From: Eledone cirrhosa
Taxonomy: Eukaryota
NCBI GenBank assembly: GCA_964016885.1
Contig: OZ024747.1
Location: forward strand, 40,920,001-40,984,000
DNA length: 64,000 nt
Direction of reading: 5' to 3'
How positions within the stretch are numbered: the stretch's first letter is position 1; each line of letters begins with the position of its first letter. The position numbers and the translations under genes are program-made. Below are positions 1 through 64,000 of the stretch, one piece after another. A model generated the notes under the pieces. It saw nothing but the letters and a program-made list of their open reading frames with translations. It was not told the origin of the DNA and did no database searches.

Positions 1-319
1 CTTTCCATCTCTATAGTATCTATTGAGAAGGAAAGGGGAGAAGACGATGTTGACTGCGAGCTTTGTAGTCTTACCGCCTCTCCACCACCATTATCGTTGG
101 ACGCAGCATTCATAACGTAATCAAACTTTTACAATATTTTTTCCAAGATTCGATGGAGAAAAAATTTTTCAAACGAATATTTCGAAAATGAGTTGACCCA
201 CCACCTGAAGGTCCAGACGGGGAGTCAAGTTACACAATAATATAAAATTTAACTGAAAACTCACGTTTTTTTCTTACATAAATTAACGGAAACTTCTCCG
301 CGAAGTTACACACGTCTGA
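1..319 (-). mobile_element. 5' end (5' UTR plus ORF1 start) of a Tx1-clade LINE copy running off the window edge
   Basis: Near-identical to 7458-7777 of the full-length copy (gcagcattcataacgtaatc ... cgaagttacacacgtctga). Followed directly by the GATA tract. Confidence 0.9.
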
Positions 320-324
320 TAGAG

Positions 325-389
<65 letters not shown>

Positions 390-396
390 TATAGAT
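320..396. repeat. (GATA)n tract between Tx1 copies 1 and 2
   Basis: Seen directly. Equivalent tracts lie at 1582-1648, 1902-1935 and 7784-7863. Confidence 0.95.
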
Positions 397-1580
397 ATGT
401 TTCTTTTATTTGCCACTAGGGCATCAAAAGTGGGACAAGTACAAAGGGGGGAGTTTACACAAAAAGGCGTCCTCAATAAGGAGGAGGCAATAACAAAATA
501 TAAAAATAAAATAAGATATAACAAAAAATAAAATTTTTAACAAAATCCTCAATAGAGAGGAGGCGCCTTGGGGGGTCGCACACACCCCCGAAAAAAGTGT
601 GCAACCCTTTTCCTCAGGAGCACAGAGAGGGGGTGCTCCCTCGTTCCTTCCTCTTTTCCACCTACAGGCTTATGTAAAGAGAAGGCCCATTCACACGGGC
701 CATTCTCGCCACTTTCACCCACCTTTCATAAAAACGACTGGGGTGCAGCACCTCTCTCTCCATCCTGATCCTTCTTCCGAAATGATATCGGAAGAAACGG
801 ACCAGTTGTTGGCCAGAGAGAAAGGTGCCTGACCTCAGTCCTTTCAGACGCGTCCACCATACAACCTCTTTCGCCATGGCTATTACGCACAGAAACACCG
901 CCTCTGCTTCATCTTTGAAGGGGGGAGGCGGCTTGATCATTACAATAGACTCGGTGGTCAACGGGATCGGTCCCACCCTTGACAGCAGTTGTTCGACATA
1001 GCCCCACAGATCGGCTACGCCCGAGCAGTGTACCAATGCGTGTGCAACGGTTTCCTCGTCGCACACGCATCTGGGACAGATCTTTTTAGCGGGGTACCTA
1101 CCCGGGCGCCCGTGTCTGTAGAGCCTTTCTCGAACGGGTAAAGCCCCTCGGTAGCACTGCCAGGCCAGGGACTTCTGGAAGTTGTCCATAGGTCCCGGGC
1201 TGAATGTCCTACCGAACAGGCTGGCCAGTTCGTCCTCCTCCATGTCTAGGGCTTCTCCGAGGGCGTCGTCGCACCTGCTGCGTACCAGCCCTCTATAGAA
1301 TGTTGCGGTGGAGTCTCCACTGATAACCGGATCCGCCTGCCAGAGGGCGGTAAGCGCCTGGGCACACTCAGTGTGCCAGGCGCCCAGTTTTCTCGGTCTT
1401 TGCTTGACCCAGGATTGCAGCTCGGTGAGTGAGACGAGTCTGGGAAAGGTTCGTCTCACAAACGAGGCCCACACCGGTTGTCCGGTGAGGAATACGTAGA
1501 GGTGCCGTAGCCTTAATGCGTGTTTACGCATCATTAGCCACGGCATCCCCAGCCCTCCTTTCGAAGGGTGTTGACAGCAG

Positions 1581-1581
<1 letters not shown>
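397..1581 (-). mobile_element. 5'-truncated Tx1 copy of a divergent subfamily (ORF2 C-terminus plus 3' UTR)
   Basis: 662-1580 encodes CCQHPSKGGLG...CPRC...ETVAHALVHC...SLYISL, homologous to but diverged from the ORF2 end at 2173-3090. The 3' UTR ends AATAAAAGAAAC on the minus strand and runs into (TCTA)n. Confidence 0.92.
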
Positions 1582-1648
<67 letters not shown>

Positions 1649-1649
<1 letters not shown>

Positions 1650-1901
1650 TGTTTCTTTATTAGCCACAGGGGCACAAAAGAAGGGCCAAATATAAATGGG
1701 GAAGTGTACATACAATAAAAACGTGTAAAATACTATCACAAATGCAATTTAAAAATCAATCGATTTTCCCCAATAAAGGGAGACATTTAATATGGGTAAC
1801 ACATACCCCCGAAAAAATGTGCAACCCTCATCTCCAGGAGTACGAAAAGTGAGTACCCCCTTCCTCTCTTCCTCTTTTTCTTCAACCTACAGGCTGATAT
1901 A
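1649..1901 (-). mobile_element. Very short 5'-truncated Tx1 copy (3' UTR plus last codons of ORF2)
   Basis: Closely matches 1936-2186. Flanked on both sides by GATA repeats. Confidence 0.9.
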
Positions 1902-1902
1902 T

Positions 1903-1936
<34 letters not shown>

Positions 1937-2172
1937 TTCTTTATTAGCCACAGGGGCACAAAAGAAGGGGACAAATACAAAGGGGGAAGTTTACATACAA
2001 TAAAAACGTGTAAAATGTTATCACAGATGGAATTTAAAAGTTAGTCGATTTTCCCCAATAGAGGGAGACAGTTTATATGGGTAACACAGACCCCCGAAAA
2101 AAATGTGCAACCCTCATCTCCAGGAGTACGAAGAGCTTGTACTCCTTTCCTCTCCTCCTCCTTTTCCTCAAC

Positions 2173-5100
2173 CTACAGGCTGATATAGAGAGAAGGCCCA
2201 TTCACTCGGGCCATTCTCGCCACTTTCACCCACCTTTCATAAAACTTGCTGGGGTACAGCACCTCTCTCTCCATCCTGATTCTTCTTCCAAAGTGGTATT
2301 TGAAAAAAAGAATCAGTTGTTGGCCGGAGAGAAAGGTGTCTGACCTCAGCCCTTTCAACCTTGTCCACCATACAACCTCTTTCGCCATAGCTATCACACA
2401 AAGGAAAACCGCCTCTCCTTCGTTTTTGAAGGAGGGTGGCGGTTTGATCATGACAATGGACTCGGTGGTCAACTGGATTGGTCCCACCCGCGACAATAGT
2501 CGTTCTACATAGCCCCACAGGTCATTGACGCCCGGGCAGTGTATGAATGCGTGCGCCACGGTTTCTTCGTCTCGCACGCACCTCGGACAGATCTTTTTTG
2601 CAGGGTCCCTGCCCGGGCGCCCATGTCTGTAGAGCTTCTCTCGAACTGGTAGAGCTCCTCGGTAGCACTGCCAGGCCAGGGACTTTTGGAAGTTGTCCAT
2701 CGGTCCCGGGCGGAAGGTCCTACCGAACAGACTGGCCAGTTCATCTTCCTCCACGCCTAGAGTTTCACCGAGCGCGTCGTCGCACTTGCTGCGGACCAAC
2801 CCTTTATAGAATGACGAAGTGGAGTCTCCACTGATCGCTGGGTCCGCCTGCCAGAGGGCTGTGAGCGCCTGAGCACATTCGATGTGCCAGTCGCCCATTT
2901 TCCTCGGTCTCTGCTTGACCCAGGACTGCAGCTCGGTCAGCGAGACGAGTCGTGGGAAGGCTCGCCTCACGAACGGGGCCCACACCGGTTGTCCGGTGAG
3001 GAATACGTAGAGATGCCGCAGCCTGAGCGCGTGTTTGCGCATCGTCAACCACGGCATTCCCAGCCCTCCGTTAGAAGGGTGTTGGCAGCAGATGGATCTT
3101 CTTACCAAAGGAGCCCGCCTCTTCCAAAGGAATCGGAAGAGGGCGCGCTCCATTTTGGCGAGCGTTTTGGCTGGACAAGGCACGACGGTCAAGCGGTAGT
3201 AGATGGCGGACGCTATAAAAGTGTTCGCCACCTCCGCTCGACCTTTCAAGGATAGTTTGCACTCGGCCCACTTCTGGGTGAGTGCAAACACCTTGGCCGT
3301 CACTTCGTTCCAGTTCTTCTCCACCTGGAGGTCCGGACCAAACCAGACCCCGAGCAGCTTTACCGGTCCTTCCGTCCAGCGTCCGACGACGCCATCGGAA
3401 GGCATCGGTCTGCCTCTCCACGATCCGAGTTGCAAACCGATGGACTTGTCCCGGTTCAGCTTCGCTCCTGTGAGACTTTCGTATTCCTTTAGTAAGGTGC
3501 CGACTTCCTCGATTTGCGAGGCGCTCGACACCATTACTGTCACGTCGTCGGCGTAGGCCGACGCCGCTTTCCGCAGTCCCGGTTCCAGAGGGATGCCCTG
3601 CAATATCTCCAGCTTCCGCAGTAGTGGCTCGAGAGTCAGTACGTACAGAAGGGAGGAGAGAGGGCATCCCTGTCGAATGGATCGCGTAATATGGAACGGC
3701 TCCGAGAGGTAGCCGTTCACCTTGACCCTTGAGCAGATGTTGCTGTTGTGCATTGCAGCAATCCAGCCCCTGAACACGGGTCCGAAGCCTGCCGCCTCGA
3801 GCACCGCATCCAGGTAACGATGGTCAACCCTATCGAAAGCCTTAGACTGATCCAAGTTGATCAGGGCCCCACCGAAGCCGGGTTTACACCCTACCCTCTC
3901 TATGATGTATCGCATGAGGTGGAGGTTGTCGTGTATGGACCTGGTCGGGATCGCGCATGTCTGCGCTTCTCCCACCAGGTTCTCGACGACAAGCGCCAGC
4001 CTCTTTGCCAACACCTTGGCCAAAATCTGTAACTCTGTGTTTAGCAGAGTTATGGGCCGGAAGTTGCCTATGTCATCCCCCTTATTCTCGTCCTTCCTGA
4101 TTAGTGTGACCACGCCCCCGGTTACAGAACTGGGAATTCTCCTGTTCTGTTGCCAGTTGCAGTAGACCGCTTCCAGGAGACCGGAGAATAAGTCCGGCAT
4201 TGCTACGTAAAATTCGTAGGGTAGACCGTCGAGACCTGGAGATTTGCGTTTGCCGCATTGGCTCAGCGCGTCCCCTATCTCAGTGGCTGAAATCGGCTTT
4301 TCGCAGAACTTCGCCTCACTGTCCGAGAGTCGCGGTAGGCCGTCGAGGTATGGACCGAAATCCATAGCCTCTCCCGGCGCGCCGCTCCCCCCGAACAGCC
4401 GAGCAAAGTGCTGCTGAAAAGCCGCACACATCTGCTTCGGCTCACGTATCACGCGTCCGTTTTGGTCCTTCAAAGACCGAATCGTGGACTTGTTGCCACT
4501 TTTTGCCTCCGTCACCCGGGCCCAGCCAACAGCTTTGGCTCCCTCGTTTCCCAGAGCACGTATTTTGCTTCTGACAACGCAGCCCTCGTGCTTTGCGTCG
4601 AAGAACTGGTCCAAGGCCGTTCTCGTTGCTAGCACGCTGGCTACGTTGCCACTTCTAATTGCCTCTTCTACTTTATCTACCAGTTCCTTCTCGGTTCTAT
4701 TTCTATCTAACGCTAATTCTTTACTAAAAACTATCGAGTCTAATCTAACTGCCCTCTTGAGAGAGTACCACCATCTGTTGTTGACAATGGCCCCTGTCAA
4801 GTGCTGTTTAACTAAAGTGCTAATCCGTCTACTGTAGGCTTTGCTTGTCGGTAACGACAAGTTCAGCTTCCAGTAGCCGGGTCCTTGTCTATGGGTTCTA
4901 TCAAGGTTGGCCATGCAGGTCACTAGTTTGTGATCTGAATAGGCAACCATGAACATTTGTGGACAGCTTAACATGTCCCTATCCTTATTTCTAACTAGAA
5001 CCCTATCTAGGTACGATCTAGATGTTCCGCTACGATTACTCCACGTCCACATTGGCGCAGTCGGAAAATCTAGTCGATATCTATCGGCCAGGTCAAATCG

Positions 5101-5614
5101 GTCGATTAACTGTTTGAGGCTGTTACACCCCCCTTTGTCGGGACATGCTCCCACATAGTCCCAACGTGCATCTAGGATTCCATTCCAGTCCCCCACTAAA
5201 AGCAAGGAGCGGGACGTTCCCAGAAAAGTCTCTAGACGTTTGAAGAAGTCTGGCCGCGGTGTCCCGGATGGGGCATATGCGGCCACCAGCCTGAAGGCTC
5301 CACCTTCACTACCGTCAACGTCTAGGACCACCAGTCGACCCTCCGGGTCCAGATGTACCGTCTGTGTTACGCGGCCCAGGTGTTTCCGCAGCAAAACGGC
5401 AACTCCGCCCCCACCCACCCCCCGGTTGACAGAGAGATGCGTAGATCTCAAAGTCATCGAAGATGGGGGCCAGCTGTCGCTCGCCGTGGATCCTGGACTC
5501 GCAAATGGCTACCACATCCAAACTGTGTGACCTGAGGTCGTTTAAGAGTTTGCCCTGTTTCCAGGGCATCCCCAGGCCGCGTACGTTCACACATCCATCT
5601 CTTATATTGGCCAT
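2173..5614 (-). CDS. ORF2 polyprotein (AP-endonuclease, reverse transcriptase, C-terminal Zn finger), ~1146 aa with one frameshift near 5420
   Basis: The N-terminus MANIRDGCVNVRGL..DVVAICES (frame 5315-5614) joins GVAVLL, AYAP, VGDWN, SYLDR, SDHK (APE), KSPGLDGLP, FRPITLLN, LDQSKAFDRVDH, QGCPLS, YADD (RT) and CPRC..ETVAHAFIHC in frame 2173-5457. Removing one G from the G6 run at 5418-5423 fuses the frames. Confidence 0.92.
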
Positions 5615-5647
5615 GTTGGTGCTGAAAAGTTAAAAGAGGAAAAGAGA

Positions 5648-7558
5648 TCACTCACCCTTCGCCTCCTGGGGACCAGGCCGCACGATTTCCATGGGGGTGT
5701 TGGAGGGGTTGTCTGGATGGGTGGTGGTTTCCGGCGGGGTGGGGACGCAGATGTTTGGTGGGGTGGGGTCTGGTGGAATGGGGGTGTCTGGGGTGGGGAG
5801 GCATTTGAGAAGGACGCGGTTGAGTGGTTTCACGCAGGAATTCCCCACATCCTTCTCAAATGTTTCTTTTAGGGACCTATAAGTTTGTATAGGGACCCTA
5901 ATCAGTTTTAGGTTCAGTTTTTTGCTATTTTTTATAGAGTGGGCGAAAGTTTTCCCTTCGGTGAAAACCGAAGGGTCGTTCGTGATGGTCTCCATTAGTG
6001 TTTTGTTTTCAGTGTTTATGTAAGTGTAAGTGTAATTTTCTTGTGTTGTGTTTGTTTTTGTCTGTAGTTCTTGTGTGTGCTTTCGTTTTGTTGTAGGTAT
6101 TTTGTTTTCAGGAGGTGGGGGTTTTGTTTGTGATATTTTTGTTGTTTGTGTTGGTGGTTGTATGTTTGTGGTAGTGTTTGCTGGTTTTTTGCTTTTGTGA
6201 TGTCTTTTCTTTCTTTTCGAGCGATGGGGTTCTCCCTCGTCTTCACTGGGTGATGGCGAGATAGCCTCATCTGTTGTATCGTCTGTGTGATTGGGGAGGG
6301 GTATGTCTTGGGGAGCTGTTGTGTCTGTATGTGATTTTGCAGTGGTTTTAGGTGGAGTGGGGTTGGGTGGGACTGTGTTTGTTGTGGTTATTTTTGTGTG
6401 TTGGTGTTGTTGTGGTGGTGTTGGTGGTTGTGTTGTTTTGATGGGTGTCGGCAGAAGAGCCTTTTTTTGGTTCATTAGTTTAGGACAGGAAGCCCTCAGG
6501 TGACCCCTGCTAAAGCAATGGTAACATGAAGGCCGCCTACCCTCAACCGAAAGGTTTATGTAGGTAAGTCCGTCCAGGAGTACACGCTGTGGGATCATAG
6601 CTATTCGCTCTGGGCTCATTTGCACCAGAACTTCAATGCTAGTCCCATTGAATACATCTCTGGGGGACTTGCCTACTGACAGTATTCTGTCTTCATCAAA
6701 ATTGATGAAGCCGCACAGTATCCACCATATGTTCACCTTTGGTGTGACACTTGTGATTCTGATCTTTTGTGTCCTTTTTCCCATGTATGTAGGGAAAAAG
6801 GTGTACAGGTTGGATACAATTGGCGACACAGAGTAATTTTGGGCCGTCAATTGATCCTTCATCAGTACCGAAATACTCCCAAAAAGTTTGCTTCTTTGAA
6901 TGAATGCAATATCATTCATTGAATCTTTGAAAACCAGTTCAATATCTTTCTGTGACAATTGGACTGGTTTTCGGGTAGAATTGGAAACTGTCCTAAAAAC
7001 TATCGTTTTGAGCGCAGTTTCCTTGCGAATTTCTACCGGAGAATTGATGCTGAAAGCACCATTTTTTTCGAAGGTGACATATCTCTTAGCGTCCTTTAAA
7101 AGGTGTTCAGCATTTGTTATGTCGAGATATATCAATTGTTCTTTCTTTTGAACTTTCTCCGCAAAGGAGATTTTTGGTTTCTTTGTGGAATCCGTATTGG
7201 TGGTGTTGTCATTATTGTTGTTATTCTTGTTGTTATTCTTGTTGTCACCGATGTTGGTATCATCCGTATTTTCCTTGGTGTTGTTGTTGTCTTTGATGCT
7301 GGTGTTATTGGCGTTGTCTTTATTTTTTTCTTTGTTGTTGTTATCATTGTTGCTTTTATCATCATTATTGGTTTTGCTGTTATTTTTGTTGTCATTGAGC
7401 TGTTTGGTGTCATTTGTGTTGTTTGGATGTGAATTCGTTTTTTTATTTTCATTTTGTCTTTCCATCTCTATAGTATCTAGTGAAGAAGACGTTGTTGACT
7501 GCGAGCTCTGTAGTCTTACCGCCTCTCCACCACCATTATCGTTGGACGCAGCGTTCAT
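5648..7558 (-). CDS. ORF1 nucleic-acid-binding protein (636 aa) with CCHC zinc knuckle
   Basis: Intact ORF directly upstream of ORF2. Contains CYHCFSRGHLRASC (CX2CX4HX4C), an Asn/Lys-rich N-terminus and a Pro/Thr-rich C-terminus. Confidence 0.88.
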   Translation of the reverse strand: MNAASNDNGGGEAVRLQSSQSTTSSSLDTIEMERQNENKKTNSHPNNTNDTKQLNDNKNNSKTNNDDKSNNDNNNKEKNKDNANNTSIKDNNNTKENTDDTNIGDNKNNNKNNNNNDNTTNTDSTKKPKISFAEKVQKKEQLIYLDITNAEHLLKDAKRYVTFEKNGAFSINSPVEIRKETALKTIVFRTVSNSTRKPVQLSQKDIELVFKDSMNDIAFIQRSKLFGSISVLMKDQLTAQNYSVSPIVSNLYTFFPTYMGKRTQKIRITSVTPKVNIWWILCGFINFDEDRILSVGKSPRDVFNGTSIEVLVQMSPERIAMIPQRVLLDGLTYINLSVEGRRPSCYHCFSRGHLRASCPKLMNQKKALLPTPIKTTQPPTPPQQHQHTKITTTNTVPPNPTPPKTTAKSHTDTTAPQDIPLPNHTDDTTDEAISPSPSEDEGEPHRSKRKKRHHKSKKPANTTTNIQPPTQTTKISQTKPPPPENKIPTTKRKHTQELQTKTNTTQENYTYTYINTENKTLMETITNDPSVFTEGKTFAHSIKNSKKLNLKLIRVPIQTYRSLKETFEKDVGNSCVKPLNRVLLKCLPTPDTPIPPDPTPPNICVPTPPETTTHPDNPSNTPMEIVRPGPQEAKGE

Positions 7559-7782
7559 AACGTAATCAAAATTTTACAATATTTTTTCCAAGATTCGATG
7601 GAGAAAAATTTTTTAAATGGATATTCCGCCCCTGAAGGGGCGAAAATGAGTTGACCCACCACCTGAAGGTCCAGACGGGTGGTCAAGTTACACAATGATA
7701 TAAAATTGAACTAAAAACTCACGTTTTTTCCTTACATAAATTAACGGAAACTTCTCCGCGAAGTGACACACGACTGATAGAG

Positions 7783-7863
<81 letters not shown>

Positions 7864-7949
7864 TGCCCTACACTTATCGTTTCGGGAATTCTCAACGGGA
7901 CTTTTCGAGTCAGGTTTTGGTCTTTGGTATTTTGATAATTAGTAGTCGT

Positions 7950-8292
7950 GTGAGAAAGTGGCGAATTGGCAGAGTCATTAGAATTTCGGATAGAATACTT
8001 TGTAGCATTCGTTCCGGTTCTCTACTCTCTGACTTCAAATCCCGCCGAGGTCAACTTTGCCTTTCATCCTTTCGAGGCCGATAAAAAAATAGTACGAGTA
8101 TAGTACTAGGATCGATTCTTCCTCCATATCTCTTTCTCATTTCTTTTCTCTCACTCTCTATCTTTCTATGGAAGGCATCTGCTGTATTCAGACCTGGGGA
8201 GTAGATGGGTTCTGCCAGGTTACAAAATGCTCAAGAAACATTGTATATCATTATGGTGCCCTAAAACTCCATCAAGCGTTACAGGTCTATAC
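7950..8292 (+). mobile_element. tRNA-derived SINE family 1, long-tail variant (also 28610-28950 and 58685-59020 on minus)
   Basis: A-box-like tggcagagtcattag, B-box-like ttcaaatccc, conserved core gcctttcatcctttcgagg..gataaaa. The 3' extension (gtattcagacct...) is shared by all three copies. Confidence 0.7.
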
Positions 8293-10006
8293 TTTCGTAT
8301 GAAAAGGAAAAGCAACGTGTTGCTGTGTTGCTGTGATAATCAAATGTTAGTATATGATTCATGTCTATCTCCGATTGATGACTTGTATGAGTGTTTTTGG
8401 TAAGAGATGAGTTACAGAAAACATTAGATTTTTCACTCGCTATTTACAGCGTATGGAATCTATTTAAACAGTATTTCCTTTGGAAGCCAATCCCTATTGT
8501 TTGCCAAGAGGCGGCTTTGGAGTTGTGTTAGTATTTGATATTTTCAGCTGAATGATGTGTGCATTACTTAAATATGTTTACGCTTTTAAACAGTTTCACT
8601 GATATGTAGAAAACAAATGAGAAACACATTTACTGTCTAATAGAAAATTAAGAATGGATTTCCTAAACATAAGCAAAACGACATAGTCGAGGATTTTTAC
8701 TTTCTCTGTTAAACTAAGGAAGCTGTTTTGTGATCGAATCATGATCTAGGTCATAACAATGAGAAAAGATAGAATCAAAACAAAGACATACGATAACATT
8801 CTTGTCTAGTATTGGAATCCGATATTCAGACCGACTGTACAAGTATAATTGAACAAATATATCATAATGGAACAATATATAAACTCTTTAGTATATCTTT
8901 CTGCAGCCAAGAATACAGTTTTGTATACGAAATAATCGCAAGGTAATATATAAGAAAGAAAACAAAATTCATAAAAATACTACATGTAAGGAAAAGAAAA
9001 TATAATTAAAAGCAAAACAAAACGTCATGCCACATCTACGAAACTTTTACTTAACTTCGCTCTCAGTTTTTCCTTTCCATAACTACAAATATTAGGAACA
9101 GCCTTCACCCAATTTCCCTTTAAAAGGATGAAGGTAAACATCAGTTAAATGGACCTCGTAGTTTAACCCGACAAAATATTTTTTTTAATGGTTTCCAGAT
9201 TTGTTATTTTCTCAAACCAAACTATCCTTCTTGATTTCATAAATTTTAGTCGCGTTAATGTAATATCTTTTGCTTAGTGAAGCATTACGGGAACTTTTAT
9301 CTCTCAGTAATCATGAAACGAAACCAAACCTTCCGTGTAAAAAAGCAAGAATTTAATGTAGTTATGTTCTTCTATCATATAGGTTTATTTCTTTCATTTA
9401 ACTCAGTAAGAAAAAAAAAGAAGATATAGAAATAAACTAAACAATTGCGTGAATGATTCTTTTTTCTTTTTCTTATTCTTAAATCGATTGTTACTGCGAC
9501 CGAATGGGATATGGCTAAGCTAGTGTGCTAATGTTATGGAAAAAGATCTGGGCGATAGAAGGAAAAACAAATCACTTGTATAGAAATTTATAAGCGAAGA
9601 TGTTTTATATGGAGAGGGATTGCACATCACTACGTTGTTTATTATTGTTTACGTTGTTTCAAGTGAGTGCAAATTTAATTCCTATATTCGTTAGAAACAT
9701 CATTTCAGTGAGATTTATATAGCAATATAATACTGCTTTCACTAAACAAAAAAGGTGAAATAGAGAAAATTCAATTGACTCCAATATATTGTTAGCAGTT
9801 ATCGAATTTGGAATGTTAAAAGTTGGAGTAGACATCTGTGTCATGTGATCTCAGTACAAGGATAAAGTAGATTACATTTAGCAAGGCGTTTAGGGGAACA
9901 AAAACAAAACTTATACACATATATACATGAATATATACATACATGCAGCATATATATAGATAGATAGATAAATATACACGGGTGTGTATGATTGTGTATA
10001 GAAGAT

Positions 10007-10580
<574 letters not shown>

Positions 10581-11082
10581 TTCGATTTGTGCTGTTTATG
10601 CAATTGTTTGCATGATTTACACATAGTGAATTCATTTGCCAAAATCTGGTGTTTTTCCCCTGTGGGTTACACATGTGCTTTTACAAAACACTGTGTCATC
10701 CACAACACTGGCGCAGAACAAAGTTCACGTTGATAACGTGATATTCCTCGTTCGATCATTATACCAAAAGCTTATTATTTTAAGCAGACAGTATTATTGA
10801 TTGAGGTGTCGCATAAACCCTGTACTGGATTATACTATCAATTCCGAGGTCCGGGTGAATATGTCATTTATTTTGTCTGACCCGTTTGGCTTGACTCGTT
10901 TTCTTTTTGGCTCAGGTGGTTAATGGCTTCTAGACCGCCTTCTCAGTTTGTATGGCCGTTATAACCTATGTTTATTGCTCTGGTCTCTTTAGCCCATGGA
11001 GCGCTTGCCAGCGTGACTCGGAATTTGCGTTGCGTTTCGCTTTTTCCTACCTTCCGAAATGCGATTCTCGCTGAATTTGTAT

Positions 11083-12665
<1,583 letters not shown>

Positions 12666-12849
12666 AATAAAAGGAATTCCAACTTTGTCTGATTGACTCG
12701 TTTTATTTAAAATCCTCTAAAAATATAATGATATTATAATGAAATAGTATGGTAGAATATTAAATGTTAAATGTTAATTGAACAAGTACTTTCATGCTTT
12801 CGCAATCTTCAAGTTTCATATTCAGTTGTGACAGTCAAGTTGGCAATGT

Positions 12850-13543
12850 GGATAGTTGGAAGATCACTGATGAAGGACAAACTTTTTTCATATGTAACCC
12901 ATTTGCAACTCCGCAGCGCCCTTATTATCATATTTACACATATTTTTCCCTCTGCTGCTACACCGTCTTTTTCGTTCTATGTATCTTTACCCTTTCTAGC
13001 AGTCCCTCTCTCTGTTAGCCTCTTCCTCACCCTTCACTCACTCATTCTCTGTCACTACCTCTCCTCCTCCTCTTTCTTCCCGTTTGACCTGTGAGTAATT
13101 CTTTTCTCTCACATTCTCGGCCAAGCTGGTCGGAATTTTTTCTCTCTCGTCTACGATTTCACAGAACTTATGTTTACCGAATTCGCAGACCAGACCCCTT
13201 CTTCCTCCCGTTAGACCTGTGCGAAATTCCTTCCTTGCTCACATTTCAACCAGGTTTGATGGTCTTTATTCTCTCGTTCACGATTTCACCGAACTTAAAT
13301 TCATAGAAATCTGGGACTTGTCTCCTTCTTCCTCACTTTCTGTTGCTTCACCATTTTGTTTGTTTACCCTCGCGTCCCCTTTATTTACGTGTCCCAACGA
13401 CTTTTTTTAGCCGTTGCTCGCACCAACCGGAGGTATATGGTCTTTAAAGCGATGAAATGCCTATGATAGTTGGAAGATCACTGATGAAGGACAAACTTTT
13501 TCATATGTAACCCATTTGCAACTCCGCAGCGCCCTTATTATCA
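12850..13543. repeat. ~85-bp direct repeats bracketing a pyrimidine-rich interior; pseudo-LTR-like remnant
   Basis: gatagttggaagatcactgatgaaggacaaact...cgcccttattatcata occurs at ~12850-12933 and ~13465-13543. Confidence 0.6.
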
Positions 13544-13576
13544 TATATATATATATATAATATATATATATATATG

Positions 13577-13695
<119 letters not shown>

Positions 13696-14015
13696 GTATG
13701 TATATACATAAATATAAGTATATATACGTACATACATATATGTGTACAAACGTAAACCCATACGTACATATATATATATGTACGTATGGGTTTACCGAAC
13801 ATTTATTATAATGTTCGGTTTGTTTGTAAACAAACAGCTCGAATTATAATAAATGTTCTGTAAACTCATACGTACATATATATATGTGTGCATGTATGTA
13901 TATATATATACATACTACTGTACGTCTGTACACATATATGTATGTACCTATACATATTTATATTTAGGTATCAGCCGTACTAAGCGTGAGAAATGAAATT
14001 TCGTTTCATTCTTTT

Positions 14016-14062
<47 letters not shown>

Positions 14063-14192
14063 GAGGTTATATTTAATTTGTTGGGATACAACAAGCAAAA
14101 TATTTTTATAGCTGATATAAAGCACTCAACAAATTATTGGAGTAAATATACAATATAGTAACAAATGGAAACTATATTTATAAAACCATATT

Positions 14193-14258
14193 TATTTCAT
14201 TATACATATTTCAAGGGCCACCGAGGCAAACTATGGTGCGCTTTCATCAGATAAAATA
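14193..14258 (-). ncRNA. Hammerhead motif, family HH-D (related copies 42694-42754 minus, 49820-49885 plus)
   Basis: Minus strand reads TATTTTAT-CTGATGA-AAGCGCACC..GGTGGCCCTT-GAAA-TATGTA-TA-ATGAAATA. Lies in the inverted pair 14150-14385. The 42.7 kb copy has a perfect 8-bp stem I; stem II is imperfect in all three copies. Confidence 0.6.
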
Positions 14259-14398
14259 TAATATAGGTTAGTTTTATAAATAAATATTGACATACCCATA
14301 GTTTGCCTTGGTGGCCCTTGAAATATGTATAATGAAATAAATATGGTTTTATAAATATAGTTCCCATTTGTTAATATATTGTATATATATACATATAC

Positions 14399-14466
<68 letters not shown>

Positions 14467-14467
14467 G

Positions 14468-14491
<24 letters not shown>

Positions 14492-14498
<7 letters not shown>

Positions 14499-15351
14499 GT
14501 TAAAAGCGTACATCTACATATGTATACTGAAATACTAGTATGCATATAAATACACACATGTATACATATGTACATGTACTGAGTTTTTCACTGGACACTT
14601 TACTGTGAGTGTCCAGCTAGTTTGTATGTAACCAAACAGACAAACCGGGTTTTAGAGTCATACGGGTTTTCAAGGAAACACATTTCCTCTATTCTCCAGA
14701 GAGCTAGACAGGAATATTGGACTAGTTTCGATGTTATTACATCTCATCAGCAATATATACCCATCTTCCGGCTTCTCTAGAGAATCGTAAAAGCACATAT
14801 CGTTATATGCTTTTTCTATGAAAATTAGTAGTGGGCAGACTAATTTGCATAGAACGTGAGTCATTGTACGCACCGGTTCCGCTGAACCGGTGCGTACAAT
14901 GACTCACGTACAATGACTCACGTTCTATGCAAATTAGTCTGCCCACTACTAATTTTCATAGAAAAAGCATATAACGATATGTGCTTTTACGATTCTCTAG
15001 AGAAGCCGGAAGATGGGTATATATTGCTGATGAGATGTAATAACATCGAAACTAGTCCAATATTCCTGTCTGGCTCTCTGGAGAATAGAGGAAATGTGTT
15101 TCCTTGAAAACCCGTATGACTCTAAAACCCGGTTTGTCTGTTTGGTTACATACAGACTAGCTGGACACTCACAGTAAAGTGTCCAGTGAAAAACTCAGTG
15201 CATGTACATATGTATACATGTGTGTATTTATATGCATACTAGTATTTCAGTATACATATGTGGATGTACACTTTTAACTTAATTGTTTAAGCGTCAGTCA
15301 TACAAAAGTGAGTTAGAAGCGAAACGAAATTTAATTTCGTTTCGTTATTTG

Positions 15352-15357
<6 letters not shown>
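14492..15357. mobile_element. Palindromic insertion of family HH-B in a (TA)n tract
   Basis: Left arm 14492-14879 is the reverse complement of ~14884-15284. The right arm extends ~74 nt further. A 14-bp duplication (tacaatgactcacg) sits near the centre. Confidence 0.88.
15021..15063 (+). ncRNA. Canonical-core minimal type I hammerhead (HH-B); mirror copy 14714-14756 on minus
   Basis: ATATTG-CTGATGA-GATGT aata ACATC-GAAA-CTAG-TC-CAATAT. Stem I 6 bp, stem II 5 bp, palindromic stem III ACTAGT, GUC triplet (predicted cut after 15057). Confidence 0.88.
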
Positions 15358-15445
<88 letters not shown>

Positions 15446-15949
15446 CATATATATGTAACAAACAAACAAATAGTTTATCGCTCTACATGGCTGCATACAA
15501 TAAATGTAATCTGACTTTTTCGAATATGAATAACAATATTCGATTCGTTTGCAATTATGCAAACAACCTCTTTAGAGCCATGTCAATAGAATGATCCCAT
15601 TTTTCTTGCTCTTGTGTTGGCATGTAAACTGAACTGCAGACACAGATGTTTCTGGATGAATACTCTCCATCAGTACACGGCTTATCTGCAACCTGTCAGA
15701 GCTAGTGAAACATGAAACTGACTGGCCTATCTGCTGATATGCAAATCTGGTTGATCAGTGGGTTCGCTAATATGCAGATCAGGCCGATGAGTCATTGTAT
15801 ATTTTAGAAAATATCATATATTTTCACTAGCTCAGACAGTTGGCAGGAAAGCAGTATACTCTACTGCTGAAGGGTAATCACCCAGAAATATTAGTCTCGG
15901 CAGTTCTGATTACATGCCAACACAAAAGCAAGAATGACGGGCTATTTTA

Positions 15950-16032
<83 letters not shown>

Positions 16033-16212
16033 AATGGAAGTTTAGTAAAATCGAAGTTTTGGCTGTGGCCATGTTAACGATATACAATCACCAAATCACT
16101 CGATAAGGTTGTGTCACCTTAGAGTAATAACATACGTTAGATAGCTTGACAAATTGAAGACTGTGACTGGTTAGCCAGCCACATGAACCAAAGCAAGGAG
16201 AAAACTAACTCA

Positions 16213-16322
<110 letters not shown>

Positions 16323-16496
16323 CAGCGCATCGGTAGGGGTTCTTCTACATGGATATAAAGTAGTGGCCGTACTCGAAAACGAGTTGGCAGCCACCATGTA
16401 TATATATATATGTATGTATGTATATATATATATATATGTGTATATATGTATCTATATGTGTATGTGTATGTGTATGTTTGTATATATATATGTATA

Positions 16497-17105
16497 TCAG
16501 GTCACCAGTTGGTGCTACTGGTAACATGTATCCCAGTACAACCTGTCTCATGGTCAGGTCGTTGGCGACTAAACTGGCAACCCCACCAAGGTTTCTTGGT
16601 GAGGAGGGTGACTTTGGACATCCTGCAGGACTAAAAACAAAACCTGTCAAAGGGCAAAGGAGCTCTTAAGAGTCAATGGCCATCCAAAATCACCGGGAGA
16701 GATGACCCCTTAGCCTTTGTCAAGGCAGAATTCTAGGAGAAAGAAAACTCTGATATAACACCTACAATCCTAAGGGTATCCAATGATGTTGACTTGTTCT
16801 TCTTTTTGGTAAATATCATCTTGGTTAAGAGAGTGGGACTGGCTTTGTGCAGTGCCTTTGCTCACTATAAAAGCTTCACAGCACAGGCATTGCTTTATAT
16901 CTGGAGATCTCTCTGCACTTGTCGTCACATGGTACCATGGGCTCAGAACTATCTGTCAATAATTGTCACAAGTGTAGTGTTTGTACCAGAGTTTTCAAGT
17001 CGCTGGCTGGACTAAAAAGTCACACTCGTTCAGCGCATCGGTAGGGGTTCTCCTACATGGATATAAAGTAGTGGCCGTACTCGAAAACGAGTTGGCAGCC
17101 ACCAT
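16497..17105 (+). mobile_element. ~607-bp non-autonomous RTE-like/SINE-like element (3' fragment 16320-16397; copies 62825-63430 and 63673-64000)
   Basis: Four homologous pieces. ggagaaggaaaactctga resembles RTE 5' UTR motifs (recalled, unverified). 3' stem-loop gtggc..ctcg aaaa cgag..gccac, then TA-type tail. No ORF. Confidence 0.7.
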
Positions 17106-17194
17106 ATATATATACATATATATATATATATTTGTGTGTGTGCGTGTGTGTGTGTATATGTATATATATATGTATATAAATATACATATGTATG

Positions 17195-17225
<31 letters not shown>

Positions 17226-17683
17226 ATACATGTATATATGTATATATATATATATATATAAATGTATGTGGTCTAGCATGGCTGCAGTAAAATTAATGAA
17301 CCCACTAAATGAATAAAACAACATATTTGTATGGGTTCATATGTATATATGTATATATATATATATATATATACGTGTGTGTGTGAATGTGTATGTGCGT
17401 ATATGTGTTATGTGTGGAGTATCGTAATTAAATATACTTATTAGTTTTCGCAAATTATAATGCTAATAAAGAATAATAGTAAAAAATTAAGACTGTGACA
17501 GGAACATAAAAACAGATATGAAAGATTTATCTGAATATTTCTCAATGAATCGTGACTAATTCTGCATGACTTATGTTAATGCATCACGCAGGGGATGAAT
17601 TCATTTGAGTTTCAATGGAGTTTTAAATATGATCTAATAAAGAAATTGCGACATCATGGTTCTGTTTATATATATATATATAA

Positions 17684-18600
17684 TATAAAGAAAACGAAAA
17701 ATCAGTGATGCATCTAGACTTAGTTTATTTCTTGTTACAAATGTTTCGCCGACATGTAGCTCGAGTCATGGTCCTTGTATGGATCTGGCTGATTCTACTT
17801 CTGCGGGTTATTTCAGACCGGGTGTTACGTCCGTAGGAAATTTTATCACTGGGGTGTTATCATCAAAGAACACCCTCAAAAAACCCTATTTCCACTCTTG
17901 TCATGCCATTGGCTGTTTTTACTCCACGTCATCACAAATTCTGGTCAGTATCTGCTGCCACACGGTTCATCAACCATTTTCCGTCCGACACATTTCAATG
18001 GAGTCATGCGGGGTTCAGTATTTCACACGTCTGCTCACACTTCAGAGTAAGCACCCACACATACTAAAATACACACATAAAAACACACACACATGCAGAC
18101 ACATACCGATCTATGCATACACACACGCACGCCTACATGCGCAGACACACCCACCCCCATATACATACATCGAAGTATATATACTCACACACCGTCTCTC
18201 CCTCACCTACACGGACCCATTCACCCCCACTTGTTGATACGTACCGCCACGAGTCTTCTGACGACTGGTTACTTCGCGCTCTGTATCACTTGGGATAAAC
18301 GTATCCTACTCAAACATACACATATATACATACATACGCGCGCACATATACATACGCCCAACCTTCTATACATTTAAATATATATATCTCTATACATATA
18401 CACACTCATACACACACATATATACAAACACACATACAGACACATACATTCATATATACACACATGTGTATACACACATATATATATACACACATATACA
18501 TACACACACACACACATACATATATAAATGTATACTCACACATGTCCACACATACATACGAATACACATACGTACATAAACATTACCTACACACGTACAT

Positions 18601-18643
<43 letters not shown>

Positions 18644-18949
18644 TATTCATATATACACACAAAAGAATAGAGACAACTTAACATGCGTAAGCACATACAC
18701 ACATATACATACAAATACCCACGCATATGCCGATATACATATATATACACATGCATACGCATACGTGTTGCCACATGCATACAACTGCACGCATGCATAT
18801 CTGCCTACACACACACATGTGCTACCACATATACATATATAAACACACCTGTAAGTGAACAGTTAAAAATACATTATGCAATAAAAACATAAAATAACGG
18901 TAAATTACCGTAACATAAAAAAATATACGATGTAATATAATATACAATA

Positions 18950-19007
<58 letters not shown>

Positions 19008-20118
19008 CCCCCTATTATATACATATACATATATATACATATATATACATATATATACACACACACACACATACATACACACACACGTACACAGACTCAT
19101 ACATACATATACGGATATATACGGGTATATATAGAGGATATGTGATAAAATAATACAACAAGAATAATAGTAATAATAAAAAGCATATATAGTCCATATA
19201 TAATCATCCGCACACATTCCTATGAGATGCACATAAACACATACTTGTATGCACAAATACATATACACACATATAGAGGCCCGCATATGCATGCACCTGC
19301 ACCCACATACACATCCATATATATACACATACACACACACATATATATACGCACACTTACCCACCCACATACACACACACCTACTCATACGTGGCTATAC
19401 GTACATACTCACACATACATACATAGACATATATATATATATATATATATATGCTCATATATAGACACACATATACACATACCCCCACACACATACACTC
19501 ACATTCCGCCACATATGTATATATATGCACATGTGTAGGTGAGGGAGAGACGGTGTGTGAGTATATATACTTCGATGTATGTATGTGGGGTGTGTGTGTC
19601 TGCGCATGTAGGCGTACGTGTGTGTATGCATAGATAGGTATGTGTCTACATGTGTGTGTGTTTTTATGTGTGTATTTTAGTATGTGTGGGTGCTTACTCT
19701 GAAGTGTGAGCAGACGTGTGAAATACTGAACCCCGCATGATTCCATTGAAATGTGTCGGACGGAAAATGGTTGATGACCTGTGTGGTAGCAGATACTGAC
19801 CATAACTTGTGATGACGTGGAGTAAAAACAGCCAATGGTATGACAAGAGTGGAAATAGGGTTTTTTGAGGGTGTTCTTTGATGATAACACCCCAGTGTTG
19901 CTCCGGACGTAACACCCGTGTCTGAAAGAACCCGCAGAAGTAGAATCAGCCAGATCCATACAGGGACCATGACTCGAGCTACATGCCGACGAAACATTTG
20001 TAACACGAAATAAACTAAATCCAGATGTATCACTGATTTTTCGTTTTCTTTATAATATCGAGTGCTAATTTTGGCATACCGCCTACGGAAGCAACTTAGC
20101 TATCACTATACACAACTA
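17684..20118. repeat. Long inverted pair of family HH-C (17684-18209 vs 19532-20053, plus ~65-nt tail) enclosing low-complexity CA/TA DNA
   Basis: Same pseudo-translation MDLADSTSAG... on opposite strands. Degenerate hammerhead at ~19918-20007. Homologue at 54335-54580. Confidence 0.8.
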
Positions 20119-20161
20119 TATATATATGTGTGTGTGTGTATGTATACATACATATTATTAT

Positions 20162-20234
<73 letters not shown>

Positions 20235-20650
20235 GATTCATCTCTATCACGTAGATAATAAATATTTACTTCAAATAAATAACATATGTAGGAAGGAAAT
20301 TTCAGTTTGTTAGTATGTCTACATTATGACTACATGTAAATATAGATAAATCTGGTCAAATATCAAATTCCTACATTTAGTCTGACTATCCCATACATTG
20401 TTCCTACCTATTAATGGGTGATTATTCATATTGATTTGAAAGAAAATAATTCATTTTTTTTTACTTTGGGGGGGTCTGTAAATTAAATCGAATTGAGTAG
20501 CGTGCTCTTGTAACCCAGCTACTAGGAAGTTTCTTTGAGTGACTGATCGGATTGAATTGGGTCGAGAGACGAAGTTCTGGCTGGTAGTTAGTCTTTTATG
20601 GTGGTCGGGTGTCCGTGCCAAGCTTGACATTAATATGCTGCTCATGGGGA

Positions 20651-20808
20651 CACACAACAGGGCCACATGACGGGAACACATAAAAGAGTCATATGACAGG
20701 GCGACACAACAGGGCCAAATAGCAGGGTCTCATAACAGGGCCACATAGCCTTAGTCACATAACAGGGCCACATAATAGGGCCACGCAACACGCCACATAA
20801 CATGGCCA
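20651..20808. repeat. Degenerate ~13-14-bp minisatellite (acataacagggcc)
   Basis: About 11 imperfect units visible. Confidence 0.6.
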
Positions 20809-21500
20809 GTTTGGAGAGTTATTTTCGAACGTAAACACCATTTGTATCGTCACATTGTTAACATTTTATTTTCCACTTACGGGACATATACGCTACTATA
20901 CTATATTACACTTCTGTTCCACAATGCTACTCGGTACTGCTACTGCTTTACAGTATTGTATCACTAATATACAGAGCTACTATTCTAAACTACTTATCTG
21001 TCTCACTCAACAGATTTGCTTTAGTGTTCCACTCCACTCTGCCGCTCGATTTTGTGATTTTACTCTATTTTTCCATATAAATAAAAAGTAATATGAGAAA
21101 GATTTAAGATTAGAATATTCTAAAGATGGAAATAGCTAAAGAAACACGATTGCTTTATAAACCGGTAAGGCGAATAAACGGTAACGACAAAATAAGAAGA
21201 ACAATAAAAAAAAAATACAGATCTGAACCCCCATGTAGTCTTATTGACTGAAATGATACGGACATCTGAGGCACCAGGATAAACAATATGATATATACAA
21301 CAACCCTGGTAATTACAAACCAAAGTAGGAATAACCTCAAATCTAGACATTCAAAAGTATCAAAGCCCAAGGATACAAGACACAAACTACATATACAGGA
21401 AAGGAAGTACAACAGAATGATAGTTACTACAGAAATTTAATATAACATTAACAGAAATGCTTGAAAATAAAAACCACCTTATACAAGAAAACCTTGGTAA

Positions 21501-22624
21501 ATCGGTGGTCGATTGGCAATATCGGTAGAGGGTCTGACGCCATGCTAGGGCGGTGGATTGGCAGTATCTGTAGAGGGTCTGACGCCATGCTAGGGCGGTG
21601 GATTGGCAGTATCGGTAGAGGGTCTGACGCCATGCTAGGGCGGTGGATTGGCAGTATCTGTAGAGGGTCTGACGCCATGCTAGGGCGGTGGATTGGCAGT
21701 CTCGGTAGAGGGTCTGACGCCATGCTAGGGCGGTGGATTGGCAGTATCTGTAGAGGGTCTGACGCCATGCTAGGGCGGTGGATTGGCAGTATCTGTAGAG
21801 GGTCTGACGCCATGCTAGGGCGGTGGATTGGCAGTCTCGGTAGAGGGTCTGACGCCATGCTAGGGCGGTGGATTGGCAGTATCGGTAGAGGGTTTGACGC
21901 CATGCTAGGGCGATGGATTGGCAGTATCGGTAGAGGGTCTGACCCCATGCTAGGGCGGTGGATTGGCAGTATCGGTAGAGGGTCTGACGCTATGCTAGGG
22001 CAGTGGATTGGCAGTCTCGGTAGAGGGTCTGACGCCATGCTAGGGCGGTGGATTGGTAGTATCGGTAGAGGGTCTGACGCTATGCTAGGGCAGTGGATTG
22101 GCAGTCTCGGTAGAGGGTCTGACGCCATGCTAGGGCGGTGGATTGGTAGTATCGGTAGAGGGTCTGACGCTATGCTAGGGCGGTGGACTGGTAGTATCGG
22201 TAGAGGGTCGGACGCCATGCTAGGGCGGTGGTTTGGTAGTAGCTGTAGAGGGTCTGAGCCATGCTAGGGCGGTGGATTGGCAGTATCGGTAGAGGGTCTG
22301 ATGCCATGCTAGGGTGGTGGATTGGTAGTATAGGTAGAGGGTCGGACGCCATGCTAGGGCGGTGGATTGGCAGTATCGGTAGAGGGTCTGATGCCATGCT
22401 AGGGTGGTGGATTGGTAGTATAGGTAGAGGGTCGGACGCCATGCTAGAGCGGTGGATTGGCAGTATCGGTAGAGGGTCGGACGCCATGCTAGGGCGGTGG
22501 ATTGGTAGTATCGGTAGAGGGTCTGACGCCATGCTAGGGCGGTGGATTGGAAGTATCGGTAGAGGGTCTGACGCCATGCTAGGGCGGTGGATTGGCAGTA
22601 TCGGTAGAGGGTCGGACGCCATGC
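21501..22624 (+). repeat. 45-bp minisatellite, ~25 units, derived from the 5' head of SINE family 1
   Basis: Unit gggcggtggattggcagtatcggtagagggtctgacgccatgcta. The last unit continues into a SINE body (22625-22772). The same head is single-copy at 47047-47090 (minus). Confidence 0.92.
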
Positions 22625-25166
22625 TTTGCAGCAAAGAGTTACGTCTCTTTATGGTTTTAGTTCAAATCCTGCCGAGGTTAACTTTGCCTTTCATCCTTAC
22701 GAGGTCGATAAAATAAAGTACCAGTAATGTACTGCGATAATTGCTGGCCTTGTGCCTATAGTAGAAACAGTTATGAAAGCGACGTCGATTCTTTGAACAA
22801 AACAACTGCAACCTAAATTGGCATTATCAAATCCTGAGAAAATATATAATAGCAATCAGTAACACCAAAACAAAGTAAAAGAAAACATATCAGAGACAGT
22901 AGAGACAGTGAGACAGTCACCAAGTAAAACCCTGAACAAAAGGCACCAGGAAATAATATCCTAACTTGCTTGTTGATATTGTTTAGCAAGCACACAGAAA
23001 TTCTGACGAAACTATTTAATAACACACAAGAAAGGAAAAAAAAACAACAGTTGACTGGGTTAGTGATGGCCAAACTACATTAACTCTTAATATCTAAAGA
23101 AACAGTAAAACCTAATATCTACAAACACATCTACAATAATTCATTTACAGAGTACAGAGGAGATGCTACAAACGCATATATAGATGTAAACTTTGTTCAT
23201 GAATATCCGTCAGTTTTGGGGATGACTGTCCCAGTTGTTCATACAATGGAAGAACTTGCAAGTTGATGTGTATTCAACAGATATGTACACCAGCTGATGT
23301 AGTGCACAGGGAAATTCAGTGTCACACAGTGCGAATTACAGGTAGAATTCATTTTTGCCAACTGTGTAAACTGGAGCGACATGAAATAATGTGTTTTCCT
23401 GAGGGACACAGCCGACTGCCACGATGATCGGGAGCAGAATACTCTAACTTCTAAGCCATGCGACTTCACAGCTATAAGTATAAATTATTAACAAAATCAT
23501 AACCTTAGACTACAGAAGAAATGAAGGTCTGGGCATGACATCGATTTATTACCAGAAGACTTTCTGTGATCTCGAAATATGAGCAAGGCAGCCCCAATAG
23601 TAATCATGCGCATTAAACATAAATACATAGCAAATTTCCCCATCTCTAAACGAAGACAAATATTTTCTCAAGAGGTTTCCTTCTCTTCAGCCTTTTTTCT
23701 GTTTGACATTAACACTTTTAAACAGCAGGTTAAACCAGGGTGGGTATGGGTACAACTGCTACCGCAAGACAATCAAATATTTTTTTGGTAGGTCACCTCA
23801 AAATATACGCCATATATGGGGAAACAGGCAGAAATGTTGCCACATACAAGACCCGGCTTCACCAGAGAAACTAATATGTTATTCGGTCTACAGAAATTCA
23901 TCAAAGACAATATGAAACAAAGAAAAACTAATTAAGATTAAGAACACTAATTTCATGATACATTATGAAACATAGATAAAAGAATTTGGCAAAACACGAC
24001 TGACAAAGACTTACGAACACTTAGCAATCATTTAGCAAGAGACGGTACAACAAAAGTAAATGAAAGAAAAGATTAAGAAGAAATATTATAGATACATTAA
24101 AACATGGTTAAATGCAAAACAGGATAATATCCATCAATATCCAAGCTGAACTGTAATAAGTTATAGTTACAATATTCTCAAATGGATGCTAAATGAATTA
24201 CGAAGACTTCACAGAATGAAAACCCCAATAATGACTCCATTTAGAATACACCAATTGAATTATGATACAGAAATACATTTACTATGGATACAAGTAGACG
24301 TAGGCATGCTGCAACTATAGTATATTCATTGTAGGATTACAAAGTTTTCAAGTAAAACATAATGGAATTTAATATAAATACGTAGAAAACACGAACAGTG
24401 CGAAAAACTATTTTCTAAAAGGTATGAAACAAAGTTTGAAGTGACAGACATATGTGAGAAGAAACGAGAAACAACAACAATAGCAACAACAGCATCAACA
24501 AAAATGTTTACAAAACCCAATAAAAAGTTAGTTAATCGTGGGACTACAGAATACTATACTAAAATATTGACATGGAAAGCCATGACGTGTTCAATAACAG
24601 AAAGAACTGAATTAGAGAAAATATATTAAGAAACGCCATAGCATTGATTGAGGTGTGAAAGACACAAAGCTGAGATCAAAGGAAGTTTTCTATTTTGGAA
24701 CAGTAACAGAGCGTTCTCACTAAGAACCACCAAAACTTGTAATGACGCTGAATACAAGAAATAACTACAGGTTATGTAATGGTTAATAAGAAACAATGCC
24801 CAGCTAAGTGAAGAATAAATACATCTCCATAGTTAGATCTTTCATAAAATGAGATGTATGCCAGAATTATGAAATACCAGCATGAAACGGTTCAGTATAG
24901 GCATACGCGATAAAATGTCTGAGAGAATGATAAATGGTTCCTAGTTAACTATACAACACTGTTATAATAAAGTAGATACATAATTTAAGTGAATATAGTT
25001 CTAGGATGGTATAACAGGTGTTATAACTTAACACTATATCTATATAATTGTATGTACATATATATATGTGTGTGTTTATACACTCACGCAATGAATGTAC
25101 ATTCACTTTCCCATTCTTCCATGTATATACATATATATGCATATACATATATAACTAGATAAGCAT

Positions 25167-25221
<55 letters not shown>

Positions 25222-25247
25222 TACATATATATATATATATATATATA

Positions 25248-26709
25248 GGAACAAGTATGACCCCGACGGCAGAGCTCAAGCCGTTTCGACGGCTAATTCT
25301 GGACTAAATAAGAATTTTTAGCCTGGTAAATAAATAGCCGAACTTCTCAGGGGGTAATTCCTTATATGGGAAGATAGTAATTGTCAAAAGAATTGGTCAA
25401 AAATTTGTTGTAAAGACAGATGATTCTATCGTGGCATATAGTGGGGGGTAGGGTAGGAGTAGCTGAACTTGCCGGTAGAACAAAGAGGGAGTGGGGGGAA
25501 ACCCAGTCAAGCGTTGAAAGTGAAATCTATACAGCAGATTCTAAGGATAGTGTATAGAAGGTCGAAAAAAGTGTACTGGAGAAGGGGAGGAGGAGTTGGA
25601 AGAATAAGTAAATCGAAAGGGAGTGAACAAAAAATCCATTATAAAAATAAGGAAATAAATATATAAAAAACAATTTCTGGTTACTACTCCCCTTCCACAA
25701 TCACCAAATCTCTCATTGGTATTGCTAAGCTATAGAAAAGTTTGATAGGTGGAGAATGGGAAAAATACTAAATACGAGATTGTAGTGAAAGAATTTTATA
25801 AAGCCGGCTTTACAGGGGGTCTAACACCACTGCTATAGTTAGTTAGTAATCACCCAATGCTATCTTACAATGACAGGTTAATAAGTTGAGAACAAACATA
25901 CTAAAATACTACTACAAAAATACTAATACGAAATATTAATTCAGAATACTAATACATACATACTAATACAAGAATACTAACAAAAATACCACTAGGAAAT
26001 TTAGAAATCACGGAAATGGAGCAGCAACCAGAAAGAAAACACTGTGGTCTAACACATCTGCTATAAAAAGAGTAATCGGCCAATTCTATCTTAAAATTAG
26101 GGGGTGGGGTAATGAGGCTACAGAGGACCGATGGGCTGCATCGGGGTGGGCGAAAAGGTGGAAAAAAACAAAGAAGGAGATCTGGAGTGGAAGGACTAGG
26201 AACAGATGGGGGGGGGGGGAAGGAACTACAGAGGAAAAGATAAAAAAAGTTACATCTACCTTTATAAGCAGGGGTTACCCCTTACAAAATAGGCAAGTAG
26301 GGTGTTTCAGCCCCAGTCTACCCCCCGGGGTCATTATGGGGTTTGCGGGCGAGGTAAGTCCTACGTAATCTGTGTTTGCATGCAGTTACCAGTTCGTCTT
26401 TCTTGTTTAGGAGTTGGTCATGATAGAATCATCTGTCTTTACATGATAGAATCATCTGTCTTTACAACAAATTTTTGACCAATCCTTTTGACAATTACTA
26501 TCTTCCCATATAAGGAATTAACCCTTGAGAAGTTCGACTATTTATTTACCAGGCTAGAAATTCTTATTTAGTCCAGAATTAGCCGTCGAAACGGCTTGAC
26601 CTCTGCCGTCGGGGTTATACTTGTTCCTATTACCCACTCTACTACCCTAAGTATTGAGTACTTTGGTACGTTATGGTCAATCTGGTTGCTTACCACATTT
26701 CCTTCGTTT
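25248..26709. mobile_element. Family HH-F inverted pair (25248-25435 minus; ~26420-26709 plus) around a purine-rich interior
   Basis: Arms are reverse complements and TA-flanked. Further copies at 27323-27528, 34038-34230, 34291-34453, 52345-52597, and a diverged one at 55930-56055. Confidence 0.8.
26521..26615 (+). ncRNA. Type I hammerhead motif with U3-A8 core variant (HH-F); also 25260-25355 minus and 52411-52502 plus
   Basis: ACCC-TTGAGAA-G..CGRCTA...TAGCCGTC-GAA-ACGGC ttgacctct GCCGT-C-GGGGT. Full 5-bp stem III and GUC triplet. Confidence 0.62.
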
Positions 26710-27277
26710 TATATATATATATATACATATATATATATAAAGACGAACAAGACAAATATTCAGTATTAAATGAGGTGCATAATTATATTTATTTAGATGA
26801 TGCCATTTACCATAAATTCAGGTGTTACAATACTTCGATCAATCAGGCGAGCGAATTTGATAGTGTAATAAAAACGAGTCTTTTACCAAGATGGCTCCTG
26901 GACTTCACTGTTTTATTGGCAGAAATATAACACACCTATCAGATGTGTTATGGATAATAATTCCACAGAAGAGGAAGATTTTTTTAGGAGAGATAAACTT
27001 TCTTGGCTTGATAGTAAAATCTGGTAGCAGACTTTACAATTTCGTTTGATTTGATCGCGATATTTTCCATGTGGGTTCTTTAATATCTATTGTGAGTGAC
27101 AGTACATATTTTCTTGAAAATGGATTTACTTAACGTGATAATAGAAGGTATATTTGAACTTGATCTCAGTTGTAGAAAACATGCTACCCGGCGATCTCTC
27201 CAGCTTTTGGAATCTTAAATAAAAATTTAAAAACTGAACTTTGTTTCAAATCTTCAGAGTGCATTTTCAAGCCAAAA

Positions 27278-27324
<47 letters not shown>

Positions 27325-27527
27325 CGAAGGAAATGTGGTAAGGAACCAGGTGGACCATAACGCACCAAAGTACTCAATACTTGAGGTAGTAGAGTGGGTA
27401 ATAGGAACCAGTAAGACCCCGACAGCTGAGCTCAAGCCGTTTCGACGGCTAATTCTGGACTGAATTCTGAGTCCAGAATTAGCCGTCGAAACGGCTTGAG
27501 CTCAGCTGTCGGGGTCTTACTGGTTCC

Positions 27528-27558
<31 letters not shown>

Positions 27559-30500
27559 ATATATATGTGTGTGTGTGTGTGTATGTATGTATATATATGT
27601 ATAGAGAGAGGGGGGAGAGAATGAAAGATGGATCTTTCCATGTGTGTGTGCGTGTGAGTGTGATATCCTAATTCGTGTGGGTAAATAATAAACTCAATAT
27701 GCAGTTCTAATTGTTTATTCAGTCGAATATACACAACTAGGGCATGAAAATTCTCTTTATCCTGAAATCATTCAATTGAATTTCAATTCTCCAGTTGATC
27801 ACTGCCTGCCTTATAATTTCAAGATGATTACTGGTTCTCATGTTTACTAATCCACTTTCAGCCCAGGAAATACTTCTTTGTGCCAATATTTTTATTTTAT
27901 CTAGTATTATTACAAATATATGGAAGATTCCAGAATTTACAGTTTAGAATAATTTCATATTTGTTTCACATTGTATTATCGTGGGGATTGTGTTAGTATG
28001 GAAATTAAAACAACAGATGTATATCAAGTCAGGTTGAAAATGTGCACTGATGCTTAAATAGGATAAAGGTTTGTTAATTATTTCAGAATGATAAAATAAA
28101 GTAGCAGCGATCTCAAGTATTATTAGTTTCGAAGGACATAATCATGGAACAATGCCACATAAATCCTATAATTAAGGGGATATGTGGCATGTCCATCATT
28201 GTGTGCGATGCAAATCGACGGACGAAACGATCTAGTCGATTTAATCAATTATTAGAACCAATAACTTCGTAGTCTGGTGCTCATGTCAGAAATCGATAAT
28301 TTTAAGTATGAGAATTTATGCTAAATCATTTTAGCAGATCAATATATTCCAGATATGACGATGCAAATATTTTCGAGAAAAGCAAAACCGTTATACGATC
28401 TCAATCTTGTTCTCTTCCAATATGTGAATTACAAAATAACCAGTTATATAAATCACATTCAAATGAAATCTATCGCTTGACTTTTTGTAATAATTATGAT
28501 CCTCCGATAGGTGGCTAACATTATTGATTCCAGTGGAATAAGAAATATTTTTTTATATACGTCCATTTCTTTGCCAATACTTCACATAATGTACTTTACA
28601 GAATGTATGTATCTATAAACCCGTAACTCCTGATGGAGTCATAGGGGCTTCACATTAACATACAGAGTATCTAGACCATTTTTAAAACCTTGGCGGGGCC
28701 CATTTCCTCTCCAGGTCTGAATAGAACAGATTTCTTCTAGTGAAGTATCGAGAGTGTGGTAATGGAAGTGAGAAAGAGATATAGAGGAAGAATCGACCTC
28801 AGTACTAGACTGGTACTTTTTATATCGGCCTCAAATGGATAAATGGCAAATTTGACCTCGGTGGGATTTGAACTGAGAGAGCAGAGAGCTGGAACGTATA
28901 CTGCAAAGCGCTCTATCAGACGTTCTAGCCGCTCTGCCAATTCACCGCCTCTCTACACAAAATAGATAACTTAATTGATAATTCATTGTTAATGCAACAC
29001 GAATTCATGTCGGCGTTTAGCATTTCGTTGTGTTTCTGAGATGAACTCTTTATTCTACACTTCGTCAAGAATCCGTACCAGATTATCACGGATATATACA
29101 ACGACTGTCAAGAGTGTATTATTCGTCTCATTCCGCAATCAACGAATTCAAGTCCTGATCATAGCCAATGTCGAACGACTTGAACACAAATCTCCATTAT
29201 AGGTTAAACACATAATGTTGTTTTTTTTCTTTTTACGTATACAAGACATTCTCTTAAGACATCATAATTGTGAACTATATAATATTAATTTCAATAAGTG
29301 AGATAGGTCAACGATCTTAAATGATAATGTCATATAAGTGTAATATCTTCCACGTTTGATGTACTACTTTCACTTTAATACACGATTTAATGTAAAGTCT
29401 GAAAATTATTGATCAAAATCCCATTCATATGTAAAGAGAACTGTATTCATCTTTGCAGATAATGCCATTAAAAGCAAATATTTTCATAGCCTATGTGACT
29501 CTTAATGGTGCCACTAAACAACTTCAATTGTTATAGAAAAAAACGTTTGATAAAATATTTTTTTTAATAATCAATTAGATCTCTCATATTCATACAATGC
29601 CTTTACTGTCTGTTTCTTGAAAAGTCAAAAGTCAATATTCAATTGAATATATCCAGTCTAATTATGTGAATATTTTATTCAAATGAGAGGAATAGAAATA
29701 AAAGCAAACAACAATAGCATTTTGAAACCATAATATTGAAGCATTTTGCATAATAATCGCAACATAAAGATCTTGTTATTATGTTGGTCATCATCTCAAT
29801 ACTTGAGGAACATGACTAAATGTTTCGATCAAAGCTCGCCTGGAGTTAGGCAGTGGTAACATTAACGATAACAACACAAATGTCAGGCGATCTCATTTTC
29901 ATGCCTTTAATTCTAAAGGAAGATGATCAACACGATCCCAGACCTCATTCGCATACCGAGTGAGATGAACCTCGTCAAATCGGACCAAGGAAACAATGTC
30001 TCCATTGGTTTTTCCATTGCTGATACTATCTACCAGCCACAACACCTGGCAGAAAAAGCAACATGAAATAAAATATCTGGTTCAAGGACATAACGCATCA
30101 TCCAGTCCGGGAATCGAACTCACAACCTCACGATTGTGAATCCAACCACTAAGCCACGCGATGTTAAAGAATGTCTTCTGAATTTTGATAATCAACTATC
30201 TACTTACTTGTATTGTAAGGATTCTTCTGTTCTCCGCAGTTGGCAAATTAAGACACAGAGAACATTCAAGAAAAACATAGAATTAACCTGCAAAATATAC
30301 AACACCGTGTTAATCAGCAACATCTCTGATGGAAAAGATATTTCTGTACAAATATATAATATCCACATTCAACATTCGACAGTAGAGAAGAATATGTGTG
30401 TGTGTATGTGTGTGTGTGTGTGTGTCTGTGTGTGTGTATCTGTAAAAGACAACTTTTATAATTGTAACCTTATAAATATTTTTTTACATATGCCCTTTAT

Positions 30501-30584
30501 AAGTATAGTTGTGCTTGTGTGTATAAATATATATCTATGTGTATAAGTATATATTTATTTATATATAGCATCTGTGGTTGAGAT

Positions 30585-30780
30585 GAAGGCGCGTGGCTGA
30601 GTGGTTAGAGAATTGGATTCGCAATTGTGAGGTTGTGAGTTCGACCCCCGGACCAGGCGATGCGTTATGTCCTTGAGCAAGACACTTTATTTCACGTTGC
30701 TCCTTCAACCTTGAGTTGCGACCGATAGATAGTATTAGCAATTGGAAAGACCGATGAAAACATTGTTTCCTCGGTCCGAT
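30585..30780 (+). mobile_element. tRNA-derived SINE family 2 (also ~29970-30160 minus, 50719-50823, 50864-51065, ~61030-61280)
   Basis: A box tggctgagtgg, B box gagttcgaccccc, body gtccttgagcaagacact. Multiple homologous copies. Confidence 0.8.
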
Positions 30781-30969
30781 CTGTATGTGTGATTTTAGAT
30801 GTCTGTGTGTGGGTGTGTTTTCGTGTAGGCATATATGTATATTCCTGTGATAAACAGACGAAACTCCAGAGTAACAAGACTCACTTTTTAACCTTAATAA
30901 TATTGAATATTAAAAAAACTCGACTTTGATATTGAGTACACCTTTCTCTCAGCCGTCAACCACGTACGG

Positions 30970-31007
<38 letters not shown>

Positions 31008-31026
31008 GGGGAGAGAGAAATAGATT

Positions 31027-31388
31027 GTCGCCTAAAAAGTTCATAGGCTGATTGTGAAAGAGTGATGTTAGAGCCTGTGAAATTTTGCATGCATTATAGA
31101 GTTACATCCCTTTACGTTCTGAGTACAAATCCCGCTGAGGATGGCTTTGCCTTTCATCCTTACGGGGTCGATGAAATAAAGTACCAGTAATGCAATGGGG
31201 TTGATTTAATCGACTTTCCCCTCCCCCAAAATTGCTGGCCTTGTGCCAAAAGTAGAAATAATTATTTCCAACTTTTCTTATTTATAACCTCATTGTTTCT
31301 TTCAAGAGTCTATGTTGAAAAATAAATCTCATTTGGTCATTCCACAAGAGTATCTTTGGTCAGCCTATGAACTTTAAAGACCCTCGTA
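31027..31388. mobile_element. Decayed Tc1/mariner-type MITE containing a SINE-1 fragment
   Basis: Inverted termini aaagttcataggctga / tcagcctatgaacttt. The right end reads ccctcgta (TACGAGGG on minus, mariner-like). Confidence 0.5.
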
Positions 31389-32838
31389 TATAACTTTGAA
31401 AACATTTCAATATAATCCTGACATAGAGTGTTAATCATCAGTCCCGCAGCAAAAGCATAATTGAGAGTAAATTGTTTGTTTTTCTTTCGTTGCTTTGTTA
31501 TTCTTTTATGACTTTTTTCGCTTCGTTTATTTTTTACTAGGATACAATATAATATATAAATGATCTTATTTTTCTATTGTCTTGTTTAAGAATATTGCTA
31601 TTGATTATTTTCATGTTGCTTATGAAGTACAATAACATATATAATTGTCTCTTTAAACCCATTCATAATAATATTTGGTTAAATATCTTTCGTAAAATGT
31701 TCCCATTTATTTTAATTTCTGTTATATTTTTCTTAATAGTAATACAATAAATACATATAAATAACTATCAAGACTCCTCCCTTTTCCCAGATAACTATAC
31801 ATTATCATTGTTATTGCTTCATTAATTTTATACTCAGTGTATTACTTTAAGAAGTTATAATCATTTCAGAAGTTATTGATCGTCTAAATAGAATAATTTC
31901 AGAATGATTTCAAGAGTTTTATCTTATTTCCCCATAAAATATCTTGTAAATTAGAAATATAACAAAAATGTTAATGTGGTGCTCAAAAACCTCCCATGGG
32001 CACGTGAAACAGTGACTTTAGAAGATTATTAGTAAGGCCAAAATTATTCACTACCTCTTCTCTAAGACGTTTTGGAGGAAAGATTTCATAATGCACAGCT
32101 AGAACACAAAATGTCACATCAAGTGTATTTTCAATTGTTTTTAGTATTCTTGTACCACTTGGTTACAGGAGTATCGTAGTTTCATAATGATAGTCTTGTG
32201 GCTTCTTTAAGTTTTAAGATAATCCTAACTAAATTAATTATTGAGCCATGTCATTCGCCGGACCCTGATACATTTATCGACCCAGAAAGGTTGAACAGTG
32301 AAGTTGACCTTGACGTGATTTCACCTCAGAGGACATATACCAGAACCAAATACCGAGGCGTTTAATTCGCCATTCTAATAGCCTTAAGTTCTTTCCCCCT
32401 CCTCCTACAACTACTACCCTCTCTATCTCTCTCTCTCTCTCATACACACACTCGCACACACACATACACACTCACTCTCACCATCTCTCTCTCACTCTTT
32501 CACTCTCTCTCTCATACACACACTCACACACACACACACTCACTCTCGCTATCTCTCTCTCCCTCTTTCTCTTTCTCTCTCTCTCTCTCTCTCATAGACA
32601 CACACACACATACACACACACTCACTCTCACACACACACTCGCTCTCACCATCTCTCTCTCTCTTTCTCTCTTTCTCATAGACACACACACACACACTCA
32701 CTCTTACCATCTCACTCTCTCTCTCTCTCTCTCTATCTATCTCTCTCTCTTTTTCTCTCTTTCTCTTTATCTCTCTCTCATAGACACACACACACACACA
32801 CAAACTCACTCTCACACACACACACACACACACTCACT

Positions 32839-32875
<37 letters not shown>

Positions 32876-33354
32876 TCTCACACACACACTCACTCTCACC
32901 ATCACTCTCTAAATACTGTCTATTTTAGTTCCTTTCACCTTTGAACCCGGCAACTTGAGAACCGCAATACACAGCTAATGTTAAGCGCTGCTATGGAAAG
33001 ACTTGCAGATCGCGGGACTAGAAACAAAGAAGTATTTGTTTTGGAAAATATACCTTCTGATTGGATATGAACAATTTGCCTTCCATCATTCTTGCATCAA
33101 TTAAAGCAAAATCAGACATACACAGTAACGAATGATCTTCTGTCAACTAAAGTAACTGAATAAACTACGTTTATCTGTAAATAGAAATTAATTAATTGTT
33201 TCTACTTTTGGCACAAGGCCAGCAATTACCCAGTGCATTACTGGTACTTTATTTTATCGACCCCGTAAGGATGAAAGGCAAAGTTAATCTTCGTTATGGG
33301 GACTCTGCCCCCCACGACTCTCTCAGGAAGAAAAAGAAAAAATAATAATAATAA

Positions 33355-33385
<31 letters not shown>

Positions 33386-34227
33386 AAGAAGAAGAAGAAG
33401 AAGAAAAAATAAGAAGAAGAAGAAGAAGAAAAAATAAGAAGAAGCAGAAGAAGAAGAATCTTCGATATGTCTTAATGTTCAATGTGAAAGAAAAGTGATA
33501 ACATTCTACATTTTATCTTTAGATATCTCACTCTATGTCTGGGATGTATTAAAATGTATTTCATAAGCCACGACACAATTTACTAACCCACCCCCCTCCA
33601 CTCACACACTCTTAGATTCTTGACACCATGTGGTAAATGAACTTGTTGACCTCTTCTAGGATTCTCCTGTGGACCAATTGTTGCTGGCGCAAACTATTGA
33701 CAGTTTTAATGGATTTTGGATGTTACTTTAGAGATATTAGTCTATTCACATTATGAATACCACCAAGTGTTATGTTTTAAAATGATTGAATAGTTAGCTA
33801 CAGCTCTCTAAATAAATTAGATCTCATATAAACACAAACTTACATGAACAAAATCGTTCTGACCCAACCGACAAAATGTAATTGCAGAAACACCATATCT
33901 TGTCCATTTAACGACAACGTGTTCCTTTTCTTCTCGTGCTTATAAAGTAAAGATAATCACAGATGGTGGTTTGAAAGAAAACTATATTCACCTCACATAA
34001 AATCCATTCGTATATGCATATATATATATATATATATAACGAAGGAAATGTGGTAAGGAACCAAGTGGACCATAACGCATCAAAGTACTCAATACTTAGG
34101 GTAGTAGAGTGGGTAATAGGAACGAGTAGGATCCCGACGGCTGAGCTCAAGCCGTTTCGACGGCTAATTCTGGACTAGAATTAGCCGTCGAAACGGCTTG
34201 AGCTCAGCCGTCGGGGTCCTACTCGTT

Positions 34228-34293
<66 letters not shown>

Positions 34294-34586
34294 AAAATGT
34301 TTGACCCGACTACTAGTCCAGAAATAGTCGTCGAAACGGTTTGAGGTCTGCCGTCGGGGTCAAACATTCTCCTATTACCCACTCTACTACCCTCAGTATT
34401 GAGTACTCTGGTGCGTTATGGTCCATCTGGTTCCTTACCACACTTCCTTCGTTATATATATGCCTGTTGATTGACCGTTGGTCACTGGTCTCTGTCCACT
34501 GAGGCATTTTTGCCCATCGTTGTCTTTGACAGTATTTGGCTCTTTTAACGGCTGTCTTAGCGATAAGTTTTCTCATTTTTATATGA

Positions 34587-34670
<84 letters not shown>

Positions 34671-35417
34671 AGAAAGTGAACAAGAAAGAGAGAGAGAAAG
34701 AGTGTGTGAGAAATACATGTATCTAAATTGTTTATTTGCATGCATGTAATACTTGTCAGTATTGATTTGGAACACGTTGAAGCATTTCATATACATAATG
34801 AATAAATTTTAAAGAGAATAATTATCCGATTATTATTTACTTACACATAAAATAGTTATGACGGGAGTATAGAGGACAGCGTCATAGGCAGACAACTGGA
34901 CTGGCAACCAACAACTGAAAAAATTAATCAAAACAGCTTCTATAAAAGCAAATATATGTGGTAAAACCGCCATGATGCTTCAAGACAAGAAAATAGACGG
35001 CATTCAATATTTCAAATAAAAAATGGAAGTAAAATAAAGAATGAATTTTAAATATAAAATGAATATTTCCTGTTAATATTATTTAAATATAATTTCACAG
35101 TCAGCGATTACTATTGTTGAAATTATAAATAAATATAAATATATTTTGCTATTTCGCCCACGTTGTAATTGTTTTCGCCAGTCTTCTTTGTTTACAGTTC
35201 AATAATTTTGCTCTAAGTAAACAGACGACTCCTTATATTTCCAAATTACCCAATTTTGTTTCACATTTTCTTAATATGTGTTCGTACCAAAGTCTTGTGG
35301 CTTTTAAGGAGATATCAACTTTTGTCGTGTTGTAAAAACTCATCTTTTATATAGTACTTATATATATATATATATGTTGGTGTGAGCGTGTGTGTGTGTG
35401 TGTGTGTCTCTCTTTAT

Positions 35418-35528
<111 letters not shown>

Positions 35529-36260
35529 GTGAACGTGACGCTTGAAACTTATGTGTAATTGTGAATATCAACTAATAATATTTCTTTCGGTAACCATTAA
35601 CGTCTCAAATAGCTGCGTATCTTTAAAATTCAGGACATCTTTAAACATGACGCATCCATATTTTCTATTATTTTAAAAGGAAAAAAAGTTTGTGTATTTT
35701 GTACAACAATGAACATATTAATAATTTCAACAGAGAGTGCTAACCTTTTAGTTTCATCGAAATTTTATATTAGACACTTGAACACGAAATATTAAATATT
35801 GTGTAAAAAATATAGAAATATACAAGTATATAAAATATTACAAATGTATAGAAATAGAATATAAAGACAAATTTAAAAATACTGCGTATCTTACGAAAAA
35901 GTTGTGCGTTATGACATGTAGAGCTCTGTCTTGATTTAATTTCGATTACTTAATTTGCTTATTTCTTTACACGTACAATTTTGAGAAGACATGGACATCG
36001 CCATAACTCAATCGAAATAAATAGAAGCTATTATTAGCGACATAAGTTCCTTCACAGAAATACTCCAGCCACTGGCTCTCTGATGTAGTATCTTTATCTC
36101 TGCTTATTCTACCGCTAATAAATGGCATCTGCTCCACGGTTTTAGCTGACTTTGTGCTACTTCCACTCTTTTACACCCGATTCACTCATCTCCATTTCTC
36201 TTATCACTCATTAGTCCAATCCTCCAGGCCCAACAATTTTAGAGAATAAATAAGAATTCT

Positions 36261-37863
36261 TAAGTTAAAAATGTACATCCACATATGTATACTGAAATAC
36301 TAGTATGCATATGAATACACACACGTATACATATGTAGATGTACCGAATTTTTCACTGGTCACTTTACTGTGAGTGTCCAGCTATTCTGTATGTAAACAC
36401 ACAGACAAACCGGTTTTTAGAGTCATACTGGTTTTTGAGGAAACACCTTTCCTCTATTCTCCAGAAAGCCAGACAAGGAATATTGAACTAGTTTCGTTGT
36501 TGTTACAACTCATCAGCAATATTTACCTATCTTCCGGCCCTTCTAGAGAATCGTAAAAGCACATATCGTTATATGCTTTTTCTATGAAAATTAGGAGTGG
36601 GCAGACTAATTTGCATAGAGCGTGAGTACGTACCGGTTCAACGGAGACGATAAAAACAAATAACGAAACGAAATTAAATTTCGTTTCGTTTGTAACTCAC
36701 TTTTGTATGACTGACGCTTAAACAATTAAGTTAAAAATGTACATCCACATATGTATACTGAAATACTAGTATGCATATGAATACACACACGTATACATAT
36801 GTAGATGTACCGAGTTTTTCACTAGTCACTTTACTGTGAGTGTCCAGCTATTCTGTATGTAAACACACAGACAAACCGGTTTTTAGAGTCATACTGGTTT
36901 TTGAGGAAACACCTTTCCTCTATTCTCCAGAAAGCCAGACAAGGAATATTGAACTAGTTTCGCTCTATGCAAATTAGTCTGCCCACTACTAATTTTCATA
37001 GAAAAAGCATATAACGATATGTGCTTTTACGATTCTCTAGAAGGGCCGGAAGATAGGTAAATATTGCTGATGAGTTGTAACAACAACGAAACTAGTTCAA
37101 TATTCCTTGTCTGGCTTTCTGGAGAATAGAGGAAAGGTGTTTCCTCAAAAACCAATATGACTCTAAAAACCGGTTTGTCTGTGTGTTTACATACAGAATA
37201 GCTGGACACTCACAGTAAAGTGACCAGTGAAAAACTCGGTACATCTACATATGTATACGTGTGTGTATTCATATGCATACTAGTATTTCAGTATACATAT
37301 GTGGATGTACATTTTTAACTTAATTGTTTAAGCGTCAGTCATACAAAAGTGAGTTACAAACGAAACGAAATTTAATTTCGTTTCGTTATTTGTTTTTATC
37401 GTCTCCGTTGAACCGGTACGTACTCACGCTCTATGCAAATTAGTCTGCCCACTACTAATTTTCATAGAAAAAGCATATAACGATATGTGCTTTTACGATT
37501 CTCTAGAAGGGCCGGAAGATAGGTAAATATTGCTGATGAGTTGTAACAACAACGAAACTAGTTCAATATTCCTTGTCTGGCTTTCTGGAGAATAGAGGAA
37601 AGGTGTTTCCTCAAAAACCAGTATGACTCTAAAAACCGGTTTGTCTGTGTGTTTACATACAGAATAGCTGGACACTCACAGTAAAGTGACCAGTGAAAAA
37701 CTCGGTACATCTACATATGTATACGTGTGTGTATTCATATGCATACTAGTATTTCAGTATACATATGTGGATGTACATTTTTAACTTAATTGTTTAAGCG
37801 TCAGTCATACAAAAGTGAGTTACAAACGAAACGAAATTTAATTTCGTTTCGTTATTTGTTTTT
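36261..37863. mobile_element. HH-B multimer: 466-bp tandem units, ~1.5 on minus then ~1.9 on plus, with a 12-bp TSD
   Basis: Hammerheads at 36480-36522 (minus), 37061-37103 and 37527-37569 (plus; spacing 466). Inversion junction at ~36962. aataagaattct at 36249-36260 and 37864-37875. Confidence 0.9.
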
Positions 37864-38697
37864 AATAAGAATTCTAATATCGTAAAAGAGTATGTTCTCG
37901 TCACAAGAGAGGCTGACTGTTGATTGGCGAAAGGAGGTACAATGATATTTACTGGGTAGATGAAGGATATCTACCGTCTGTTCTATAGTTCATCATTATC
38001 ACTATCATCATTATCGCCGTCGTCATCATCATCACCATCATCATCATTATTCTCATCATCATCAACACCATCATCATCATCTGCTTGAGAGGTGGAAAGT
38101 GTATCCAAAGTTCTTTGGCGATTATGGCTAAGAACAAAGAGTAATATTTAAAATGTTAACATTTATCCCTCGAGTTTCTGTAAGGCTGGAATTACAGACA
38201 GTATCATATATTCAATGGTCATATTTTACAAATTTCCGTTAAGTGAAGTAATCCGTAACATGAGTTTCCGTAATTCAAGGGATGTCTGTATTCTGAATAG
38301 ATAACTATGTACGCACAGCAGAGCAAGCTGTTTGCATATTTTGCTATACAATAGTGATAGCAGTAGCTATTATTTTCCTTGCAATGATGTACAAGGCTTT
38401 TTCCTCCTGTATTAAAAAGAAGCGAGGCATATTTTTTTTTAATTTGCTAGCAGTATTATCTAAACTACTTTATTCTGTCGCTAGATTCGTGTTGTTAGGA
38501 TAGTATATCTTCATCATATCTACGCGTGATGAAGATAGAATACCTTAGTACTATAATAAAAATGAATCTATTGTCTTTATTCGATATTCAAGTTTTGGTT
38601 AATATAGATTTCTAATATGGGCACAGGGCCAGCAAATTTTAGCTGAATGGCAAATAGATTAAATCAACCCCAATATCTGACTGGTGTTTTATTTTAT

Positions 38698-38884
38698 CAG
38701 ACCTGCCAACCTCTAAAAACCCAAACGGGGAGTACCATGAAAAAAGGGGGCCCAAAACGGGAGAAATGAGGCAAAATGGGGAGATTTTACATAATAAAAG
38801 CTATACCCATTTTCACAAGACATCTCACCCACTTTGGTGTGGGTGAGAGATCTCCCCGTCAGACGGGGAGAGATGACAGGTCTG
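38698..38884. mobile_element. 187-bp MITE inserted into a minus-strand SINE-1 copy
   Basis: Imperfect TIRs CAGACCTGCCAAC / GATGACAGGTCTG. ttttat is duplicated on both sides. Internal hairpins present. Confidence 0.7.
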
Positions 38885-40097
38885 TTTTATTGTGAGATTT
38901 AAAGGAAAAGTTGTCCTGGGTGGGATTTGAAAAGCAGAATGTAAAGAATCAGAACAAATACCGCAATGGCGTTTTATCCGACGCTCTACCAATTCTGACA
39001 ATCCACCACCCACAATTTATGTTAAAAATAAAATGACTAACTGAGGGGGGGACTGACAGATTCGGTGGAGCGACGGACAACATACCTTCAATATTTACTT
39101 ATTTGCGCTTATGTTCTGATGTCAAATCTCATCTAAGTTTGAATTTTGCCTTTCATCCTATCGTGGTCAATAAAATAAAGTATAAAATTAATTTAACAGA
39201 TTGAATCTTCACCCTCCACTGTGTGGTCATGTGCAAATGTCACAAATCAATATTAAAGTGATTCAATAAATCACAAGCCTCTTCCTCGCCCATGGAAATC
39301 GATCGAACAAGAAATTTCGTTCACTGAGGCAAAATGTTTCTTTAGCTAAGTTTGGAGCAACAGTATTGATCTCCTACTTGATCTGTGAAGCTTGTCTTAA
39401 CATTTCTACAATACAGGGAAGAATGTAAATGAGAAGCAAGGAAAGTGGTAAACAATAAAAAAGATAAATATGAAATTAATTAATCCGATATTACAACATT
39501 TGGATCAGTTCCATGCTCACCATTTTATTTTTGGAAATATATACTATAGATTTTATGTATGATTCAGATCTAGAAAATAAGTAAAATCAATGTTTGTGCA
39601 ACGTTCTCTCACACACTTATTTCTAGAGGGGAGAAGTATCAAGACTTCAACGCAACTAAGATGAAGTAATTCAATACTGATAGCTGATTTTATTATGAAA
39701 CACTTTACGTTATAAGTCGTAAAGAAATTGTCTTATGAAGAGTATGGAAGACGAAATCATACAAAGTAAATTTCAATTGAAAACTGTAAAACTCCGACGT
39801 AATAACTATTAAACATATTTCCATTTACTTCTATTCTCGCCACCCCAATTCTTCAAACAAATCGTATTATTGATATATTATGGGTGCCTTATATATCAGA
39901 ATATCTGTGCTGAGATAGCAACACGATTAAGATGTTTCAAACATAACATATTAAATATGTATACAAAGGTCTTCACATAATATTGATTTCTTACACTGAC
40001 ATATTACAGGAATTGACCTTGCATGGCGTTAATAACAACTTTCTCCGGAATATTAATGACATAAATGGAATGAAATTGCAGAACAGTATGCGTCCAG

Positions 40098-40163
<66 letters not shown>

Positions 40164-40189
40164 GCCTTATCACATTTTAATTCTCTGCT

Positions 40190-40560
40190 CTTGACGAGAT
40201 TACATGTGGATATCGCTTGGTTGGAGAAGGTCACGGAAGAATGAAGGGGTGTATCATCTGTCATCTGCATAAGAGTGGGTGTTGTTGGGCGAATCCGCTA
40301 GAAGGCTATTTGTGTAGCTATTATGGAGAGAGGGGGGGTTGAAGATGTTCATTGGTGATGGCTATCTTAAAATTACCTTTATGATATGGAAATGTGGGCA
40401 GTAGAGTAAGATGATTGCGCCTCTTGAGAATGGGACAAACTGCAGCACGTTTCCACGGTACATAGTATATCTCCAAAGAGAAGGATAGATTGAAGTGCTT
40501 GGTGAGTATAGGGATAGGGACTATAAATATATTATTTGAGAGATGTGGAGGAGACCTCGG
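40190..40560 (-). pseudogene. Decayed CR1/Jockey-group LINE RT fragment
   Basis: Minus-strand remnants PILTKHFNLSFSL..WKRAAVCPILK and ..NTHSYADD. Confidence 0.6.
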
Positions 40561-41919
40561 GGCCGCTGGCCATGAAGGTTTGAAGTGACCAGAGGTACTA
40601 TCATACTTGGAGTTTGTATCTGTTGGATTGAGGAGATGTACAAAGTGTGAGCAGTGCAAAGTCGGATGCAAAATGGACCGTGAATTGAGGTAGGGGGTCT
40701 CTGTAGTAATATTTCTCAAAGACCCTTCAATGGGGAAAGATAATGCTAAAAAACTAATGGAGATCATTTCTGAAAGGAAACCAAAGGATCGACAACAGCT
40801 TCCGTAGACTATGTTCCATCTTTGACATAAGGCCGGCAAATTTGGAGTAAAGGCGAAGTCAATTAAATGTATCCCAGTAGGTAACTGCTACTTTATTTTA
40901 TCACCACAGTAGTGTGACATGCAAAAATTATCTTGCTGGGATTTGAACTCAGAATGTAAAGAGTTAGAACAAATACGGCAATAGCATCCAGCACTCTACC
41001 AATTCTGCCAACCAGAAAACTAGCAAACATGACATGTGCGTGTATTTCCATGTTAGTTTTGTTATGTTTATTTTCTCTTTTTTTTTTTTCTTTTCTTTTT
41101 ACAAATAACAGCAGTGTAATCTCTTAGTACTATAATTAGAACAAGAGAGAGGGGAAAGAAAGAGGAGAAATAGCGATAGGGAGAGAGTAAGATGAGGAAA
41201 GGGGGAAAAACAATACTAGAAGGAGAGAGAGGGGGGATAGTGCTAGAAGGAGAGAGGTGAAAACAAGGAGAGAAATAGCGATAGGGAAAAAGAAAGGGGA
41301 AGAGGCAGAGAGTTAGTGGGAGAGAAAAGGGAAACAGTGATAGAGAGAGGGAGGGGGTGGAAGAAAGACGAAGAAACAGTGATTGAGAGAAAAAGACAGA
41401 AAGAAGGGGAAACAGCACTAGAAAGACTGAGTAGGCACGTGACTGTCACTTGCTTTCAAAAACTCGGAAAGAAATCATTGTTTCGTTGATAGTTTCTGAG
41501 CTTCAGAATTAATCTTTATCTGTAAAGAGTACAAGAAATATCAGTACGACGTTCCGTATATACACATACAAACGTTTGCTCGCACATACACATGCATACA
41601 CGCACACAGACAAACACATACCACATACTCATATTTGCAGGTTTATGTGTCTGTGACTTATAGCTTAGTGGGAGCGGTTACTATATTATATATAAACTGC
41701 AAAGATTTATACAAAGTTTACAGGTTGCTGCTAGTTCATATATATTTATATGTATATATATCAATAATATTAATAAATGGAAACTATATTTATTAATATC
41801 ATTGATATTATACTCCAGAAAAATCTGTCGAATACTTCGAATCCGTTATAAATATATTTGTTGAATTACCAACAAATTAAATATAGCTATGCGAACACCG
41901 GGCCTCGGTGTTCGCATAG

Positions 41920-42185
41920 CTATGGCTTCCTAAAACCGTATTTCTTTCGAAATACGAAATGTCTATACATATTGTATAAAGCTATGCTTGAAGCGAAATC
42001 CTATTTCTTTTCTATTATAAGTTGAGCCAACTTATGCAGCTACATATGCAAATGAGATTAATCGCCTCATTTACACAGACGAGAAAACTATATATTCTCG
42101 GCTGTTTTCAAGTCCAGCAGTCGCAAGCGGTGGGAGGGACCTTCCTGACGATGGCCGGCTAAGCCTGAAATGCATAGACACATTC
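41920..42185 (+). mobile_element. Family HH-E copy with hammerhead motif at 42141-42180
   Basis: CTGACGA-TGGC cggctaa GCCT-GAAA-TGCA-TA with a weak stem I. Homologous to the tandem units at 45317-45900. Confidence 0.6.
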
Positions 42186-42537
42186 AAAATCAAGTTGCAG
42201 CCATCATCACACACATGTGTGTGTGTGATGATGGCTGCAACTTGATTTTGGGTAATGATATCGCTTGATACTTAGCCGTGAGCATCACTGACGTGGCGTT
42301 TTAGTCCTGCTAAGGACTTGCCTATGGCCAGCCATGTAATCCATCGCACAAAATGTCACATATCAAGCGCTGCTTGTGCTTGAAGCTTTTTTAAGTGAGG
42401 AAAGATTTTGCATGGGGCCAATCCCACTCTCTGAACACCAAAACCTAGAATTGGTCTTCATCATTGGATACAGGTTTTATATCAAAGTGATCTTCTCCTA
42501 GAGAGATGTCTTAATGAAGACTAGGAGTCTTTAGCTC

Positions 42538-42596
<59 letters not shown>

Positions 42597-43599
42597 CTGT
42601 ATATATATAACAAATTTTAGGCACTCTACAGGTTTTCTGGAGTATAATATCAATGATATTAATAAATGGAAACTATATTTATAAAACCATATTTATTTTA
42701 TTATATATATTTCAAGGGTACCAAAATGTTGCTACGCCCTCATCAGATAAAATACAAATTTGTTTTATAAATGGTGACATACCCATGAAACCAGACCTTA
42801 TCGGTTCAGGTCACCATTTATAAAACAAATTTTGTATTTTATCTGATTAGGGCGTATATATATATATATATATATATGCACGCGTATGTGTGTGTATTAT
42901 TTATTATCATTTTTCGTACACACGATAGTATCGCGTGTAAGCCTTACTCACCAATTGGGAATATAAATATTGCATTTGTGTGTGTGTGCGCGTGTGTGTG
43001 TGTGTGTGTGTGTGTGCGTGTGTGTGCGTGTGCGTGGATATGTGTGCGTGTTAGCTCATGACAGGTTTTCGGCATATAAGCATCTGGAGACAGAAAGGTG
43101 GACATTATCAGTTGGTCCCACATTTCCACTTTTTGCAGCTCTAGATGTCTTCAATTGTAAGACTATTTCTTTCATAATGGAAATCTCTGTTTTGAAACTG
43201 CTTACTAACATACACTCAAAATTCATAATTTTCTCAATGCTTACTATAGATTCTTCTTATCACCGACTTGGATTTACCTACGATTGGATTACAACGAATC
43301 ACCACCGATCCACCAGTCTTTTCCTGTAGGATCTTCATCACCGGCTCAACACCGTTACAATTCACCATGACTCAACTCTTGACTTTCGTCTAAAAAAAAT
43401 TTTTTCTCTTTTCTCTTTTTTCTTTTTTCCGACCTTCCTCGATTTCTTCCCTTTGTCCCTATTTTGATTCAATTCCTCTTTCTATTATCTTTTTTACATT
43501 TTCTTGTTCCTGCCCCCCTCCCTGCTTTCCACGCTTTCACTGTTTCCTTTGGGTTTTTTTTTACCACCGTCTCCCCTTGGACATCTCGTACCCAACATG

Positions 43600-45278
43600 C
43601 CTAACCTAAAATTCTTCCTTCAACAATTCCACACCCACCACTTCCTCGCTCCTCTAATCCCGCCCTGCTACCTCCAACCCACCCTCCAACTCTCCTACTT
43701 CCTTTTCACTAACAACCAACATTCCAGCCACATCCAATTCCTCAACCGCTGCCTCCATCTCCACCTCATCCCCCACAGATCCCGACTCCACTTCCACACC
43801 TCCTCTCCCGCATCACCCTCAACCCAACACATTCTCACCCACTCCTCGTGTCTCCTCATGCGCGCCTCACTCCGCTCCTCCTTCTCCACCATCTGCAACC
43901 TCTCCCCAACCCTCCTTCGCCTCCGCTCCACCTGTCATCCTCTCCTCGCCCACTCAATCATTCTCTTCATCCATAACCCCAATTAACGATCTCCTTCCCC
44001 ATCTCCACCAAACTCCACAATCTCAACGTATCCCCCCCCCAACCACCACCCTCCTAACCCCACACGTCTTTCCCCCACCTACCATCAACACTCCATCAAC
44101 CACACATTCCCCTTCCCCTCCCTCTCTTCCACACCACCTCCTCCACTTGTCACCACACCGCCCAACCTCCCCTTCTCCGAACCTGAACGTTCACTCCTTA
44201 GTAGAGGGGTGCGCTTCATACCCCCACACCCCGTACAGCGACGAGTTCCGCACTCGAGTGGGCGTCAAGCGGATCGTGAGACGCACCAAGCTACACGCGC
44301 ACTTTCTTAACACTCCACAGGCTCCCTCACCCTGGGCCGACGACCATCATATTGGACACCGGCTCTCGGACAGTTCAGCACACTGGACGCCTTTGTCAAT
44401 GCCTGCTGTAGCGCAGTAAAGCGCTTCGACTTCCAGCACCGCCCCAGACGGAGTAACATCACTCGGGCTGAACTTCCCTCGTAACCGTGATGACGTCGTC
44501 ATCAAACCGGTGGACAAGGGAGACGCCGTGGTGATGTGACGTGCTGGCCTCTACATGGCTGAGGCCCCCAGGCAACTCCGCAACGCCCTCTTCTACCGCC
44601 TATACCCTCTGATCCCACCCCTTTTCGACTCCCTCACCTTCCCACCCAACCCACTCCCCCTCCTCTTCACCCTAGACATAAATCCCCTTTACACCGTCAT
44701 CCCCCACGCCGACGGCCTACGCGCCCTCCAACACTACCTTGACCTTCGTCCCTACCCCGCCCTCTGCACCTCCACTCTCCTCCTCCTCGCCTAGCTGGTC
44801 CTCACCCTTAACTGCTTCTCCTTTTCGGGTGAATTTTACCAGCAAGTCACTGGGGTAGCCATGGGCACAAGAATGGGCCCCAACTATGCCAACCTTTCTG
44901 TTTACCAAATACACTGGTCCCACCCCCAAATTATACGGTCGTTATATTGACGCCTGCATCGGGGCCACGGCTCTCACCCGAGAACAGCTCGTCTCCTTTC
45001 ACTCTTTCCCTTGTTCCTTCCATCCCTCCCTCAAATTCACCACCTCCATCTCCACCACCTCCGTCCACTTCTAGGACATCTCCGTCGCCATCAACCTCTC
45101 CCACCGATCACTCATCACCTCCCCTTTATTCAAACCCACCGACTCCCACTCCTACCTCGACATTACTACCTCCCACCTCACTCACACCAAACACTCCATT
45201 TCCTACTCCCAACTTCTCCGGATCCGCCGCCTTTGCAGCCAAGACGCGGACTTCGAGACCCAGGCCCTTTCTCTAGTT
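43600..45278 (+). pseudogene. Decayed Penelope-like element reverse transcriptase
   Basis: Frameshifted motifs in order: IKPVDKG, LFTLDINPLYTVIPH, FYQQVTGVAMGTRMGPNYAN, YGRYIDAC, FHPSLKFT, KPTDSHSYL, YSQLLRIRRLCS. No GIY-YIG domain is retained. Confidence 0.8.
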
Positions 45279-45284
45279 GTCAAT

Positions 45285-45900
45285 TCACGGTATGTTTATG
45301 AATAAACATTCAGAAAGGCCTCATTTACACAGACGAAAAAACTATATATTTTCGTCTGTTTTCAAATTCCGGCAGTTGCAAGAGCGGGAGAGATCTTCCT
45401 AGCCAAAACCAGTTGAGTTAGCAATGCATCGACGATTGTCCCTCTTGCTTCTGCCGGGCACCACCTGGTGGCGATAGCTGGAAGTGTTAGCTGGCTATGG
45501 CTTTCTAAATGTTTATTTATAAACATACCGTATTTCTTTAGAAATACGAAATTCAAATACATATTTGTAAACGGCTATGTTCGAAGCTAATTTCTAATTC
45601 TATTCTATTATAAGTTGGGCCAACTTATGTAGCTTCATATGCAAATGAGATTAATCACCTCATTTACACAGACGAAAAAACTATATATTTTCGCTTCTTT
45701 TCAAAATCCGGCAGTTGCAACAGCGAGAGAGATTGTCCTAAGGAGAACCAGTTGAGTTCGATATGCATTGACAATTGTCCCCCTTGCTTCTGCCGAGCAC
45801 CGCTTGGTGGCGTTAGATGCCAGTGTTATTTAAAGTTATGGGTTTCTAAATGTTTTTTCATAAACATACCATATTTATTTGGAAATGCGAAATTCAAATA
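45285..45900 (+). repeat. HH-E tandem (~339-bp period) preceded by a short inverted piece; degenerate hammerhead at 45732-45775
   Basis: cctcatttacacagacgaaaaa at 45319 and 45658. ATTGTC-CTAAGGA-GAAC..GTTC-GATA-TGCA-TT-GACAAT keeps the stems but has core mutations. Confidence 0.65.
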
Positions 45901-45935
45901 CACACACACACACACACACACACACTATCACACAT

Positions 45936-45974
<39 letters not shown>

Positions 45975-46116
45975 GTGAGAGAGAGAATATTTATAATTTA
46001 GTGAGAAAGTAAGTATTGATTGATAGAGTAAACTTGGCAGGATAGGTTGTTCTAAATAGCAACGAACCATTATAAAACTCTGTGGAAGAGTCTAGTTACT
46101 TCCTCTCTCTCACTCC

Positions 46117-46147
<31 letters not shown>

Positions 46148-46156
46148 CCTCTCTCC

Positions 46157-46190
<34 letters not shown>

Positions 46191-46897
46191 CTCTCTCTCT
46201 CACTTTCAATAGAATAAATTGCCTGCGAAAGCATCTAGATATGCAGGGGTTTTGCCAGGTTTAAATATCCAAGATGTCACACCTACAACTCCTTCTCTGG
46301 GTGAAATTGGTTGTGTTCAGTACTGGGGTCTATTGTTCCTGTTATATCTCTTTTTCACTTCATTTCTATCATTCTTTCTTTCATTCTCTGGACGAAATCG
46401 GCTATGTTCTGACCTGAAGAGGCGACGGACTGTTAGTTTTAGAATGCCCAAGTTACGTGTTGTATGTCACTACGGTGCCTCAATCAGGAGTTACGTGTCT
46501 ATACATATAATGAGAAAATAACAGAATTGTTAAGTAGCAGTGGAAAAGGTTGCTATAAAAGATTCACTCAGCATTTTTAAAAATCAGAAAATATGCCCTG
46601 AGTTCATGAATTTAAGAAATTGTTTTAACTAAATAAAATCCGAAGTCTTTAACAAATACTTCAGCGGACATGAGTATTAATATTAAATGAGTTTATATTT
46701 GCAATTAAATTGTCTACTTACTGAATGTCTTCAAACAGTTTCTTCAAAATTATCCACAGAATCAAAAATGGAATTGGAGCGACTACAAAATAAATATTTT
46801 TGAAAGGAATTTAGCATAAATTCAGGTAGTATAGCTTTGAAATATTGAAAAAATTATGCAATTGATAATGGCTATAAAAATTATTTTTGTCATGTTT

Positions 46898-47141
46898 AAT
46901 AATTGTTTCTACTGTTGGCACAAGGCCAGCAATTACCCAGTACATTACTGGTACTTTATTTTATCGATCCCGTAAGGATGAAAGGCAAAGTTAACCTTGG
47001 CGGGATTTGAACTCAGAATGGCAAGGACCGTAACTCTATGCGTCAAAGCATGGCGTCCGACCCTCTACCGATACTGCCAATCCACCGCCCATGTTTAATA
47101 TAGCAGGAAGCGATTATTTAACGCTAGGCGTTACTTATTAA

Positions 47142-47220
<79 letters not shown>

Positions 47221-47447
47221 AGTTGATATTCCCATATATAATTCAAGCCGAATCCCCATCATTATTACCTGGATTGGTAGAGGGTCGGACGCCATGCTCT
47301 GACGTATAGAGTTACGGCCCTTGCCATTCTGAGTTCAAATCCCACCGAGGTTAACTTTGCTTTTCATCCTTACGGGGTGGATAAAATAAAGTACCAGTAA
47401 TGCACTGGGTAATTGCTAGCCTTGTGCCAAAAGTAGAAACAATTATT
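46898..47447. mobile_element. Divergent head-to-head pair of SINE-1 copies (46898-47090 minus; 47270-47447 plus) around (TG)n
   Basis: Arms are near reverse complements. Other SINE-1 copies at ~32270-32380, 33195-33292, 38600-39012, 39040-39250, 40815-41012, 56085-56205 and 60480-60690. Confidence 0.8.
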
Positions 47448-48540
47448 ACCTTGGAAAAGTGCCCTGAAGCACTGAACTCTTAGCTCTCAAGTCATAAATG
47501 CACTTCACCTGAATCTACTTAACTATGCGATTATATATGTGTGTGTGTGTGTGTGTGTGTATACATGTATATATTTGTTTCTGTTCGTTGTCTTGCCCTT
47601 TTTTGTTAATTTTCCTAAGTTTAGATATATGTGTGTGTGTGCGTGCGTGTATGTGTGGGGGGGGGGGGGGGGGGTGCGTATGTGTGTGTGTGTGCGCGCG
47701 TGAGTGTGTGTGCGCGGGTGTGTGTGTGCGCGTGTGTGTATGTGTGTATAGAGATGTACATATGTGTGTGTGTGTGCGATCTCTTTAGATCAAACATACA
47801 TATACATGCCACAACACGTACGTATGCGTGTGGTTTCTGTAATTTACTAATCATTTATAAAATTAAATTATTCTTCCTTATTAGGGAAATTCTGTCATCG
47901 CATCCACGTAATAGTTGCTCTTTTTATTGAGAGCTGCAGTCATTATTGAATTACAACTCCATAAAATTTAAGTATATCTGCAAATTAGTACATTAAATCT
48001 AAATGGCTGTTTCGTATTTTAATCTTGGAAAAAGAAAGCGTAGCATAATTAGGGTCAATAAATATATATGACAGCCTCCTTATTCTTGTACCTCCTTATT
48101 CCAGAAGAAAATCAATGTTTAATCTTCTCGGCGTTCATTCCCAAAAGTTACAAGCATTAAAGGCAGTGTCAGTGCAGAATCCATTTTAGAAACTTTTAAC
48201 ACTTGATTCATTTACGTGTGTGTATGTGTAGGCACGTGACTGAACATCTATCTGTCTCTTAGCAGCTTAACCCTTCGATCATCATTCCTCCTGTTGATTG
48301 ATATATATATATTTATATGTGTGTAGGGGGGGGGGGTAAAAAGTATACAGAAATAACAAAAATAACAAAACAAACGGCACAGTACATTATATATTAGTTT
48401 AATATATATATTGTTATTTCTGTTTACTTTTTACACATGTATATACAAATTTTATACATACGTACACACACACATATATATATATATATATATGTCTGAA
48501 TTATTGTCGGCCTTTTGCTTACATTAATTTCTCTATTTTC

Positions 48541-48652
<112 letters not shown>

Positions 48653-49058
48653 GGTAACAAATTATTGTCATAGGTAGTCCACTTAAGTGTAATCCAGTTA
48701 TGGTAGTGGATGATATCAACGCTTGGCTAAGTTTGACTCAACAAGGCGTTTCCATAGTGATGCTGCAGTACGCTGTAATTCCTATGTTGTAAACACTTGG
48801 AGTAATGATAAATCAGGAAAGAAGAGTGACACGGTTTGCTATACAAAAAAGGTTTTTTATCTCATTGCTGACAATTGTTTCTGTGAACTGGTAGGTCTAG
48901 AGATCGCTACCCGCTTATGTTCACGTTATTCGATCACCAATACAAAGTTATAACCAGTCAATTCATCGGAGCTTGTGAGAATGAAAAGAATATACAGGCA
49001 TGGCTACTATATATAGTAGTAATGGCATTCCATCAGAACAATAACAACAATACTAACT

Positions 49059-49129
<71 letters not shown>

Positions 49130-49925
49130 AAAGGAAAAAAGATGAAATCGAAAATGCAACTGGAGTCTTATTTTTTTTAAAATATATATATTTATTTGGT
49201 TCCTTTACCGGTTTCGCAGTTCTGCTTTTCAAAAGTAGAGTTGAGATGGAGAGTCTGTGACTTTTCTCACATCTGGTTGGTCTTTGAATGTTACTTGTTT
49301 TATATGGAAAAAAGTGGCTCAAAATGCCAGGTTTTTAGAGAAGTAATTTGATTGGTTGGTGAATAAGTATAATAAACGCGCCAGTTCGCGTTACAAAGTT
49401 CTTCAAACAAGGGGGGGGGGGCGCTCAGGTTGATTTTTTCATATATGAGTGAAGTTTGGTTGGTTGATGCAGTCACGTGAATAAGCACATCAGCTTTCGC
49501 GCCAGTTTGTTTGAATTTCTTTTTACTTAAAAAAAAAAGTGGCTCACAAGGCTTTTTTTTATAAATGTAATTTGATTAGTTATAAATGAAATTATAACTG
49601 TCACGTGAACAAGTTCATTAAATTACATGCACACATATATATATATGTACGTATGGATTCACCGAACATTTATTATAATGCTGGGTGTGTTTGTAAACAA
49701 ACATCCCGATAGCTAATAAGCTTGAAACTAGTACATCGTTCCTTTGTCAGTGTTGAACGAAAAGGGTAACGATGGTTGCTAAACACTGTACGGCTGTTGA
49801 GGTATGTCAGACATCGCTTTATTTTATCAGATGAGGACGTACCGATGAAACAGCTCAGTACCTCTGAAATATATATAATAAAATATATTTGATCACATGA
49901 ATGTCTATATTTATTAATATTTTGA

Positions 49926-49985
<60 letters not shown>

Positions 49986-50361
49986 CGCTGAAGGAGACCA
50001 TCAATAATTTATTAATGTCGATGTAATTTTTATATCGATATTATTTGGGCAAACACTGATGAGTTTATAAGAGCCCGCTTGTGTATAAGACTATGAATTA
50101 TATACAAGTTTCTACATAACCTGGACGTTATTTATCCCAAATTGTAGAAATCTTATAACGGAACGATCGTCTGGAAGGAAAGAGATATTTATTGAATTAT
50201 GTCAAATATAAAATAATACAACCAGCTATCCACGAAATACTGATAGTTAGCACCCCAAACACTAAATTCTAAATTGGGAGAATACTTAGGTATATCCTAA
50301 TGTTTGTTGAGTGAGATGGAGTTGGTCAGAGTATCGCTTAAGGCTTTCTCTGTTAATGTAT

Positions 50362-50721
<360 letters not shown>

Positions 50722-50817
50722 GGCGTGTGGCTGAGTGGTTAGAGAATTGGATTCACAATCTTGAGGTTGTGAGTTCGATTCCTGGACCAGGCGATGCGTT
50801 ATGTCCTTGAGCAAGAC

Positions 50818-50867
<50 letters not shown>

Positions 50868-51489
50868 GGCGTGTGGCTGAGTGGTTAGAGAATTGGATTC
50901 ACAATCTTGAGGTTGTGAGTTCGATTCCTGGACCAGGCGATGCGTTATGTCCTTGAGCAAGACACTTTATTTCACGTTGCTCCTTCTACCTGGAGTTGCG
51001 ACCGATAGATAGTACTAGCAACTGGAAAGACTAACGGAAACATTGTTTCCTCGGTCCGATTTGACGAAAGTCGATCGATTGAAAAATATATATATGTGTG
51101 TGTGTGTGTGTATACACACCTACCTTTCTTAAATGTGTTTGCGTTTGATGGCAAATCGTTAAACGCGTCTTTTATATTATATGACTTCTTCCATGTTTTT
51201 TTGTTTCTTTTCCAAATAGCTTGTTTGTCGCCTCCCACGTCATTCCTCTTTAATGAGATCATTAAAATTGCTGATATCTACATTTGTTGACACAGACACA
51301 CTCTTTCCCTCTCTCACTCTCTCTCTCACACACACACACACACAAATGCAAATGCAAGCGGCTGGAATGGAGTTCCTATGGAGGGTCTCTTAAGTAACGT
51401 TTCTTGATAGAGTACGTTGCCTAGAGATCTGGGTTTCGCTCCAGGTAGAGCCCCATCTGCACCTCATGTAGAAATCACAGCTCCAGTAC

Positions 51490-51640
51490 AATGGTCATGT
51501 GGATAGAATGTTTAAGGAAAGAATCGCTGGACAGATTTTACAGGCAAAGCCAACCGGCATGAGACCACGGGGATAGAACACGAACAAAATGAATGAATAG
51601 CATCCATAACAACGGTTCGTCTTGCTTAGGGATCCAGCTG
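51490..51640 (+). pseudogene. RTE-clade LINE 3'-end remnant
   Basis: Translates GHVDRMFKERIAGQILQAKPTGMRPRG, the typical RTE C-terminal GHVxRM...GxRPRGRP motif. Confidence 0.6.
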
Positions 51641-52594
51641 GGTCTTTTGATTGATTCCAATACGACTCTGTCGTGGCTGTGCTTTTTTATACTCTAACGT
51701 CGCCACGTCGGTTCCGATAGCTCTAAATACATAAAATACGTCACCGTATATATCTGCTTCACTTTCTTCCATCAAAACTATTTCTTACCCACAAACACGA
51801 TACGAGACTTCATCCAATCATTTCACACGTTTCCGTTAACACCAGAATGGATTTACATTTAGAATTAAAAGAATTACTCATGCAAATATAGATTAATTGC
51901 TTAAAGGCGAAGAGTAATAGCAATTAATGTTTATTTAAGTTGTCATCCACACATACATACATACATGTATAAACAGAGTAAAGATTTTATTTGACTGCAA
52001 TACAAGGTATTTCTGTGCGGAGAATTGAGAGAGTCGAACTATACGCTTTAGACTCTAGAGATATTTTTAATTATTCTTTACTATTTAATTTTATTATTTT
52101 TTTTATTTATTTATTATCTTTTAATCTCAATTTATTAACCTTTCAATTTTATAACTTCCCACTCTCAGATTCCTCCAGAATCCTTTTTCGCCTGCTTTCT
52201 AACTAGCCTAATTTCATACATACTCCTTAGAATTTGCTGTATAGAATTCACTTTCAACGCTTCACCGGCTCCACCCACTCCCTCATTGTTCTACAGGCAA
52301 ATTGAGTCACCTCCACCTCCCATCCACTGACATAAAAGATTTAATTGTGTTTACAAGAAATTTTGACCAATCCTTTTGACAACTACAATCTTCCCATATA
52401 AGGAATTATGCCTTGAAAACTTCGGCTATTTATTTACCACGCTAAAAATTCTAATTTAGTCCAGAAATAGCCGTCGAAACGGCTTGAGCTCTGCCGTCGG
52501 GGTTAAATATTTTTATATTACCCGCTATACTACACTAAGTATTGAGTACTCTGGTGCGTTATGGTCCATCTGGTTCCTTACCACACTTCCTTCG

Positions 52595-52671
<77 letters not shown>

Positions 52672-52679
52672 TATATATA

Positions 52680-52788
<109 letters not shown>

Positions 52789-53954
52789 GTATATATATAT
52801 ATGTATATATATATTTATATATAACAAATAGTTTATCGCTCTACATGGCTGAATGTAATCTGAGTTTTTTCGAATATTAATAATAATATTCGATTCGTTT
52901 GCATATCTACTGATATGGCTTTAAAGAGGCTGTTTGCATAATTGCAAACGAATCGAATATTATTATTAATATTCGAAAAACTCAGATTAGGTTCAGTCGG
53001 GCTAACCACAGTAAGGAAGGTACTCAATACATTAGTAGCGTGTATACAACAAATTTAATGTACAAATGGCTTTTACAGAAATGGAACTGTTTCATTTGAA
53101 GGATCTCATTAGAGACACTAGCTATAAGAAGGGGTTTATATATTGTTAATTTTATGATTTGTTTCTCGGAGGGAAACATCTGTTCTAGTTTGCTTTACAA
53201 ATTTATGAATGCAAAACATATCTTGTCAACAGACTTCTGACATTGTCTATCAATGTATATAAAAACTTTCATTTTTGTTTTTGGTTATTTGTTGTGGTTA
53301 TTTTTGTTTTATTTTTGCTTTAGTGCCCGCTAGACGTTACATTGACATCTAAATATCTATATGAAAAGTGTTGATGAGAGACAAATGAAACTGAATAATA
53401 AAATAGCAATTATTTACCTTTTCTATGTAGTTCTAAAGAAACACATGTTCATTTATGATATATTGATAAATCACATTTAAATATAAGTAGTATGTTGTGG
53501 TTATGGCATGAGGAAATCACATCAACGGTCTTTTTAGGGACAGGGATCTCTTTATTCTGTGGCGCTACCATTTAACAGTAAAATGAATGCTTCAATCATA
53601 CCCCCTCCTCATTTTCAGAAGCACATTTATATTAATCACTTACTAGCACTAAATGATCCTTAATTTTAACATGACAAAATCATGAAACATTTCGTTAATT
53701 AGCTCCCTTAATTTAAGATTCTTGTAGAGTCAAATATGCAGATATAATTTTCGTTCCTTCCTCATAGTAATCTCTCTCCTCACAGAATTGTCCTGAAATG
53801 AAATGTTAGAGAAATGCTCTATCTAGATTGGTCAAGTAGAACAAGAGTTCACCAAGATATGTCTGGTCAAATGTTTCTTACAACGTGCAAAAGAGAAACA
53901 AACCCAATTCATTTAATTGGAGTACTGCTCTACTTTTGTAAGTCTACATTTACA

Positions 53955-54021
<67 letters not shown>

Positions 54022-54285
54022 AGAAGCAAAAAATTGCTTATTGAGATCCAGTTTTTGGTTAAGAAAGCCAGTTTCATGGATGGTTTCAACGTACGGTTAG
54101 GGGTAACTCCACAAGTTTGTAAGAATTCCGTTCAATCTTGGAGTATAAAGTATAAAAGAGAAAACACAGGTAAGCATTAAGAGAAGGATTTTATCCAGGT
54201 ATTTACGACCGTTTCATTGGTAAGTGCAACCTTATATTGCTATACTGCAAATAGCAGCCGCTCAAATATATATATATATATATAT

Positions 54286-54332
<47 letters not shown>

Positions 54333-54363
54333 TGTGAAAGAATTTGCTCCGAAAGCATTGGAA

Positions 54364-54449
54364 GTGTCCGACGAGCCCACAGCTCTAGAGTCAGACATCC
54401 ACACAATGAGCGTGTCTCGAGCTGTCAGCCGGCGAAACAAATGTAACGC
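54364..54449 (+). ncRNA. Hammerhead motif with extended stem II (HH-C)
   Basis: GTGT-CCGACGA-GCC [acagctc..gagctgt] GGC-GAAA-CAAATG-TA-ACGC. U4 is replaced by C. Confidence 0.55.
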
Positions 54450-54578
54450 ACAATAAATTGAGTTGAGATGCGTCACTGATTTTTCGTTTTATTTATATCA
54501 TACTCTGCTATGTAAGAGCATAGAGTGCTCAACCGGCATACCTCCTATGGAAGCATCTTAGCTACCATCAGACACACA

Positions 54579-55035
<457 letters not shown>

Positions 55036-55102
55036 TATATTTATCCTTATCGAGCCGTCTTTGGATTTTAGTCTCCAAATTTATTATTATTACTATATAT
55101 AT

Positions 55103-55147
<45 letters not shown>

Positions 55148-55166
55148 GAAAACACAGAGAAGGATT

Positions 55167-55541
55167 TAACTGAATATAAAAGAAAAACGAACACAGATAT
55201 ATACATATATGTGTTCAAATCGTAAGGGACCAGATTCGCTAAGGTGAAAAGAATACTAACTATAGACAATAGGGTTTGCCAGACTCAATTTAAAAATAAA
55301 TCAAGAAAGTAAATACAAACCGGAATTGTGGTAACTACCAATCAGCCAGACACCTTTGATAATGCTGTTTCGCAAAATTAATTTCGGTTTGTATTTACTT
55401 TCTTGATTTATTCTTAAATTGAGTCTGGCAAACCCTACTGTCTATAGTTAGTATTCTTTTCACCTTAGCGAATCTGGTCCCTTACGATTTGAACACATAT
55501 GTGTATATATCTGTGTTCGTTTTTCTTTTATATTCAGTTAT
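55167..55541. repeat. ~160-bp inverted repeat with ~55-bp spacer
   Basis: 55167-55327 is the reverse complement of 55381-55541. Confidence 0.85.
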
Positions 55542-55740
55542 AATATACGGCTCGGAAAAATCTCTTTCCTAGAGCTATTTTATTGTAAGAGACTATTTTG
55601 AGTTTCTAACTCAATATATACCTTTGATATATATATATTTAATATAGAAATGGCTTCTACAGGACTAGAACTGTTTCATTCGGGAGAATGTATTGAGTAC
55701 CTTACTTACTGTGATTACCCCCCATTGAACCCGGGATAAA

Positions 55741-55822
<82 letters not shown>

Positions 55823-56603
55823 TGAGAGAGATAGACGTGTTAATTAGAGCCGAGATAGAGGTGTGGTATAGGTCGAAAAGTACTCCACAACTGTAGTAGG
55901 AGGTATATAAATCAGAACAGAACTCGTTTAAAATCAGTTAGACCATTACTCAACACAGTACTTGATACTTGGGGTAATAAAGTATGGTTATATTATAAAG
56001 AGTCGGCACCCGTCGGCTGAGCTCTTGCCGTTTCAACTGCTAGACACTGGACCTAGCTACTTCTTTTAAGTGGTATAACATTAAATAACTGTTTCTACTT
56101 TAAGCACAAGGCCAGCAATTACCCAGTGCATTACTGGTACTTTATTTTATCGACCCCGTAAGGATGAAAGGCAAAGTCAACCTCGGCGGGATTTGAACTC
56201 AGATCGTAAAAGTCAGATTTGTATAGAAGTGAATTTAAATTTGTACTTCAACCTCTTTATGAACTGATGATATATTCAAGTGGATGTTAGTTTGAATGGA
56301 CACATAAATCTTCAAATATGGAAGTGGCGATATCTTCGCTCATTGACCTTACCTTGCCATTGTCACTTTGTTTCATCTAATTGTTGTCGAGAATTCCTAT
56401 TCATCCGAATATCAGCATGGAAACATGATACAGAATAAATAATATAGTTATCAATTATATTATTGTCCCTTCGTCCTATAGTTACATATAGGTTTGCACG
56501 CATGTACATGCATACACATACACACACATACATGCATATATTATTCATGTGTGTGGGTGCGTGTGCGAGCATGAGTGTATACACACACACACATACACAC
56601 ACA

Positions 56604-58148
56604 CAGTCCTTTTAACCTCGTCCACCATATAACCTCTTTCACCATAGCCATAACACATAGGAAAACCGCCTCTCCCTCGTTTTTGAAGGAGGGTGGCGGT
56701 TTGATCATGACAATAGACTCGGTGGTCAACTGGATTGGTCCCATCCGCGACAATAGTCGTTCTACATAGCCCCACAAGTCGGTAACCACCGGGCAGTATC
56801 CAAATGCGTGGGCGACGGTTTCCTCGTCGCGCACGCATCTCGGACAGATCTTTTTCGAAGGGTCCCTGATCGGGCGCCCGTGTCTGTAGAGCTTGTCTCG
56901 AACTGGTAGAGCTCCTCGGTAGCACTGCCACGCCAGGGACTTTTGGAAGTTATCCATTGGTCCCGGGCGGAAGGTCCTACCGAACAGACTGGCCAGTTCG
57001 TCCTCCTCTACGCCTAGAGTTTCTCCGAGCGCGTCGTCGCACTTGCTGCGGACCAACCCTCTATAGAATGTCGAAGTTGAGTCTCCACTGATCGCCGGGT
57101 CCGTTTGCCAGAGGACTGTGAGCGCCTGAGCACATTCGATGTGCCAGTCGCCCATTTTCCTCGGTCTTTGCTTGACCCAGGACTGCAGCTCGGTCAGCAA
57201 GACGAGTCGTGGGAAGGCTCGCCTCACGAACGGAGCCCACACCGGTTGTCCGGTGAGGAATACCTGGAGGTGCCGCAGCCTGAGCACGTGTTTGCGCATC
57301 GTCAGCCACGGCATCCCCAGCCCTCCGTTTGAAGGGTGTTGGTAGCAGATGGATCTTCTCACCAAAGGAGCCCGTTTCTTCCAAAGGAATTGGAAGAGCG
57401 TGCGCTCTATTTTGGTGAGCGTTTTGGCTGGACAAGGCACGACGGTCAAGCGGTAGTAGATGACAGACGCTATAAAAGTGTTCGCCACCTCCGCTCGACA
57501 TTTCAAGGATAGTTTGCACTCGGCCCACTTCTGGGTGAGCGCAAACACCTTGGCCGTCACCTCGTTCCCGTTCTTCTCCACCTGGAGGTCCGGACCAAAG
57601 CAGACCCTGAGCAGCTTTACCGGTCCTTTCGTCCAGCGTCCGACGACGCCATCGGAAGGCATCGGTTTGCCTCTCCACGTCCCGAGTTGCAAACCGACGG
57701 ATTTGTCCCGGTTCAGCTTCGCTCCTGTGATCCTTTCGTATTCCTCCAGTAAGGTGCCGACCTCCTCGATTTGCGAGATGCTCGACACCATTACTGACAC
57801 ATCGTCGGCGTAGGCCGACGCCGCTTTTCGCAGTCCCGGTTCCAGAGGGATACCCTGCAATAGCTCCAACTTCCGCAGTAGTGGCTCGAGAATCAGTACG
57901 TACAGAAGGGAGGAGAGAGGGCATCCCTGTCGGATGGATCGCGTGATATGGAACGGCTCCGAGAGGTAGCCGTTCACCTTGACCCTTGAGCAGATGTTGG
58001 TGCTGTGCATTGCAAAAATCCATCCCCTAAACACGGGTCCGAAGCCTGCCGCCTCGAGCACCGCATCCAGGTAATGATGGTCAACCCTATCGAAAGCCTT
58101 AGACTGATCCAAGTTGATCAGGGCCCCACCGAAGCCGAGTTTACACCC
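56604..58148 (-). mobile_element. Dispersed Tx1 copy truncated at both ends (RT to Zn finger, frame still open)
   Basis: Highly similar to 2347-3891. Ends at WWTRLKGL against (CA)n. (TAGG)n lies ~20 bp from the 5' junction. Confidence 0.92.
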
Positions 58149-60734
58149 GAATAATGTTTTTTCTTTTTTGATAGGTAGGTAGGTAGGTAGGTAGGTAAAA
58201 GGAATAAATCTATTGTCTAGAGAAATATGTAATAGATATTGTTCAACTTACCCCATCCGATAATGATACAATAGGTAAACTTGATCTTGTTGTGACGCAT
58301 CGCATGGACAATCATGAAATACAAATACAATCCTTCAACAAACATCCAAAAGAAACTAGACGTCGTGAAATACTGGAACAATGTCATCAACAGCTTACAT
58401 ACCCACTGAAAAATATATAAAGAATAATAACAGAAATTTTGGAGTTATCGTTGTATTTTTCTGTTTTACTAATATACTAATTTTATAAGAAAATTCTAAA
58501 TTTTCAATTACTTGAAAATAAAGAATTTAATATTTAGTTAAATATAAAGAAAAAGAAAGTAGCTAAATGAAAGACTATAATTGTGAGGAGATGAAGGGAA
58601 ATGGCAAGGATTATTAAGCAATGAAAGAAAGAAAAGGGGAAGAGGAGAGGATGTCACCGAAGTAATTCTGTTGTGTGTATGCATGCATAGGCCCGTAACT
58701 CTTGAGAGAGACGTGGGAGCGCCATATTGACATATGGCGTTCCTAGGCCATTTTAAAACTTGGCGGAGTCCAATCTCTCAAGGTCTGAATACAGCGGATT
58801 TCTTCCAGCGGAGAGAGAGAGAAGGCGAGGGGAGAAAATAGAAGTGAGAAAAAGATATAGAGGAAGAACCGCCTACAGTACTAGACTGGTACTTTTTATA
58901 TAGACTTTGAATGGATGAATGGCAAAATTCACCTCGGCGGGATTTGAACTCAGAGAGCAGAGAACCGAAAGGAATACCGCATAGCCTTCTATCCGACGTT
59001 CTAACGACTCTGCCATTCACAATATTGTGGGTATATATATATGTATTTAAATGTTCTAATGTCATTATAAACAGTTTTCTGATGTGACAAAACATTCAGA
59101 GAAAGATCATTTCAAATTAATTATCGTGGTTTCGGAGTTCTATTTATTAAGTGGCTTAATTTGAGACCGCGCGTTGAACGTAAAGCAATTTCATCGTTGG
59201 AATTCATCATTTTTACTATTAAAAACACACAAAAAGGTATTAAATTTACTTTCCAATTATTATTTATGAGAATGGCCCTGTCGCTAGAATCGCGATGAAC
59301 ATTTTTGCCACCATGAAGTAAATTAAAAGATGTGAGGGAAATTGCGCAGTTTTTGTATAATTTTTGTATGGTTAAAATGATTCTACCACGATATAATTGA
59401 ATGCTAGAAGTAATATCATTGGTATATTGTAGAATCTCGGAGGAATTTCTCTTTCTTATGTAGTTTATAAGAGGATATATTGAAGATTTGTTTCTTCTCT
59501 CCAGACTTTCATTCAAATGGACTGAATAATGCTGGTCAGTAATCCGCAAATTAGATTCCGATAAAGAAAACATTTCGGGATTCTGCGAGAGAAAAGGACA
59601 TCTAATAAGATTTAATGAAATTTATTATATGTTTACTATATATGAATAAATTAAGTTTCTGAAAGAAATCCGTTTTATTCAATGTCTTACTAAAATTATA
59701 GTGGTGGATATTTTCCGTAATATGTAGGTATAGGTTCCGCAGATTTTGGAAAATTATATAAGTGATGCGCTGATTCTATAAAACCGTATAAGGGTTCCAT
59801 GATAGTTGGAAAATAGTATAATTAATAAAGTAAGTTTGGGAATCACAGCTATAAGTTAAGTAGGTTCACACACATACAAATCTCTTGCGTATAGCTTCAG
59901 TACATCAAGACTAATCAGTAGTTACATTACTGTTTTCTCTTTTACATGGGTTGTGCCGATGCTGAAGCAGCGCTATTTTTACTTTTATTGGTACTGGATA
60001 CGAAATTCAAGAAAGCCAGATTCTATCTGATTGATAAAGTTTGATTTAACGGTCATAGAACGTTTCTTTTCTTTGGAAACATTTTCAGCTAAAACAAGTT
60101 ACAAACCACACGTTAAAATATTTATATAATTTCTGTTCCAATTGATATTTCTAGTAAATATACATTATTTATACATGCTGAAAATTCTATAAAACTGAGT
60201 TTCTAGATTTCGAAGGAATATGAAGGTAGAAATAAAAGCTGCATATATTTGTTGTAACTATTCATTTTCTTCAATTAGCTATATTTCTGTACCAGACAAA
60301 TTACATATTATATATTTATGAAAAATGACTACAGGCGTTTACAAAATATATATAATTTCAAGCATATGATTAATCTCACTTCCATCACAGGCGTATCAAT
60401 AAAATAAGGATAATTAATATACACTACTAATTACATGTTTCCCAGTGAAACGTAATTTCAGCTTAGTCAAAACCACTTTCGAATTATCATCGGCTGGATT
60501 AACAGATTTCTTAGACTAACTGACAAATATGTTGTAGTATTTGTCACGGCTCTTTGCGTTCAAATTCCTCCGAGGTAAATTGTGCCTTTCATCTTTTCGG
60601 GGATCGATACAATAAAGTACCAGACAAGTAATTAGATGGATACAACCGTCTTGCCACTCCCTCAAATTGCTGGCTTTCTGTCTAAATTAGCAATCAGGGA
60701 CGCTCCGTGGAACATCCACTTTAACATTTTATAG

Positions 60735-60980
60735 AGAATTATTGGTCAGTAAGATCAATGATATTCTCGAGGAAACTCTGGACGTCGACGGGAACCAACT
60801 GGATGGACTCTTTCAGAAGACTTTCTATCCAGAAATATTTAATAATTTCCATACATCCTTGATCTGCCAATGCTACCTGGAAGGAAAGAATTTCCGTTTC
60901 AAGTTCCTCGTGCATGGAAGTGCTCTTAGACAGGCCTATATGAGATGTACACAGAACGACGAAACCGTTCAGCATTACAA
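60735..60980 (+). pseudogene. Old diverged Tx1 ORF2 C-terminal fragment
   Basis: ETLDVDGNQLDGLFQKTF..NNFHTSLICQCY..MRC..DETVQH aligns by eye with ETLGVEEDELASLFGRTF..DNFQKSLAWQCY..PRC..EETVAH of ORF2. Confidence 0.7.
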
Positions 60981-62451
60981 ACTTTGGGATTTTTTTGTCT
61001 AGCAGCTGTTTCCGGGTGAAGGTGCCGATGAGTGGCTTGGTGGTTATGGTGTTGGACTTACGATCATAATATCGCGGGTTCGATACCTGAACCGGATTGT
61101 GTGCTGTTTTCCTCAGCAAAACATTTCATTTCATGTAGCTCCATTATACTCAGCTGACAATGAGTACCCGTAGCAACTGGGGTTTTAACCCTACGATGGA
61201 CAAGCGTCCTATTGAGGCGGGGGTCTTGTAATTACAGTCGCTTAACACCAAGGAAACCGGGATAAACATCGGCCTAATGAATCTCCGGGCTTCAGAAAGA
61301 CTTTTTAGCTGTAGGAGTCCCATGTCAAAATTGCCTAGCGCCTCCCTTTTGGTGGAAAGAGCAAGCAGTTTTCCCCAGTCTCTATATATGTCAAATGATA
61401 TTGAATGATGGACGTTACTAAATGGACTGAAGACATACTTTCCTTTTCGGCAGTGGTAGTCACTTACTAGATGTAACTTGTATTGTCAGTAACTGCCACT
61501 TATTGATATAGAATAAATTATCTCACTCTTCTTTGCGCATAGAGGTATGTATAAGACATTGTTTGCAAACTGTGAGAGACTCCACGCAGTGACACACGAA
61601 AACTCAGCTATTTGTATATTCTGAACTTTTATTGTGTATATATTATCAAAATTCAATTTGCCTTAACGATCTCAATTCAAAGTTTGATATTCTTGTCACC
61701 ACTCAGGATTTCTGCTACAAGATCCAACCGATTACATTTCCCCAAATGTGACTTTGTGCCAAAATAGAAAATAATCATAATTTAAATTGATTTTTGTTGA
61801 TCAAAATAGCAATGATAGTACATTTTTGCAAAATCATATCAAATTTAAGAAAATTTAAGAAAAATTATGAAAGACATTTTCATTAAAAATATCTTATCTA
61901 AATTATAACCATACAAATTCAAGTTGGTTAATCCCGGATACGTAATGAATGTTATCTCCGAATAATCTCATTTATTTTTAACGAATATTTATTTTTATAT
62001 TTGGACAGTTGTTTAATTGTATTATATTAAGTATATTTGGACAGTTGTTTTATTGTATTATATTAAGTATTTTAAATCACAGTATTTCATTATTTATTGG
62101 ATTGCCACATACCAGGAACCATGGTCCTTTAATATTTCAAAACAAGGTCTAGAAAATCTTTTTATGTGTATTTAACAAAAAACCGATTTTGTTGCACACA
62201 CACAAAATATACGTAGAAGATCTTGGGCTTGTCTCAGTGAAAATCTGAAACAGACAGACCCCTAAAAAAATTGTATCTAAATGACGCAATAGCTAACGTA
62301 TTAAATGACTATCAATATATATATATTTCCGTCTTTATATTTGAATTTAATATGCACAGATATTCTGTATAGTACTGTCTCAAGTTATTACGATATGATT
62401 TGAGAGAGGAGTGGTGATAGTGTAGGTGTACCGTTTCATATACACACACAT

Positions 62452-62500
<49 letters not shown>

Positions 62501-62724
62501 TGTATGTATATATATATGAGGCACAAAACAAAGAAAAGAAAGAATCCCCGGTCACTGATGAGGTCACAGAATATGTGATGAAAGAACTTTGACAATATAT
62601 GAACCACCGTCAAGTTGTGGAACCAACCAACCAACCGGAAATTTATAATTTAATTTATAATAAATTGGAGTGAAAGCAACTGGTGCGTGTGTTTCTTATC
62701 AACATGACCCTCCCAAAGTATAAC

Positions 62725-62826
<102 letters not shown>

Positions 62827-63445
62827 AGGTCACCACTTGATGCTACTGGTAACATGTATTCCAGTACAACCTGTCCCATGGTCGGGTCGTTGGCGACTAA
62901 ACTGGCAACACCACCAAGGTTTCTTGGTGAGGAAGGTGACTTTGGACACCCTGCAGGACTAAAAACAAAACCTGTCAAAGGGCAAAGGAGCTCTTAAGAG
63001 TCAATGGCCATCCAAAATCACCGGGAGAGATGACCCCTTAGCCTTTGTCAAGGCAGAATTCTAGGAGAAGGAAAACTCTGATATAACACCTGCAACCCTG
63101 AGGGTATCCAATGATGTTGACTTGTTCTTCTTTTTGGTAAATATCATCTTGGTTAAGTGAGTGGGACTGGCTTTGTGCAGTGCCTTTGCTCACTATAAAA
63201 GCTTCACGGCACAGGCATTGCTTTATATCTGGAGATCTCTCTGCACTTGTCGTCACATGGTACCATGGGCCTAGCACTGTGTCAGTAATTGTCACAAGTG
63301 TAGTGTTTGTACCAGAGTTTTCAAGTCGCTGGCTGAACTAAAAAGTCACACTCGCCAGCGCATCGGTAGGCGTTCTCCTACATGGACATAAAGTAGTGGC
63401 CGCACTCGAAAACGAATTGGCAGCCACCATATATATATATGTATG

Positions 63446-63478
<33 letters not shown>

Positions 63479-64000
63479 GTATATCTATGTATATATATGT
63501 ATATATATGTATGTATGTGTGTATATATATATATATGTGTATGTATATGTATGTATATGTGTATATGTATGTGTGTATATGTATATGTATGTATGTATAT
63601 ATGTGTATGTATGTATGTATATGTATATATGTATGTATATGTATGTGTGTATGTATATGTATATGTATGTATGTTGGTGCTACTGGTAACATGTATCCCA
63701 GTACAACCTGTCTCATGGTCGGGTCGTTGGCGACTAAACTGGCAACCCCACCAAGGTTTCTTGGTGAGGAGGGTGACTTTGGACATCCTGCAGGACTAAA
63801 AACAAAACCTGTCAAAGGGCAAGGGAGCTCTTAAGACTCAATAGCCATCCAAAATCACCGGGAGAGATGACCCCTTAGCCTTTATCAAGGCAGAATTCTA
63901 GGAGAAGGAAAACTCTGATATAACACCTGCAACCCTGATGGTATCCAATGATGTTGACTTGTTCTTCTTTTTGGTAAATATCATCTTGGTTAAGAGAGTG

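What the first reader, a model, noticed from the sequence alone, without database searches (positions are those of the whole stretch)
1..7863. Tx1-clade retrotransposon apparently specific for (GATA)n, stacked as a head-to-tail array
Seen: four co-oriented copies from at least two subfamilies, each separated by GATA repeats. 3' ends read AATAAA(A)GAAA(CAT) straight into (TCTA)n with no poly(A). Both intact 5' ends share the junction ...tctatctctctatcag. Established: Tx1 families target repeats (Kibi TC, Koshi TTC, Keno U2 snRNA, Dewa tRNA spacers). Inference: this is a strand-specific GATA-microsatellite-targeting family that repeatedly inserts into, and perhaps regenerates, its own target. 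I do not know of a described GATA-specific Tx1 but could not search.
Basis: partly seen in the sequence, partly recalled or inferred. Interest (0 to 1): 0.85.

Follow-up and report, generated by a model that had tools for sequence, protein, structure and literature searches.

The report
Octopod LINE family targeting GATA repeats
A young, very abundant jumping-gene family in what is probably an octopus genome inserts on one strand of GATA repeats and piles up there head to tail, likely because its DNA-cutting enzyme reads that repeat; this is a new target for a habit already known in related elements.

Summary
Observation confirmed. Four co-oriented APE-type LINE copies sit between GATA arrays: two full length (both damaged) and two 5'-truncated. 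Of 34 young 5'-truncated copies, 28 have (TCTA)n at the 5' junction, and none of 40 faces the other way. Genome-wide, 5,500 of 6,155 3' ends read GAAA-NN-TATCT. Eleven hand-picked target-site duplications (8-21 bp) all start at TAT and show no added repeat units, so the repeat is the target and not a tail. Targeting is a strong preference: (TA)n, (TC)n and lone TATCT sites are also used. Twenty of 37 youngest full-length copies keep both ORFs. A sister family (69% ORF2 identity) and a tRNA-like SINE use (ATT)n with the same 3' layout. The RT tree groups it with TX1-named fish proteins, apart from L1-like ones, as a branch of its own. Ten paper searches found no GATA-specific Tx1, but Repbase and Dfam could not be checked. 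This scan noted the same family several times on other DNA. Verdict: new variant of a known kind.

The parts
1934..7775 (-). Copy A: full-length subfamily-A element, 99.4% to an intact copy; 4-bp insertion near 5421 shifts the ORF2 frame, 6-bp in-frame deletion near 6414 in ORF1
5648..7558 (-). ORF1 of copy A (636 aa): low-complexity ends, CCHC knuckle, middle part resembling zf-CCHC / ZCCHC3-like RNA-binding clusters; no Pfam hit
2173..5614 (-). ORF2 of copy A: APE endonuclease, reverse transcriptase, zf-RVT (1,145 aa in intact copies; frameshifted here)
1934..1957 (-). 3' terminus: 3-bp stem / 5-nt loop, AATAAA, GAAA and two subfamily-specific bases, followed directly by the target; no poly(A)
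7776..7863 (+). (GATA)22 array upstream of copy A; the unit second from the element is the TCTC variant found at most young full-length 5' ends
1899..1936 (+). (GATA)9.5 spacer between copies A and B
1650..1902 (-). Copy B: 5'-truncated, 89.5% to subfamily A; its 5' junction shares TATATC microhomology with the array
1581..1649 (+). (GATA)17 spacer between copies B and C
398..1581 (-). Copy C: 5'-truncated member of subfamily C (ORF2 85% identical to subfamily A)
318..397 (+). (GATA)20 spacer between copies C and D
1..317 (-). 5' end of copy D, a decayed full-length copy (5,827 bp) that runs on outside the window and ends in GAAA-CA-(TATC)n
56604..58148 (-). Copy E: fifth, older fragment (93.7% to A), cut at both ends, with a (CCTA)n-TATC tract about 20 bp upstream of its 5' end

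Best explanation
This is a recently expanded LINE family, probably of the Tx1 clade, that inserts on one strand of (TATC)n microsatellites, likely because its APE endonuclease nicks the GATA strand at 5'-GATA^G-3' and starts reverse transcription there. Shown: orientation, flanks, fixed junction register, duplications of 8-21 bp that start at TAT, no poly(A), no added tail. Inferred: ORF2 protein grips a small hairpin at the RNA 3' end and starts copying at GAAA-NN, perhaps helped by pairing with a few read-through UAUC bases. The top strand is cut 8-21 nt further on. The cDNA end anneals to the upstream repeat through the repeat-like leader (full length) or through 1-5 nt of microhomology (truncated). 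Each insertion leaves target on both sides, so later copies land next to it in the same direction and build head-to-tail stacks.
For: 5' flanks: 28 of 34 truncated copies among the 40 hits have TCTA at the junction (the automatic count was 24 of 35 and five BLAST breaks were corrected by hand; 25 of 31 without tandem duplicates). 0 of 40 are in the GATA sense; background is 0.2%. Position-ordered sample of 30: 22 TCTA (one only probable), 5 not, 3 unresolved, 11 directly stacked on a relative. Genome-wide: 5,500 of 6,155 3' ends are followed by NN-TATCT; 330 of about 451 5' ends have three repeat units upstream. Eleven duplications all start at TAT right after NN, and the base before is C in 9 of 11; that base is not part of the primer, so RNA pairing cannot select it. 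Only 21 of 439 TATCT pentamers in host DNA lie in arrays, so repeat context matters. Microhomology at 20 truncated 5' ends averages 2.1 nt against 0.59 simulated. The 3' hairpin pairs in 59 of 60 cells of its three core pairs over 20 distinct ends. APE catalytic motifs are intact in all three families aligned.
Against: No biochemical data. In subfamily C only 14 of 30 have a clean TCTA 5' flank; 2 sit in (TA)n on both sides, 2 more in TA-rich sites, 5 at lone or degenerate TAT sites, 1 just beyond an array, 4 show no match and 2 ran off the locus. Three of 30 position-ordered copies are followed by TCTC. Three of 34 young truncated copies have no repeat or duplication at the 5' side. The duplications were hand-picked where flanks were unique, and six of the eleven lie in short arrays, where an upstream C is expected. 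The pentamer background covers only 164 kb with two arrays. The hairpin is short and few of its changes are independent. The APE hairpin loop differs little between the TATC and ATT families.
Confidence: 0.7

Rival explanations
1. RNA-guided choice: the endonuclease is loose, and the target is picked by pairing between the nicked DNA end and a short copy of the repeat that the RNA picks up by reading through into its own flank.
For: AATAAA lies only 6-7 nt before the junction, too close for normal cleavage there (10-30 nt, recalled), so the RNA probably ends inside the repeat. A variant repeat unit is inherited at the 5' end, so the RNA carries repeat-like sequence at least there. The hairpin loop of the APE is nearly the same in TATC and ATT families. 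PMC6007223 (passages) proposes such a role for RTE tails and cites it for R1Bm and R2Ol.
Against: The junction register is fixed at GAAA-NN whatever follows (TATC, TATA, TATT, TCTC). No templated units appear at lone sites, although a repeated RNA tail could prime in any unit. C is favoured upstream of the cut, also at three lone sites (L132, L139, L140).
Confidence: 0.2
2. Self-templated tail: the element inserts anywhere and adds its own (TCTA)n tail, as RTE, CR1 and L2 elements do; stacks arise by later recombination between tails.
For: 89% of 3' ends are followed by TATCT. Some tandem copies share one truncation point (L009/L010, L017/L018, L027/L028), which points to duplication after insertion. 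5 of 27 resolved copies in the position-ordered sample lack a 5' repeat.
Against: Truncated copies have TCTA at the 5' side too (28 of 34). At lone sites the 3' TATCT is the duplicated target with nothing added. Neighbours in stacks, as in this window, are mostly different subfamilies with different truncation points.
Confidence: 0.04
3. Short-motif nicking plus selection: the enzyme cuts any TATCT, and copies in arrays simply survive better or cluster by local re-insertion.
For: Lone TATCT, TATAT and TATT sites are used. About 57% of 3' ends are followed by about three units (3,525, slightly wider pattern).
Against: The youngest copies, 99-100% identical and least filtered by selection, are 82% in arrays against 4.8% of pentamers.
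Confidence: 0.06

Closest known systems
Kibi (TC)n and Koshi (TTC)n of teleost fish, Tx1 clade (PMC4494074 passages and section 15; PMC3812793 passages; Kojima and Fujiwara 2004 itself not held)
   Same: APE-type LINEs that insert into a pyrimidine-rich microsatellite strand.
   Different: Target is (TATC)n; host is probably an octopod; the RT forms its own branch apart from the fish TX1-named proteins (34-37% identity over the RT region).
Crocodilian Tx1-1_Crp group at (TTCC)n/(TTTC)n (PMC4494074 section 15)
   Same: Preference for a tetranucleotide repeat; passes the same >20% flank criterion.
SINEU / Tx1-Mar pair of crocodilians (PMC4494074 passages)
   Same: A SINE shares the target of a Tx1 family, as the ATT-ending SINE seems to here.
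   Different: There the target is a DNA transposon and the SINE head comes from snRNA.
Waldo (ACAY)n, Mino (AC)n, Dong (TAA)n (PMC3812793 passage)
   Same: Microsatellite-targeting non-LTR elements; Dong uses the same repeat as the ATT sister family.
   Different: Other clades (R1 and R4; recalled); Dong uses a restriction-like endonuclease (R4 clade, PMC4640811 passage), whereas this family has an APE.
L1-Tx1 families of Octopus vulgaris (PMC13282606 passages and supplement search: 80 families, 13 recently active with 421 insertions)
   Same: Young L1-Tx1 class elements in an octopus; relatives may be among them.
   Different: The text and the one supplement held mention no target preference ('GATA' 0 hits).

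Membership tests
Tx1 clade | ORF2 with APE endonuclease, RT and C-terminal zinc-binding domain | tested here: met
   PF03372, PF00078, PF13966; 1,145-aa ORF2 in intact copies
Tx1 clade | Separate ORF1 with a CCHC knuckle (feature recalled) | tested here: met
   638-aa ORF1 with CX2CX4HX4C; features match zf-CCHC and ZCCHC3-type clusters at 0.90-0.93; no Pfam hit
Tx1 clade | RT phylogeny inside Tx1, apart from L1 | tested here: inconclusive
   21-row tree: octopod clade and TX1-named fish proteins fall together against four L1-like rows at 95/96, in an open fork. References are automatically named proxies, no curated Repbase sequence, midpoint root
Target-specific family by Kojima's criterion (PMC4494074) | One sequence type in more than 20% of flanks | tested here: met
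   28 of 34, 22 of 30, 5,500 of 6,155
Kibi/Koshi group | (TC)n or (TTC)n target | tested here: not met
   TATC dominates; TCTC follows 3 of 30
Kibi/Koshi group | Clusters with Kibi/Koshi in the RT tree | tested here: inconclusive
   Separate from the clade that holds Tetraodon BAC82605.1; that this protein is Kibi or Koshi is recalled, not shown
L1 clade proper | Poly(A) tail and closeness to human L1 ORF2p | tested here: not met
   No poly(A) at the 3' ends read; 178 bits to human L1 against 530 for an L1-like fish protein
RTE/CR1/L2-type tailed LINEs | Repeat tail added at any site, random 5' flanks | tested here: not met
Any catalogued Repbase or Dfam family | Identity to a listed consensus with this target | not testable with these tools
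   Neither library is held
Endonuclease-determined targeting | APE nicks the target in vitro | not testable with these tools
   Needs a bench assay

The most novel reading that the evidence does not exclude
One octopod LINE lineage switches microsatellite targets (TATC versus ATT) through a short target copy carried on its own RNA ends rather than through its endonuclease. Target choice would then be inherited from the flanking DNA and be reprogrammable, and the same machinery would steer a SINE to the ATT repeat.
Probability: 0.2. Interest if true: 0.75.

Novelty: new variant of a known kind. Interest (0 to 1): 0.45.

Why it matters
Microsatellite-targeting Tx1 elements are known, but a 2013 review calls the mechanism not well understood (PMC3812793, passage). 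This genome offers a natural contrast: sister families at 69% ORF2 identity with different repeats, thousands of junctions, a defined cut position, intact young copies and a probable SINE partner. That makes endonuclease-versus-RNA targeting directly testable by domain and tail swaps. It also means that many GATA arrays in this genome flank retrotransposons, which matters for repeat annotation and microsatellite markers.

Tried and rejected
Literature: ten searches listed no GATA- or TATC-specific Tx1; most hits were seen only as listings. Kojima and Fujiwara 2004, a 2025 Nature paper on site-specific retrotransposons (DOI recalled) and Christensen 2000 are not held. The supplement of PMC4494074, with the target alignments, could not be read and may bear on novelty. 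Metagenome scan: 71 loci, all distant; their flanks were not examined. Expression: no RNA holder listed. Read laying gave contigs only; one contig of coded organism C joins two copies through a GATA spacer, a single record. Rfam found nothing credible on a SINE stretch. Spliced ORF1-to-3'UTR joins: 0 of 46 ORF1 ends in my loci, which were not chosen to find them. The 44-row careful tree did not finish (quick tree); I reran 21 of the 44 rows, leaving out long-branch and redundant rows. No structure or complex prediction was run.
Full report
Observation. The window holds four minus-strand copies of one APE-type LINE lineage separated by GATA arrays. Copy A (1934-7775) is full length and 99.4% identical to an intact copy, but a 4-bp insertion near 5421 shifts its endonuclease frame. 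B (1650-~1902) and C (398-1581) are 5'-truncated, and C belongs to a second subfamily. D (1-317) continues upstream as a decayed 5,827-bp copy. All 3' ends read AATAAA(A)GAAA, two bases, then TATC, without poly(A). A fifth fragment lies at 56604-58148.

What it is. ORF2 carries APE, RT and zf-RVT. ORF1 has a CCHC knuckle and resembles zf-CCHC and ZCCHC3-type clusters. The genome is 3.0 Gb, and the nearest named protein is from Argonauta hians at 67%, so the host is probably an octopod (inference). The family is large and young: 6,155 exact 3' ends and 451 exact 5' ends of the A type; the 40 scored hits to the last 304 bp are all listed at 100%. Among 37 full-length copies picked for a 5' end like copy A's, 20 keep both ORFs, 638 and 1,145 aa as a rule. 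In a 21-row RT tree the octopod families form one clade, sister to unnamed environmental proteins. That clade groups with TX1-named fish proteins against L1-like rows at 95/96 but stays separate from the fish clade. The references are proxies, so Tx1 membership is likely, not proven.

Target or tail. The queries held element sequence only, so flanks were not selected. Of the 40 hits, 6 are full length and 34 truncated. Of the 34, 28 have TCTA repeats at the 5' junction, 3 more have a target duplication starting at TAT, and 3 have neither. The automatic count was 24 of 35 before five BLAST breaks were corrected by hand; without tandem duplicates it is 25 of 31. None has the repeat in the GATA sense, and background is 252 of 128,728 positions. 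All 30 full-length 5' ends have TCTA upstream, two of them only one or two units. A position-ordered sample of 30, which includes older copies, gave 22 with TCTA (one only probable), 5 without and 3 unresolved; 11 sit directly behind a relative. Genome-wide, 5,500 of 6,155 3' ends continue NN-TATCT, 3,525 continue with about three units (slightly wider pattern), and 330 of about 451 5' ends have three units upstream.

The cut site. Where flanks are unique, duplications can be read. Eleven hand-picked ones are 8-21 bp and start right after GAAA-NN at TATC (9), TATT (1) or TATA (1), with C before them in 9. One more duplicates about 200 bp of an AC repeat from a TATCT start. No repeat units were added at these sites, so the arrays are target, not tail. 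NN varies by subfamily (TA, CA, CT, TC, TT, GT and others) and so belongs to the element. The implied nick is 5'-GATA^G-3' on the bottom strand (inference). Only 21 of 439 TATCT pentamers in 164 kb of host DNA lie in arrays, against 82% of young insertions, so more than the pentamer is read, or clusters attract re-insertion. Specificity is not strict: subfamily C also uses (TA)n and lone sites, and only 14 of its 30 copies have a clean TCTA 5' flank.

The two ends. Truncated 5' ends share on average 2.1 bases with the repeat phase against 0.59 simulated (20 junctions). Full-length 5' ends often carry one or two TCTC units in place of TATC, in register: 34 of 38 youngest, 58 of the first 100 listed genome-wide (hand count). 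The same variant on many chromosomes implies that the RNA carries at least 8 nt of repeat-like leader. At the 3' end a 3-bp stem with a 5-nt loop precedes AATAAA. It pairs in 59 of 60 core cells over 20 distinct ends, with two-sided changes in one ATT subfamily and in the SINE; it is short, and few of its changes are independent.

A sister target. About 7 kb upstream of the window, on the other strand, a related family ends GAAA-NN-(ATT)n. Of 29 other copies, 25 have ATT downstream and none TCTA; 8 of 16 resolved 5' junctions are ATT arrays. In a second set of 20, 14 show the conserved 5' end behind ATT (hand count). Its ORF2 is 69% identical to A and 67% to C, while A and C share 85%; its copies are 91-99% identical to their majority, so it is older. 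The APEs differ mainly at residues about 61-66 and 151-162, and little in the hairpin loop. A roughly 190-bp tRNA-like SINE ends in a matching hairpin, GAAAC and ATT; 50 of 68 such ends read CAATTAT (overlapping loci not removed). It is probably moved by the ATT family (inference).

Mechanism. Most likely is target-primed reverse transcription in which the APE picks the site and the protein fixes the start point on the RNA (0.7). The main rival is choice by RNA-DNA pairing (0.2): AATAAA is too close to the junction for the RNA to end there, and the APE loop barely differs between targets. Against it stand the fixed register, the lack of templated units and the upstream C. Stacks follow because each insertion leaves target on both sides; a few tandem pairs with identical truncation look like later duplications.

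Comparison and novelty. Known microsatellite targets are TC (Kibi), TTC (Koshi), TTCC/TTTC (crocodilian Tx1), ACAY, AC and TAA (PMC4494074 passages and section 15; PMC3812793 passages) and TG (PMC4640811 passage). GATA is not among them in what I read, and ten searches listed no such family. Octopus repeat papers list L1-Tx1 families without targets (PMC13282606 passages and supplement search; PMC8967140 passages; PMC9115989 passages, no Tx1 mention). Repbase, Dfam and the 2004 paper were out of reach. Earlier notes of this scan, read after my own tests, describe the same TATC and ATT families at other loci and in at least one other genome; they are not independent evidence. Verdict: a real, well-supported new target for a known habit, with a useful natural contrast.

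Noticed in passing
L118:42-3432 and L119:~8900-10000 (just upstream of the window, + strand): Head-to-tail copies of a sister LINE family that targets (ATT)n; abundant (3,573 candidates for its 3' end), older and mostly decayed.
   Followed up: yes
L079:6660-6870, L319:760-975, L119:8378-8560, window 7960-8110: tRNA-like SINE of about 190 bp whose 3' end mimics the LINE's hairpin and GAAAC end and is followed by ATT; likely moved by the ATT family. The window copy is partial.
   Followed up: partly
window 21507-22625: 45-bp tandem array (25 copies) whose unit matches the 5' head of that SINE.
   Followed up: no
window 58230-58400 (minus strand): Exon-like stretch with an FFWMFVEGLYL motif, recalled as typical of class B GPCRs, ending in a GT donor; copy E would lie in the following intron.
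   Followed up: no
L009/L010, L017/L018, L027/L028: Tandem copies with identical truncation points, in one case three copies with the same internal deletion; probably duplication between flanking arrays after insertion.
   Followed up: partly
   Followed up: partly
L003, L015, L024, L030, L145, L364, L382, L385 (3' flanks): Several different recurring sequences begin right after TATC arrays; probably 5' ends of further subfamilies with different 5' UTRs.
   Followed up: no
L371, L372, L376, L379: Copies with both ends intact but internal deletions of 0.15-4.3 kb.
   Followed up: no
L084 (C1): Target duplication of about 200 bp, mostly an AC repeat, starting at TATCT; far longer than the usual 8-21 bp.
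   Followed up: partly
coded runs X5, X6: Two other organism labels hold 44-48% of the sampled words and near-identical pieces; related species, mixed samples or transfer cannot be told apart.
   Followed up: partly

What the first reader, a model, noticed from the sequence alone, without database searches (positions are those of the whole stretch)
36249..37875. Young 466-bp hammerhead multimer with inversion, 12-bp TSD and compensatory mutation
Seen: nearly identical 466-bp units with one hammerhead each, no real ORF, and the TSD aataagaattct. Stem II is GTTGT/ACAAC here versus GATGT/ACATC at 15034-15047, a double compensatory change indicating selection on RNA structure. The inversion junction lies inside a hammerhead (36962). 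Inference: reverse transcription around a 466-nt circular or multimeric RNA, as proposed for retrozymes, inserted by target-primed RT. This is the best single candidate for experiments.
Basis: partly seen in the sequence, partly recalled or inferred. Interest (0 to 1): 0.85.

Follow-up and report, generated by a model that had tools for sequence, protein, structure and literature searches.

The report
Two-armed self-cutting RNA jumping element
This is one of thousands of young copies of a non-coding repeat carrying a predicted self-cutting RNA motif, pasted in as two back-to-back arms that each end at their own fixed point, a pattern that likely records a borrowed Penelope-type enzyme copying one small circular RNA into both strands of a DNA cut.

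Summary
Confirmed: 36260-37864 holds 3.45 units of a 466-bp non-coding repeat as two head-to-head arms, three whole type I hammerheads and a 12-bp duplication. It is one copy of a large family (9,226 exact hammerhead cores), a non-LTR retrozyme with Penelope-like insertion anatomy. 80 of 88 complete two-armed copies pair an end at site A with an end at site B about 73 nt upstream, never A+A or B+B; 11 of 18 readable duplications are 12 bp. Both arms, and all units, of a copy share one haplotype; two of the three exceptions carry a mutated catalytic core, which favours a hammerhead-cut monomer circle as template. One copy is joined to the end of an abundant intact Penelope-like element, a candidate helper with no sequence homology. 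The stem II covariation is real (6 mismatches in 9,226), but the junction inside the hammerhead is chance. RNA, cleavage and an empty site were not shown. Known class; this scan noted two-armed fixed-start elements before on other DNA.

The parts
36249..36260 (+). Left copy of the 12-bp target-site duplication (last base shared with the element)
   Evidence: 12 bp is the family mode, 11 of 18 readable cases
36260..36962 (-). Inverted arm, 1.51 units; outer (3') end at family site B (unit 391), inner end at unit 155
36479..36523 (-). Complete minimal type I hammerhead (core starts 36516); predicted cut after 36486
36945..36962 (-). 3' half of a hammerhead, cut by the junction
36961..36962 (.). 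Head-to-head junction, 2-nt overlap shared by both arms
   Evidence: overlaps of a few bases are common in the family
36961..37864 (+). Direct arm, 1.94 units; inner end at unit 29, outer (3') end at family site A (unit 466)
37060..37104 (+). Complete hammerhead: helix I 7 bp, core at 37067, stem II 5 bp, 2-bp helix III in a palindrome; predicted cut after 37097
37526..37570 (+). Complete hammerhead, core at 37533, stem II 37540-37553; predicted cut after 37563
37790..37864 (+). 'Tail': the stretch between sites B and A, present at this end only; holds a 29-nt hairpin at 37825-37853
37864..37875 (+). Right copy of the 12-bp target-site duplication (first base shared with the element)

Best explanation
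This is a young copy of a non-coding, hammerhead-bearing repeat family whose two arms end at two fixed sites, and it was likely made when a borrowed Penelope-type reverse transcriptase/endonuclease nicked both DNA strands 12 bases apart and copied one, probably circular, 466-nt RNA from both nicks. Steps: (1) a tandem copy is transcribed on the hammerhead strand (inferred); (2) neighbouring hammerheads pair through the palindromic helix III, cut out monomers, and these are ligated to circles (predicted fold; cleavage and ligation untested); (3) the helper protein nicks AT-rich DNA, mostly (TA)n, with a 12-nt stagger (target and duplication length shown, enzyme inferred); (4) one nick primes at site A, the other at site B about 73 nt upstream in the same unit, and both run on past the unit boundary (fixed ends, A+B pairing, shared haplotype and multi-unit arms shown; internal initiation by analogy with PAc); (5) the two cDNA ends join over a few matching bases, giving the head-to-head layout (overlaps shown, repair inferred). 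Odds by part: Penelope-type double priming about 0.9; monomer circle about 0.65; the abundant 1,270-aa element as helper about 0.5.
For: A+B in 56 of 60 and 24 of 28 complete two-arm copies, none A+A or B+B. 140 of 153 outer ends in (TA)n. Duplications: 18 of 120 loci readable, 11 exactly 12 bp; swapped-flank control 18 of 400. Site B is also a pile-up of read ends in two other samples' raw reads (86 of depth 182, 78 of 174). Arms share a haplotype: 0.73 differences within a locus against 8.0 between loci (22 loci), 0.92 against 7.3 (25 loci). Both arms exceed one unit in 19 of 56. 16 rare alleles in 9 of 56 informative loci are fixed in every unit of both arms; in 21,277 site tests at 54 loci the arms disagree 146 times but share a unit-specific allele only 3 times, and two of these loci (L093, L106) are the only ones whose arms share a mutated C3 core base. 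No indel at unit 160-172 in about 150 units; no excess of 5' ends at the cut (7 against 5). Two hammerhead regions co-fold in the double-hammerhead topology; sense strand -158 against antisense -127 kcal/mol. Inherited alleles keep pairs more often than private ones (29/59 against 30/105, p = 0.011; antisense control p = 0.51). With a distant sister family, 6 of 14 hammerhead pairs change on both sides, 0 of 500 shuffles reach the covariation score; cleavage base is C, U or A in 437 of 437. An intact PLE in this genome has the same anatomy (17 of 18 A'+B'; 47 of 47 ends in TA) and is joined head-to-head to a retrozyme A arm in L090. Literature: PMC11167929 (both strands cut and extended, two internal start sites, tail), PMC7229834 (retrozyme circles).
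Against: No RNA evidence and no cleavage test. PMC11167929 found hammerhead cleavage dispensable for PAc in vitro and saw no difference in start site between strands; the 2026 preprint saw cleavage in 1 of 9 dimers. The core shows no significant deficit of inherited alleles (1 in 13 sites, p = 0.14; whole hammerhead p = 0.36), and 'pairs with a change on both sides' did not beat shuffles (89 of 500). The dead-core argument rests on 2 loci, one of them found by searching for that mutation. Higher-order repeats also occur with intact or tolerated cores (L110, L191, L107-109), so long arrays are reshaped locally; 5 rare alleles in 3 loci are partly spread. Three of 47 loci have discordant arms (4-5 differences) and two chimeras (L090, L207) show that two RNAs can be used. 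No DNA homology between the unit and any of three active PLE families sampled; L090 could be a deletion between neighbours, as that PLE lies near 14 of 97 loci. The tail is about 73 nt, against 30-40 bp in the papers. No empty site found.
Confidence: 0.65

Rival explanations
1. Same Penelope-type double priming, but the template is an uncut linear read-through transcript of an existing array; the hammerhead is a passenger or a protein-binding fold, and long arrays grow by local duplication.
For: Cleavage was dispensable for PAc in vitro (PMC11167929). Minimal hammerheads cut poorly (PMC4209133). Local higher-order repeats exist. Core conservation test not significant.
Against: New alleles should then be inherited one unit at a time in both arms; 16 rare alleles are fixed across all units and only 3 unit-specific ones are shared, 2 of them at dead-core loci, against 146 private differences at the same sites. 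Caveat: very young parents would carry few private alleles.
Confidence: 0.15
2. A monomer bottleneck without a circle: RT copies a linear monomer or 1.x-mer and jumps back repeatedly onto the same or a sibling RNA through the terminal repeat.
For: Explains homogeneous arrays equally well; chimeras L090 and L207 and the stuttered start in L053 show that jumps happen; L040 switches haplotype inside one arm.
Against: No pile-up of 5' ends and no scars at the cleavage site; arrays of up to 14 identical units (L038) need many exact jumps.
Confidence: 0.12
3. A SINE-like RNA inserted by a LINE with L1-type twin priming, the inversion arising from chance annealing of the second strand.
For: Inversion plus duplication at an AT-rich site; LINE-type ORFs lie in the window.
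Against: No poly(A) end; the inverted arm starts at unit 389-399 whatever the target; the autonomous element with the same anatomy is a GIY-YIG PLE.
Confidence: 0.04
4. An assembly artefact, or a DNA-level palindrome or satellite without an RNA step.
For: Tandem and inverted repeats are hard to assemble; no record was laid across the whole element; a few loci are long satellite-like arrays.
Against: Same anatomy at 80 of 88 dispersed loci, constant 12-bp duplication, four private differences between units here, strand-asymmetric fold and covariation; a run's contig runs from the left flank 30 bases into the element (31 are needed to count as bridging, and the run may be the assembly's source).
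Confidence: 0.03

Closest known systems
Non-LTR retrozymes of animals (Cervera and de la Pena 2020, PMC7229834; Li, Clavereau, Pollet, bioRxiv 10.64898/2026.07.22.740005)
   Same: Tandem non-coding monomers with one type I hammerhead each, low GC, duplication longer than 4 bp, strongly folded monomer, short palindromic helix III predicted to need a dimer, co-occurrence with active PLEs.
   Different: 466 nt is just above the 150-450 bp range of the 2020 paper (inside the 51-972 bp of the preprint). The parts read describe neither two inverted arms with fixed start sites nor a constant duplication length. The preprint links retrozymes to pLTRs by homology; none was found here in three PLE families. 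Expression and circles were shown there, not here.
Insertions of endonuclease-positive Penelope-like elements: inverted 5'-truncated copy and one-sided tail (PMC3846280, PMC8557442); PAc biochemistry (PMC11167929)
   Same: Head-to-head arms, tail at one end only, two fixed ends, AT-rich or (TA)n targets, 8-10 bp duplications reported there, hammerhead upstream of the start sites, palindromic or microhomology junctions.
   Different: No ORF; tail about 73 nt; both arms often exceed one unit; strict A+B pairing, whereas PAc in vitro showed no strand difference in start site.
Non-autonomous Chlamys elements such as MRC1 (passage in PMC8557442)
   Same: Non-coding, multicopy head-to-tail insertions mobilised by a PLE.
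   Different: Those resemble their autonomous partner at the 3' end and mostly lack hammerheads; this one has a hammerhead and no detected homology to a partner.
Plant LTR retrozymes (as described in PMC7229834 and the preprint)
   Same: Hammerhead-delimited non-coding RNA proposed to move through circles.
   Different: Type III hammerhead, LTRs, 4-bp duplication, Gypsy helper; none applies here.

Membership tests
Non-LTR retrozyme | At least two consecutive tandem units, each with a complete type I hammerhead | tested here: met
   Cores at 37067 and 37533, 466 bp apart; fold and covariation
Non-LTR retrozyme | No protein coding | tested here: met
   Longest stop-free frame 60 codons in six frames of the plus arm
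Non-LTR retrozyme | Monomer of a few hundred bp, GC under 50% | tested here: met
   466 bp; GC 0.358 for 36001-38000; slightly above the 150-450 bp of PMC7229834
Non-LTR retrozyme | Target-site duplication longer than 4 bp, dispersed copies | tested here: met
   12 bp here and in 11 of 18 readable loci; copies on many contigs
Non-LTR retrozyme | No primer-binding site or polypurine tract | not tested
   No search was made; the layout has no LTR-internal-LTR form
Non-LTR retrozyme | Self-cleavage of the transcript | not testable with these tools
   Only the predicted double-hammerhead fold
Non-LTR retrozyme | Expressed as linear and circular monomer RNA | not testable with these tools
   No RNA run was available to lay; genomic pattern favours a monomer template
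Insertion made by an EN+ Penelope-like element | Inverted 5'-truncated copy, head to head | tested here: met
   This locus; 88 complete two-arm loci
Insertion made by an EN+ Penelope-like element | Two fixed 3' ends separated by a tail found at one end only | tested here: met
   80 of 88 A+B; tail about 73 nt, longer than the 30-40 bp in the papers
Insertion made by an EN+ Penelope-like element | AT-rich or microsatellite targets | tested here: met
   140 of 153 outer ends in (TA)n
Autonomous Penelope-like element | RT plus GIY-YIG ORF | tested here: not met
   No ORF; not filed as autonomous
Solo or tandem pLTR of a known autonomous PLE | Sequence homology to the pLTR of an ORF-bearing copy | tested here: inconclusive
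   None with three active families; a fourth, Nematis-like by recalled motifs, and any others were not searched
Plant-type LTR retrozyme | Type III hammerhead in LTRs, 4-bp duplication | tested here: not met
   Helix I is the open helix (type I); 12-bp duplication
L1-type twin-priming product | Poly(A) end, and inversion start set by chance match to the target (recalled definition) | tested here: not met
   No poly(A); start fixed at unit 389-399

The most novel reading that the evidence does not exclude
The hammerhead works in vivo and sets the unit of inheritance: a 466-nt circle is gripped by the dimeric protein of an unrelated-in-sequence Penelope-like element, whose two active sites start at two different fixed points on the same circle and roll out both arms of an insertion; a dead ribozyme forces a dimer template, and the helper recognises RNA shape rather than sequence, so it can join arms from different families.
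Probability: 0.4. Interest if true: 0.75.

Novelty: new member of a known kind. Interest (0 to 1): 0.52.

Why it matters
How Penelope-like elements finish an insertion, whether their hammerheads do anything in vivo, and whether retrozyme circles are really the transposition template are stated as open in the papers read (PMC11167929, PMC8557442, PMC7229834, the 2026 preprint). This family gives countable predictions (12-nt stagger, one start at A and one at B, one template for both arms, monomer-level inheritance broken at dead ribozymes) and a candidate intact helper in the same genome, so the questions can be tested in vitro with a small RNA. The class itself is known and this copy is one of thousands.

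Tried and rejected
Rfam at gathering threshold: no match in the window. Junction inside the hammerhead as a signal: rejected (9 of 112 against 11 expected; within 10 nt of the cut 7 against 5). L055, an alternating dimer with a mutated core in every second unit, first looked like proof of ribozyme-set circles; set aside because higher-order repeats also occur with intact or tolerated cores. Genome-wide mutant-core counts: C3 37 units, none in adjacent units; U7 18 units with one 4-unit fixed array; loop II 10 units with one adjacent pair: in the expected direction but too few. Core conservation test not significant. A-arm length distribution not used: the BLAST-ranked loci are biased to long arms. 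Sequencing runs: no RNA holder listed; this is no evidence on expression. Empty allele: left flank is single-copy in the assembly; run X1 shows no branch at the insertion point but may be the assembly's source; the two RAD runs and runs of organisms B-E do not cover the flank. Helper by homology: none in three PLE families. Pfam gave no hit for the candidate helper ORF; it was classed as a PLE from its motifs and from distant relatives carrying PF00078 and PF01541; its clade was not tested by a tree. Sequence look-up in earlier findings: nothing. No fold or complex prediction was run.

Full report
What is there. The stretch is as described. With the unit numbered from window 37399, a minus arm runs 36260-36962 (1.51 units, outer end at unit 391) and a plus arm 36961-37864 (1.94 units, outer end at 466); they overlap by two bases and are flanked by the only two copies of a 12-mer in the window. 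Four private differences in about 1,600 bp make it young. There are three whole hammerheads and one half. The motif is type I with a 7-bp helix I, a 5-bp stem II and a 2-bp helix III inside a palindrome; two copies co-fold in the double-hammerhead topology, the arrangement that PMC4209133 describes for animal hammerheads. No frame exceeds 60 codons.

The family. The 3.0-Gb genome holds 9,226 exact matches to the 34-nt core pattern, control 0. I examined 137 stretches: 37 and 38 from two BLAST searches (40 of 61 and 40 of 901 candidates scored, so biased to long, close copies), 60 chosen from pattern hits, and the two window copies; a few are pieces of one long array. Of 97 stretches, 63 had two inverted arms, 60 complete; 56 pair an outer end at unit 455-4 (site A, mostly 463-467) with one at 386-400 (site B), 4 have one end elsewhere. 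Of 40, 24 of 28 complete junctions are A+B. None is A+A or B+B. Six apparently single-armed copies have a tiny second arm of the opposite type. 140 of 153 outer ends lie in (TA)n; this copy is an exception, which is why its duplication is readable. Of 120 loci examined, 18 show a flank match of 8 or more bases containing C or G, and 11 are exactly 12 bp (control 18 of 400). Inner junctions are scattered; the one here falls in the hammerhead by chance (9 of 112, 11 expected).

The compensatory pair. Genome-wide only 6 of the 9,226 cores have the pair mismatched (3 and 3); in 147 units 58 had one paired form, 89 the other. Linkage alone would give this, so I tested the whole unit on 72 loci: alleles shared by several units of a locus fall less often on paired sites (57 of 290 against 43 of 137, p = 0.010) and keep the pair more often than private alleles (29 of 59 against 30 of 105, p = 0.011), with no effect on the antisense fold (the structure comes from the window unit, whose own alleles were excluded). 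An alignment of 18 chosen distinct hammerhead variants, 6 from more distant relatives, has 6 of 14 pairs changed on both sides; percentage paired and covariation score beat all 500 shuffles and all slid controls, the count of changed pairs did not. Against: the catalytic core alone shows no significant deficit of inherited change.

The template. In 55 two-arm loci (12 stretches left out as nested, truncated by the fetch, misaligned or old arrays), 47 had 150 or more shared positions; 38 of these have arms differing at 0-1 polymorphic sites, against 7-8 between loci, and 3 differ at 4-5. So both arms usually come from one RNA haplotype; post-insertion conversion is not excluded but private differences persist. 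Read-through of an older array should pass on unit-specific alleles to both arms. Instead 16 rare alleles in 9 of 56 informative loci are fixed in all units, 5 in 3 loci are partly spread, and in 21,277 tests at 54 loci only 3 unit-specific alleles are shared against 146 disagreements. One is a common subfamily allele (L081). The other two loci, L093 and L106, are the only ones whose arms share a mutated C3; L106 was found by searching for that mutation, L093 was not. This is what a ribozyme-cut monomer would give, with a dimer when the core is dead, but it rests on two loci. No scars or 5'-end excess at the cut site argue for a ligated circle over linear monomers. That C3 is essential is in PMC11167929; that U7 is tolerant is recalled.

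The helper. A PLE lying beside several copies is very abundant and intact: RT motifs, C-terminal GIY-YIG with a CX4CxxC linker and CCHH residues (the Neptune/Naiad-type description in PMC8557442; clade untested), its own hammerhead, two ends about 60 nt apart, 17 of 18 two-arm copies A'+B', all 47 ends in TA, three readable duplications compatible with about 12 bp (12-14). In L090 a retrozyme A arm is joined head-to-head to this PLE's short end inside one interrupted microsatellite; in L207 a sister family's A arm is joined to this family's B arm. Both obey the A+B rule across families. But there is no sequence homology, two other active PLE families exist, and a deletion between neighbours could mimic L090. 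The closest named relative of the helper is an Octopus vulgaris protein (67%), so a cephalopod-like host is an inference only.

Reads. No RNA holder was listed. Raw reads of two other samples of the same species label pile up at site B. No empty allele was seen, and array length was not checked by reads.

Comparison and novelty. It meets the testable criteria of a non-LTR retrozyme and carries the insertion signature of endonuclease-positive PLEs. Seen: bioRxiv 10.64898/2026.07.22.740005 parts 1-3 of 5; PMC11167929 parts 1-2 of 4; PMC7229834 parts 2 and 4 of 6 and passages; PMC4209133 parts 1-2 of 4; PMC3846280 passages; PMC8557442 passages and section 11. No supplements were read; they may list this family or the helper. 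Six searches showed no paper reporting strict A+B pairing, shared arm haplotypes or monomer-level inheritance for a retrozyme; the library lacks most subscription papers, and a one-sided tail on inverted copies is already in print. Earlier AI notes of this scan report two-armed, fixed-start elements in this and other genomes; I read them after reaching my reading and do not count them as support.

Verdict. A real, young member of a known class, interest 0.52. Shown: anatomy, copy number, fixed paired ends, 12-bp duplication, shared haplotype, covariation. Inferred: transcription, cleavage, circle, the enzyme and its identity.

Noticed in passing
window 14493-15358: Sister-subfamily copy (about 472-nt unit, GUC site) with the same B+A layout in (TA)n and a short palindromic, duplicated filler at its junction.
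   Followed up: yes
L207 1053-1997 (minus); also L100, L185, L244; fragments at window 13599-14010: A distant sister family (472-nt unit, same site A, GUA site, five double changes in hammerhead stems, U-U in place of the first stem II pair). In L207 its A arm is joined to this family's B arm over 7 matching bases.
   Followed up: partly
L146-L151, L225-L244; fragment at window 62519-62729: Very abundant young PLE (26,720 first-look candidates, 129 scored, 96-100% identical; stop-free frames of 1,263-1,282 codons in 6 of 6 loci fetched), own hammerhead, two ends about 60 nt apart; closest named relative an Octopus vulgaris protein at 67%.
   Followed up: partly
L152-L181: Two more young PLE families (15,514 and 27,470 first-look candidates); one has a hammerhead-like motif downstream of its ORF.
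   Followed up: partly
unit 223-224 (window 37155-37156, 37621-37622): 10 of 239 arm 5' ends fall exactly at unit 224 (9 from the first BLAST set), and G223A is the commonest private change (6 of 398, non-CpG): possibly an RT pause or a modified base.
   Followed up: partly
L053, L096, L097, L103, L118, L123: Copies scored as single-arm have a 9-40 nt second arm of the opposite type; L053 shows a stuttered start at site B.
   Followed up: partly
L107-L109, L110, L191, L040: Long arrays (about 58 units in L107-109) with mosaic higher-order repeats; L040 has two haplotypes in one arm.
   Followed up: partly
runs X4-X7 laid on window 35750-36725: Runs labelled with four other organisms hold the unit, mostly 90-99% alike, joined end to start as a 466-bp loop; none covers the flank. 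Shared ancestry, transfer and diet are not separable here.
   Followed up: partly
window 14152-14389 and 42600-42856: A second, unrelated hammerhead family, each copy with inverted arms.
   Followed up: no
window 44180-45290: Decayed PLE-like RT with stops and frameshifts (identification from recalled motifs).
   Followed up: no
window 45319-45902 and 41935-42146: Tandem pair of a roughly 339-bp unit (84% alike) with another partial copy; no hammerhead core found.
   Followed up: no
window 662-7573, 56541-58247; 21507-22625: LINE-type ORFs (641 and 1,111 codons, plus fragments) and a 45-bp minisatellite of 25 copies.
   Followed up: no
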